64,000 nucleotides of DNA from Chiloscyllium plagiosum (lineage: Eukaryota): NCBI RefSeq assembly GCF_004010195.1, contig NC_057749.1:14295142-14359141 (forward strand). Reading direction: 5' to 3'. Of this stretch, positions 1 to 64,000 are shown in pieces; the stretch's first letter is position 1; each line of letters starts with the position of its first letter. Below the pieces are notes generated by a model, which saw only the letters and a program-made list of their open reading frames with translations, was not told where the DNA came from and ran no database searches. The position numbers and the translations under genes were made by a program.

Positions 1-884
1 AAGAACAAAGCTCAGGGGTCATTCCCAAATTCATGCATCAAGTTGCAACACAGCTGTTTTTTTCCAACATGCTATCTACAGGGTTACAATTCAGTAATGT
101 CTCAATGGTTTAGAGTTAAGCTAAATGAGAAAATTCTGTGCAGCAAGTTAAAACAAGGTTTTAATAAAAATAAATGCCCATGGAGTATATATTACAATCA
201 TCATATTAGGTGATAGAGAGCTTGTTACATGTTGAGGGGAAATATCCATTAACTGTACTATAACCAGATGCTTAACATTTATAACATTGAAATCAATTTA
301 AAAACAATTACTTGTTAGATTATTATTTTATCCCAAAGGTTCGTAAAAGAAAAGTTACTGCTGGTATGAAACAGAAAACATAATCATGTTTGCATGAACT
401 ATTTCTGTAATACACACTGTTCTCTGATTCTCTGGCCCACTGGTTCTCTGAAATGTCCAATTTAGTCTCATTTCTCCAGTACCTTGCAAATTAGTCTTCA
501 ACTATGTCTGTTTCCATTTTACAGGTTGCTATGGAGTTTGCATGCATCACTCTTTCAGGTAGTGTCTTTCTGATCTTAACAACACTACGACAAAGAAGTG
601 TTCAATTCCCCTTGATTATCCTCATTGAATTATTCAATATATCATTACATCTGCCGTACTGGTTACAAACCCACTTTGTAAGGTAACACTTTCTCCCTAT
701 TTGCTCTATTCAAGTATCTCATTTTTGACTACATGCATAATTAGATCTCCATTTAGCTTTGCACACTATAAGGAGAACAATTTCAGCTTCTTCAATCACT
801 CAGTCTTGATGGTATAAAAGGCTTTGTCATAACTTTTCATAATGCGCTGCCTAGAATTGCACACAAATGTCTAGTTAGGCATCA

Positions 885-1045
885 CCAGAGGAAATGATGT
901 CACCACAGGAAATTACATCACCAACCCAAGGAAATCCAGACACATAAATAGAAAGTAGGCTATACCACCAGCCATCAGTGCTTCATCCGAAGGCTCACTG
1001 AAGATGTTACCTAGTATGATGATGAAACGTCTGAAAACAAACAAA
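885..1045 (+). mobile_element. Penelope-like element 3' end / pseudo-LTR fragment
   Basis: Ends in the same motif layout (GCTTCA..AGGCTC..CTGANGATGTYACCTAG....GAAAC.TCTG) as the 3' end of the GIY-YIG Penelope at 57300-57370. Confidence 0.7.
995..1034 (+). ncRNA. Minimal type I hammerhead ribozyme motif
   Basis: TCA-CTGAAGA-T-GTTACC-tagtat-GATGAT-GAAA-CGTC-TGA: stem I TCA/TGA, intact core, imperfect stem II, palindromic ACGT stem III, GUC triplet. Confidence 0.65.
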
Positions 1046-1774
1046 TCTACATCTAGAAGTGATTTCTTTGCTTTTTAGCATTCAAAACCCTTATTTATAA
1101 ATCCAAACATGCCTCAATACCTTAGTCATAACCATTCGTGTCACACACCATATCCCAGCCAACAATGAAGCATCACCTTCGTTGTCTTCAGCCTTCCAAA
1201 AAGATCTCTAAATGCAGCAACATCTCTCACCAATTGCTTTAATCTGTTTTAATTTAACTCTGTCACCGTTGGAGCTCTACATAAGTAAACATACACCCTC
1301 AAAATAGAACTAAATGAGATTATACAGTTTCTCCATAGTATTCAACACAGATTTATCACTTTATATTTATCTGCATGCAACCTCTCTTTCTCCTCTGTTA
1401 CAAAGCTATCACAGAAATATTCATATTGTTTCTACCAGGTAAATAGACTTTTTGTTTTACTGACTTTTTTTGTTGCTTTCATTATTTTGTCATTAAAACA
1501 ATTGCCAAAAAGTAGGAAGACCACCGCAAATATTTCAGCTCCATACTGAACTGGGGTCCTGTACGTTATGAACAGTGGAGCTGAGTGTGCTTTATGAACA
1601 GTGGGAAAACACGAGCAATTAAGGCATTGCTTCACTACTCCTGCTTGGTGGGTCAGTTTGTCAACATTTGAAACATAAAAGGACTGACATCAACATTTAA
1701 CACTAAAGTATTGACACTTTAAAAGCACTGGCTTTTCTACAAATAATAGTGAGGAAAACACTCTTCTCCCACTC

Positions 1775-2006
1775 TGAGAAGAAAGTCTGCAACGGGATAC
1801 AGATAGGTTAATGCCGTGGGAAATGAGAGATTGATTGTGTTGGCAGGAATAATAGAAAAGCAGAGCATTATTCAAAAGAAGAGCGGCTGGAGAACATTGC
1901 AATACAGAAGGATCTCGGATGTTCTTAAACACGAACCACAGAGTGTTGGTACGCAAGGAGGGCAAGTAATTAGGGAGACAAATGGAATGGTGGCTTTTAT
2001 TGCAAC
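1775..2006 (+). mobile_element. CR1-group LINE fragment (RT C-terminal region), decayed
   Basis: Reads as remnants of LQRDxDRL ... GQVIRETNGMVAFIA, typical of CR1 ORF2 C-termini. Confidence 0.65.
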
Positions 2007-3020
2007 TTAAACTTATACCCTCTAGTTTTGAACTCCCCTTCCCTCAAGAAAAGATCATTGCTATTTACCTTCTATATGCCCCTCATGATTTTATAAACCT
2101 ACTCTGCTCAGGTGAGGAAAGTCCCAGCCTATCCTGCCTCTTCTTATAGCTCAAATCCTTCAGTCCCAGCAACATCCTTGAAAATCTTTTCTGCAGTCTC
2201 TCCAATCAAATAATATCCTTCTTGTAGGAGGGCAACCAGAACTGCACACAGTACCTCAGAAGTGGCCTAACCAACATTATGACATCCAACTCCTATACTT
2301 AATAGTCTGAGCAATGAAGGCAAGCATGCCAAACACCTCCTTTACCATCCTGTCTGTGATGCAACTTTCAAACAACTAGAAACCTAAACCTCTAGGTCTG
2401 TCTGTTTGACAACACTCCCCAGGACCCTACTACTTACTGTGCAGGTCCTGACCTTGTTCATCTTGCCAAAATGCAATACCTCGCACTTATCCAAACAGAA
2501 CTCCACCTACCATTCCTCAGCCCATTTGCCCAATTGATCAAGATCCCTCTGTAATCTTAGATAATCTTCTTCACTGTCTACTATACCAATTTTGGTGTCA
2601 TCCACAAACTAACCATGCTTCCTATATTCTCATCCAAAGCGTTTATGTAAATGACAAACAACAGTAGACTCAGCACTGATCCCTGTGGAACACTGCTGGT
2701 CACAGGCTTCCAGTCTGAAAAGCAATCCTCCACCACCATGCTATCTCCTACTATTACACCAATTTTGAATCCAATTGAATCCCATGTGATCTAACTTTAC
2801 TAGTCTACCATGCGGAACCTTGTCAAAGGCCTTGCTAAAGTCCATATGATAATATCTATTGCTCTGCTTTCAGAAATCTTCTTGGTCACATCCTCAAAAA
2901 ATTCCATCAAGTTTGTGAGACATAATTTCCTACCCACAAAGCCATGCTAACTATCCCTAATCAGTCTTTGCCTGTCCAAATGCTTGTAAATCCTCTCTCA
3001 GAATCCCCTCCTATAACTTA
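2007..3020 (-). mobile_element. CR1 LINE ORF2 fragment, decayed
   Basis: Collinear with the CR1 at 23644-26200 (e.g. GCCATG.TRACTATCCCTAATCAGTC, AGCAC.GATCC.TGTGG). Confidence 0.85.
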
Positions 3021-3971
3021 TGAAAGCTCTCAGCGAGACTATTTCTTTCACTCACTTTCTTACAACACCAACATAGCACAAAAGCAGGATGTAATAAATC
3101 ACAATATAAAAATGAACAGAACAGCCAAATGATTTTAAAAACAAAGATCAATTGAGGATTGAGCCCTTGCCTACAGAGCTCACTTCATATGAATGAAGAG
3201 AAAACATGCATATACATACATTCATGATAGCATGTTATACCAAGGATGTTCCAGGTATGGAATATTAACTTAAACATTGAAGTATTTACGTCAAACAATT
3301 ATATCTCTTAATGGAATGGCTGCCATTCTTTAGTCTGGTATTTCCTGCATCTATTTCTTTTCATTCCAATCTTAAAAGTATTACTGGAATGAGAATCAGC
3401 GACATGATATTCCCAACCAGAACTGTTAATACCAGTGCTTGGATGTCTCCAGAATGCACTTCAGTGAACAGCTTTCCATTTCGGCATTGCCTTTTCACCA
3501 AATCCCACCTTCACAACAGCAGTAATGGGAAACGTAAAGCAAATGAAAGGAATTAGCATTTATACAGCTAATTATAATATATATATATTATAATATATAT
3601 ATTTATATGATTTATACATTTATGCACCTAGGTCCCAAACATTTAAAAGCACTTCATTAACAATGTATTATCTTTAGCAGTGCAATTGCTATCGCGTGGG
3701 AGACTTACATAGAAAGGCATATTTGATGCACAAACAAACACAATAATTGTGTGACACATCTAAGAAATTGAAGTATTAAAACATTTTAGAAAAGGAATAA
3801 CAGCTCACATGAAAGTATTATTTAGAATTCAAATTCTACAGTATTATTTTCACAAGTCATCTTTCAGTCACAGCAACCTCCTGGCAGTGAGAGGTATGCA
3901 TCACGTGAAATCGATCAACCTGTCAATAAGCAGTTGGATCCATGTTGGTGCGCCTCACCCTGCCAACTTAC

Positions 3972-4022
3972 AAAAAAAGCTCCAAGGAGCACCTGTTGTC
4001 ATATTGAGATAAGCATCACACA
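3972..4022 (-). CDS. Candidate 51-nt cassette exon, host gene unknown (xCDAYLNMTTGAPWSFF)
   Basis: ttgcag acceptor, GTAAGT donor, length a multiple of 3, open in phase 1 only. Confidence 0.25.
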
Positions 4023-4352
4023 CTGCAATGCGGTAGTGATATAAAAATAATTTAACCCATTAACCCTTTGACAACTGAACCACCAAGTTATTTGCCACAA
4101 AAAATATTTTGGTATCTCTTGTTCTATCAAACTGCGTCTTTGTTTCACCATCTATACATTAGGAAAGTCAGGCAGGGCGTTAAGCAGGAGAATACAACAT
4201 GTGTCTTATAGTTATATTTATACTACCACACTTCAAAATATTCAACAGATTTATCTACACCTTAGTTGGTCAGCTGAGGAAGCTTCTCCTTCAAATCCCA
4301 CATTTTGTCTCATGTTCCCAAGCAGCTATCTTGGTCCGCCTCTGTTTCGTGT

Positions 4353-4558
4353 TAAAGAGTGTGGTGTTGGAAAAGCACAGCCATTCAGGCAGCATCTGTG
4401 GAGCAGAAGAATCGACATTTTGGGCATAAGCCTGATGAAGGCTTATGCTCGAAACATCAATTCTCCTGCTCCACAGATGGTAACTGACCGGCTGTGCTTT
4501 TCCAGCGCTACACTCTTCGACTCGGATCTCCAGCATCTGCAGTCCTCAGTTCTTCCCT
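4353..4558. mobile_element. PLE-derived palindromic non-autonomous element (variant A)
   Basis: Inverted arms (GGAAAAGCACAGCC / GGCTGTGCTTTTCC), CTGATGA..GAAAC at the centre (4432-4455), perfect 12 bp TSD TCTGTTTCGTGT at 4341-4352 and 4559-4570. Confidence 0.8.
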
Positions 4559-4767
4559 TCTGTTTCGTGTCTACATCTACCTCAGTGACGTTATCCAAAA
4601 ACATATCCGATTCTACAGGTGATGATCCTATTACTTCCCCACAGTGCCCGATTTGCTAAATTGACTGTCCAACATCTAGTACTGGTTGAGAAGAAATTTC
4701 CTCCAACTAAATATTGGGAAGATCAAAAGAGCTACTGTCTTCAGTCCCTGCCAGAAGTCTTTACTAG

Positions 4768-5516
4768 GCAAAAGTAAGGACTGCCGATGTTGGAGATTAG
4801 AGTTGAGAGTGTGGTGCTAGAAAAGTACAGCAGGTCAGAAAGCACCCGAGAAGCAGGAAAATCGACATTTCAGGCAAAAGCCCTTCATCAGGAATGAGGC
4901 TGGAAACCTGGGGGGTGGAGAGATAAAAGGGAGGGATGAGGCTGGGGCAAAGGTAGCTGAGAATGCAATAGGTGGATGGAGGTTGGGGTAATGGTGATAG
5001 GTCAGTGTGGAGGATGGAGCGAATAGGTGGGAAGGAAGATGGACAGGTAGGACAGGTCAAGAGGGCGGTGCTGAGCTGGAAGGTTGGAACTGGGATAAGG
5101 TGGGGGGAGTTGAAATGAGGAAACTGGTGAAATCCACATTCCAAATCTGCCTCAGGCCCCTCCAACCCCATGGCATCAATGTGGATTTCATCAGTTTCTT
5201 CATTTTGCCTCCCCCCACCTTATCCCAGTTCCAAACTTCCAGATCAGCACCCCCCTCTTGACCTGTGCTACCTGTCCATCTTCCTTCCCACCTATCGGCT
5301 CCACCCTCTCCTCCAACCTATCCCCATTACCCCCATCTCCATCCACCTACTGCATTCTCAGCTACCTTATCCCCAGCCCCACCCCCTCCCATTTATCTCT
5401 CCACTCCCAAGGCTCCCAGCCTCATTCCTGATGAAGGGCTTTTGCCCGAAACATCGATTTTCGTGCTCCTCGAATGCTGCCTGACCTGCTGTGCTTTTCC
5501 AGCACTACACTGTCAA
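4768..5516. mobile_element. Penelope-like element 3' end with inverted partial copy (variant A, long form)
   Basis: About 370 bp inverted arms meeting near 5142. The right arm starts with residual coding sequence LQPHGINVDF, resembling a PLE GIY-YIG C-terminus. Hammerhead motif in each arm. Imperfect 14 bp TSD at 4752-4765 and 5517-5530. Confidence 0.8.
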
Positions 5517-5639
5517 CAGAAACCTTTACTCACTAGCCTCCAAATCCATCCCTCCTCTTGACCACTGTTTAAAGCTGAACAGAGTATTTGTAATCTCAAG
5601 AGTCTGATACAATGCAGAGTTCAGTTTTTAGCCTCAAAT

Positions 5640-6120
5640 CCACTGTCCCCTATTCCACCCCTAAAACATTAATAACCAAATCCCAAATTCCAACACTTAA
5701 TTGTTGCAAGTTTATCCAAAACCTTTGCTGTTCTAAAAGGTATTACATCCAATTTACCAATTACCTCTCTGTTTACGGATCTACAGTGGCTACTGGCCCT
5801 GCATCACTTTCATATCCCTCCACAATCTCATTCAGCTCTACAAGTCTATGAAATTTCTCCTCTCTTCTCATTATGTTCTCATGCATACACCCCATTTTAT
5901 ATCACTTCACTATTGGCAGCTATGCTTTCAACTGCCTCGGCCCTTAACTCCAGAATTCCCTTTCTAAATTCCTCCACTGCTTTAGCTCACTTTATTCATT
6001 TTAGAAATTCCTTAAAAGCTGCCTCTCTGACAAAGCTTATTTAACTATCCTATCACCTTCATACTTCTCAGTGTCAAATCTTATTTAATAACATTCCTGC
6101 ATAGTGCTTGTGACATTTTC
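5640..6120 (+). mobile_element. L2-type LINE 3' end, old
   Basis: ATTGGCAGCTATGCTTTCAACTGCCTCGGCCCTTAACTCCAGAATTCCCT...CTTAAAAGCTGCCTCTCTGACAAAGC resembles L2 3' ends. Confidence 0.6.
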
Positions 6121-6212
6121 TAGGCTTTATAAAACTTCAATTCTCAATCAGTTAAGTGGAGAAACTACAAATGGCCTGTATGCCACAAGGCTGTTGCAGG
6201 AAGAAGACACAT

Positions 6213-6325
6213 TTAAAGTTCTTCCTGGTGACTTCTTGACTGACAGATGCCCATTTTGGCCCAGACAAGGTCTGTACAATTCCCCAGATAGTGCTCAAGG
6301 TACTGCATCACTTCAAGAATACGAT
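6213..6325 (-). CDS. Candidate terminal coding exon (xRILEVMQYLEHYLGNCTDLVWAKMGICQSRSHQEEL*)
   Basis: Long pyrimidine tract with TACTAAT and an aag acceptor; only the phase-1 frame stays open. No homologue recognised. Confidence 0.25.
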
Positions 6326-9246
6326 CTTTGGGAATTAGTAAACAACAGAGAAAATTAAGGAGAGAGTAGAAACACATTGTAATAATGAAATCCTTGTTGT
6401 CACAATGGTAAGTCTTGCTTATTGTATCATTAAAAAAATTAAAGAATAGGTGCAATATGATTTTTATTAGCATGAGTTTTAAACCAAACGGAGAAAGTAT
6501 GCAGATTTCAAATAAAAACTCTGGATCCCTGTCTCACACTTCCTATTTGCCAACATTCTAACTTGAGTATTTCTGGCCTAATTATTGAGACACCCACTGA
6601 CCAGTACAGAAGCCAATGAGGCCATGATTTAGTACATAATTAAGTGTCTAATTTTATATGTAAACAAATACAGTGGAAAAAAAAGCTACTTGCAATATGC
6701 ACAAATATACACATCAACAAGAGTTAATGGTTAAAATTTAGTCATCAGAATTTTATATAAACCTGTTTAAAACAGAAAAAAGTTCCAAATTTTGTTCAGA
6801 TTTATTTGCTATCCAGTGTTATTTAATTAGTTCAAGAATAATGTTAACAATGAAAAAATATTTGTAACTTGAAACTGCTCTACTGTACTGTTTATATTTT
6901 TCTATTCCCCTACGTTAACTGCTTACAGCAGAACTTACATTACCTAACTCAGTACTGCCATGATGCAGTTTAAGTATCAGACAGCACTGAACGACCAGTC
7001 TAACTCTCATAATTATATAATCATCATTGTTGAAGCAAATTCATGCACAGTGTCAAAAATCACCGATTGGACTTTTTGTCATTATCTAGTTCAACTCTCA
7101 AAAACAAGCTTACATTTTACTTAAACTACTGCTGGAGCACAAATGCCACAAGTTTTAAATAACCAAACACATATGTATTTGTGTTACAAATACCGCATTT
7201 GTATATCACATCGTCACAACTGCATTTCAACGTACAGGAGACTTCTCAGATGTATCTATCGCCTGGAGCAGATTGTTGTAATTCATGTTTTTCTAAATCT
7301 AGAACTTCACCAAGTAATCTCAGTAGGAATGCCTATTGTCCTCTATGAGCCAAGATTTATATGTTACAGAATTAATTATTTTATAAAAGGAGGTAGCATG
7401 GATATTCACAATTAACTTCTTCTGCTGTTCTTCCCAAAAATGCAGAAAGCACCACACTGAGAACGTTTGGTTGAGATTCAAAATGATCAATTAATTTGTA
7501 AGGTAATTTTAGAGAATGAAAAACAAGCACAGAAATGATATTGATAGTATGAATAATGTAAAAAAGATGGTACCTAGTCCTATGAACTGGTTCATTCTCC
7601 TCAAGATGCATTTCATATAGTCAGTTAATCTATTAGATTTCTAGGACAAATTTCCTCATGCAATATGTGCACACTCATAAACCAATATTCAGCATTCTCT
7701 TCAGCACTAAAGATGAAGTAGCCACAACAGAACTTTTATCATAAAAGAGGACTTGCTACACAAGGGCTATTCTTCATACTTCCCTTGCTGTCAGATATTA
7801 TGATGAATTAGCCATATAGATAAACATCTACCTCCTCACTCTAAAAATATGGATAAATTAACATTTGCCTCAAAGCTAAACTATTCCTAAAGTCTACAGC
7901 ATCTGTTACTGGAATTAGAATTAAATGCCTAGGCTTTTCTTAGAAACCACGAAATCAATAGCCTGAATTCGAAGCCTTTAAGGATTTTAGCCAGACAACC
8001 TGCGGTCTTCTCTGTACTTAGAAAAAGCTTTTGCCTAGAAATATTGCTGACTAAGATCTACTGATCAATCTAAAAGCTCATATTTTTAAAGTAGTTATGC
8101 ATTTTGAAGCTCATTGCAACTCTGCTTCTTTCTCTCATGCATTGATACAATGGCCTTGATTGCTATGAAGGGTGCTTTACCCTACATTTTCAATACCTAA
8201 GAAAATCATTTTTAAGAAGTTTTGTTGCTTGTTAAAAATATCACATGTACAGTTAAAAAAAAAAACTGGGAAAATGACCACGTTCAAAAGATCAATTAGA
8301 ATTCAAGTTCTACTGGTTATTCATCCATGATGAAATAAAATTAATAAACAAAAGGTTTTTGTCGATTTAAGATATCTGAACACAATAACACTTTGAAAAG
8401 GGAAAGGTTATACTAGCTGAATGCACAGAAAGAATGGTGCAGCCCAAGAACCATTCAGCCCCTAAGTCCACATCAGTGTTTCTCTCCACAGCTGTTTTTC
8501 TAATCCTACATTTCAGCTTGCCCCCCATAATCGTTAATATGTCATTTCTTCAGAACGATTTAGAAGTATTCTTTCATTAAAATTTAAGGGCTCCCTGGTA
8601 CAAAGATCTACAACAGCAATTGGTCCCCATCTATTACCAAAATAAGTATTTTATAAAATCCACCTCAACTCTTATGATCTTCTACCTATGCCCTTTTGTT
8701 AGCCTCATGCTGACAGGTAGAAACCATCGATCACTACTTACCTCAACATAACCCTTCATAACTTTCAAAACCTCTATCGTCAGAATCTTCCCACAATCTT
8801 CCCAGCTCTAGTGAAATAAACACTAGCTTCTTAACCAATATCCCTCATTCCTAGCTTAACCTAGACTTGAGACACCAGTCTACAACTAAGATCAAATGTG
8901 GGAAAGGGTACGCTGCTTCGCCTGACAAAGATAAACTGGATGAAAACAAAATATCCTCTTTAATTAAAATCTTATTACAAAAAGAAAATTGGCTTAACAT
9001 TAAAAAAAGCAAGTCTAAGGCACATCAATTGTGTAGGGGAAATACCGTCAAGGTAATCCACAGGTTTAAAGTACTTGGAGCCTGGTTTGATGCTTCACTT
9101 CTCTTTTCTCAATTGTAAAGTCATTTGTTTTTATGAAAAGTTTAAAAGGAAAAAGGAGTTTCCATGAAGGGATTTTTGGCTGCTGGCCATCTCCAATTGA
9201 TTAATATAAATTTCACAAGCTAGGAGTAGGCTATTCAGCCCTCAAG

Positions 9247-9383
9247 GTGAAAGTGAGGACTGCAGACTGGAGATTAGAGCCGAGAGTGTGGTGCTGGAAA
9301 AGCATAGCAGGTCAGGCAGCATCCAAGGAGCGGGAAAATTGACGTTTCAGGCAAAAGACCTTCATCAGGAAGGACTCTCAACT
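9247..9383 (-). mobile_element. Variant A PLE end (single arm) inserted in a CR1 tail
   Basis: Minus-strand CTGATGA-AGGTCTTTTGCCT-GAAACGTC. 16 bp TSD CTATTCAGCC(C/T)TCAAG at 9231-9246 and 9384-9399. Confidence 0.8.
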
Positions 9384-9848
9384 CTATTCAGCCTTCAAGC
9401 CTGTTCTGTTCTTGGGCAAGTAAATGCTGTTTAAAGTGTAGTCATGTCCTAGAGTGGTACTTGGAGAGGGAATCTTGTGGTTGAAAGGTAAGTACGCTAC
9501 CAACGGAGCTGATTTACACAATGATTTAAATTTTGAAATCTTAAATGGAATCTTAAGCAGATTTTAACTAATGTTTTTTAAAAAAAATCAGTAATCAGAT
9601 TATCTGACATTACAGAATGTTTTCCAAATTATTTAAACTTGCCTTACTTTTAAATGTTAATTTGTGCTTTGATCTTCAAGTCAGGGCAGATGTGCAATTC
9701 ACAGCATCTAACAAGATTTCAAATGCCAATAATGTTCAAAGGAACAGCAGGCAAGAAACACATCTAAAAAACTAAGTGTCAGCCACATTACTGGTGACTC
9801 TCTCATGCAGTTTTGCTACAGACTGGAATAGTACACTGCCAAATCATT

Positions 9849-9970
9849 TTGTGGAGGTGGCGGTATTGGACTGGGGTGGACAATGTCAGAAGTCACACGA
9901 CACTAGGTTAGAGTCCAACAGGTTTACTTGAAATCACAAGCTTTCAGAACACAGGTCTTTCATCAGGTGC
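9849..9970 (-). mobile_element. Variant B PLE-like end with hammerhead motif
   Basis: Reverse complement of 47010-47132. Minus strand reads CAC-CTGATGA-AAGACCTGTGTTCT-GAAA-GCTT-GTG. Confidence 0.7.
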
Positions 9971-11224
9971 TCTCAATTGAGCTGGTACAGTTTTGAAACA
10001 ATATGCCTCAAGAAACATTTTTAATGTCTATTAATTAAAATAGCCAAAAGGGGGGCCTTTTTGTGAAATGGATTTTGTTGGCTAAAGTCCACTGCACATT
10101 TATGCTGTATAAAGATTTCAACTTATGAGTAGAGAACCAAGCATTTGACAATGGATATAGTGATACCAGTTTTCTTGTTGGAATGGATTCTGAAACTACA
10201 GCAAAGGTCCTTCCGCAAACGCGTATTTTCTAAACAAAAAACCTTTAGGCTTGGACACCAGATTCACAAATCACAGTTCTTTCATTGTGTTTTCTTTCAT
10301 TCAAGCTGGTAATCAATAAAGTCAGTAGGTCACAGATACATTACTTATACTAGAATGTTGAGAGATACTTGAAACATTTGTCCAACTCCTCTCTTTTACT
10401 GACCGGCTGATTTAAATTGTGAGCCTGCATTGGGCAATTTAGGATTAATTTTTACCACAGAGCCTCAAGGTGATGTTGAAGAATTGTGGGAAAAACTACA
10501 GTCTGATTTAGAACACCGATCTACAATATTTCAGCACACTTTAGGGCACAAAGCAGGCTTCAATAAACTATTTTGTTGTGATGTAAGTCAGTAAACCATT
10601 TAATCTTCATAGTCAAATAAAGTCAGATCAAGAATTCTTGAAACATTCGTCTAATGTTTAGCTTCCAATATGTAATTGAAGAGACTAAAGTAGAAATAAA
10701 AAAATCTTTAATAAAACAACTTTTTTTGGTGGAGACCCTTCATCTGAAGTTTCCTGTTTTATTCCAAATATCAAGGTTTTGCAGAGGAATATAAAAACAG
10801 AGGAGGAGTAGAGCAATTGGCCCTTCGAGACACCTTCACAATTTCATAAAATCATTGCTGTTCTGATTTGGTTTTCATTAATTTAACATTACCAATTTTA
10901 GTGCATAATAATCTTATGTGCCCTAGATCAAACTTTATAAATCTGTTGAAGTAAAGAAGGGGGAATCAGTACCTCACTGATCTTTAATTTAATATATTGG
11001 CATGCAATCCAGCCATCCAATTTCCACTGTCAATATGAATCAGAATCTAAGCTCCAATGTATAGTCAGTTATTAATTCAGCTCCATTTTATGGAGAAAAC
11101 AAATTGTCATGGCATTTTGATCTATATTTACATACATCAAGTCATTATGCTATGCAATAACTAACTGGTCATTTAAGGGATTCTTTTCATGCTGTAATAC
11201 ATTATGAATTTGATGCAAGAGTAA

Positions 11225-11392
11225 AATAATGTAGATGCTGAAACACAGAAATAACAGCAAAAACTGCTACAAGTGTTCACCAGAACGGGCAGCATCTCTG
11301 GTGAAAGGTTATCACTGTAACATTAACTCCTTCTCTCCCCACAGGTGTCATTAGACCTGCCACATTTTTCTAGCATTTCATATTATTTCAGG
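11225..11392. mobile_element. Old degenerate palindromic PLE-derived element (variant C-like)
   Basis: GATGCTG..AGAAATAA..GGCAGCATC and its inverted counterpart; strongly decayed. Confidence 0.45.
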
Positions 11393-11502
11393 GTTTATTT
11401 TATCCAATAAAATGGATTTGTAATCCACTCTAGACCAGACTGTTGAGAAGCAGTTCTCATTTGTTCCTGTTGAAGAAAGCTCTATAGAAGGACTAAACAA
11501 AA

Positions 11503-11690
11503 AAAGACAAAGCACTGCAAATGCTGGAAATTCCAAATGATAACAAATTGCTGCAGAAACTCAGCAGGTCTGGCAGCATCTGTTGAAAGAAGGCAGATTT
11601 AATGTTTTGGGTCCAGAAACATTAATCCTGCTTTCTCTCCACACATGCTACCAAACCTGCTAAGCTTCTCCTGCAAATTCTGCAAATTTC
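11503..11690. mobile_element. Palindromic PLE-derived element (variant C)
   Basis: AGCAGGTCTGGCAGCAT / ATGCTACCAAACCTGCT inverted arms meeting at TTAATGTTTTGGGTCCAGAAACATTAA. Confidence 0.65.
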
Positions 11691-11859
11691 TGCAAATTTG
11701 CTTGCCATAAAAGTATTAATCCACAGAAAGCCTGGTTGGCTGTGAAGCAATTATCTGATCAGCTATTTACTACCTTCTCTGGTGAAAAAGAACAAAGACA
11801 AGAAACACTTATGGGACTGAGCCACCTTGATTGGCGAACCAAGTATATTAATACTAGAC

Positions 11860-11990
11860 GAAAGTGAGGACTGCAGATGCTGGAGATCAGAGTCAAGATT
11901 GCAGTGGTGCTGGAAAAGCACAGCAGGTCAGGCTACATCAGAGGAGCAGGGAAATCGACTTTTTCGGGCAAAAGCCCTTCCTCAGGAATC
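11860..11990 (-). mobile_element. Variant A PLE end (single arm)
   Basis: AAAGTGAGGACTGCAGATGCTGGAG...CGGGCAAAAGCCCTTCCTCAGG. Imperfect 13 bp TSD at 11842-11854 and 11991-12003. Confidence 0.75.
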
Positions 11991-12211
11991 AGTACATTAG
12001 TACATTAAATGTGCCTGTGGATATATAGCCATCACTGAGGACTAGAATACTTTTCACCTAAGCTCCAAAAATAATACTTGCTAGCAGTCTTAACAAGTGG
12101 GTCTGTCCTACCCAACAAATAACAAGAAACCTGTTTAAAAAACTTGCAAGTTTTAACTCACGATCATCCTGTTTGGTTAAAATGAAGCACGGCCACAGTC
12201 TACAATAGCTT

Positions 12212-12423
12212 AGATCAGAGTGGTGCTGGAAATACTTTTACGGCAGGTCAGGCAGCATCCGAGGAGCAGGAAAATAGACGTTTCAGGCAAAAGCCCTTCA
12301 TCAGGAATAGAGCCTCTATTCCTTTTGCCTGAAACGTCGATTTTCCTGCTCCTTGGATGCTGCCTGACCTGCTGTGCTTTTCTAGCACCACTCTGATTTC
12401 CAGCATCTGCAGTCCTCACTTTT
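12212..12423. mobile_element. Variant A palindromic element
   Basis: Inverted arms; 17 bp TSD GCCACAGTCTACA(A/G)TAG at 12192-12208 and 12424-12440. Confidence 0.8.
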
Positions 12424-13129
12424 GCCACAGTCTACAGTAGTTAAGCTTTCCACCCTTCCAAGTATTAAGCCACTTATCGCACAAGGATGTCTTGATTTCT
12501 AGTATATCCACAGACCACAGCTTATTTATGACCATTGTTCAGGAGCTTTTAATTCTACAGTTAGTAATGTTATAGAACTCAACTTTAATTAGATATTTTT
12601 ATATAATTCAGAATATCTTTGGGTGTGTTTTTTTCTGCTAAATTATTTGCAAGGTGTCTGGATTGAATGTCTGAGATAAATAGAGTCGTCATATGGAAAA
12701 AATGCACTGAAAAAAGAATCTTGCTGCAGTCTACAACGGATGCCATAGCAACACTGCTAAAATATTGAGATCATATGCCAGAGACTAAAGCAACCACAAG
12801 CAAAAGCTAGAAGGCACATCTTTTCAGCTGTAAATCACTTCAGCCACCGACCAGCTGTTACCTGTCATACTTATAACCAATCTCAGACAACAACAATGCA
12901 GATCCTCAACTGTTTCTTACATGTGGTTTAACTGAAGCAAAAAAGTTACCCATTTCATTACACATCATTACAGCACAGATTAGTCTCATGACTATACAGG
13001 GTTACCTCACCAAACCAATTGCAGCTGATAGTTTTAATAATGGCTGGGGCATTATTTTAACTTTACCATCCCAACTGTTAATATATATTTTTTAAGATTG
13101 TGTTTTATCGTGTGTTACATGCAAGTGTC

Positions 13130-13740
13130 GTCATGTTCTGGCACCATCTTGAAATACTGAATATCATGCACACGTTTACTGCAATAGAGTTCATCTTTCT
13201 CTCTTCTTCTTGTTCATCCTTTGCTGCGCCTGCAGTTGCCGAAAGACACTGGCTGGGATCTCTGTAATGGGCTCTGGGATCTCAGTTCAGGTCTCCGCTG
13301 CTGCCATTCCTGTGACCATGGCATCCAAGCTGGAGCCATGGGTCTGAGGAAGGGTGGGTTCAGTCACTCCTCTTCCGTAGCGAGCGGTCCTGCAGACACT
13401 GCCACCAGTCATTGGTTTCGGTTCCTCCACCATCCGTTTTGCTGATGCCTCTCTCTTTCAAGCACTCGAACCTAGCTGCAGACCTGGAACTTTGGTTCAG
13501 TCTGCAGATCCAGGCCAGGGGAGTCAGCCTGGAACCTGCTCTGCACTTACAGGGAGACCCTGGGCTGGGGTAGAGCCATGTCTGCCTCGTCCCGGCATTG
13601 CTGCCACCGGCAGAGTCCTCCTCCTTCACTGGGCCTCGACCACTGCTGCTGCCGCTCTCCAGGCTTCAAAAAAGAAAAAAGAGCAGTTGGCAGTGGATGA
13701 GCCCCAAGCTCAGTCCTGCAACTCCGCCACCATCTTGAAT
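13130..13740. repeat. GC-richer probable interspersed repeat, unclassified
   Basis: Abrupt composition shift; CACCATCTTGAA occurs near both ends (about 13142 and 13728). Confidence 0.3.
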
Positions 13741-16199
13741 GTCTTGTTGGTTTTGGATTTATTGGACAGTCACCACAAACCTACTAAACCCACACTTTCA
13801 CGTTTTGAAAACAAGTTTGATTTTGTTCTCTCTCAGTATTCACAACTGCACTTTGCATAAGGCATCTTTAGTCACTTGATAGCAATTGGAAGCAGGAACT
13901 TTAGATTTGTTTTTACTCCTTAATGGAGGAACATAGAGGACCAGCTGTTGCTCCAAATTAAGACCAGCTAACTTAACACACAAAACAAATCAAACCAGGC
14001 ACTTTCTGGTCCGTATGACTTCGTGTCACATCACAGGATGTGTTTACTTAACTAAGCCTTCAGAAGCATTCAGAATAAATTGTTTCAACTCCAGAAATCA
14101 ATACCACATGCCTAACTATCTGTTAATTGCTAAAACATGAAGACATGCAGCATCTTGTTCTGAATGGATATCTTTATTATTTTGACCTTTGACCATTACA
14201 ACCTGCAATTGAGAGCGCCTTCAATAAATTTTACTGTGAAGTTGCACACTAAAATTATGCATAGCCATTGCAATTTCCCACCTTGATATGTAGCTTCATG
14301 TCTTTCTGTTCTCAATTGGCTACTTATCTTCCCCAAATACAAAAACTGTATCATGCCCAACAAATGCATTCAATGTATTGAGTAACTTCAGCTAAACAAT
14401 TTCATTTCACATTGATTACCAGGGATAGATTTAAATTGGTTGTATAAGGACCTGAAAAGGTTAGTACTAATGGTAGAAAATTTCATGAAGTTCCCTAGAC
14501 TTATGGCAGAACCTAATGAAGGTAAAAAACAGAATCCCTTAAGGAATTTGGTTTGTACTGTCAATGAGATGGGAACCTGTGACCATGCTGGATTGGCACA
14601 AATGTTTTCCACTCTCTTCAATTTTAAAGAATATTGAGAGTGAAAGAGCCAGCACAGTTTGTGAGAAAAAGAAACAAGCAGTGAGACTGCCACTGAGCAG
14701 CACAGCTAACTCGAGCCAATGTATAAATCTGTAACTAATGTAAGTTGGAATGCAACACAACTTGGTGAACAAATAGCTCTAACAGTTTCAAATTTTATTT
14801 TAGATGTGAAGGTGACGCAGAAGAGAAGACCAAACAGAATATTTGACTTGTTTTTCTTCCCAGAAAGAATTCCCAGTAACTATGAGAGATATCATGCCAC
14901 ACCAGAAGCAATTATAAATAGCAGACGGAAGAAGTCAACATGGTGATTTCGCCGATAATGAAATCACGGAGGACAAAGAAGAAAATCCAAACCAATGAAC
15001 AAGTTGAAATAAGAGGTTTACATATTTCAGCACAATTCCATTTTGATTGAGAATACAAATGTGTTGACACAAGTTGAAGATGTCCTCCATACAACTGGGT
15101 GGAAGCCACTACAGAGAATCAATGTTCAAGAAATTCCCTGATTTGGAGATTCAGGACACTGCTGAAAATAAATTGCCTGGTTTAGCAGGGATGCCATCCT
15201 CCAAAAAGAAAATCTAAAAGATTAAAGATCCTCTAGTTTAATGGGACCTACAGATCACAGATAATTGAGGAAAATAATCAAAGATAATGGAGTTCCACCA
15301 AACAATCAACCAAGTCTTCCAAATTCTCAGCTAACCTGTTACAATAGAATAGTGAAACCTCAAGACTGCCTGAAGTTGGTGGAGACAGAGTAATGGCAAA
15401 TATAGTTAAATACACAAACATGTATAAAATTATGAATGGGAAACTGCTTATAGGAGAGATATTGTTGTACAGATCTGTAAAGTTTAATGCTGTGGATTGC
15501 CATAAGCAGTACCTACCTTGAGGATTTCACATAATCGTGTGGACAAAATAACCTAGGATCTCAAAAATGTTGGGAGCTAACATCTGGTCCTTCTCAAAAT
15601 CTCTGTAACAAGGTCCACTAGATAAATGCAGCCTGTAACTACTTCATAACATTCATTAAACTATATGTGGTTCACGACAAGTGAACCTTCCATTTAAACA
15701 AGAAAGTGATTTTCCATCATCACATTAGGCCAAGTTAGCCATGTAGTTTCCTACATTTAGTGAGGATGGAGCAACTTTCATCATGACCATCAGCTTACAG
15801 TATGGTGGGCTGACATGTGCATACTACATTTCCCAGGCTAAAGTCTAACCTACTTCCATGACCAAGATCACCCTGTTGCCAAGTCAACTTTTCTTCAGTT
15901 TTTTTTTATCAATTATATTTCCTGATGTGCCATCACATATGATTTCTGCAACTGAAGCATACAAAAGAAATAAATTTAACGTCTCAGTAGTTATTCTAAA
16001 TTTGTAAACATCACCTTATCAAATACACTTCCCCTAAAAACAGTACTGAACAAAGACCTCCTAAAAAATTCTGCATACACAATTTCAGCAATTTTAACTC
16101 TTCATTTTTTGACAAATGTTATGTGAATTATATATTTGTACAGTATATATTATATTTGTTTAAGAGATCAGATTTTAAACGACTGGCATATAGTTGTTT

Positions 16200-16977
16200 A
16201 CCTTTTTTTTAAGTACTTAACTAGTCAGTCTTTTCGGAATCATAATTTTAAACCAGTTTGTATCAGAGTACAGATGATTGTAGGTCTCCTGGAGAGTTAA
16301 TGGAGCCTGACTCTATGGTGCAGGGTTTGACAAAAGGAGAAAAAAGTAAAACATTAAGCCATTAGCTGAGTAGAAGATGAGATAAGCACAATTTTATAAA
16401 TTCTAATTGAATTCTTCTGAATTCAGTTCAAAGACGACCTGAAGTCAGATGCAAGAATAGTTTTTCCTAGAAAATGAGTGTGTGCACAGTAGTTAAGGGA
16501 ATAGGTTATCTCAGTATACGGATCCTACTTCTGAGAGTTATAGAAAGAGGCTTTGTAGTTCACAGGACCAGGACTGGAAGAAGTTAAGACAATGTCCAGT
16601 TTTGATGAGGAAGGAAACTTTTTACCGATTTTGATGGTTTGGGAAGTAGATAGGATTTTGCTCGGTGGTTAAAATCTTTTAAACAGCATTATATGGAGGT
16701 AGCCTAATTAGTTTTTTATTCCTTTCTTTTGTGTAAACTGTTTTATTATTTGAATATACTGCCTGGTGTGCTTTCAGTGAAAGACCACCACATAAAATGA
16801 GGAAAAAAGAACATATTGGCAAATAGGACTAAATTAATTTAGGATATCTGGTCAGCTTGAACGAGTTGGACCAAAGGGTCTGTTTTCGTGCTGTACATCT
16901 CTATGATATGATCTAGCAAGCTAGATTTTATTCTGGAATCTGACTTGTCCAGTAGCAACATCAGCTGGGATCATAAT
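16200..16977 (+). mobile_element. Probable LTR-like repeat with a short CR1 tail (about 16840-16905) inserted
   Basis: 3' end (CAAGC...CTGG.AT.TGACTT...CATCAGCTGG.ATCA) is shared with 39230-39299. Confidence 0.4.
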
Positions 16978-17296
16978 TTCAAAACCTGAATAATCTAAAA
17001 TGCAAACTTGATCCAATTTACATTCACTAACATTTTGACCCATTAATTTCATATGGCTGATGCATTAGGACAGCTTTGCAGAGCTGCCTGAATGCTCAGT
17101 TGGTAAAAGAAACACACTGCAAAGCTATCCTGACCAGAAAACTATAGATTCACTTTTCAACGCATGCTAAATTAGTTGTTCGGATTCTGGTCAATAGCAG
17201 CAGGGTCTGATTTCAATAATCCCAGACTGGTAAGGAAATGGAGGATACCACTGACTCTTGCTGAAATATCCATTTGGATATCCAAGTGGAGGAAAA

Positions 17297-17408
17297 ATTT
17301 TTAATGAAAAGCTCTCCTTTTTCACTATATTTCAACATATTTTTAAAACAACAGTGGTAAACGTTTACAATTAAAAATTGGGGATAAAATTGTTGCATTG
17401 TACTATCA
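17297..17408 (+). repeat. Local direct repeat, copy 1 of 2
   Basis: 112 bp; 3 substitutions and 1 indel versus 18369-18481. Confidence 0.95.
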
Positions 17409-17460
17409 TAATGAGGATGCAGCAATTTGGCAGCAAGTCTTTTGATACAGGCACATTAAC

Positions 17461-17753
17461 TGTGGCCTGGTGGATCAGTGGTTAGCACTGCTGTCTCACA
17501 GCACCAGGGACCCAGGTTCAATTCTCACCTTAGGCAACTGTCTGTGTGGAGTTTGCACATTCTCCCCATGTCTGGGTGCTCCGGTTTCCTCCCACAATCC
17601 AAAAGATGTGCAGGTCAGGTGAATTGGCTATGCTAAATTGCCCGTAGTGCCTTAGTCAGGGGTAAATGTAGAGGAATGGTTCTAGCTGAGAGGGTCGGTG
17701 TGGACTTGTTGGGCCTGAAGGGCCTGTTTCCACACTGTATGGAATTTAATCTA
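17461..17753 (+). mobile_element. HE1-type V-SINE
   Basis: tRNA-like head (TCAGTGGTTAGC / GGTTCAATTC), V-domain TGTGTGGAGTTTGCACATTCTCCCC, CR1-like tail. Confidence 0.9.
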
Positions 17754-18368
17754 AAAAAAATGCAAAGTATTGCAGTCTAAAGTCTCAAGTATTAAAATGT
17801 CCTGATATTTTGTATCTGTTGACAGTACAAACCAAAACTACTCAAACCCAGAGCCTAGCAACAGAAGGAAGCTGCCAATTTATTATTCTTTCCCTCTAAA
17901 AGATAAAACTCTCAGTTCTTGTAAGTTTCAAGTATGTCTCCATTACACTTTTAAAACTACGTTAGATTCTACTGTCAGCACTGAAAGAATATGGCATCTT
18001 AATACAGTTTTTAAAAAAACTCTCTAAAATACACCTCCTATTACTTTGGTAATAGCCATAAACTTATACTGCCTGGTTATTGAACTAGCAGCTCCTTGAA
18101 TTGTTTTGCGAAATTAACATCTTACACTTTATAACATTAGACCCTCTTGAAATCCACCTTAATTTCTTGCTTCTTCAACTTTATTCAGTTTAATCATGGT
18201 TTAGCCCTCTAATCCAAAGCCTCAATGGTCAATTTATTCTCCCCGCTGGCCTTGTAGAAAAGGATACCATTAAGGGATAGTATATTCTTAGTGAGGCCTA
18301 ACCAGTAATTTGTATAGGTTGCACATGTTTCCTTTTTTTTGTACTTTTAATTATAACACTTCAAATTT

Positions 18369-18481
18369 ATTTTTAATGACAAGCTCTCCTTTTTGCACTA
18401 TATTTCAACATATTTTTAAAACAACAGCGGCAAACGTTTACAATTAAAAATTGGGGATAAAATTGTTGCATTGTACTATCA
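18369..18481 (+). repeat. Local direct repeat, copy 2 of 2
   Basis: Near-identical to 17297-17408. Confidence 0.95.
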
Positions 18482-20909
18482 AATTGTCTACAGTAAAATA
18501 AATATGCTTGCTATATATAAAGCCCATCAAACCTTTTGTCATTCTGCAGCAGTAAAACAATGAAGGTCACATTCCAAAGCATGAGTTATTTAAATGTCAG
18601 GTGGATCAGTGTTTGTACAGTATGAAGCAGTTCTTGCAGTTCTAATGCAAACCTTTTCATGACAATGAAAATAATTTGCTCAGCACAAACATACCCAACA
18701 CATCAGAGAACACTGTTAGTGCTGCCAAAGAGACCATCATAATCTCTTTCAGTTCTGGAAAATCTAATTATTCATGCAATAACTTGTAAAATATTCACAC
18801 TTTATATGGGTGAAACTACAGATTTTTGAATGCAAATCAATCTGAGTCTAATACAAATGGCCTAGAGCACCATAAATGCTCACTTTCTAATGCATTACAT
18901 GGCAATATCGTGCCGACTATAACAGAGTGTAAATAAACAAACTACTTAAGTCTTTAATGAATAAACAAGGTTTATTATTTTAAAAGAAAAACATTTCTGC
19001 CAAGAGATATCTCAAGAATAACCTGAAACGATGTACCTCTCCATTTCCCATCATCTATGGATAAGAATCAGGATTGGGGAGCATGGCAGTGCAGAAACCT
19101 TAAAACTATTATAGCTCAACATTCATGTTGTATTCCTACCCTGCACTGCCTCTCAAACATAATTTTACAGCCTTTAAAGCCTCACTGAAATCTGCTTATT
19201 TTCTTCATACCTTGAAGCACTTCCTCTGGCTTCCTGATTTCTGCTAAATGTAACACTTTTAAACTTGCACAACTGGCATTTAATCAATTACCATACTTGA
19301 TGTTCTATCTCGCCAAGTGAAATGTCAGAAAAGTAAAAGGCAAAGCAGAAGAATTTGTGATGCCCGATATTAATAGGGAAAAGCCTAATAATTAATCATA
19401 ATTGGCCTATGGAGACATGTGAATGAATTCGTAAGCAGAATGATATAATTTTCCCAGTTTCTTTTCAAATCAGTTTCAGGTCTACCAGGTTTTTTTTCCC
19501 CCAATTTCAACTTTTCTGAATCCCTTACACAGTTTGAGGGCACTAACTATCAATATCAGCTCTGGTGGTCTTTCACATTCTACCACCTGCAGAGAAGGCA
19601 TGCAGCCCTTCAGACATCTCCATTTCCCAACACATCTTGACAGCACAAATCAATGACTTATTAACTGTGATATCTAGCAGCTGAAGAAGCTCAACTAAGG
19701 CCTCCAAGCAACACAGCTGGTGCAGTGTTTGTTCGCCACAGGGTACTTAGTGTCCATTTGCGGGTTACAAAGACTTTAGTGCCAAGCACATACTGAGATT
19801 TAATACAATTCTCCTTTTTTACTGATGCCAGGCCTCCTTAACCAATCGCAGAATTAGATTTCCAAAAAAATAATCTTTAAATGTGACAATGATTTTGAAA
19901 ATCATTTTCATTATAATGGAGCATTCTCTCTAAGTGAAGCAGATTTTAATTTATTGTCATTGATCATGTACGTCAATCCTAATCGGTTGTTACCAGAACA
20001 GACAACTCGCTTAATTCACGGTTTCGTTTCCAGTTTTATTTTGCAAATAGACCTAATCATTTTAGAGAGGGTACAGTTTTTTTTTCTCAAAACTGTTCTG
20101 CGGTTTATGGGTGATGTTTTCACATTAACAGGACTGACAACAAGAGTTTAATAAAGAGCTTCCAGATGTTTTGTTGTAAATACAGGTTATGTTGTAATAC
20201 TGTAAGAAATAGGTGCAGAAATGGACCATATGTGGCCTTTGGCCTGTTCTACCACCACCCCAGTTTCATTCTTCATTGGATACATTGTGACCTATGAATA
20301 ATCATCGACTGTAAATTAAATTCAAGATATATTGCAAGTCCCAGGCATGATTATTATACTCAATTGCTAGTAAATATTTAAATCCGTCAAAAGTGTGTCA
20401 TCCAAGAGGTTTTCAGCTTTGGAAAAATGCATTTTTGCTTGTTGAGCATTGTGATCCAGTAATTTTCTTATTCAAATGTTTCAAATGAGTGTACAGTAGA
20501 CTTAATGCTGAAGATGCTGCAAGTAAACATTGTAATGGCAATATATTTTAAAGTCACTTGACTTTGATTCATCATGAAAGAGTCCCATTAACCATGAGTA
20601 ATATATACACCTGTATTTAAATATGTATAAATAATTCAGTAATGAAGCAACAGTTATTCTGTCACTAAGTGTACAATATCCCCAGTTCATAAACATCTAT
20701 ATTCAAAGTTGCTTTAGTAAATCATAAGTGTGAACCAAAATGACCAACTCAAGATACACTGTGCGAATCAAATAAAATCAGAGGGATGACCACAATTTAT
20801 GAACAGAAATTAAAACCGCTACTTGTTAACATGCCAATACTGTACTGTCAGTGTGCAGCAATACACATCTGGCTAAAAGCTTTCTCTGTCTGTGTTACAG
20901 TATTCAATT

Positions 20910-23035
20910 AGCAATTTACTTGTTCATGGATTGTGAGCGTCATTGGCACAGTCATCCCTAGCTGCCCTTCAGAAGGTGATGGTGAATCACTGCAGGCCAT
21001 GTGGTGTAGGTATACCCACAGTCCTGTTCGGAAGAGTTTTCCAGGATTTTGATCCACCAAGAAGTTTGAGGAGTGTGGGATATGGAGGGGAATTTTCAGG
21101 TAATGGTGTTCTAATCCATCTACTGCCCTCATCCTTCAAAAGGACCCTGGGTTCCTGCTGTGGTGCACACTGATACAATGATGCAATTGTGCAACTGTGC
21201 TCAAGGTGATGGATAAATTAAATCAGGCTGCTTTATCCAGATTGTTTTGAAACTGCACCTGTCCAGGCAAGTGGCCAGTATTCCATCATTTCCTGATCTG
21301 TGCCTTGTAATGGTGGGGGAATAGGCTTTGGGCAATTAGGTGACAAGTTACTTGCCATAGAGTTCCTAGCCTTAGGCATGCTCTTGAAGACAGTATTTAT
21401 ATGACTCATTCAGTTCAGTTTCTGGTCAATAGCAAGCCTAAAAATGTTGATGTTGGAGGAATTAGTGATGATAATGCCAAAGACTGTCAAGAGGAGATGG
21501 CTAGACTCCCTCTAGTATGTCTGTCCTCCCAAGCTGATGTTGAGAATTCATCTCAAACAGCATTGATGCCACTTCTCAAAAGCCTCAAAGTGGCATCTAA
21601 ACATTGTCCAAGTTTGAGAGCCATGTAGAAGAGTCAGAAGGATGAATGCTTTACACACAAGGATCTTGGTGTCAGCACGGATGCCACAGTCATCGAAGAT
21701 TCTCATCTTTTGGTGTACGAAGGAGGCACTTGCAGATTAGATGCAATGTTGAATCTCCACATCGATGTCAGCCTTCGAGGAGAGGAAGCTTTCCAAGTAA
21801 GGGGCATGTTCCATGTTCAGGAGTATTTCTCCATTGATCTCAATGGAGGGATGAACTGGAACTTGACTTGGTACAGGCTGGTAGAGGGTTCAAGTCTGAG
21901 GGCTAGGCGGAGGCCAATTCTTTGGTATGCTTCTGCAAAGGTGTTAGGAGATATTAAGCTCAAAAGAAGACACCCGACTAAGAGGAGAACAAAAGAAGCA
22001 TTTCAAAGACTCCCTGAATGTTTCACTTAAGAAATGCAACACAGATGTGAATGCGTGGGAGGGCGTTGTTCAGAAGAAACCAATTTGGAGGATGCTTCTG
22101 TATGAAGGGACATAATTCTGAGAATAGCGGTTTTCAATAGGAAGTATGAAAAGGAAACGGGGAGTCAGTAAATGCAAGGCCAAGGACCAATGCCAACCCC
22201 CGGAAACACCTCCCAAATGTATGGCCAGAGATGTTGCTAGGGGATTGAGGATCATCCATGTGAAGGCCTACAGAATCCATGACCAGTGATATGTAATTCC
22301 TAAGTCGACAATCATACTTGTTAGCAAGTTATTGCTGATTGCATCATTGTCTGGCACTTACGTGGCACACATGTCTCTTGCCACTTATCAGCCCAAGGCT
22401 GAACATTGTCCAGATTTTCCTCCATATTGACATGGAGTACATAAGAAGAGTTGTGAATGGTGCTAATATTTTACAACCAACAAATGTTCCCTCTTTTGAC
22501 CTTATGATGGAAGGAAGGTCATCAGTGGAACAGCTGAATATAGTTCGGCCTGAGTCACTACCTTGAATAACACCTGCAGCAATGCCTGCACTGAGGTGAT
22601 TGACCCCCAATAACCACGATCATCTTCCTCTGGGAGGGGGATGACTTCAACCAATGGCGAAGTTTCCCCGTTACGCATTCATTTTTGTTTCACTAAGTCT
22701 CTTTGATGTCACAGTTAGTCAAATTATGCTTCAGTGTCAAGAGCAATCAGTCTCATCTACATTTGGATTAAGGATGGAATGAGATCAGGAGCTGAGCAGC
22801 CCTGGCAGAACAAAGCTCTAGTGAGCAGGTTATTGTTGACTAAGTGCCGAATGATAGGACTGTCATTTTGCTAAAGACAAGAATAATCTGATTGGACAGC
22901 AATTGGCTGGGCTGAATTTGTCGTACATTTTGTGCATAGGACACATATGGGCAATTTTCCACATTGTCAGGAAGATGCCAGTAATAGAATAGATGAACTA
23001 GGAGCACAGCTAGTTTTATAGTACAAGTCCTTAGT
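20910..23035 (-). mobile_element. CR1/L2-group LINE (second family), decayed and interrupted
   Basis: Collinear with 43995-44830 and 47997-49945; interrupted between about 21513 and 22330. Confidence 0.75.
21515..21880 (-). mobile_element. RTE-clade LINE fragment (may extend to about 22260)
   Basis: Minus strand reads approximately DIDVEIQH..SASASF..RIFDD.GIRADTKILV.KA..L.TLLHGSQTWT....EKWHQCCLR.ILNIS, the post-RT region of RTE ORFs. Confidence 0.75.
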
Positions 23036-23064
23036 CGCAGAAAAAAATTACAAGCCATTTACAT

Positions 23065-23315
23065 TTGAGAAAAACTTTTTCAGAGGGCAATGAGTCTTTA
23101 GAATTATCTATCCCAGAGGGCTGAGGAAGGTCAGTCATTGAATATGTTCTAGATAGAGATAGATAGATTTCTACTTAATAGTGTCAACATTATGGAGTGA
23201 ACACAAGAACATGGACTGAGGTAGACTGATTGTCGGATCAACCATGATCTCACTGAATGATGGAGCTGACTCCACGAGCTATGTGGACTATTTCTGCTTC
23301 TCAGTCTTATGGTCA
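23065..23315 (+). mobile_element. CR1 3' end, decayed
   Basis: CCCAGAGGGCTGAGGA..GTCAGTCATTGAAT...GATCAACCATGATCTCACTGAATG. Confidence 0.7.
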
Positions 23316-23319
23316 AATA

Positions 23320-23522
23320 CAGTCAGTTCTGATAGTTCGGGTCTTGTGCAACCTTGCAAAATAAGAAAATCGTGCAAAAGGCGCACCATTTCAATTAATG
23401 GGGTCGGAATCGCGTTATAGCACATACAGATGAGGAAAGTTTACAAATAGTGGTCTAAATTCTTTAAATCGCATTAAAGCCAAATCGCGTTGAAAAAACA
23501 CGTGTTTTAGCAGAACCGACTG
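23320..23522. mobile_element. Tc1/mariner-pogo (Tigger-like) MITE
   Basis: TIRs CAGTCAGTTCTG / CAGAACCGACTG, TA on the left flank. A second copy lies inverted at 58722-58932. Confidence 0.75.
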
Positions 23523-24200
23523 TCATCATGATCTAGAATGCCAGAGCAGACATGAAGGGCTGAATGGTTTACCCTGTCTCTATATTCCTATGAGTAATTT
23601 GGACACATTATAGCTTTTAAAGAAGGGGAAAAAAACACATATTTAGAGTCATAGAGTCAGAGATGTACAGCATGGAAACAGACCCTTCTGTCCAGCCTGT
23701 CCATGCCGACCATTTATCCCAACCCAATCTAGTCCCACCTGCCAGCACTCGACTCATATCCCTCCAAACCTTTCCTATTCATATACCCATCCAAATGCCT
23801 CTTAAATGTTGCAATTGTACCAGCCTCCACCAAATCCTCTGGCAGCTCATTCAATACATGTACCACCCTCTGCATGAAAAAGATGCCCCTTAGGTTTCTT
23901 TTATATCTTTCCCCTCTCACCCTAAACATATGCCCTCTAGTTCTGGACTCCCCGACCCAAGGGAAAATACTTTGCCTATTTATCCTATCCATGCCCCTCA
24001 TAATTTTGTAAATCTCGATAAGGTCATCCCCTCAGCCTCCGACGCTCCAGGGAAAACAGCCCCAGCCCTATTCAGCCTCTCCCTATAGCTCAGATCCTCC
24101 AACCCTGGCAACATCCTTGCAAATCTTTTCTGAACCCTTTCAAGTTTCACAACATCTTTCCGTTAGGAAGGAAACCAGAATTGCATGCAATATTCCAACA

Positions 24201-24955
24201 GGTGGCACAGTGGTTAGCTCTCCTACCTCACAGCACCAGAGACCCGGGTTCAATTCCCGCCTCAGGCAGCTGACTGTGTGGAGTTTGCACATTCTCCCCG
24301 GGTCTGCATGGGTTTCCTCCGGGTGCTCCAGTTTCCTCCCACAGTCCAAAAATGTGCAGGTTAGGTGAATTGGCCATGCTAAATTGCCCGTAGTGTTAGG
24401 CGAAGGGCTAAATGTAGGGGAATGGGTCTGGGTTAGTTGCGCTTCAGCAGGTCAATAGACAATAGGTGCAGGAGTAGACCATTCTGCCCTTCGAGCCTAC
24501 ACCACCATTCAATATATTCATGGCTGATCATCCTTAATCAGTATCCTGTTCCTGCCTTATCTCCATAACCCTTGATTCCACAATCCTTGAGAGCCCTATC
24601 CAACTCTTTCTTAAAGGAATCCAGAGACTGGGCCTCCACTGCCCTCTGGGGCAGAGCATTCCACACAACCACCACTCTCTGGGTGAAGAAGTTTCTCCTC
24701 ATCTCTGTCCTAAATGGTCTCCCCGTATTTTTAAGCTGTGTCCTCTGGTTCGGCACTCACCCATCAGCGGAAACATGTTTCCTGCCTCCAGAGTGTCCAA
24801 TCCTTTAATAATCTTATATGTCTCAATCATATCGCCTCTCAGTCTTCTAAACCCAAGGGTATACAAGCCCAGTCACTCCAGTCTTTCAGTGTAAGGTCGG
24901 TGTGGACTTGTTGGGCCGAAGGGCCTGTTTCCACACTAAGTAATCTAATCTAATC
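24201..24955 (+). mobile_element. HE1-type SINE inserted in the CR1, itself split by a second CR1
   Basis: Head and V-domain at 24201-24453, tail at 24894-24955 ending (TAATC)n. Confidence 0.9.
24454..24893 (-). mobile_element. CR1 3' fragment (different subfamily) inside the SINE
   Basis: FRTEMRRNFFTQRVVVVWNALPQRAVEA; CTATTGT-type tail; AGGTC duplicated at 24449-24453 and 24894-24898. Confidence 0.9.
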
Positions 24956-26400
24956 AATGTCCTGTACAGCCGCAACATGACTTCCCAACTCCTGTACTCA
25001 ATACTCTGACCAATAAAGGAAAGCATACCAAACGCCTTCTTCACTATCTACCTGCGACTCCACTTTCAAGGAACTCTGAACCTGCACTCCAAGGTCTCTT
25101 TGTTCAGCAACACTCCCTTACCATTAAGTGTGTACGTCCTGCTCTGATTTGCTTTCCCAAAATGCAGCACCTCGCATTGATCTGAATTAAACTCCATCTG
25201 CCATTCCTCAGCCCATTGGCCCATCTTGTTCAGATCCTGTTGTAATCTGAGGTAATTCTTCGCTGTCCACTACACCTCCAATTTTGGTGTCATCTGCAAA
25301 CTTACTAACTCTACCTCATATGCTCACATCCAAATCATTTAGAGGGCCCAGCACCGATCCTTGTGGCACTCCACTGGTCACAGGCCTCCAGTCTGAAAAG
25401 CAACCCTCCACCACCACCACCCTCTGTATTCTACTTTTGAGCCAGTTCTGTATCCAAATGGCTAGTTCTCCCTGTATTCCATGAGATCTAACCTTGCAAA
25501 TCAGTCTCCCATGGGGAACCTTGTCGAACACCTTACTGAAGTCCATATAGATCACATCTATTGCTCTGCCCTCATCAATCTTCTTTGTTACTTCTTCAAA
25601 AAACTCAATCAAGTTTGTGATACATGATTTCCCACACACAAAGCCATGTTGACTATCCCTAATCAGTCCTTGTCTTTCCAATTACATGTACGTCCTGTCC
25701 CTCAGGATTCCCTCCAACAACTTGCCCACCACCGAGGTCAGGCTCACCAGTCTATAGATCCCTGGCTTGTCTTTACCGCCCTTCTTAAACAGTGGCACCA
25801 TGTTTGCCAACCTCCAGTCTTCCGGCACCTCACCTGTGACTATCGATGATATAAATATCTCAGCAAGAGGCCCAGCAATCACTTCTCAAGCTTCCCATAG
25901 AGTTCTCGGGTACACCTGATCAGGTCTTGGGGATTTATTCACCTTTAACCGTTTCAAGACATCCAGCACTTCCTCCTCTGTAATCTGGACATTCTGCAAG
26001 ATGTCACCATCTATACAGTCTATATCTTCCATATCCTTTTCCACAGTAAATACTGATGCAAAATATTCATTTAGTATCTCCCCCCATTTTCTGTGGCTCC
26101 TTGCTGATCTTTGAGAGGCCCTATTCTCTCTCTAGTTACCATTTTGTCCTTAATATATTCATAAAAACCCTTCGGATTCTCTTTAATTCTATTTGCCAAA
26201 GCTTGTTGAAACTGTGCACTACTCATCTTGTCTGTAAAGGCGGAAATCTGTAAAAATTGCTCTAATGCTTTATGGCATTGAACATTAATCCCTTAAATTA
26301 CAACTTCATTAGCCTCAAGTATTTTTTTCTGTACATAGTGATCTGTCTCATATGTAAAATTGCGATTAGTCACACCATTGGTGCATCTTTTGTCTATCTA

Positions 26401-26703
26401 TCAGTGGTTAGCACTGCTGCCTCACAGCGCCGGAGACCCAGGTTCAGTTCCCGCCTCAGGCGACTGACTGTGTGGAGTTTGCACGTTCTCCCCGTGTTTG
26501 CGTGGGTTTCCTCCGGGTGCACCGGTTTCCTCCCACAGTCCAAAGATGTGCAGGTCAGGTGAATTGGTCATGCTAAATTGTCCGTAGTGTTAGGTAAGGC
26601 GTAAATGTAGGGGTATGGGTGGGTTGCGCTTCGGCGGGGCGGTGTGGACTTGTTAGGCCGAAGGGCCTGTTTCCACACTGTAAGTAATCTAATCTAATCT
26701 AAT
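26401..26703 (+). mobile_element. HE1-type V-SINE, young (CpG-rich)
   Basis: Head, V-domain and (TAATC)n tail; CpGs retained. Confidence 0.92.
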
Positions 26704-28821
26704 AGCATTACTCACTCAAAGCCATTATGATACCTTACATTAGAAATAATTGGACCAGTGGTTCCCAACAAAATACGTCATCTTGGAGAACTTCAAACAT
26801 TCAAGCCCTTAAAAGAACCTTACAAAATACAAGCTATTACTTTTTCAGAGAACATAATATCAATTTCATAAATTTTAATGTCCATTGTGAAGAATATTTA
26901 TCCTCTTTTAATACTCCCTGTACAACCTGATCCTCTGAACTTGTGTGACGTTCCCATCAAAAAACAGGTTTGTCCAGTCCAGGATACTCTACTAATCAAT
27001 GCTCCTCAGTTTGGTCATTTCGAGATGCTATATCAATGGATATATTTGTTTTTTTTAAGCCTTTTGAAGAATCATCACAATTCTCTGCTTAGATCAGTGA
27101 AAGCCTTCATAGTGCAACATATTATACAACAGATTTGGAGCAAACATATTGTCTTGCATTTCAGTTATGAAGGGGGGTGTACTCAAGATAGTGTGTAATT
27201 AGCTGCGTGCTTCCAGCATTTTCCATTTTAAATTACTGTAGGTATTCTATGAAGTTTGAAACCTCAGTTGGATTTATCAGCAATTTCCAGGAAATTGTCT
27301 TGCATGTCTCCAATATTTCTCAAAGAAACTACTTTGCTCTGTTATTTTCTTCCAGCAGTAAATCACAGTGCTACAGCAATAATTTCAGAGTTTAAGCAGT
27401 TAAATGACAAAAATTGATTTATACATGCATTAAAATAAATTTCTATGCCTGGTACTGACTCATTCCTAAACATTTCGAATTGTACAATTTGTTATTAATA
27501 CTGCATTGCTGGCTGTGAAAATTTCAGCATGCTAAACGTACAATGAAATGAAAACCCCACTTACAAGTCTGTTCAGATTTCATCCATTACAATTTCCAAA
27601 AGGGTTCAGGAGAAGCTTCTCTCTGCTTCACAAAACGCTGTTTTCCCCCAGAGATCCTTTTCTCTTTTCAATGCCTTCTTTTCTGGTGCTAGGAAACAAC
27701 AATTGTTACTCACTTAAGATGCCAATAGTTAAATCATTTTTTTTTAACTAAACACAGAATGCTGATGTTAAAATCGCCAACTGCGCAGGAGAATTTCTAA
27801 TACAACACTTACTGCAAATTAGCTGGAACAAGTTCCTTGCAGCCCTGTGTGTGGCCTCTTGTCTGTTAAGGAATGATGTGCCTGAATCCCTTTCCTCCCA
27901 TTCCTGATTTCAATACCCTGGCAAATTTGTGTTGTTTTTATAGTGCAGGCTGACAGATATTTGAATTCTGCAATAGCACCACACGCCAAAAAAACCAAAG
28001 ATAAAAGCGAATTTCATCATTTCAAGTTTGGGCCATTATCAAATTTAAGAAGGGTGCAATTTTTGTAATCTAGTATGGCTCTTTTTTTAATAAAAGCAAT
28101 TGTTTCACACTTGCACAAAAAAAATGGGGAAGGGGGTAAGCATTTTCAGCTCAGTTAAACTGACGAAACAGTTCCTGATGAACAGTGACGAATGTAACTA
28201 GACTAGCTTTCAACATATATCGCCTATTGACACCATATGGTGCAATCATCACAATTACTTCAAGCAATTATCCTGAAAATAGCTAGGTTTCCATGCAAAA
28301 AAAACTTGCAAAAATTTTGTAACTTAATCGGATTTAAAGATATTTTATTTCCAAGTACATTTCTCTTACAGAATTCAATTACTGATGGCTAACTTAGTTA
28401 ACTAGTTCATATTTTTTAGACAATTCCCTTGCATTAAGCAATCATGCCTTTACAGAAAATTACTATTGAAGGAATTTTATTTCCTTCATTTAAGTACATA
28501 AGGAACTGTAGAACTGAAGGCAGGGGCACGTTAGATTTCAAATCAAGTATAGCCATTACATATCGTTTTTTGCAAAATGTATTAAAAAGAAAGTATCTTT
28601 AATTTTTCAACTTTTGCAGAAGAACAATATCTTGTACCAAAGTAATGTTTTAAAGATAGATTTGGCATGGCTTCTCAATTAACAATAGTGTCATCTGCAG
28701 TTAATCCAGTTTGGTCAAAAGCCCAGCTAACATGAAGTTATGTTATTAGTTTGATATGATGAATATTACTTTACACATTATTAATGTGTATTATGCATTA
28801 CATAATAATGTTTAGAGGAGG

Positions 28822-28935
28822 CTCTTGAGGTACAGTGGTAGTATCCCTACCTCTGAGCAAGGAGTACCAGCTTCAAGATTTACCTGCTCTGATATTCATC
28901 ATACCATGTCTGAACAGGTTGATTTAAAAATATCT
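28822..28935 (+). mobile_element. Short tRNA-derived SINE-like fragment
   Basis: GGTACAGTGGTAGTATCCCTACCTCTGAG head; a related minus-strand piece lies at about 34820-34875. Confidence 0.5.
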
Positions 28936-30124
28936 GTGACAGTGTTGCAAATCGTTAAGTAAAAGAGCAGCCCAACAAACATCCCAACACATTATCAAAT
29001 AATAACTTATTCAGTGAGATTAAGCAAATATGCTTTCATAACAACTGGGGTGTTATCCAATGCACAATACAAGGTAATTGACCTGGGCCAACTGAGAAAG
29101 TCAAATTGCTCCTTTATTATTTGCCCTCAGAGCTTACAAGCGTACTTTTTCAGAATTGAATGGTTATTTTACTTTTGTGAAAATACTGATTCAGCATCCG
29201 TTATTTTGAGACTGAAATCAAATCTTTATCTTTTTAACCAAAGGAAACACAGTAAGATGGTTAGAAAAACATACTGGAACAGGGTTTGATATCATCAGGA
29301 AGGGGTGATGGAAGACACAGACACAAAAGGTATACTAAGAAGCTGGAAGGCCATATGATGGCAGGAGACAGCACGAAACAGGATCAGCTTGGGGCACACT
29401 TAACCAAATCTTTGTCTCCCAACCATCAAAGTATGTACAACCAAAGACAATTGTCTTGATCCTGTGAAAGTCCAGATGGTACTCCCCTCTATAGGAATCG
29501 CCAGGATGTTTGATCTAATCTAATTTAGAGTTGGAGACTTCAGACAATTCCAGAGAACTTACTTGAATGATTGCCCAAGTAATGTTCAACAAAAATTCCT
29601 TTTAAAAGTAAAGTAATTGGCATGTAAACCAGAGTAAAGCCATCATAATTCAGCTGAGTCCTTTAAACTGAACACCAAATTGGTATCTACTGATTTTCTA
29701 AACTCCAAAAAGGCATCCCAGGAATTCTAATGGACTACTCTCCTATCCCATCCTTATGTACCCCCCAACTTCCATGGCAAGATCCAATTGCCCACCCCTG
29801 ACCAGATTACCTCTGTACCACCCCAACTACATTCCCAACAACACTAAATACCTATTTGAACTATTCAGCCATTCCAGCCACCTCACCTAACCTATCCACT
29901 TAACCACCACCTCCCTGTCCCTGCTCTCCTCCAGCTAGCCTCAAGAGTTTGAAAAGCATAGTCCATAATAGCTTGCATTACAGAATGTTTGACCTTGCTT
30001 CCAAAAAATGACATTTGAAAGGCAAGGGAAGTTACTGTATTCAACTTTAGATTTGGTTTAATTCACCAATGCAAAACATAAGATTACAGACAGCGAGGTC
30101 ACTTTTCCAATCTTCCAAAATCTG

Positions 30125-30335
30125 TTAACAGAATGTGGGCACTGCTGGCAAGGACAGTACTTACTGTTTGTCCCTAACTGCCCTTGAGAAGGTAGTTGTG
30201 AGCAGTCATCTTGACTGATCTCTTGTATGTACACCCATAGTTCTATGAAGAAAGGAGTTATGGGATCTTAAACTAACGACACTGAAGAAACAGAGACACA
30301 GTTTCAAGTTAGGATTGGTATGTGGTTTGGATGCA
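30125..30335 (-). mobile_element. CR1/L2-group LINE 3' end
   Basis: TCCCTAACTGCCCTTGAGAAGGT is similar to the 3' ends at 20955 and 44025. Confidence 0.65.
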
Positions 30336-30711
30336 TGTGAAGGCATTTGCACATAAACCAATCTATTATTGCTGATTTGATGTTTGGGCTGAGCCTTCAA
30401 TACAAGTGGGGATTGAGAACTTCATTACATCTGCTTCCTTCAATAAAAACACAAGTTGTGTTCTTCGCCACCCAAATTGCAAGTATCTCAAAATGATAAA
30501 TGCAGCAGTGCAACAGTATAGACATTTTTTAAATGAAGTATCGACTGTATACAATGTGGGTATTTTTAGAAAATCAAAAGATAGCAATTTGATTTGGAGT
30601 TTTAAGGATTTAACTCAATTATGGTAGTCTTAACGTAGCTTCCAAAGACTTTGCTCTTAATTTTGAAAATTAAACTTTATCTTAAAATCTTGCATTTTAT
30701 TTGAAGCGGTC

Positions 30712-31012
30712 TTAGATTAGATTACTTACAGTGTGGAAACAGGCCCTTCGGCCCAACAAGTCCACACCGACCCGCCGAAGCGCACCCACCCAGGCCCATT
30801 CCCCTACATTTACCCCTGCACCTAACACTACGGGCAATTTAGCATGGCCAATTCACCTAACCTGCACATTTTTTGACTGTGGGAGGAAACCGGAGCACCC
30901 GGAGGAAACTCACGCAGACACAAGGAGAATGTGCAAACTCCACACAGTCAGTCGCCTGAGGTGGGAATTGAACCCGAATCTCTGGCGCTGTGAGGCAGCA
31001 GTGCTAACTACT
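30712..31012 (-). mobile_element. HE1-type V-SINE, young
   Basis: Close reverse-complement match to 26401-26703. Confidence 0.92.
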
Positions 31013-34000
31013 CTGCCCACATTATTAGTTATCATCAAGAAAAATTGCAGATGAGAGAGAGGGTAAAGGGTACAAATCCATATCCACTGATACCAACATT
31101 GCGAATTCCTGAGCTCAGAAAGACCTTCTGAATTTTTTTTTAAGAAAAGGAGAATATTAGTACATTCTGAGGTGGATGTGGAAAATCTGAAATGCCAGGT
31201 ATTTCACTTCTCATATTTCACTGAATTCAGTTGCCATCACGAACAGAGCACTAGAAACTGGTCAGGATAGTAAGGAAAAACTGAAAATAATGGATTTTTT
31301 TTCAAAAGGAATGGGAAATATAGACTATTGAATCGAAGATCTCCAACTGGTCAAAAACATATTCAGTAGAGATTGCACTGGCAACACAGACGTCGGCAAG
31401 GTGCTTGAAGACTGATTACAAATGAATAGGTCACTGCTTTATCTCGTGAGTAGGTCTTAGCTTTCAGAATCAGCATTAATTTTCTGTCCTGTAATGTTTA
31501 GATAGATGTTTTTCTATATTGATTTATAATTACGAATTTTGTATACGATTATACGGTAAATATATAAACAGAAAAAATTTTCAATAAAAAGCTGTATCAG
31601 GAAAGGTAGAATTTACAGGGCCTAACTTCCTCAGGCAGCTCAAAGCGTACTCGAGTACCCGGTAGATTTGCATGCCAATACATTGCACTTCTGCTGTGCA
31701 AACCACTTTGGAACTCATTACTGTATTGAAACAGGGCTATACATGAACTCCAAAGCAAAGACAGGTGTAAAGTGATTCACTGAGTACACATCAATGTAAA
31801 ATATTGCAGTACAATAGTGATAAGTACCAAATACACCATATCTTTGGAGAGCAAATCCACCTCAGAGCTCACAATGGTTTGATCTCCCAAAATGTAGTTT
31901 ACTGATCCATTTCTGGGAGCTTGTTTCTTGAGCATCAGAGTGTGGACTGTGGTGTACACCAATGTCGTTGGTGTACTTGCACGCTGCATGTGTGGGGACA
32001 AAACCTCAGTTCCTTTGAAGCTTTAGCCCAAGGCTGTGAGGGACACAGTTGTGTCAGCCCAAGGATGTACTGTACAGGATTTGCCTATTGAAAGGCTGTG
32101 TATAGACAGAATGAGAGTTGCATATTTGGCTCCCCTCCTTCATATTACTTCTGGCCAGCACTGTGGGCTGAACGTGAGAAGAAAACTAGTACACAAAAAG
32201 TAAGAAGCATGCTAATGCTGAAACTGCACTCCATGTAATGTCAAATTTAAACTGTTATGTAATGTAAATTTATGAATCAAATATATTCATCAGGCAAAAA
32301 AAAAACTTTTTAAAACTGAGGCAACAGCTTTGATATTGTATTATTACTGGTTCCCATAGCCAAACAATATTAAGCACTGAGAATAAAGCTGATGAAATTT
32401 GTTAAGATTGTGCAGCTAAATGAAAGGATTTTCTTTCAGATTTTGGTGTCTAAAGCTGGTCTAATGTGCTTAATAAAAACAGTATATTCATAATGCTGAA
32501 GTTAGGCATCCATCCTATACATATTCCCCTGTCCCAATCTTTGGTGCATCATGACATCACTTGATGACACCTTAAATTAAACTGAATAATGCCAGTCTAC
32601 AAAAATATTACTAAATTGTTGACACAAATTTAAACAACTTTAGTGCAGTAGAGTTTTAAACATAACATTTAACATAGCAAAAAACTTTAAAACAAGCCAA
32701 AGCACTCCTGTGCACTGCAGCACTAAAATGTGTGATGCTAGAGCTTTTGAACTCATTAAAGTACATCTAAGGTGGCAAGCTATCATTAACACCACAATTA
32801 GCGCGATATACTGAAATTAGCCAAATTTTTTCTGTGATAAGTACGAGTAAGAGTCAGATAGATACTCGTGGAGACAAATCCAACAATACTCTAGAATAAG
32901 ACGCAAACTAATCTAAGATCAGGTTTGGTTAGTGGTTCAAATACCATTTCAAAATGTAAAGACACATTCTAAGCTGAAGAATGCTGCAGTATTAAGCAGA
33001 ACAATTAAATGGAGGCTTCTTCTTTGTTCTGTTGTTTCAATTGGATACCATCGATCTCGCAGCAATATTTGAAGGACAGAGAGTTCTTTCAGTTTATTTC
33101 TCAGCACTATTCCCTCAACCAGCATCCAAAATAAAGCTTAAGTTAACAGTCATTTCATTCTTAGCTTCCAAATTATTGCGGGCTTTTGGCTACATCAGAA
33201 ATAATTCATTAACTTACAATGGGTGTGTTGTTCTATAAAATCAAATTATTTCTTCTTTTTAATGCTGCTAGTAAAGGGGAAATACAGTTTTCCATCAGGA
33301 ATTCAGTGGAGTTAGTTTGAAATGAGGTATTATCGTCAAGTAGGAGACAGGCAGTTCAGGGAAACTAAGCAATAATTCAACATAGAAAGCAAGTGAAAAC
33401 TGAACTCTGCTTGATAGTTCATGTAGCAAAGCACATCCTTTTTTTGTTGAAAACCTATAACAACCCTTTCACTTGATACAAGCTATGGATAAAACCACTC
33501 CAAGTTCACAGCCCACATATAAAAACATCCAGCAATTTCACAAAGTTCCAACATCAACAGTTCCCTAAGTAACGTTCCAAAGATCACAAATTAACAGTAG
33601 AACTTAATTATCCAGATATGCCGCATCTCATTCATTAATCACAATTCCTAATATAAATAGTTCATTTTAACCTTTTCACCTCAATCAATTGTGTTGAACA
33701 ATAGCTGAAAATTGCTCTGAAGATTATAGTGTAACATTGAAAATCTGCGCTATGAATACCTAATTATGAATGAAATTAACACAGGAAATCACATATTATA
33801 TGCTGAAATAAAAACAGAAAATTCTACTCAAAGGCAGCCTAGTTAGATATCACATGTATAAAAACAGAATTTATTTTTCTAGTCACTCGTCAGAACTGGA
33901 AGATGCTAATTCTAACCAAGAGCAGAGCTCTGGGGCATGATGGAAAAGTAGAAACATGAAAAGGATATGATAAGGTGAAGGGCAACAATGACTAAGCAAG

Positions 34001-34258
34001 GTAAAAATGAGTATTGAAACAAAACAGCAAAGTACGAGACTGGAAAAGGCATGGTGGATTGCAGACCTCCATGACTCAGGAATTATACCCCACCAAAATC
34101 ATTCAGTTGAAGGCATATTTCACGCAAGGAATTGATTCAAGGTATTCTTCCCCTAACCATCTGTGATTCTACTTGCCCTCACTTAATTGCCTGACATGAT
34201 GCTGGCCTTGATGGGAAATGGATTTTACTGGTGTAGCACCAATATTTTTGAAAAACGA

Positions 34259-34444
34259 GGGAGCAAATTACTGCAGGTGTTGGGACCTGTGCTGAAAACA
34301 ACGAATACTGGAGATCACAGCGGGTCAGGCAGCATCCACGGAGAGAGCTCTGATGAAGAGTCATCGAGACTCGAAACATTAGCTTGCTCTTTCTCCATGG
34401 ATGCTGTCTGACCTGCTGTGATCTCCAGCATTTGTTGTTTTCAG
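34259..34444. mobile_element. Palindromic PLE-derived element (variant C) with central hammerhead
   Basis: Arms CTGAAAACAAC.AAT.CTGGAGATCACAGC.GGTCAG and its inverse; imperfect 14 bp TSD at 34245-34258 and 34445-34458. Confidence 0.8.
34346..34384 (+). ncRNA. Minimal hammerhead ribozyme motif
   Basis: AGCT-CTGATGA-A-GAGTC-atcga-GACTC-GAAA-CATT-AGCT: 4 bp stem I, perfect 5 bp stem II, stem III CA where CG is expected. Confidence 0.65.
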
Positions 34445-36506
34445 TTTTTGAATAATGATTTGTTCACATGAAAGAATATCCTTATTGAAGTGGTTACAGC
34501 CATCCCATCAAACATGTAAAATACATATTGGTCATAAATCCATTCTCACTGCAGGCTATCTACTGAGAATGTTGAAAATCCTGAAAATTCTTCTCAAATG
34601 GAGGTTGTTTTCTTCTTTGATACGGCTTTAGGAATGGAAGCTGTCAGCCATAGTTTAACATCAACTTCCCCAATTAGTCCAGCGCCCCAAGGATGTCCAC
34701 ACACAAGGCTGGGATTGGGGCAAGCTGTTACCATGGGGATATATATATATATCTGTCTGTCTGTCTATCAATCAATCAATCAATTCTGATATGACACAAC
34801 ACACCTCTCAAGCTGATAGGAGTTGAACCTAGACAGCCTGGTTCAGAGGCAGGGACACTACCACTGTGCCATAAGTACTTTAAAGATGTTATCATGTGCT
34901 ATGTCATTTGGTCAGGGCTTCCACAGTCAGAGTCAGGAGTATGTTTTTTCCACTGGTTGGGGACATTTTGCACATTGAGTGCAGTATTTTGTCATTTTCA
35001 AAGCAGAATGCTGAGATTATGGATTAAGCTGGGTATGGTTGCTGTTTCCACATGTAATCACGTTTGACAAATCAGAGGTTAACATGGCTTCCATATCCTA
35101 GAAAGATATTGGTATGTATTGCAGAGAGCCTTCCCCTCTGTCAGATGACTTAAATCTTGTTGAACTAGATGCTGGTCTGGCAAACACAAACAAGGGCAAA
35201 GCAAATAGTCTCCCATCTTGGTGCACTGGTAAAACAATGGCTACTGGCACACTGATCAACTGCGATGGGAAATGGTCACTTTGTCCTAATCTAACACAAG
35301 GCAAAGGTAATAATCAAGTCAAAATAAACAACAACAAAGAAACAACCCTGAGAATAGTAGGCTCCAGTTCACTGCTTTGCACAATCCAGAAACTCCGACA
35401 GCAGCTCATTCGTTTTAAGAATTAGCCCTACAACTGATGGTGGTTTTTCATCACGAGCTGTGAAGAAGCTGTCAAGGCTTTCATCATAAGTTCAAGGCTA
35501 CAGCCACTTTCATAAACCTGTCATCAGCTGACAATACTTGTAGTGATATGGACTGGTGTACAAACGGTCTCAGCTGTGCCAACTATACTTGATGCTGCTG
35601 ATATTTCCAATCAAGAGAAGGACGATATTTAAATGGTCTCCCACAGGGCAGTGTCCCACTCATTTTTATAAACACCTACACTAGCGACATACCAACCATA
35701 TCATATTGTATTTATATTTATGCCAATACATGGAATTAAGATGGGGTAATGGACATATGGAGAGAGATCTGAGTCAAAAGAAAAAGGTTCCTTAGAGAGG
35801 TAAATGGATTGTGAAGAAGTTTAGGAAGCAAGTTTCAAACAACAGGGCCATAGCAGCTAACAGTTGTCCTGTCAATGGAATACAAAAGGGAAATAGGACA
35901 CACAAAACCCATCATGAGAGGGCTGAGTGCTAGACAGCCTAATTACTTTCAGCAACTGGGCCATAGTCCTAGATAACTGAGGTAGGCCTTCTAAACATCC
36001 CATTTCAGCACTCAACCACCCTCACAACATTTGATAATTTACTTTCAGGATTGACAAACAGCAAAGATTATGCATAATAGGGCCCTTTACACCTCAGGAA
36101 ACCTCTCCACTTGACCCACCTCATTATGCTTCAAACCAGTTCAGAAATCCCATTTGAGAACAATATTTCTGCAAAATCTTAAACTAATGTGATTCAACAA
36201 TTTTTGCTTAACAATCTAGATGATGTTTGAATCTTAATTTTAAGATCAGCAGCAGGAGATATAATTAGAGGTCAATAATGCGTTCAACATATTATGAATG
36301 GCACACTTTGTGTTAAATAGCAAATGGTTCATGGGTGCATTAAAATTAAACAGATTTTATTATTTCCTCATCCCAGACTCAATATTTGGAGAACATGGCT
36401 AATTTTATAGAATAATGAAGCACATTAACCTAAAATACAAATGGGCAAGTTATCCTTCATACATCATCTCTACAAGTTTCAATCATTTTTAAAGTAAGTA
36501 AGTTAA

Positions 36507-36799
36507 TAGATTACCACAGTATGGAAACAGACCATTTGGCCCAACAAGTCCACACCGATCCTCCGAAGAGTAACCCACCCAGACCCATTCTCCTACCCTA
36601 TATTTACACAGACTAATCCAGCTAGACAATATGGACAATTTAGCATGGCCAATTCACCTGACCTGCACATCACCCGGAGGAAACCCATGCAGACACGGGG
36701 AGAATGTGCAAACTCCACACAGACAGTCACCCAAGGCAGGAATCGAACCCGAGTCCCTGTTGCTGTGAGGCAGCAGTGCTAACCACTGAGCCACCATGC
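36507..36799 (-). mobile_element. HE1-type V-SINE with an internal deletion
   Basis: GAATGTGCAAACTCCACACAG and GCAGTGCTAACCACTGAGCCACC. Confidence 0.9.
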
Positions 36800-37502
36800 G
36801 TACTTGTATGTATTTAAATATTATATCATAAATACTAGAGTAACAGTTAGTCTTACATAAAAAAAGGCCCCCCAATATTTAGCCAAGAAAATCCAAATTC
36901 TTCATACTATTCATTTGCCACTGAAATCAAACTCACTCTGCTACTCAATCTATTTAAATTGACTCAGAGCAACACTGCTCAACTCTTTGGGTTCAAGCAT
37001 TTTAACATGATGAGAAGGCTACCACCTCACTCATGTGTGCTACAAATCCTGCAGTTTATTATTACCAGTGTCAAGAAGAAATGGTAAATACATGAACTCT
37101 CTTCAAACTTACAGCTGTTGAAATTGCAGAGCAGACAAATAATTGTGTAGCAGCTACAGAATTCATAAGAAATCAGAAAAGAAAATTAGAGCTTGGAGGA
37201 AACTCTACATAATTAAGGAAATCCCCAAAATAAATGCACAGAGGAAAGTTAGCATGTGGCCACAATCAAAAGATGAAGGTGCAAAATAAGTCAACGAATA
37301 TCAACAAAATGTACGCTAATTCACCAAGAAACTGCGAATCTAGATCCAAGTCAAAAGTAAATAAGGCGGTGCAGATTTCAAAGCAACTCTGGATAGTGCA
37401 TCAAGTTTTTGAACAGAATCAGTTTTGCACTATGCCAGCAGACCAAGATTTCAGAGGCCCCCCAAAAAAAACTTGACGACAGGCTTATCATATTTCAGTG
37501 GA

Positions 37503-38115
37503 TATAGGTGCAGAATTGGGCCAATTGGCCCAATGAGTCTACTCTGCTATTCAATCATGACTAATGATTCCCAGCCAAATTCTCCAGCCTTCTCCCTGTA
37601 ATCTTTGATCCTCTTACTCATCAAGAACTTTTCTATCTCTGTCTTAAAGACACTTAACGACTTGGCCTCCACAGCCTTTGTGGCAAGGAGGTTCACAGAT
37701 TCACCATCCTCTGGCTGAAGGAATTCCTCTTCTTTTCAGTTCTAAGGGGTCATCCCTTCATACTGAGGCTGTGCCCTCAGGTCAGAGTCTCTCTAGTGGA
37801 AACATCTTCACATCCACTCTACCCAGGCCTCTCAGTATTCTGTGAGTTTCAGTCAGATTTCCCCTCATTCTTCTAAATTCAGAGAATACAGACACAGAGT
37901 CCTCAACGACTACTCGTTTGACAAGCCCTTTATTGTCAGCTCATTCTTGTAAACCTCTTCTGAACCTCTCCAAGGCCAGCACATCTTTCCTTAGATAGGG
38001 AGATCACACCTGCTCACAATATTCTAAATGCAGTCTGACCAGAGCCTTATACAGCCTCAGTAGTACACCCCTGTCTTGTATTCTAACCCTGTCAAAATGA
38101 ATGCTAACATTGTGC
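37503..38115 (-). mobile_element. CR1 3' fragment
   Basis: Same layout as 24454-24893 (ATAGGTGCAG..., ACC..C.CTCTGG.TGAAG.A.TT). Confidence 0.8.
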
Positions 38116-38124
38116 TATTGCATA

Positions 38125-39299
38125 TGTTGTGACAAAACGTGATTTTGAAATAAAGGCAGATGGATGCAAGTCAGTTCAGAATCAGAATCCCGACAGTGTT
38201 GGAACAGGCCCTTCAGCCCAACAAGTCCTCACTGAACATCCAAAGAGTAACCCACCTAAACCCATTCCCCTACCCTATTACTCTGCATTTACTCCTATAT
38301 GATGCATCTAACCTACACATCCCTGGTTCTGTGAGGTATCTTTCTTTTAAACAGATTAGACATTCACTTGAAAGAGTTACCCAAGTGTGTCAATTCTAAG
38401 AAAGCATGTGACTGCACTCAAGTGCCTGGCAGAACTGCTGTCATGTTGATAGATGGAATATTTCTTTAGCTGGAGTTTACAATAGAGCATAAATCATTAC
38501 TTTAGAACTGAAGATTTAAGATCCCAGTCCAGAAATTCCAGGAGTCAGTTAAGGAAAGAGAATGGTAGGAGAATCAAGCTTTTAGTTCAGGAGAACTAGT
38601 CCGGCTAGCCAAGAGTTTTAGCTTATGGAGCTTCAAAGCCAAGACAGTTTGCATATAAATCTTCAAGTTGTTAGAATAGAAAAAGATTGGACCAACAGAA
38701 TCATGAAAGATTTATTCCAATGGACTTGGAAAGGAATTAAAACTGTCTCCACAGTTTAAGGCAAGAAACTACAAGAAGCTGGTTAATAGTGTTGAGATAG
38801 GAGTGATATCTTTCTGGAATTGAATATCTGTAAAAGAACAGTGTTGGGTAATAGATTGAAACTCTGCTGCTTGTACCAAGGTTTATAGCTATCTCAGATA
38901 CATAGTTTTATTTTCCTTTGTGCAATAAAATTATGTTCTATTGTTAAAGAATATGGGTTTCCTCCAGGTGCTCCGGTTTCCTCCCACAGTCCAAAGATGT
39001 GCAGGTCAGGTGAATTGGCCATGCTAACTTGCCCGTAGTGTTAGGTAAGGGGTAAATGTAGGGGTATGAGTGGGTTGTGCTTCGGCAGGTCGGTGTGGAC
39101 TTGTTGGGCCGAAAGGCCGGTTTCCACACTGTAATGAAATGTAATGTAATCTAATCTAATATCTGCAGCCATGTTTGAATATGTTTCAGTGACTAATCAC
39201 CATAATAGCCAACTGCAAAAATTAAAATTATGACCTAACAAGCCGGGTTTCCTTCTGGGATATGACTTTGCAATATTATCATCAGCTGGAATCACCACA
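38125..39299 (+). mobile_element. Probable LTR-like repeat carrying two partial HE1 SINEs (38177-38325 minus, 38954-39160 plus)
   Basis: Starts TGTTGTGA, ends TCACCACA, AATAAA at about 38924; 3' end shared with 16910-16977. No clean TSD seen. Confidence 0.45.
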
Positions 39300-39309
39300 G
39301 TGTCCAACA

Positions 39310-40157
39310 GGACAAAACCTAAGTCAGTAGTGATATTCACGAGAAATGCCTTCCCAAATAAGCAATTATTTATGTTCACAATGAAGGATGAATAGATAAA
39401 GGTTGCTTGAAGATGTGGCTGAGGGAAATTTGGAGTATCTGAACAGGAAGATCACTTAAGAAAAAGTCTTCTCATCCAGATGCTACTGAAGTTAGACTGC
39501 AAAATAGTGATATTCCCAATGGTCCCAGGTAGTCAAATCAGCTCTGTTCATTCAACCACTGGCTGTCTCTCTGAACAAGTCCTTCAAGGACAACATGAGA
39601 AAAATATGGAATGACCAGATGATCAGAGGAGAGAAGACATTTACTAAGGGAGATAAGTTATATGCTTCAACATGAGCAATCCTGTATTAGTGGGTTGTAG
39701 AGGCCTGGCAATATAACACAACAAAGACAAAGACAGTCATCAAATAATTAATGAAATATGGGGTATTCAATGTTATTTGGTGTCACAGATACTTAGTTGA
39801 GGAATGATGTGACTGATGATAACGTGAATGCTAATGATGATATTAATGATACATATGATGCTGCTGTTCAAGAAGCAGGTTAGGATGAGTTATTTGGTTC
39901 TGAAGAAAAGGAAGAAAGTGGTTTTCATCGATTTTAAAACAGGGTCAGTGCAATTCTGCTACCAAGTAGTAAACTTTTCTGCATGATGAAAATGCAGAGC
40001 TACATTTAATAAAGTTTTATAACTGCCTCTTGTTTTTGATGATTTTATAAAACTGACCTAGTATACAGAAATTCATGTCTTTTTCAAAGAAGATTTTTTA
40101 TTTATACAAATTTAACAAACATGCTTGGCTCAGTTTATTGGCAGTCTTTAATATGGC
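39310..40157 (+). mobile_element. pogo/Tigger-family DNA transposon fossil (DDE transposase)
   Basis: From 39550 reads IQPLAVSLNKSFKDNMRKIWNDQMIRGEKTFTKG (cf. QPLDV..NKPFK); upstream MWLREIW; acidic tail ending DELFGSEEKEESGFHRF*. Confidence 0.75.
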
Positions 40158-40174
40158 AGCTGTGTATGGAGAGT

Positions 40175-40418
40175 TGAGAGTGTGGTGCTGGAAAAGCACA
40201 GCAGGTCAAGCAGCATCGAGGAGCAGGACAGTCAACGTTTCGGACAAAAGCTCTTCATCAAAAATCCAACAGTTGCTTCCAAATATACCTGTTGGACTAT
40301 AACCTGGTGTTTGCCCAAAATGTCGACTCTTCTGCTCCTCGGATGCTGCTCGACCTGCTGTGCTTTTCCAGCACCACACTCTCGACTCTAATCTCCGCCA
40401 TCTGCAGTCCTCACTTTT
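40175..40418. mobile_element. Variant A palindrome with a variant B fragment at its centre
   Basis: Inverted arms; 40280-40310 matches 47051-47081; imperfect 16 bp TSD at 40159-40174 and 40419-40434. Confidence 0.8.
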
Positions 40419-40810
40419 GCTGTGGAAGGAGAGTCAGAGACTGCAAGAGATAGGGGTGAAGTCAGCGAAGCTAAGGGAACTGGAAAAAGAAATTGGCAAG
40501 GGTAGATTTCAACTTACCCAAAAATATTGTTTGTATAAAAGGTTGATCCCCTACTTTGTGGCTGAATGTTTAGAGCTTGAAATTCAATTTTTATATGATA
40601 ACATGTGGCATGCACATGATTCTGCAAAAAAAAAAGTAGGCTTCTGGCAATGATTTGCATACATCACATTTGAACATTGACAAAGAACTATTTGCTTTCT
40701 GATGAGATATCAAGAAGAAAATGCAAGGTGGCTCATAACCCCTCATTAACTACAGACTGGCACAGACGGATAAATGACTGACTGCTGATATGGGACGTGG
40801 ATTTGCATTT

Positions 40811-40917
40811 TCATACTGTTTCTTTTCTATTTTCTTTTTCCATTTCATTTACCTTCACAGACATCGCTCCTGTCTCTTGCAGTGTCTGTCTCTCCTTACT
40901 CGGAGGCAATTGCCCTC
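40811..40917 (-). CDS. Candidate coding exon (xGQLPPSKERQTLQETGAMSVKVNEMEKENRKETV*)
   Basis: ctag acceptor, phase-1 frame open to TGA, internal AAG|GTAAAT donor option; in frame with 41659-41724. Confidence 0.3.
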
Positions 40918-41658
40918 CTAGCTCAGAGAGATCGCCAATGGAAAAAACTGTTTAGCCCCATACTAATTAGTTAGAACAGTTTTGACCGTTATTTAGGTTG
41001 TGAGTAATCACAAGTATAGGTTTAAAGACATTGAACAGCAAGGATGTTACTGAATAAATTGTGAGGGAGAAGAAGATGGTTAGAGCTGAGAATGTATTTG
41101 AAATGACCTACTACATAACTGTACAAATAAAGAAGTTATATATTGAGATTACGTCAGCATTTCAGGAAAAAAAAGGAATTTTACTTGTAACACTTCACAA
41201 TGTAACATCCACTGTCCACTCTTGTCCTGCTTCAAATCAGAAGATAATACAATGTAAAATCAAGTCATTTTTCAGTTTAACTGAAAACTGGAAATGGAGG
41301 TTTGCACAACCATGTTACAGTCACTTGAAGTAAATGCAAGTCTGGTATGATCAAGGGCTATATTCACCTTCACAACTAAATAGGTTTACATACTCTGCCC
41401 CTGTGGTTTCAATTTCACAGACAATGATTAGCAATGAACAAATTAGGATTTCAACATAGCTTCGAACAATCTGACAGACAAATATATTACAAATGGGATA
41501 ATCATTCAACATTTTTAAAGATAATTTTTAATTAAAAATAATAATGTCCATTCACTATTACTTTCAACAGATGATCTGTATTCTACGAAATTGCCCATTA
41601 ATTGTACAGTCATTCTTTCTTTTCATGGCAAGTCAAAATCTACAATAATGAAAACTAC

Positions 41659-41724
41659 CTTCAACTTTGTTGTGATAATGATCACTGATACCATCTGTAA
41701 TTGCAACTGCTTGGGGAGAACTTG
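41659..41724 (-). CDS. Candidate 66-nt exon (xSSPQAVAITDGISDHYHNKVE)
   Basis: ctgttcttctgcatgctatag acceptor, AAG|GTAGTT donor, frame-preserving. Confidence 0.3.
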
Positions 41725-42704
41725 CTATAGCATGCAGAAGAACAGCAAATTTAAACTCCAATAAGCTTGAATTTATTAAGTTTTGAAGAAATGTAAGAAC
41801 ATTTTTACAATTTTAGCTGACATTTATCATTTGCTTCTACTACGAATTCTCTTGTACAAAAATACAAGAAAGCATGTGTTAAATTTGAAAGACTTCAGTA
41901 TGTCTAGAAATTTTGAAATGTATCAAATTCATTCCATTTTCAGGACGGCAGCATATGAATGATACTGGGCTTAGATTGCTGGCTTATTCATGACGCAAAG
42001 CTAGTGATCACACAATTCTCAAATTCTACACTGATAATTTTTTAAAAACACAAACTTACTTTTATGGCAATCTGACAATGTAAAGAGTGTTTTAACTTCT
42101 ACTTTAAAAGGTTCCCACATCAATACAGTGACAAACTTAAAATTAATTTGTGTTATACTGACTCACCCACTCATTGTACATTGCTGTATCAAGCTTCTTT
42201 TGAGCAGGTGGGTTCTTTTACAGACATTAATAATTTACCATCCATTATTGTCACTCAATAGACTTGAGAACAGCATGGCTGCAAATCCCATACCAAGATA
42301 TCAACTTCCTAATGGTACAATAACTGTCTTTTTGCTGGACTAACGCATAGCATTCATTTGATTCAAAGGTTACCCATTGTGAACATCCTTATAGAAATTG
42401 GATTTACGATGCTCGAAAAGCAATATTGACTATTTTCAAATGCAACTAACAAACATGTTTGGGCATCTACATCTACCATGCATAATTTTACAATTAGATC
42501 AAAAGAACTAATTTGTTTGTTTCCTTAACATTCAACAGTCTAGCAGATTAAGGATGCAATTGCGAACTGTTCTGATTTTAAAATGCTGTATTAAAATAAT
42601 GAGCCTAGTCTGTACAGCAGCAAAACTGGTTGGACAAATTTGGTACCTTTAAAAGGAACAAGCAAGCCTTCTGAAAGCCCTACCTGCAGCTTTCTTTTCT
42701 GGAG

Positions 42705-42795
42705 ACTGGAACATTGGAACAAAGGAACAGGAGTAGGCCATTCAGCCTCTCGAATGTGTTCTGCCATTCAATGAGATCATGGCTGATCTGAGGCG
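42705..42795 (-). mobile_element. CR1 extreme 3' tail
   Basis: GGAACAGGAGTAGGCCATTCAGCC...ATCATGGCTGATCTG. Confidence 0.75.
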
Positions 42796-43994
42796 TAAGA
42801 GCCCCAAATACACTTCGAATAAATAAAGAAAATACAGAAATGCTCTCCCAGCAATGTAATGCAACATCCAAGAGAGTAGAATATCCAAAATGCTGAGCTA
42901 ACAGATGAATAGTTTTTCCCAAGTTATATTTGATACACGTGACCAAATATATTGAGACAGATATTGGCAACTATTATTCTGTATGATATCATAATTTTCT
43001 ACTCAGGTTATAATGTGACGCTTGAACAATAAATTCCGAATCTTGGAGCATTACAACTTTGATTTTGATTTTAGTTTTTAATAATGCTTTCAACAGAACT
43101 GTCCAAAGAGCTTTAAGATTTCTATACAAAAATTGTAAAATCTGCAAGCTTTTAAATAAAGAGGACTCACGCACAGATCATTCATATATCTAATCCTGTT
43201 TTAAAAACACCAGTTATTAAATATACTTACATTTATTTATAATTGAAGGATCTTCACTATACAGTTAGTAAATGAGCAGCAATTGATGCAATCATGTTAC
43301 AAAACCAACATCTTTAGTAGGACACCCATGGGACCATGCTGTATTCCCATTAAAGAGACAAGGTGGGAACTTTGAACCAATAAATCCAAACTGCTCCTCT
43401 ATGCAGTTGAACAGGAAGTATTGATTTTGAAGTAATAAATCTGATGGGATGACAATTGGCAAGAATATTACTGGGCCTGGTGGTTAAACCTCATGCAAAA
43501 AAAAAATCAGTACCACTTTATAGAGGGTGTTATTTTCTGCCACCAAGATTACTCATGAAATTTCTACAAGCAGAAAGAGAATCACTTAGGAAGTATGAAA
43601 GCAACTTTAAAATTTCAATATGACCTGTCCAAACTGGGAACACATTGCAAAAAAAGATTCTTTTCCAGGGCTGCATGTAGGAAGAGCCAGCATATTACTG
43701 CAACCAACTATCAACATTTGCATTTCAGTCAGATCTAATTCCGGATTGATTAGCATGAAGACTAAACTTTGGTATAAGTGAACTGACCCACTGCAAATTG
43801 AACATGGACTATCCCTGCCATCACAACGACTTTAGGCATGAATGGACAACTGCCATTTTCAATCTGCCCATAACATTGGGCCACATATCATCCAAAAGTT
43901 CCCTTCAAACAGCAACCCAGCAAAACAATGAAGGAATAATTGTCAGCAATAATTGTTAAAATTACATAATGGCACTTTTCATCATTTTTTAATA

Positions 43995-44830
43995 TTCACT
44001 CACGATGGCCAGTATTTATTGCCCATTCCTAACTGACCTTGAGAAATGATGGTGCATTGCCTCCATGAACTGCTGCAGTTCATGTGCTGCATGTAGTCTC
44101 CAAATGCCCATTAGGGAAGGAATTCCAGGATTTTGACCTAGTGACAGTGAAGGAACAGTGAAATATTTCCAAGTCGGGATGGTGAGTGACTCAGGAGAAT
44201 TTGAAGGTGGTGGTGTTCCCATGCATCTGCTGCCCACATCCTTCCAACTGGAAATAGTCATGGGTTTGGAAGGTACTGTCCAAGAATCTTTGGTGAATCT
44301 ATGCAATGCTACTTGTAAATAGTAGACTGATGGTAGACTGAGCATCTGTGGTGGAGAGAATGAATATGGGTGGATGTTGAGCAAATCAAACAAGTTGCTT
44401 TGTCCTGGATGGTTTCAAGCTTGAGTATTGTTGAAGCTGCATCCAGGTAATTGTGGAGCATTCAATTACACTCCTGACTTTGAAGTTATTCACCACAGTA
44501 TTACAAGCCTCTGACTCTGCACTTGTAGCCATTATCTTTATATGATGAGTTCAGTTCAGTTTCTAGTCAATGGTAACCCCTAGGATGTTGATAACAAGGG
44601 ATTCAGTGATAGCAACACATTGAATATCAAGGGGTAGTGGTTATATTGTCTCTTATTGGAGATGGTCAATGCCGGTCATTTGTATGATCAGAATGTTACT
44701 TGCCAATTGTCATCCCAAGCCTGGATACTGTCCAAGTCTTAGTCCATTTTTAAATGCAACATTTCAGTGTCTGAGAGATGGTTCTGAACATTGTGCTATC
44801 ATTGGCGAACACCCTTACTTCTGACCTTGA
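43995..44830 (-). mobile_element. CR1/L2-group LINE 3' portion
   Basis: IPTWKYFTVPSLSLGQNPGIPS-type C-terminal remnant; collinear with 20910-21512. Confidence 0.8.
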
Positions 44831-46121
44831 TATATCAATGAATCAATAGAAATTAATCTATTCATATGGCTGCTGTAAAATCCAGCTAATTTAAAAAAAA
44901 ATATGAGCAAGTACCAATTTCAAACAAAAAAGCTACTGGCTGATATGTCCTGAATACACAGCACCCTTCATTTACTTGGGCCTGGTCCTCTACTTTGAAA
45001 ATCTCCCTGTAGCAAGAAATTCTAGTCACTGTGGCTCCAACAAAAGAAAATACCAAAGTAATACTTAACACTCCTCACTGGTGCTCATGTCTGACATTCC
45101 AACTTGTAGCAGCGTGATCCAAAATCATACGTTGCATACCAGAAGTACCACTAAAATGTTTAAACACAGTAAGTTGCACTTACATTATGATGTGAGTTCA
45201 GCTCATGTTGGTGCTGGCAATGGCCTGCTTAGAAACCAGAAGCTGCCCCACTACAGCCACACCTACGGTGTATTAAAGCAGTTCAATGGTTCCTTGTCCA
45301 AGTGGCAGTCCATTTAAAACAATCCTAAACAGTAGGCATCAGCATACTTGTTGACTACTGATATATCCTCTCAGGAAACTCTACATAAACTATGAATCAA
45401 ACTGACAAAATTCTTAGTATATGTCTTGTACTGCTGACACAGTACTATTTGACCAATGGTCTTGGGAACTAAAAATCATGTTAATTGAGCAATGCCCCAA
45501 CTCCTGTCCAAAGCATAGCTATGGGCAATATCAGGTACAGAGGCAATGAAGACAAATGCAACAAAGAAAAACGTTATCAGTGTTTTAATTTGATATCAGT
45601 CTATTCAACAAAGCATATTTCCAGCTCCTCGGGAATATTATTTAATTGTTTTGACTAGATTTACATCCAAATCCACAAGATAAATTATCAGTATTTAACC
45701 CATTTCTGTTCTCCATACACAGCAACAATGACCCCTTTGTAAATCAATAACTGGACAATTTTGAAGCTATGCATCACAACTAGCAGTTTTTCACAGTATT
45801 CATGGGGTGGCAGCTACAATTTTTCACAGCTTACGAAACCAGAATATAAAGTAAAAACTCAAAAATGGATGAAAAAGGTTGTGTGGATAAAATGAAAGAT
45901 GAACTGCTCTGCTCATTTAAACAAAGAGATACCAGGTTCTACATTAAATATAACAAACATTGGCATCTGACAAATGTAAATAGATATCACAGTATCATCA
46001 AATTGGCAATTAATCATTTCATTTTGTGTAACCACACACTTGCTTCAGGGGAGCTATCTTCTGGACCTTCTCACAAAGATAAACGATCGAACCTTTCACA
46101 ATATTTTTAATATATGTAGCG

Positions 46122-46345
46122 TTACAGTCATATGGCACTGAAACAGACCCTTCTGTATTCACCTCCACCATGTCCTCTGGCAGCTCATTCCATACAGGCA
46201 CCATCCCTCTGTGTGAAAAAGTTGCCCTTCAGGTCCTTTTTAAATCTTTCCTCTCTCGGCTTAAACCGATGCCCTCTAGTTTTGGACTCTGTTATCCCAG
46301 GAAAAAGACCTTGGCCATTCACCCTATCCATGCCCCTCATGATTA
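46122..46345 (-). mobile_element. CR1 3' fragment
   Basis: MRGMDRVN..LFP...ESKTRGHRFK...FKKDLKGNFFTQR. Confidence 0.85.
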
Positions 46346-46924
46346 TTCTGCATTTTTTGTTCTTTGATCTTATATTGGCATACTTCACAGGAATAATAGC
46401 AAAGAGATTTTCAAGATAGGTCAACTATTGAAATCTTTTTCACTTGCCCCTTTAGTGAAGTTCTTATGTACATGAAATTATATATTTCATGAAGTGTAAT
46501 TATTTGAATTAATTTTAATCTCTTCTTTCTCAAATTATAAATGGAGTGAAAAATCTATAGAGGAACCTTAATGTTAAGAGATCAGAAAGAACAACCTTTT
46601 ATTAGCTATGTATGATGGTATAACTTTGTTCCTTTGCTTGAAATCTTGCCTTATTAACATCATCCCTCTTAAAAGGTCAGCAAGCACCCCAATCCTAATC
46701 TTTTGCCCATTCCCTCCAAGCTAATGCATTTTTAAAAAAAGTAATTGCAAATTATTTTCACATCATGAAGTTATACTTGAGACTTTAATGACCACATACT
46801 GGTCTGCCATCTAAAATTAACATGACTAAGTATGTAACTTAGTATAATTTAAATATGAACTATGGCTGTCATTTTCTGATTGATATCATCAGTATGAAAA
46901 AATGATGTTCAACTTGAGTAAGTT

Positions 46925-47132
46925 CAAAAGTCACACAACGCCAGGTTGTAGTCCAACAGGTTTATTTGAAGTCACAAGCCTTCGGAGCACAGCCCCTTCA
47001 TCAGATGAAGTCACCTCATGAAGGGGCAGCACTCCAAAAGCTTGTGATTTCAAATATACCTGTTGGACTATAACCTGGTGTTGTGTGACTTCTGACTTTG
47101 TGCACCCCAGTCCAACACTGGCACCTCCACAA
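46925..47132. mobile_element. Variant B palindromic element with two decayed head-to-head hammerheads
   Basis: About 80 bp inverted arms. Centre reads TCAC-CTCATGA-AGGGGCAGCACTCC-AAAA-GCTT-GTGA on plus and TCAT-CTGATGA-AGGGGCTGTGCTCC-GAAG-GCTT-GTGA on minus. Confidence 0.75.
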
Positions 47133-47996
47133 CTGGGGTAGTTAATTTATCAGCCTTCCTATTAAGTAAAATTAATTTGCATGACAACTTTCGAGTCACT
47201 AAAGGAAGCACATTTTACAAATAGCCTAAATGACAAAATATATCTAATTAGCATTACAATTTATAGCACCCAAGTTATGTTAAGCAAAACTTAAATAAAG
47301 TGCATTTATTATGAAGGGACTCATGTCTTCTTGTTCCGATTCAAACCTCAAGTCATTGACAATACAATTAGTGTGGTGTAAACTCACTTTGCATCTTAAT
47401 AACTGCAAAAAAAGTCTTAATTCTCATTTGTCATGTCACCAGTGTTATATCATGCATTGGCATGGTTCACAACACTTAGTTTTTGACAGCACACTCCCCC
47501 GTCCTAATTAAAGACATGATGTACTTAATGTGTAATGCTCAATTCTGAATTACTCTCAGTAGAACTGCCACAGACCAACATGTAACCACCAGTACTTCAA
47601 CAGCAACACCACTGGTAGGGGCAAGCTAATCACAGTGCCAACTTAACATAAACTGTCTCTATTATGAATGAGGAAACATAAGGACTGAATACATATTTTT
47701 AAAATGCGACTTTTCTTTCTGTACATTTTGGTCTAGTTACTTCCTTTCTCTAAATCTTCTTTCATCTGAGAACTGCACTTGTCTCGACTCTTTGTGCAAC
47801 ACAAAAAGAGATCAACTCATCTCTCCATTCACTCTATTGCAGACATGTACAAAAATAATGGCATAGAGGAATAGAAAGAAAATAGAAGGAAAAACAGACT
47901 TAAGATGTAAAGACGAGGACAAGGCACCTCAGAGTCACACAATGACAGTAAAAATGAGTGAACGAGAAATAAGAAGTGGACAGATAGAGACGGCGG

Positions 47997-49945
47997 CAAG
48001 CTTTTTCAAAATTGTTGGAGTTGCATTCATTCAGGCAAGCGGGCAGTATTCCATTACAATCCTGACTTGTGCCTTGTAGACAGTGGAATTCAGCTATGAC
48101 GACAAAGGGCAATGGTTAGATTCTTTATTGGAAATGGTGAATGCCTGGCACTTGTGTGCCACGGACTTGCACTTGTCAGCCAAAACATAGAATCATAGAA
48201 TCCCTACAATGTGGAAACAGGCCCTTCGGCCCAACAAGTCCACACCAACCCTCTGAAGAGTAACCCACCCAGACCCATTCCCCCTATTATCCTAAAATTA
48301 TCCCCTGATCAAAGCATCTAACCTGAACACTATGGGCAATTTAGCATGACCAATTCACCATGGATTGTGGGAGGAAACTGGAGCACCTGGAGGAAACCCA
48401 AGCAGACACAGGGAGAATGTGCAAACTCCACACAGACAGGTGCCCGAGTCTAGAATTGAAGCCAGATCCCTGGCGCTGTGAATGCTGACCACTGAGCTAC
48501 CGAGCCGCCCACCAACATGGTTGTTGTCCAAGTCGTTTGCATGTGGGCCACTGCTGTATTAGAGGAGTCATGAATGTGTTGAACATTATGCAATCATCAG
48601 TTAAGACCCCCACTTCTGACCTTATGATGGAGGAAAATCAGTAATGAAATAGCTGAAAATGATTGGACAAGGACACTACCCTGAGGAACTCCTCAGTTCC
48701 AGGACATCTCTACCAATGATTGAGCCTTTGATGCCACACACCTTGGTTAATGTGGCCTTGATGTCAAGAACAGTCATTCTTACCTCACTTTTAGAATTCA
48801 GCTCTTTTGTCCATGTTTGAACCAAGGTTGTAGAGGGATCAGGAGCTGAATGTCCCTGGCAGAATCCAAACTGAGCGTAGGTGAGCAGACGATTACTAAA
48901 CAAGTGCTGTCTGCTAGCACTATTGATGACATCTTCCACCAAATTACTGATGATCGAGAATATACTGATGAGGCGATAATTGGCTAAATAGGATTTATCC
49001 TGCTTTTTGTGTACAGGATATACTGGGCAATTTTCCACACGAGAGGGTAGATACTAGCATTGTGGCTGTCCTGGAACAGCTTAGCTAGGGGCACAGGAAG
49101 TTCTGGAACACAAATCTTCAGCACTATTTAAGTGCTATCAAGGATCAAAGCCTTTGCAGTTCCCATTTTAATCAATCATTTCTTTATGCCATCTGGAGTG
49201 AAACAAATTGGTTGAAGACTGGCATCTCTGATGTTAGGGATGTCTGGAGAAGGCCGAGATGGATCATACACTTGGCATTTCTGGCTGAACATTGTTGCTA
49301 ATGCTGAACCCTCTTGTTGGTTCCCTCACCAACAGCCACAGACATAGTCCAGCAATTCTGTCCTTTATGACTCAACTGGCTGAGTCAGTTTTGGTGCTGT
49401 TAAGCTACTTTTGAAGATGGATGTTGAAGTCTCCCAGCTAGAGCTCATTCTGCACCCTTGCCACCCTCACTGCTTACTCCAAATGGCATGAAACATGAAG
49501 GAATACAGATTCATCAGCTGGGGCCAGGAGTTATGTGGTAATCAGGAAATTTCTTTGCCCATGTTTGACCTGATCCCATGAGTCTTCATAGTATCCGAAG
49601 TTAATATTGAGGACATACACAGCAACTCCCTCCAAGCTGTATATCCCTATGCCATGACCTTTGCTGGGTCTAACCTGCTGTTAGGAGAGGACATATCAAG
49701 GGATGCTGGTGTTATCTGTGGTTTGACTAGTTTGCAAGACAGCTCTTCCCATTTTGGCACCCGCCCACAGATGCAAGGAAGGAGGACTTTGCAAGGGTTG
49801 GCCGGGTTGGTCAGTGTCACTTCTGGTACCCTGTACAATGCAAAGTTTCTTTCCTTTCTTGAAACTTTCGAACGATTGATACAATGGAGTGGCTTCCTAG
49901 GCCATTTGAGAAGACAATTAGGGGTGAAGCACATTGCTATGGGAA
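47997..49945 (-). mobile_element. CR1/L2-group LINE ORF2 remnant
   Basis: PVHKKQDKS..ANYR.IS..SIIS, AQFGF.QGHS, LDIKA (RT N-terminal motifs) at 48676-49038. Confidence 0.85.
48187..48511 (-). mobile_element. HE1-type V-SINE inserted in the LINE
   Basis: (ATAGAATC)n tail, V-domain, tRNA-like head. Confidence 0.88.
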
Positions 49946-52900
49946 CGCAACAAAACCAAACATAATCTTTGTACAAAATGAAGAGTGAACAAATTTACAG
50001 TTAAAACCACTGAACTCAAGACTAAAAATGCTAGAATTTCATTATATTTTGTTGACATGTTTGGAAACATGAATAGTTGGAATAGAGTAATTAGCATCTT
50101 GGAACCAGCTTGCAATGAGCTCAAATATACCATCAGGAATCAGTGGCAGTTGATCATGTTTAATTTATTAAAATTACCAGTATCTTTCAATAGAAATGTA
50201 AGTTAGACTATATTCAATCAGATATAGAATCTCTACAATGTGGAAGCAAGCCATTCAGCAGCTCCAAATGAAAACACAGCTGAATCAGAAGTCATTCAAT
50301 TTTTTTTAAAAATACAAGTCATAAGTAAAATCAGCCCCAGGCTAACTTAGTAGAACTGACTTACGTTTCTTTAAAAATTAGCTATCTTTTCCAGGAGAAC
50401 AAAAAAGAACAAGCTTAAAACTCAGTTTTATAGGACAAAATATCAGAATGGTGAACACCAAAATCTATTGCAATTTTAAAGACGAAAAGGCTGGATAAAT
50501 GTCACCACAGTAAATGGTCTCTATATTTGCAAATTTTAATGCTCTTTTTGATATACATCTTTTGTACATAGATAAGGCCACAATTACTTTTGAAACTGAA
50601 AATGTGGTACAATATTCTAATATTCTGTGCAATCAAGCAATTAAGCCCTCTTGTTAAATAGATAACTTTGTTCAGCCACAACCTTTATTAGAAGTATTGT
50701 TGACACTGTTGCTTGTACCAGAAGATCGACATTGCATCCCAAGACTAGAATATATAATTGAGACCAAAATTGCATTAAGAGGAAGTGCTGCGTGTCAGAG
50801 ATATCAACTCTTTGACGAGACAATAGTTTGAGCTTAATTTATTCAACATCCACATGCAAACAGGAATAGTCCATTACAATATAAATTTTAGCAGTGTACT
50901 TCTGAGCAGAGCTTAGTGATCATTACCCTGAGCTGTCAAATCAATTATGCGTGGTAAATTATTAACATGAAGAAAATGTGCATCATGCCACTTAAATGGC
51001 CTTCATTCTTTGAAAATTCAACCACAAAATTCTTGTCATTTATTACCTTTAAGTTTTAAGACATTTTATTTTTTGGCTCAATACTCTTATTATACATTTG
51101 CCGAGAACTTTCCTAATCATGATTCAAGCCACTGACTTAAAGGTGACCAGTTAAGTAACTTGCTGCATGTTCAGTCTTGTAGAACAATCCAAGTTAACTG
51201 CTAATTTCAAAATTCAATTTGAATAGTTATTTACTTGTTACATCATTAAATCATTCATTTTGGCTGGAAAAAGGTTAAATATGAAAATGTAGCATACATT
51301 TGTATTTTCAAATATCAACATCTCTGTGCTGTCTTAAATATATTAGTCTAAATTCCAATGAAAACTTTCATACTTAGGAAGATTTTCCCAGTTACCACAG
51401 GCCCGTGGGTGTATTAACATAATTATGTAACAAAGGATAGCTGCAATACTGGTATTGCATCCTCAGAAGAATCACAAAGAACATGAAGAAATGTTTTAAT
51501 TGGCAATTAAGTGTCTTATAAATCCAATACTTTTCAAGAAATAGAATGAACAAATTTTAAATGGAATGGAGTTGAACCAATTTCATTTTGGACTTGTAAC
51601 AAAAACGAGGTAAGGTCGATATAATGGCAGAGATATCACAAAAAACTTTATATTATAAATGTGAGAACACCAAACAAAACTGTAAAATTGCTCAAAGACA
51701 CTCAAGGTAACAAATAATGGATGCTAAATTTTCAAAAATGAAGACCAAAGGTGCTGAGGTAAAATATTTTTCCTTTCTTTCAGGCATTGCAGAAACTGTC
51801 AATGGCAAGAATGGGGATGTACATCAATATTCTTCAGCTCATGAGGCAGAACAATGTATGTTAGAGTTTAAAGTGGTTGCGTTACCAAAAGCTGCTGTAT
51901 AAATACCAACATTTTCTACCCACGCTCCACCACCCGTTCCCCCATATCCAACCGGAAAGTAAAGCAAAACAATGGATTCGATTACCCAATTAACTAATTT
52001 TAGTAGCAGATTTATGAACACTAGTGATAATGACAATACAGCAAACTTGTTGTGACTCTGCAGTTACATCATTCAAAAAGCTTACTGTTCTACAAAGTTC
52101 CTTTTACTTTTTGACTAATTGTCCAGCTTTAAGATGTTAATAACATTGACAAAATCCTTGTTCTTTCTTCTCTTGCTAATCAGAGACAAACAGAATAAGT
52201 TAAAATGAACTATGGTCAGGTTTATACTTCTATTTTCTAAATGTGACCATGTATAAAGGTAAACAAATTTCTATTCAGTAAGAAAAAAATTAACCTACAC
52301 TAACACCAAGAAATCGTTTCGATTCTACACCTTTGTATATCCACATTTCACAAGAAAGATAATCTTAAATCCTCAATTTTAAAGCATTAAAGCTAAAAGT
52401 GAAAATCACCATTGCCCTCAAGAACAATAGATTGCTCTCTCATTAGAAAGAGATGACTGCTAGTGAGTTTAACCCAAGGGTCATCACAGTTCGGGGTGGG
52501 GGAAGGGGGGGGATTGTTGAGACGGTGGAGATTCACTCCGTCCTCAATCAATATGGGAATTTAAACATGTCGCATCACAAACTAGCCATCCACCCGACGA
52601 AGCTGACCAATTCCCATCTTAAACAGCAAATATGCTCACATAGAGTCCAAAGCAGCCTTCTAGCACCAGATTTAAAAACAAACTCATGATATTCATTTTA
52701 GACGCGACTGCAAAATCAAGTTGAACACAGACAACAACAGGATATGTAAACACTCTTTTGGTCAACTGGCTACTTCACCTTAGATTGTAAACCTTTTGCC
52801 TCTGGTTTTAGTAGCGATAATTTCTGTGATCATCTGGGCCAGCCTATTTAAAAACAAGGGACAGACAGACAACAAATGCTGTGCTGATTCGTGGCAGCCA

Positions 52901-53327
52901 CATTCCAAGAATGAATAAGACAAAAAAAAATAGATAATGCTCTGCTTTCCACTGTTGAAGGGAGGCAAGAAAGTACAATTGCACATTTTTTAAATAAACC
53001 CACAAAAGACATTCAGTACCAAAGGCTGCATGCTCCTGCATAGGCAATGTTTTATTTTAAATACAATACACAGACACTGAAAATTGTCTGACCATTTTCA
53101 GCCAATTCGCCAAGCATTTTTGTAATAATGCTCTTGATGTAACATGTAAATGAAACCAGTCTGAGATTTAATGCATTTCATAACAGATGGTGAAAGGTTT
53201 TTCAAGATAGTGTTTCAGACAATAATATGATTAATCAAAATAATTACAGCTAAATACTCAAGTATTATAAAGTCGCAATTCTTCAGAACCACATCTTTCA
53301 TTTAACAAACATATTCAAATAATATTT

Positions 53328-53450
53328 TCTGACGGGCATATGCCCGAAACATAGATTCTCCTGCACCTCGGATTCTGCCTGAGCTGCTGTGCTTTTCCAG
53401 CACCACACCTTTTGACTCTGATTCTCCAGCATCTGTGGTCCTCGCTTCCC
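53328..53450 (+). mobile_element. Variant A PLE end, starting within the hammerhead
   Basis: GGGCATATGCCCGAAAC...TGCTTTTCCAGCACCAC...CCAGCATCTG. Confidence 0.7.
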
Positions 53451-53785
53451 CCCAATGTACAGTACTGTGCCCAAGTTAATAAAGGGTGGCAGGATACTGG
53501 CCTCTCTGCAGTAATGTCATCAACCCTTTTTCTAAATTGACAGACTTTACATGATCCTGTAGAAATTATGGAAATATTCAGCTTCAAAATCCATGTCCTA
53601 ATTTAGAATCAGCATACCTCAAATGTAGTTTGAATGTGTGTGCGCACACGCGCGCAGAAACGTGGACTCACTGATGAGGGCCATACCTCTAATGATTTAA
53701 ATCAATGCAACATTCCTATAAAAGCCACTGTAGCATTCCTATCCTAACGATCCTGTATCAAAGGAATGGCATCAGAGCTTGGAAA

Positions 53786-54088
53786 GATTAGATATTAGAT
53801 TCCCTACAGTGTGGAAACAGGCCCTTCGGCCCAACAAGTCCACACTGACCTTCCAAACAGTAATCCACCAAGACCCATTTCCCTCTGACTAATGCGTCTC
53901 ATACTATGGGCAATTTAGCACAGCCAATTCACCGAAATCTTTGGATTGTGGGAGGAAACCAGAGTACCCTGAGGAAACCCATGCAGACACGGGGAGAATG
54001 TGCAAATTCCACACAGACAGTCACCCGAGCCTGGAATTGAACCCCAGGTCCTGGTGCTGTGAGGCAACAGAGCCAACCACTGTGCCAA
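53786..54088 (-). mobile_element. HE1-type V-SINE
   Basis: ATTAG tail, V-domain and head. Confidence 0.88.
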
Positions 54089-55024
54089 CATGTCACCCCA
54101 ACCAAAGACCAGAGGAAAAAAATAAACTTAACAGAAATGTGACATTCATAACCAGAATTTGTGCTTATACTTAAATACATAAAAGCCAAATTGATCACTT
54201 AAATAAAAAGTCTAGTTTTATTTTGCAAGGGACATGTGCAACCACACCTTGGCAGCCACATAACAAGGCTCAAGTTTTATTCTGATTAATTCTCACATAT
54301 CTCATGTTACTGGTACTTATATACAATGTGATGTATGATCAATCCAGATCTAAAGAAGCAGTGCTTAAAGTATCTCATTCCAAACTCCCAGATCCAAAAT
54401 TCAACTAGGAGAACTTAGCAAATCAAAAATAAGTACAATCAACTAGTGGCTGCATTTTGAATAATTCTCCAATAAACAGGCATGACAAAATGAGAATTTT
54501 AATAGCACATACAGCTTTCCTCAAATGTAGAGAGGTCAGTGAAAGCACTTTTGAATTGACAAAAAAAGTTGACAGAAGGAAATTATGTCACCCTTTCATC
54601 TTCTGAAAGATGAGCAGAGGTTGATGCAGTTCAGAAGCAATGTTGTCATCTTAATCATTCTCAGTTTCACCAATATTTAGTTTCATCCCTAGAGTAAATG
54701 TCAATTCATGAAATAGAGCCAAAGGCAAAATGAAGGGCAACAGATAATCTAGTTATTAACAGAGTTTCATTATAAATCCTATTTAGGAACACCTTCCTGA
54801 GGTGCTGGACAGCAAATAGGTGCAGACTGCAGAGCATGTGCCAGATGTAAACCTGGCCACAACAACTAAAAAAACAGTTAAGTTCATAACACAAGAGCGA
54901 ATTTTACTCAAATTTCTTTTCAGCATAAAATAAGATTAAGAACAAGCATTAAAGTTTCACCCTTAAAGGAGCTCCTGTGGCCTTCAAAAATGTAAAGTTT
55001 GACCTTTTTTGAATTGTTATTTAA

Positions 55025-55324
55025 TGTTGAATAGCAAGAGGCCATTTCTGGTGAGGGCATTTCTTGCCTATCCCTAAATATCCTTGAAATGTGTAGCTTA
55101 TCAGACCATTTCAGAGGACAGTTAAGAGTCAATCACATGGCTGTGGGTCTGAAGTCAAATGTAGGCCAAGCCAGGAAACGAAGATGGATTTTATTCCCTC
55201 AAGGACATTGGTGAACCAGACACGTTTCTACAACAATCGGCAATTGCTGCATGGTTGTCATTAGGCTGACTTACAATTCCAGATTTTTATTGAGTTCAAA
55301 TTTCACTATCTGCTGTGGAGGAGT
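55025..55324 (-). mobile_element. LINE/SINE-derived repeat, host of the solo LTR
   Basis: Shares GTAGGCCA...AGG and AATCAACCA/AGTCAATCAC blocks with 62050-62265; sequence resumes after 55558. Confidence 0.5.
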
Positions 55325-55554
55325 TGTAGTGGTTGTAATAAGGTCAGCCAGGTGGATCTCATAGGAGTTCTCTGATTGGACCAGAGTAAGAGCTCCAATC
55401 AGGGAGCCCTGGCTGACAGATAAGAACAAGAGTGTCAGACATCCTGTTCACTCTGGGAGTTGACTCTGACGAGGCTATACCAGAGTCAAGGGCTCTCCAT
55501 GTGTAAATAAATAGTGACTTGGTAATGGGATACCAGTCTGTGCGGCCTATTTCA
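55325..55554 (+). mobile_element. Solo LTR (Gypsy-like)
   Basis: TGT...TCA termini, internal AATAAA at about 55506, exact 4 bp TSD GAGT at 55321-55324 and 55555-55558. Confidence 0.8.
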
Positions 55555-55954
55555 GAGTTTGAACCCATATCCTCAGAATATTAGCCGAGGATAATATGGC
55601 ACGGCCCATCTCAGGTTCCATGAAATATGGCACAGAAAAACAATATTCAATTTAAATATAGCACAGCAAATAAGCCCAAGAGACAGAACCAATTGAGCAG
55701 TCGATGCTCCAAGCAGAACTATCTCAAATGCTGCTCCAACTCCTCCCATCAGAAGGTTCCTCTTGCCTGCCTTTGCAGAGACTGAAGCTATGATTGGTAG
55801 TTTACTGACGGCAAAAGAGAGGGAACCTATGATTGGAGGAGCTGGAGCAATCACACAGTGGGAACAGGAGAGAGGGAGATAGAGATAGAGAAAGGGGCTA
55901 ATATGGTGGCGGGTCCAGGACAGGGAATCCAGGGATCCTGTACAATACAAAAAA

Positions 55955-56075
55955 AGTGTGGATGCTAGGTCAGAAATAAAAACAGAAATTGCTGGGAAAC
56001 CTCAACAGGTCTTGCAGCATCTGTGGAGAGAAAGCAGAGTTAACGGTTTAGGTCCAATGACCCTTCTCCAGACTG
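55955..56075 (-). mobile_element. Variant C PLE end with degenerate hammerhead
   Basis: Minus strand GT-CTGGAGA-AGGGTCATTGGACCT-AAAC-CGTT-AAC; body matches 11520-11600. Confidence 0.6.
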
Positions 56076-56229
56076 CAATAAGCATTTTCAGCTCCAGGAA
56101 CATTGAATCAGAGTTCAAGAGCTTTATTACAAGCTGTGCCACAGGGAGGGGAGAGGTCACCTGGATACTTTGTTCCAGATGGAGGTCACACTCTTCAGAT
56201 TAGGTCATTCAATTAGGTCTGTGATCAGG

Positions 56230-56695
56230 GATGCAGTGTATCACTGCAGGTAAGACGGGTAAGTACAAGGACCAAGTGAATAGTGTCCCTGCCAGTTTCA
56301 AACAGTTATGAGGTTCCGGGATGCTGTGTGGATGAAAGCAGGGACTGCAGGAAAGATAAACAAACTGATCATGATACTGTAGTACAAGGAGCCATTCAAG
56401 TGGAGGATGAAAATAGGAACAGGGTAATGGTAGTGATAGTACAATTACTTAGGCTGACAGATGCTGTTCTCTGCAGCTGTAAGCAAGTGTCCTGAAAGCT
56501 GTGTTGTTTGCCTGGTGCCAGGTTTAAGTACATCTCAGGAATGGAGAGGGAGGAGAGGGGAGGGATCCAATTGTCATCATCTACGTCAATAACAACAGCA
56601 TTGATAGGGCCAGAAAGAAGATTTTGCTGAAAGGATTTGAGTAGTTAAGAACTAAATTAGGAAGCAAAAATATCGTAAGTAATAATCTTAGGATG
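56230..56695 (+). mobile_element. CR1 ORF1 (SGNH esterase-like) remnant
   Basis: Remnants of SN.YEV, CCLPGAR, G.DP.V.....N..I.R..K..LL..FE.L..KL.S. Confidence 0.7.
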
Positions 56696-56761
56696 ACCAT
56701 CTCAACCACAAACAAACTGTCCAGTAGAACAGGCTTCACTTGAGTCCTAGTGGTCGCAGTA

Positions 56762-57400
56762 ACCACACTACCATACATCAAGAGCATTTCCAAACTGACA
56801 ACCAGACTAGCCACACTACCATACATCAAGAACATTTCCGAACTGATAGCCAGACTACTGCGACCACTAGGACTCATAACAGCACACAAACCAACAAACA
56901 CTCTCAGACAACAACTCACCAGAACGAAGGGCCCAATACCCAGCATGAGCAAAACCCCATGCAAGGACTGCACAAAAAACTACATAGGACAAACAGGAAG
57001 ACAGCTAACGATCCGCATCCATGAACACCAACTAGCCACGAAACGACATGACCAGCTATCCTTAGTAGCCACACACGCAGATGACAAGCAAGATGAATTT
57101 GACTGGGACAACACTACTATTATAGGACAAGCCAAACAGAGAACAGCCAGGGAATTCCTAGAGGCACTGCACTCATCCACAAATTCAATCAATAAGCACA
57201 TCGCCCTGGACCAATATACCGACCACTGCAACAGACAGCTAGAACTGAAAACCGGAGCGGCAGATTCAAACCACTACAAATGCCGGAGGAAAGATCACAG
57301 AAGCGCTTCACAGGAGGCTCCCAAGCACTGAGGATGTCACCTAGACAGGGGACGAAACATCTGCAACACAAATTCCCAGCTCGGCGAACAGAACCACAAT
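56762..57400 (+). mobile_element. Penelope-like element 3' portion (GIY-YIG endonuclease), inactive
   Basis: LPYIKNISE..ARLLRP, PCKDC...YIGQTGR.L..RIHEH, H.....FDWDN..I......REFLEA.HS; ends in a hammerhead motif. Confidence 0.92.
57325..57364 (+). ncRNA. Minimal type I hammerhead ribozyme motif at the Penelope 3' end
   Basis: GCA-CTGAGGA-T-GTCACC-tagaca-GGGGAC-GAAA-CATC-TGC: stem I GCA/TGC, stem II with one mismatch. Confidence 0.75.
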
Positions 57401-57716
57401 AAATATATATCTTTATGTTTGTAGTGAGTCATGAAATATTTTATAGGAGACCTCAAAGCACAAGAGAGGGAGGGATAGATTTAAACAATGGTGGTGTGGA
57501 TAAAAGGCAACATTACTCACTTATAAATAAAAGTGTAAGTGTGAAAGTATGATGATGCAACTCTCTTTTTTAAGAAAAGATTCGGACTTTTTCCTGCTAA
57601 TTCCTCCTCCTAAACTCAGCTTTCAAGTTTGGAAATTACTGCTGGAACAACAATGGAAAAAAGAAAAAAAAAATTAAGTCCTTTTCAATGATTTCCTTTG
57701 TTGTGTTTTTCCAATA

Positions 57717-57940
57717 TTTAGGGAATATAGTTTAAAAATATAAACAGAGGGATAGAAACTAGTGGGGAAAGTCAGAATTTTTTCTGTCCTCCTTTTTCGA
57801 TCTTTCTTCAAATGTACAGAAATGTGCACCTGTGTCAAGATTGATAACCTGAAGACAATGTGCCTATTTTTGTTTTAGAAAGACATTTTGATATGTAGAA
57901 AAGGCTGGGAGTCCAGTTGATCATCCAGACCTTGTATTTA
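57717..57940 (+). repeat. Local direct repeat, copy 1 of 2
   Basis: 224 bp; 3 substitutions and 1 indel versus 59107-59329. Confidence 0.95.
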
Positions 57941-58721
57941 CTTTAATATATGTTGCTGAAGTGTGACAACAAGGTGGATGGGGTTGGGTGACAGGTGGCA
58001 ATGGTGATAGAGATGAAGGAGAACTGTTCAATTGTTGTTGGATATTTGGCTGTAAGCCTAGCACAGTGTCTTATTTCTTTAATATCCTTTAAATGGAGGC
58101 TGAAAGCAAGTTTACAAATTCCTACTTCAAGGGGAGTCTGGTTTCCTACTTAAATCTTTACATCTAAGGATCCCCTGTAAACCAAAACATAGCCCCCAAA
58201 ATCAAATTGTAGTCCCCAAAGAGAATACTCAGAAATAACTATTTTGATCCGAGTATTATACAAGCTGTGCATGAATATCAAATCAATTTAGAACATTAAA
58301 AAAAAATCTTATGACGTATTTCATTACAACTCATGCTAGGAAAAAGAAATGAAGAAATAAGTTTTAGACATAAAGAATCTGAAGGAATCAATTACATAAG
58401 TAACGTTGATGTCTAATCTGAATAATTTACAACACCTTCCAAATAAAATGCAAAGTTTTGCACAAGCAAAACTGAAAAGCAAATTTAAAGTAAGATTTCG
58501 TCAGAATCAGTGTCCACAATTTGACAGAAGAGATGATGAGCAATTTTTAAAAATGGAGAAAAGGAATATCAGGAGTAGCCTGAACAAGGTAGTGTGAAGA
58601 GTCACAGCAATCTATGAATGAATGCCTCAAAATTGTCTTAATATAGGGGTCTCTATTATACTCAGCTACCACTTGCAGAACTATATGCTCCATTATATGT
58701 CACTACAATGTTGAATGAATA

Positions 58722-58932
58722 CAAATCAGTTCTGCTACAACTTGCGTTTCTTCAACCTGAATTGGTTGAATAACACAATTGAAGAACTTAGACCATTATT
58801 TGTAAAATGCAAACTTTCCTTATTGTATTGGCTATAACGCGATTCAGGCCCCACTAGTTTAAATGGGGCTACTATGGCACTATTTCCTTATAACACAGGA
58901 ATGGAACTATCACATTATAAAAGAACAGACTG
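58722..58932. mobile_element. Tigger-like MITE, second copy
   Basis: TA on both flanks; inverted homologue of 23320-23522 (GCTATAACGCGATTC, AAACTTTCCT). Confidence 0.75.
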
Positions 58933-59106
58933 TATGTAGATATTAAAACGACTTCAATAATCATGTTAAAACTTTATTAGAAATTTTCAACCAGTGCAGC
59001 TTTAAGCAAGGTGCTCTGCTGTTTATCACATCACATACCATAATAAGCATTTCTTTTTAAAGAGAACCCTCAAGTTTAGTCTCAACTTGTATGAAGAATA
59101 GAAGAC

Positions 59107-59329
59107 TTTAGGGAATATAGTTTAAAAATATAAACAGAGGGACAGAAACTAGTGGGGAAAGTCAGAATTTTTTCTGTCCTCCTTTTTCGATCTTTTTCAA
59201 ATGTACAGAAATGTGCACCTGTGTCAAGATTGACAACCTGAAGACAATGTGCGTATTTTTGTTTTAGAAAGACATTTTGATATGTAGAAAAGGCTGGGAG
59301 TCCAGTTGATCATCCAGACCTTGTATTTA
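59107..59329 (+). repeat. Local direct repeat, copy 2 of 2
   Basis: Near-identical to 57717-57940. Confidence 0.95.
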
Positions 59330-60809
59330 TGAAAACTTTGTCAAAACTGTTGTTCAGTTGAATTGTTACTTGTTTATAGACTTCATTTTTCCCCACATGG
59401 GTTTTAAAAACATCATGAAATCTGTTATGATTAACTACATGCTTCTTTGAACAGAAATAAAAGTGTATGATCTTTAATGGAAAAGATGAGCAACATTTTT
59501 GGGAGAAACAAGTAAAATATGAAGTAAAAATATTTAAAGTTGAAAGGCAATTGCCATGCATAATTGAAGTGCAACTACGTATCCTACGTCATACAATTTT
59601 GCTCTACCGTTCCAGACACAAGAAGCAATAGAATCTGTGCCAGTTAGTTGTATCTCACCATCGCGAGAATGCAAACAGCAACAAGCATTATATCAAAATT
59701 GCAATTTCTGATTTATCCAGTTGACCTCAAGGCTCCCTCATTTATCTTTTCAGTTTATCTAGCTAGGTCTTGACACTGTAATTACTTAATTGCTACAATT
59801 AAACCTAAAATGTGCTTGTTCTAATTAAAGAAAGTGGCCAGTAATGTTGCATAAATTATAGTAAAGCATTTCAGACACATTGCACTCTAATTGTACAAAT
59901 GGGAGGGTATCAAATGAGTTAAAATCTGTTCCATTTACTAAATTTATTACAGTATAAACCAAATGCAATGTCCAAGCTCTGGCATTGAATACACTGGTGA
60001 GTTTTCCATTCACTATGGAATTGGAACCAATTGAAAGCCAATGTTTAAAAATGCAATTTGTAATTAGATTATCTGTGAAACAAACTCCATGTATAATGTA
60101 TCAGCAAAGGACAAACTAATATGCTGAATTTTCAATCTCAGCATATCAAATGAATTATGAACTGCAGTTTCTGTGTACTGGCCGCTATCAGTCAAACGGA
60201 CACAGCTGACACATACCAAATTCATTATGAAGAATAAATGCTGCCATTATCTCTGATCTGATTTACAGTCTTGGATCCTTCTATACAATGGCAATAAATC
60301 ATAGAGACAATTGTGAATACACAAGTTTCCCAGGAAAATGCCATCATGCAAAGAGATGACTCTCTCCCCTCAACCTTCTCACTTTACCACTCCACTTGAG
60401 TATCATGACTCTTATTGGGTTACATTGCCGAGGCACTGGCAGCTCTGTGATCTTAGCTAAGCCAGTGATTGTCTGCAAACTATCAGGAATAGGATGATAG
60501 GTTTTCAGAGGGAGTGTGAGGAGGATGATTGAAACTCATGATGGGGTAAAAGTGCATTTCTATTATTGTTGATTCATATCCATGTCAAATTGCCTCCCTC
60601 CTTTTGGGAAACAATTATCTTGCATCACTATCAGCAACCATAGGCATTCTGCTGATATATGTTATACCGCTTGCCTATTACATGCTCTTGGAATGACAAC
60701 CTAAAAGTTGACTTTTGGGTTAGCCTTGATCCTGAAACTATTCAAACAAAGAAACTAATCGAACGCTTAATAAAGTCATCTGTGCTAGTTTAACACTGTT
60801 CTAGAATCT

Positions 60810-61020
60810 ATGACTTGGGTCAATTAGTAACACTCATTGCTGAATCAAAAGGTTGTTGATTCAAGCCCTACTGAGAAGTTGAACCATATCAGCTAAGCTG
60901 ATATTTCAGTGGTGTATTAAAACTAAGGCAGTTTTGAAGCTGCCATACTTTGAATGACATGTTAGTCTGAGATGCTCAGATGGCTGTTCAATATGGCACT
61001 ATTTAAGGATAACATGGAGT
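60810..61020 (+). mobile_element. Deu-domain SINE (SacSINE1/AmnSINE-like), old
   Basis: AGTAACACTC...CTGAATCAAAAGGTTGTTGATTCAAGCCC head, then GCTGA...CAGTG, TGCC..CTTTGAATGACATGTTA, ATGGCACTATTT. Confidence 0.55.
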
Positions 61021-61199
61021 AACTGACTGTGGTTATAAGATTTGGCTACGTAGTTCCTAAAAATAGCTTTTGACGCTATTTTGCATCACTCTATCATCTC
61101 TTGAAAAACTAATACAAATGCAGTACTAGAATTATAATGCAGAATTGTCCAATGGTAATAATAATTGGAGGAAGTATAGCTAATGTAGGACAGTATCCT

Positions 61200-61770
61200 C
61201 TGAAAAGCTGACCCCTAACTCTTTCTCAATTCTGCAATTCAAGAGAAAGATGAGGAGTGCAGGCGTTAACAGACACGGTCATTCATATATGAAAAATGTT
61301 TGAAGAATAATTAACATAAATGTTGCTCATGGGCATGTGCCCATGGAGATGGGGTATCGCTGCTTTAGCTAATATATAAACCAGCAGACCTAGAGTACTC
61401 GAGGCCAGAAACAATAGAATTCCTCTAGGTGTATGCGTGACAAGGAATACACATTTTGAACACCAAACACATTGAAATTGGACCGAGACACCTCAGAGTG
61501 GAACATGATGGAGGGAGAAAAGTTTGAATCTATTCACTTTGTAATTTTCAACTGGAAATGTTTTGGCCTTGGGCTGTATCTATACCACCATATGTATATT
61601 GAAAGTACTAAAAGTTTTAGAATCTTTTAGATCATGGATCATGCTGTATGGAGACAAGTTGAATTTTGTTGCCCATTCTATAATTTTCAAGTTCAAATGT
61701 ATTTTTATATACTTTTACAAATTTTATGAATAAAGTATGTATTTGGAAAAATTAAAAATAAAAATAAAAC
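61200..61770 (+). mobile_element. Possible L1/Tx1-like 3' end
   Basis: Ends TTTTATGAATAAAGTATGTATTTGG plus an A-rich tail; no clear ORF. Confidence 0.3.
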
Positions 61771-62271
61771 AATAACAGCACACAGCACACTTACATACAA
61801 GCTTATACTGTAGTTAATTCTATAAAGTTACTGCACTTTGGAGCACCTTAAAAATTGCACTGAGCTACCATGACCACTAAAACATGTAGCATTCAAGCAC
61901 CTCATTTTGTCTGTGAGCCTTGATGATACTGGTTTCATGGCATTGCATGTAATGTGTAAATCAATAAAGATAACTGATCAAATGTTTCTTTACTTTGAGT
62001 ATTCCTGCCTTTATTAAACAGGAAGATTATGATTATTTTCTTCACTCTGCCATAGGATGTGAACATCACGAGCAAAGCCAGCACCTGTTATCTGTCCATA
62101 ATTTCTCTTAAAATGGCTGTCTCGGTCACTTCATAGAGCAGTTGCCAATCAACCATATTACTGTCCATCTGGAGTCACACGTAGGCCAGACTAGGTAAGA
62201 ACATTGGACTTCACAGAATTAAACAGACTTTCACAAGAACTGATGAAAGCTTCACAGTCACCATGAACCTG

Positions 62272-63838
62272 GCTGTTGCAGGTTCCAGGATTTAGATGTT
62301 TCAGTAAGAACAGAGAAGATGGCAAAAGAGAGGACGTGTGGCACTGTTAGTCAAGGACAATATTACTGTGGTAGAAAGGATGTTTGAGGACTCATTTACT
62401 GAGGTAATATGGGTTCAGGTTAGAAACAGGAAAGGAGGTCAATCTGTTGGGAGTTTTCTATAGGTCTCCAAATTGTTCCAGAGATGTAGAGGAGAGGATA
62501 ACAAACATAATTCTGGATAGGAGTGAGAGTAATAGGGTTGCTGTTATGGGGGACTTTAACTTCCCAAATATTCACTGGAAATACTATAGTTTGAGTACTT
62601 TAGATGGGTCAGTTTTTGTCCAATGTGTGCAGGATGGTTTCCTGACAGTATGTAGACAAGCCAACAAGGGGCAAGGCCACCCTGGATTTGGAACTGGGTA
62701 ATGAACCTGGTCAGGTGTTAGATTTGGAGGTAGGTGAGCGCTGTGGTGATAGTGACCACAATTCAGTTATGTTTACTTTAGCAATGGCAAGGGACAGGTA
62801 TATAATGCTGAGCAAGAGTTATTGCTGGGGGAAAGGCAATTATGATTCGATTAGGCAAGATTTAGGATGCATACGATGGGGAAGGAAACTGCAGGGAATG
62901 GGCACAATTGAAATATGGAGCTTATCCTTGACAAGTATGTACCTGACAGGCAGGGGGGAAGTGGTCGAGCGAGGGAGCAGTGGTTTACTCAAGAAGTTGA
63001 ATCTCTTGTCAAGATGAAGAAGAAGGCTTATGTGAGGATGAGATATGAAGAATCAGTTAGGGTGCTTGAGAGTTACAGGTTAGCCAGGAAAAGACCTAAA
63101 GAGAGAGCTAAGAAGAGCCACAAGGGGACATGAGAAGTCATTGGCAGATAGGATCAAGGAAAATCCTAAAGCTTTCTCGAGGAATATCAGGAATAAAAGA
63201 ATGAATAGAGAAAGATTAGGGCCAATCAAGGATAGTAGTGAGAAGGTGTTTGGAGTCAGAGGAGATAGGGGAAGCACTAAATGAATATTTTCCATCGTAT
63301 TCGCACTAGAAAACAACAATATTGTTGAGGAGAATACGGAGATACAGGCTACTAGACTAGATGGGATTGAGGAGGTGGTGTTAGCAATTCTGGAACGTGT
63401 GAAAATAGTTAAGTCCCTGGGATGGATGGGATTTATCCTAGGATTCTCTGGGAAGCCAGGGAGGAGATTGCAGAGCCTTTGGCTTTGATCTTTATGTCAT
63501 CATTGTCTACAGGAATAGTGCCAGAAGACTGGAGGATAGCAAATGCTGTCCCCTTGTTCAAGAAGGGGAGTAAGGACAACCCGAGTAATTCTAGACCAGT
63601 GAGCCTTACTTGGGTTGTGGGTAAAGTGTTGGAAAGGTTAAGAGATAGGATTTATAATCATCTAGAGAGGAATAAGTTGATTAGGGATAGTCAAGTTTTG
63701 TGAAGGGTAGGTCATGTCTCACAAACCTTGAGTTCTTTGAGATAGTGACCAAACAGGTGGATGAGGGTAAAGCGGTTGATATGGTGTATATGGACTTCAG
63801 TAAGCTGTTTCATAAGGTTCCCCACGGTAGGCTATTGC
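62272..63838 (+). mobile_element. CR1 ORF2 (APE endonuclease to RT), decayed
   Basis: GVFYRSPN, MGDFNFPNI.W, SDHN, DGIYPRIL.E...EIAEPL..IF, WRIAN..PLFKKG, YMDFSK.F.KVPH; frameshifted. Confidence 0.95.
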
Positions 63839-63844
63839 TCATAC

Positions 63845-64000
63845 AGAGCAGCAGGTCAGGCAGCATCCAAGGAACAGGAGAATCGACGTTTCGGGCATAA
63901 GCCCTTCCTGAAGAAGGGCTTATGCCCAAAATGTCGATTCTCCTGTTCCTTGGATGCTGCCTGACCTGTTGTGCTTTTCCAGCAACACATTTTCAGCTCT
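63845..64000. mobile_element. Variant A palindrome truncating the CR1, running off the window
   Basis: Inverted arms around GGGCATAAGCCCTTCCTGAAGAAGGGCTTATGCCC. Confidence 0.8.

Follow-up and report, generated by a model that had tools for sequence, protein, structure and literature searches.

How do short palindromes that carry a predicted hammerhead ribozyme spread through a shark genome, as DNA transposons, as copies of a small RNA of their own, or as remnants of a larger retroelement? The window, meaning here the whole stretch of 64,000 nt that was analysed, holds eight units of such a repeat, variant A, which had been named in a first-pass annotation. All eight were recovered when window arms were compared with the 64,000-nt window by BLAST, with identities of 75-92%. 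The copies diverge by 5-13% from the in-window consensus, and at present they are probably passive fossils. It is likely, in our reading, that variant A represents old, 5′-truncated insertions of the pLTR of endonuclease-bearing PLEs, arranged in the inverted-pLTR-plus-tail layout, in a shark that is probably a carpet shark of bamboo/epaulette type. This pattern is itself already published, and variant A is mostly ordinary.

Layout of the insertions

The variant A unit consists of a minimal type I hammerhead, a body of about 65 nt and an optional tail of 34-37 nt. The units are given below with four comparator families from the same window, labelled B to E; hammerheads are as predicted.

E1 unit, 4355-4558: two-armed; TSD 4341..4352 / 4559..4570, 12/12 matches
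E1 short arm, 4355..4432, minus strand: without tail, inner end within hammerhead stem II
E1 long arm, 4431..4558, plus strand: decayed minimal hammerhead, pLTR body, 37-nt tail
E2 unit, 4766-5517: two-armed; TSD 4752..4765 / 5517..5530, 12/14 matches
E2 tailed arm, 4766..5140, minus strand: ORF-like end, pyrimidine-rich 3′ stretch, hammerhead (4891-4864), pLTR body, 36-nt tail
E2 tail-less arm, 5141..5517, plus strand: hammerhead at 5428-5455, 35 nt more upstream sequence than the tailed arm
Putative C-terminus of a PLE ORF (CLRPLQPHGINVDF...), 5148..5261, plus strand: stop at the same codon in both E2 arms
E3 unit, 9247-9385; TSD 9231..9246 / 9384..9399, 15/16 matches
E3 tailed arm, 9247..9373, minus strand: hammerhead core intact (9368-9341)
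E3 stub of the opposite arm, 9374..9385, plus strand: 12 nt, terminating at the short-arm end point
E4 solo unit, 11855..11990, minus strand: starts at hammerhead stem I, 37-nt tail at its end; TSD 11842..11854 / 11991..12003, 11/13 matches, the weakest of the six
E5 unit, 12209-12426: two-armed; TSD 12192..12208 / 12424..12440, 16/17 matches, the 3 nt at the start of the right copy being common to the element end
E5 short arm, 12209..12312, minus strand: hammerhead core intact (12304-12277)
E5 tailed arm, 12314..12426, plus strand: hammerhead core without 11 nt
E6 unit with its TSDs, 40159..40434: short arm 40170-40266 (minus), tailed arm 40310-40420 (plus); TSD 40159-40174 / 40419-40434, 14/16 matches
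E6 filler between the arms, 40267-40309: 43 nt of PLE family C
E7, 53330..53452, plus strand: single tailed arm, decayed
E8, 63849..64000: head-to-head pair, arms joined at the hammerhead by TTC microhomology, cut by the window end, within a LINE remnant
Family B, 34245..34458: same layout, TSD with 12/14 matches, 35-nt tail on the left arm, hammerhead on the tail-less arm only
Family C, 46925..47130: two arms head to head, abutting at the front edges of their hammerheads, the right one tailed; weak TSD of 10/14 matches (P 0.27)
Family D, 11503..11683: head-to-head pair, left arm longer; no TSD found
Family E, 56807..57400, plus strand: truncated PLE with a GIY-YIG end, then a minimal-hammerhead-like motif (about 57327-57361, by eye)

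All six TSD pairs named in the first pass are in place, with lengths of 12, 14, 16, 13, 17 and 16 bp for E1 to E6 and matches ranging from 11/13 to 12/12. Against a null of 3000 random flank pairs, an end-anchored test gave P values of <1/3000, 0.003, <1/3000, 0.008, <1/3000 and 0.0003 in the same order, which are optimistic because the boundaries were chosen after inspection of the sequence. In a looser, unanchored test, the score of E4 (7) was matched by 75 of 400 random pairs and that of E2 (8) by 24 of 400. These putative TSDs are read from the flanking repeats, and element ends overlap them by 1-5 nt, which blurs their lengths by that much. No TSD was found in the flanks of E7, and E8, being cut by the window end, stands outside the count. 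The orthologous-site comparison covered the left junction of E2 and revealed no empty site: in the contigs of organism C the E2 tail end is joined to the same left flank, and those of organism B gave no coverage at this point.

The units had been said to share one fixed end. The long-arm end is real, and a second fixed end, at the short arms, had been missed: short arms finish within about 5 nt of one point, as judged from five short ends, and long arms run 34-37 nt beyond it (34, 36, 37 and 37 nt in the four copies measured). The fixed-end motif GCAGTCCTCACTTT stops 3-9 nt before the true element end and, with up to 2 mismatches allowed, has seven window matches where 0.63 would be expected; six of the seven are variant A copies, four of them exact. 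The end of E7 differs from the motif at 4 letters (by eye), and that of E8 falls beyond the window. Exactly one arm is tailed in all eight two-armed insertions whose outer ends both lie in view (E1, E2, E3, E5, E6, B, C and D, from four families, with E8 left out as cut), and this asymmetry is the known 30-40 bp tail of PLEs (PMC8557442, PMC11167929). The tail-less arm reaches further upstream in three of the eight pairs, by 35 nt in E2, ~20 in E6 and ~45 in B. Deletion after insertion, possible at the centres of old palindromes, would blur which arm was longer.

The proposal of an inverted partial copy was supported; an adjacent inverted, 5′-truncated copy, with the whole unit in a single TSD, was found in E1, E2, E3, E5 and E6. 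The description of the palindromes as hammerhead-centred holds for E1, E5 and E8 only: E2 and E6 have their centres elsewhere (in E2 it is displaced from the hammerhead by 250-290 nt in the upstream direction), E4 and E7 possess one arm each, and the second arm of E3 is 12 nt long. At up to 1 mismatch, the other window occurrences of this 12-mer are three arms of the variant A family. Arm junctions fall at hairpins or palindromes in E1, E5, E8 and D, the centre of E5 being a 9-bp perfect palindrome around 12313, and priming ends show 1-5 nt of microhomology. Divergence amounts to 12% between the arms of one copy versus 17% between copies, which is consistent with one shared template, and copy-specific variants are common to both arms in E1, E6 and E8. 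An arm-shared deletion in E5 was dropped as evidence, as it fits a subfamily variant also present in an RNA loose end.

The hammerhead and the probable link to PLEs

A relaxed descriptor of the minimal hammerhead matched the window nine times, against a mean of 0.9 (maximum 4) in 40 shuffles; five of the nine matches lie within the variant A family, and the motif is real. Six of the 15 rows of the hammerhead table were out of register and were left out. Rfam returned no family at gathering score on the window sequence and no hammerhead model among its 25 weak matches, and on the variant A palindromes it returned microRNA matches, all sub-threshold. Folding of five single arms gave z-scores from -2.5 to +0.5, with no consistent stability. 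The predicted motif resembles the minimal hammerheads of metazoan PLEs, as set out in the accessible part of PMC4209133, in its CUGAUGA core, one unpaired base before stem II, G10.1-C11.1 pair, minimal palindromic helix III and mostly solo occurrence, whereas stem II has 4 bp in variant A and 7-8 bp in Schistosoma. The same part describes pairs of opposite-strand hammerheads with a spacing of 100-700 bp, which Cervera and De la Pena (2014) interpret as truncated PLEs, and it neither names sharks nor describes a 5′-end pile-up at stem I. Paired hammerheads within one variant A insertion are likewise on opposite strands.

Most window copies begin at the hammerhead front (stem I), about 30 nt upstream of the predicted cut site, and seven of the eight extend upstream by no more than about 10 nt. 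Contig pieces matching variant A number 50,162, 50,699 and 53,476 in three species; summed depth is not to be taken for a copy number. Their best-supported loose ends lie behind 4894-4897, which is 3-6 nt upstream of the hammerhead core (233-533 records each, with unique flanks), and among the best 24 of 2138 rows none falls at the predicted cut site (4863/4864). The sharp 5′ edge at the hammerhead front is thus genome-wide, as in most window copies. Viral, metagenome and prokaryote genome contigs gave no match to variant A copies. A poly(A) single-cell RNA run, sampled at about 2 in 100 and blind to small or circular RNA, gave 1229 matching reads on both strands, none at ≥99% identity; 98% of them continue into unlike sequence, and neither their begins nor their ends pile up on variant A. 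These reads fit variant A copies inside other transcripts. A look-up of RNA sets containing the region listed none, which has no bearing on expression.

In E2, the variant A unit is linked with a pyrimidine-rich 3′ stretch of about 250 nt and with a coding-like end. Both arms encode one peptide, of which a 43-aa end was used for searches, and the subfamily letters of E2 are identical to those of solo copies. The coding-like end is itself highly repeated; 278 contigs extend upstream of 5140 with an agreement of 0.7, the 30-nt consensus of these extensions being in frame with the E2 peptide. The peptide may be akin to the L-x-T-x-x-P-x-G-x-N end of Neptune-type GIY-YIG endonucleases. One protein search gave no candidate for it and another 85, none at E ≤10; there was no match in Pfam or in the Atlas, and seven family E PLE proteins did not match E2. 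Two matches were discarded as spurious, one to an ankyrin-repeat protein without a matched stretch and the other to a low-complexity repeat. Within the window, the variant A family has no RT part, and no reading frame runs without a stop across the hammerhead and on to the end of the tail in every one of its subfamilies. A PLE-type RT is shown for the neighbouring family E, a proven PLE whose end order (ORF, hammerhead, short end) serves as a positive control for order. None of the 150 longest non-repeat ORFs (237 listed) matched Pfam, and therefore no host gene was identified in the window. The PLE origin put forward in the first pass appears sound on grounds other than a database match, namely the architecture, the motif at the peptide end and the neighbouring proven PLE.

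Units of EN+ PLEs, in the available portions of PMC3846280 and PMC8557442, are like variant A in their 5′ truncation, head-to-head inverted copy, pLTR hammerhead, tail of 30-40 bp at one end only, enclosure of the whole unit in a TSD, and palindrome or microhomology at the junction. Rotifer PLEs, as described in the former (Arkhipova et al. 2013), have an inverted pLTR, a 31-bp tail and TSDs of 8-10 bp, whereas the TSDs of variant A reach 12-17 bp at most. Unlike the units in those portions, most variant A copies are the terminal repeat alone, and their abundance is far higher. The portion available of PMC8557442 (Craig et al. 2021) regards it as undefined how the inverted structures of PLEs arise.

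Formation of the second arm

For insertions of PLE ends, the following course can be envisaged. The PLE protein would make a staggered cut about 9-17 bp apart, and the nicked target DNA would serve as primer through 1-5 nt of pairing. The RT would start inside the RNA at either of two sites one tail-length apart, as seen in vitro with an anole PLE. If copying of an uncleaved transcript began on its 5′ pLTR and ran off at its 5′ end, the common 135-nt solo unit would result; a start on the 3′ pLTR would yield copies like E2. The most likely source of the mirror arm would be the second nick, with priming on that same RNA at the remaining start site, after which the two cDNA ends would be joined by microhomology, by a short palindrome or by the hairpin of stem II. 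In L1 twin priming, both target nicks also prime cDNA and the inversion lies inside one TSD; there, however, inversion affects another stretch, located upstream, whereas in variant A one and the same stretch is copied into both arms, from two fixed starts. The closest in vitro likeness is Poseidon of Anolis carolinensis, for which nicking and extension of both target strands, two internal RT starts (bounding the tail) and use of uncleaved RNA have been reported (Frangieh et al. 2024, PMC11167929). Unlike variant A, the Poseidon ORF starts inside the hammerhead, and the main text of that paper leaves the inverted arm unexplained. The start site was alike on both strands in vitro, and one tail per pair is not forced by that result.

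As regards the inversion step only, the mirror arm might instead arise by fold-back self-priming of one cDNA, or from an antisense template (PMC3846280, available portion), with an endonuclease resolving the intermediate and the tail kept on one side (PMC8557442, likewise in part). We give this course somewhat less than an even chance. One tail per pair follows from it naturally, and the arm-shared variants and the hairpins or palindromes at the E1, E5, E8 and D junctions speak for it; however, in E2, E6 and B the tail-less arm extends upstream into sequence missing from the tailed arm, and the second arm of E3 is a detached stub. One folded cDNA cannot yield these arms without later deletion or a jump, which argues against fold-back.

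A tentative proposal, which we consider doubtful, is that double priming on one RNA is obligate, from the tail site and a site 35 nt upstream, and that solo units also act as SINE-like templates. Strand displacement would let both primed strands copy the same stretch, and double priming would explain one tail per pair, the arm-shared variants and the fact that either arm may be the longer. A solo unit could be a self-sufficient template without a 3′ end of its own, because RT initiation is internal. No paper stating obligate double priming or SINE-like solo units was found in the literature covered, which took in few subscription journals.

It is unlikely, in our estimate, that the solo 135-nt units form a separate non-autonomous family, SINE-like or retrozyme-like, with its own internal promoter and copied in trans; such a family could coexist with insertions of PLE ends as a second source of solo copies. 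The short upstream sequence of seven window copies and the genome-wide 5′ edge would suit it, a 3′ flank would be disregarded under internal initiation, in a rotifer pLTRs are enough for trans mobilisation (PMC3846280, in the portion available), and the variants shared by arms in E1, E6 and E8 hint at many donors. Against this, E2 combines the letters of the solo-copy subfamily with an ORF-like end, and the RNA run, for all its blindness to small or circular RNA, shows no pile-up. No tRNA head was found. The separate retrozyme-like RNA of the first-pass annotation was not supported, given this ORF-like linkage, the opposite-strand hammerheads, the lack of a tandem unit and starts away from the cleavage site. 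Non-LTR retrozymes, in the accessible text of PMC7229834 (Cervera and de la Pena 2020) and of bioRxiv 10.64898/2026.07.22.740005 (Li, Clavereau and Pollet), do resemble variant A as non-coding kin of PLE pLTRs with a type I hammerhead, and dispersed monomers and one report from a cartilaginous fish are described there. Retrozymes are, however, direct tandems of at least two hammerhead units that yield circular RNA, whereas variant A is solo or inverted; none of the 15 tandem-repeat rows of the window holds a variant A unit, and membership among the retrozymes therefore fails, as judged within the window.

Two independent solo insertions, head to head at one spot and followed by gene conversion between the arms, are very improbable. 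In vitro, the pLTR of the anole PLE is cut by the element's own protein (PMC11167929), the centre of E6 is the sequence of another family and conversion could explain the shared variants; yet in E1, E2, E3, E5, E6 and B a single pair of TSDs encloses the two arms, and all eight pairs have a single tail and arms of the same family. To MITEs or other DNA-transposon derivatives moving as whole palindromes, a reading that short, high-copy, palindromic units invite, we give practically no credence, and it is already largely refuted by TSDs that vary, by termini that differ by the tail in every pair, by centres and arm lengths that differ in every copy, by TSDs around the single-armed E4 and E3 as well, and by the hammerhead and ORF-like end inside units. 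The first pass had rightly preferred retroposition: fixed-length TSDs with symmetric TIRs are not seen in the window, where TSD lengths vary from 12 to 17 bp, arms are unequal, termini lack matched inverted ends and priming ends carry microhomology.

Meaning for annotation and for PLE biology

In annotation, the variant A palindromes belong under PLE ends, and not under MITEs or microRNA hairpins. With tens of thousands of insertions from several families in one shark genome, a direct count could separate double priming from fold-back.

Probable retroposed Penelope-like ends

The eight copies of family A (E1 to E8; E2 at 4766-5517), which a BLAST of the window arms against the window recovered where the first-pass annotation had placed them, are best read as retroposed ends of a Penelope-like element (PLE), neither MITEs nor retrozymes. 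Read in the ribozyme orientation, each unit follows the order of a minimal type I hammerhead, a body of ~65 nt and an optional tail. The hammerhead comprises a short stem I strand, CUGAUGA, one unpaired A, a 4-bp stem II, GAAACGUC and the 3′ stem I strand. A relaxed descriptor found nine hammerhead motifs in the window (G+C 38.6%) versus a shuffled mean of 0.9, five of them from family A, and an Rfam search gave nothing at gathering score. Family A arms diverge by 5-13% from their in-window consensus, with heavy CpG decay. Another minimal hammerhead with an intact core (998-1031), unlike those of families A to E, probably represents a sixth PLE family.

All six target-site duplications (TSDs) previously proposed are present, with matches of 12/12, 12/14, 15/16, 11/13, 16/17 and 14/16. 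Their end-anchored P values (<1/3000 to 0.008) are optimistic, because the element boundaries were placed by eye, and in an unanchored test E4 was unremarkable (75 of 400 random pairs were as good), as was E2 (24/400). No TSD was found for E7, and E8 is truncated by the window edge. In most cases the TSD and the element end share 1-5 nt, as would be expected from brief pairing between target DNA and RNA at priming. No empty insertion site was seen at the site examined, the E2 left junction, which is filled in the contigs of organism C, one of three species compared; the E2 insertion is therefore older than the species split.

The initial reading of these units as retroposed, PLE-derived and distinct from MITEs is supported, whereas the separate retrozyme-like RNA it invoked is not. 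Retrozymes, as characterized in PMC7229834, are defined by tandem hammerhead units; a tandem-repeat check found no tandem family A units in the window, and membership was rejected on this ground. Dispersed minimal hammerheads have been described by Cervera and De la Peña (PMC4209133), who report opposite-strand pairs 100-700 bp apart as truncated PLEs. A literature search found no description of this shark family, and the whale shark paper only records Penelope as present.

Coding link, expression and neighbouring sequences

The arms of E2 (~375 nt each, 87-88% complementary) both carry, upstream of the hammerhead, a pyrimidine-rich stretch preceded by an open frame; their peptides share 21 of 28 aligned residues and the position of the stop codon. 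Contigs from three species give dense coverage of this upstream part, and in one run 278 contigs extend past 5140 (agreement 0.7), their consensus translating by hand to RLGTLQPHGI, in frame with CLRPLQPHGI of E2. This peptide is a putative C-terminus of a Neptune-type GIY-YIG domain; protein and domain searches gave no confirming match, nor did it match the proteins of family E. Within 4896-5028, numerous contigs connect the hammerhead edge with 4985-5028 across other letters, which suggests several subfamilies that share the ORF end and the terminal repeat but differ in the 3′ stretch in between.

Family E serves as a positive control for this order: after its ORF end come a hammerhead-like motif and then a short end. 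Proteins labelled Chiloscyllium punctatum and Hemiscyllium ocellatum match its fragment at 56807-57400 with 76-85% identity, those of whale shark and zebra shark less closely, which marks the window as shark DNA. Relatives of family E contain RT and GIY-YIG. The truncated Penelope/Poseidon-type element (56744-57400), with a GIY-YIG end and terminal hammerhead-like motif, has a 48-bp tandem duplication (56763-56857) and frameshifts near 57210 and 57255.

In a poly(A) single-cell run, of which ~2 in 100 was read and whose reach excludes small and circular RNA, 1229 family A reads came from the two strands together; not one reached 99% identity to E2, 98% continued into unlike sequence, and starts or ends did not pile up. 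This pattern fits passive transcription of embedded copies.

Other repeats in the window are:
24977-25912, 48676-49053, 63434-63834 and 2279-3019, LINE reverse-transcriptase remnants (RVT_1 matches), presumably CR1-type
17462-17754, 24201-24453, 26400-26704 and 30712-31022, ~300-bp repeats of a 10-member family
36501-36799, 48189-48501, 53785-54096 and others, further members of that family

E8 lies at the edge of a LINE remnant, and the 10-member family is probably a common shark SINE or LINE tail (a candidate name). A near-identical direct duplication of ~220 bp (57717-57940 and 59107-59329, 1.39 kb apart) consists of non-repeat-looking DNA. The G+C-rich, low-complexity stretch at 13150-13750, where each strand carries long open frames and Pfam gave no match, is possibly an exon, a UTR or an unrecognised repeat.

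The template RNA

In six of the eight family A copies an arm ends no more than 10 nt upstream of the hammerhead core, the exceptions being E7, whose start is decayed, and E2, which continues upstream. Genome-wide, among 24 listed rows of 2138, the best-supported loose ends fall behind 4894-4897 in each of the three DNA runs, with unique DNA beyond them. This edge coincides with the opening base of stem I and precedes the predicted cut by ~30 nt. The RNA that was copied was therefore uncleaved, as in the anole system (PMC11167929), and it probably began at this same base. If synthesis started internally, on the 5′ repeat of an ordinary transcript, precisely the solo unit would result, so a separate small RNA would not be needed, and solo family A units could themselves be donors. 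Two copies (11991 and 40266) start with a G, in place of the C of E2, ahead of ATTCC, and in two of three DNA runs G is also the loose letter seen most often behind 4895; this G could be cap-derived or simply a subfamily letter.

Two fixed ends and the mirror arm

The single fixed end first reported is joined by a second: five short arms (those of E1, E2, E5 and E6, plus the E3 stub of 12 nt) end within ~5 nt of one point, past which the long arms extend 34-37 nt. Three comparators share the family A layout with other sequence:
34245-34458, family B
46925-47130, family C
11503-11683, family D

Across families A to D, all eight two-armed insertions whose outer ends are both visible carry this extension, which is the PLE tail, on exactly one arm. 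Craig et al. (PMC8557442) describe PLEs with an inverted 5′-truncated copy, in which an extension of 30-40 bp is often found at one end only, Arkhipova et al. (PMC3846280) a 31-bp tail with TSDs of 8-10 bp, and Frangieh et al. (PMC11167929) a tail mapping between two internal RT start sites. Solo units occur in family C (9850-9969, starting at hammerhead stem I, tail present) and family D (55955-56075), both with no TSD found.

Divergence between arms is 12% within a copy versus 17% between copies (8.7% versus 14.2% without CpG), and E1, E6 and E8 have variants common to both arms, features that would fit one template or later conversion alike. The arms meet at the stem II hairpin in E1 and family D, at a 9-bp palindrome in E5 and at a 3-nt microhomology in E8 and family B. 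The centre of E6 (40267-40309) is 43 nt of family C, apparently itself a tiny head-to-head fragment, from either an inter-family template jump or later insertion into the palindrome centre.

Two arms would arise if both nicks primed at two start sites of one RNA, and such double priming fits all eight pairs. Fold-back of one cDNA matches E1, E5 and families C and D, whereas in E2, E6 and family B the tail-less arm extends upstream into sequence absent from the tailed arm, and the second arm of E3, a detached stub, is awkward for it. With later deletion added, fold-back stands about even with double priming, because the copies are old and palindrome centres unstable. In vitro, the anole PLE has start sites alike on the two strands (PMC11167929), a lack of strand difference that does not favour strict start-site pairing. 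The one-tail rule is the remaining point of value, since it offers a way to test the origin of PLE inversions.
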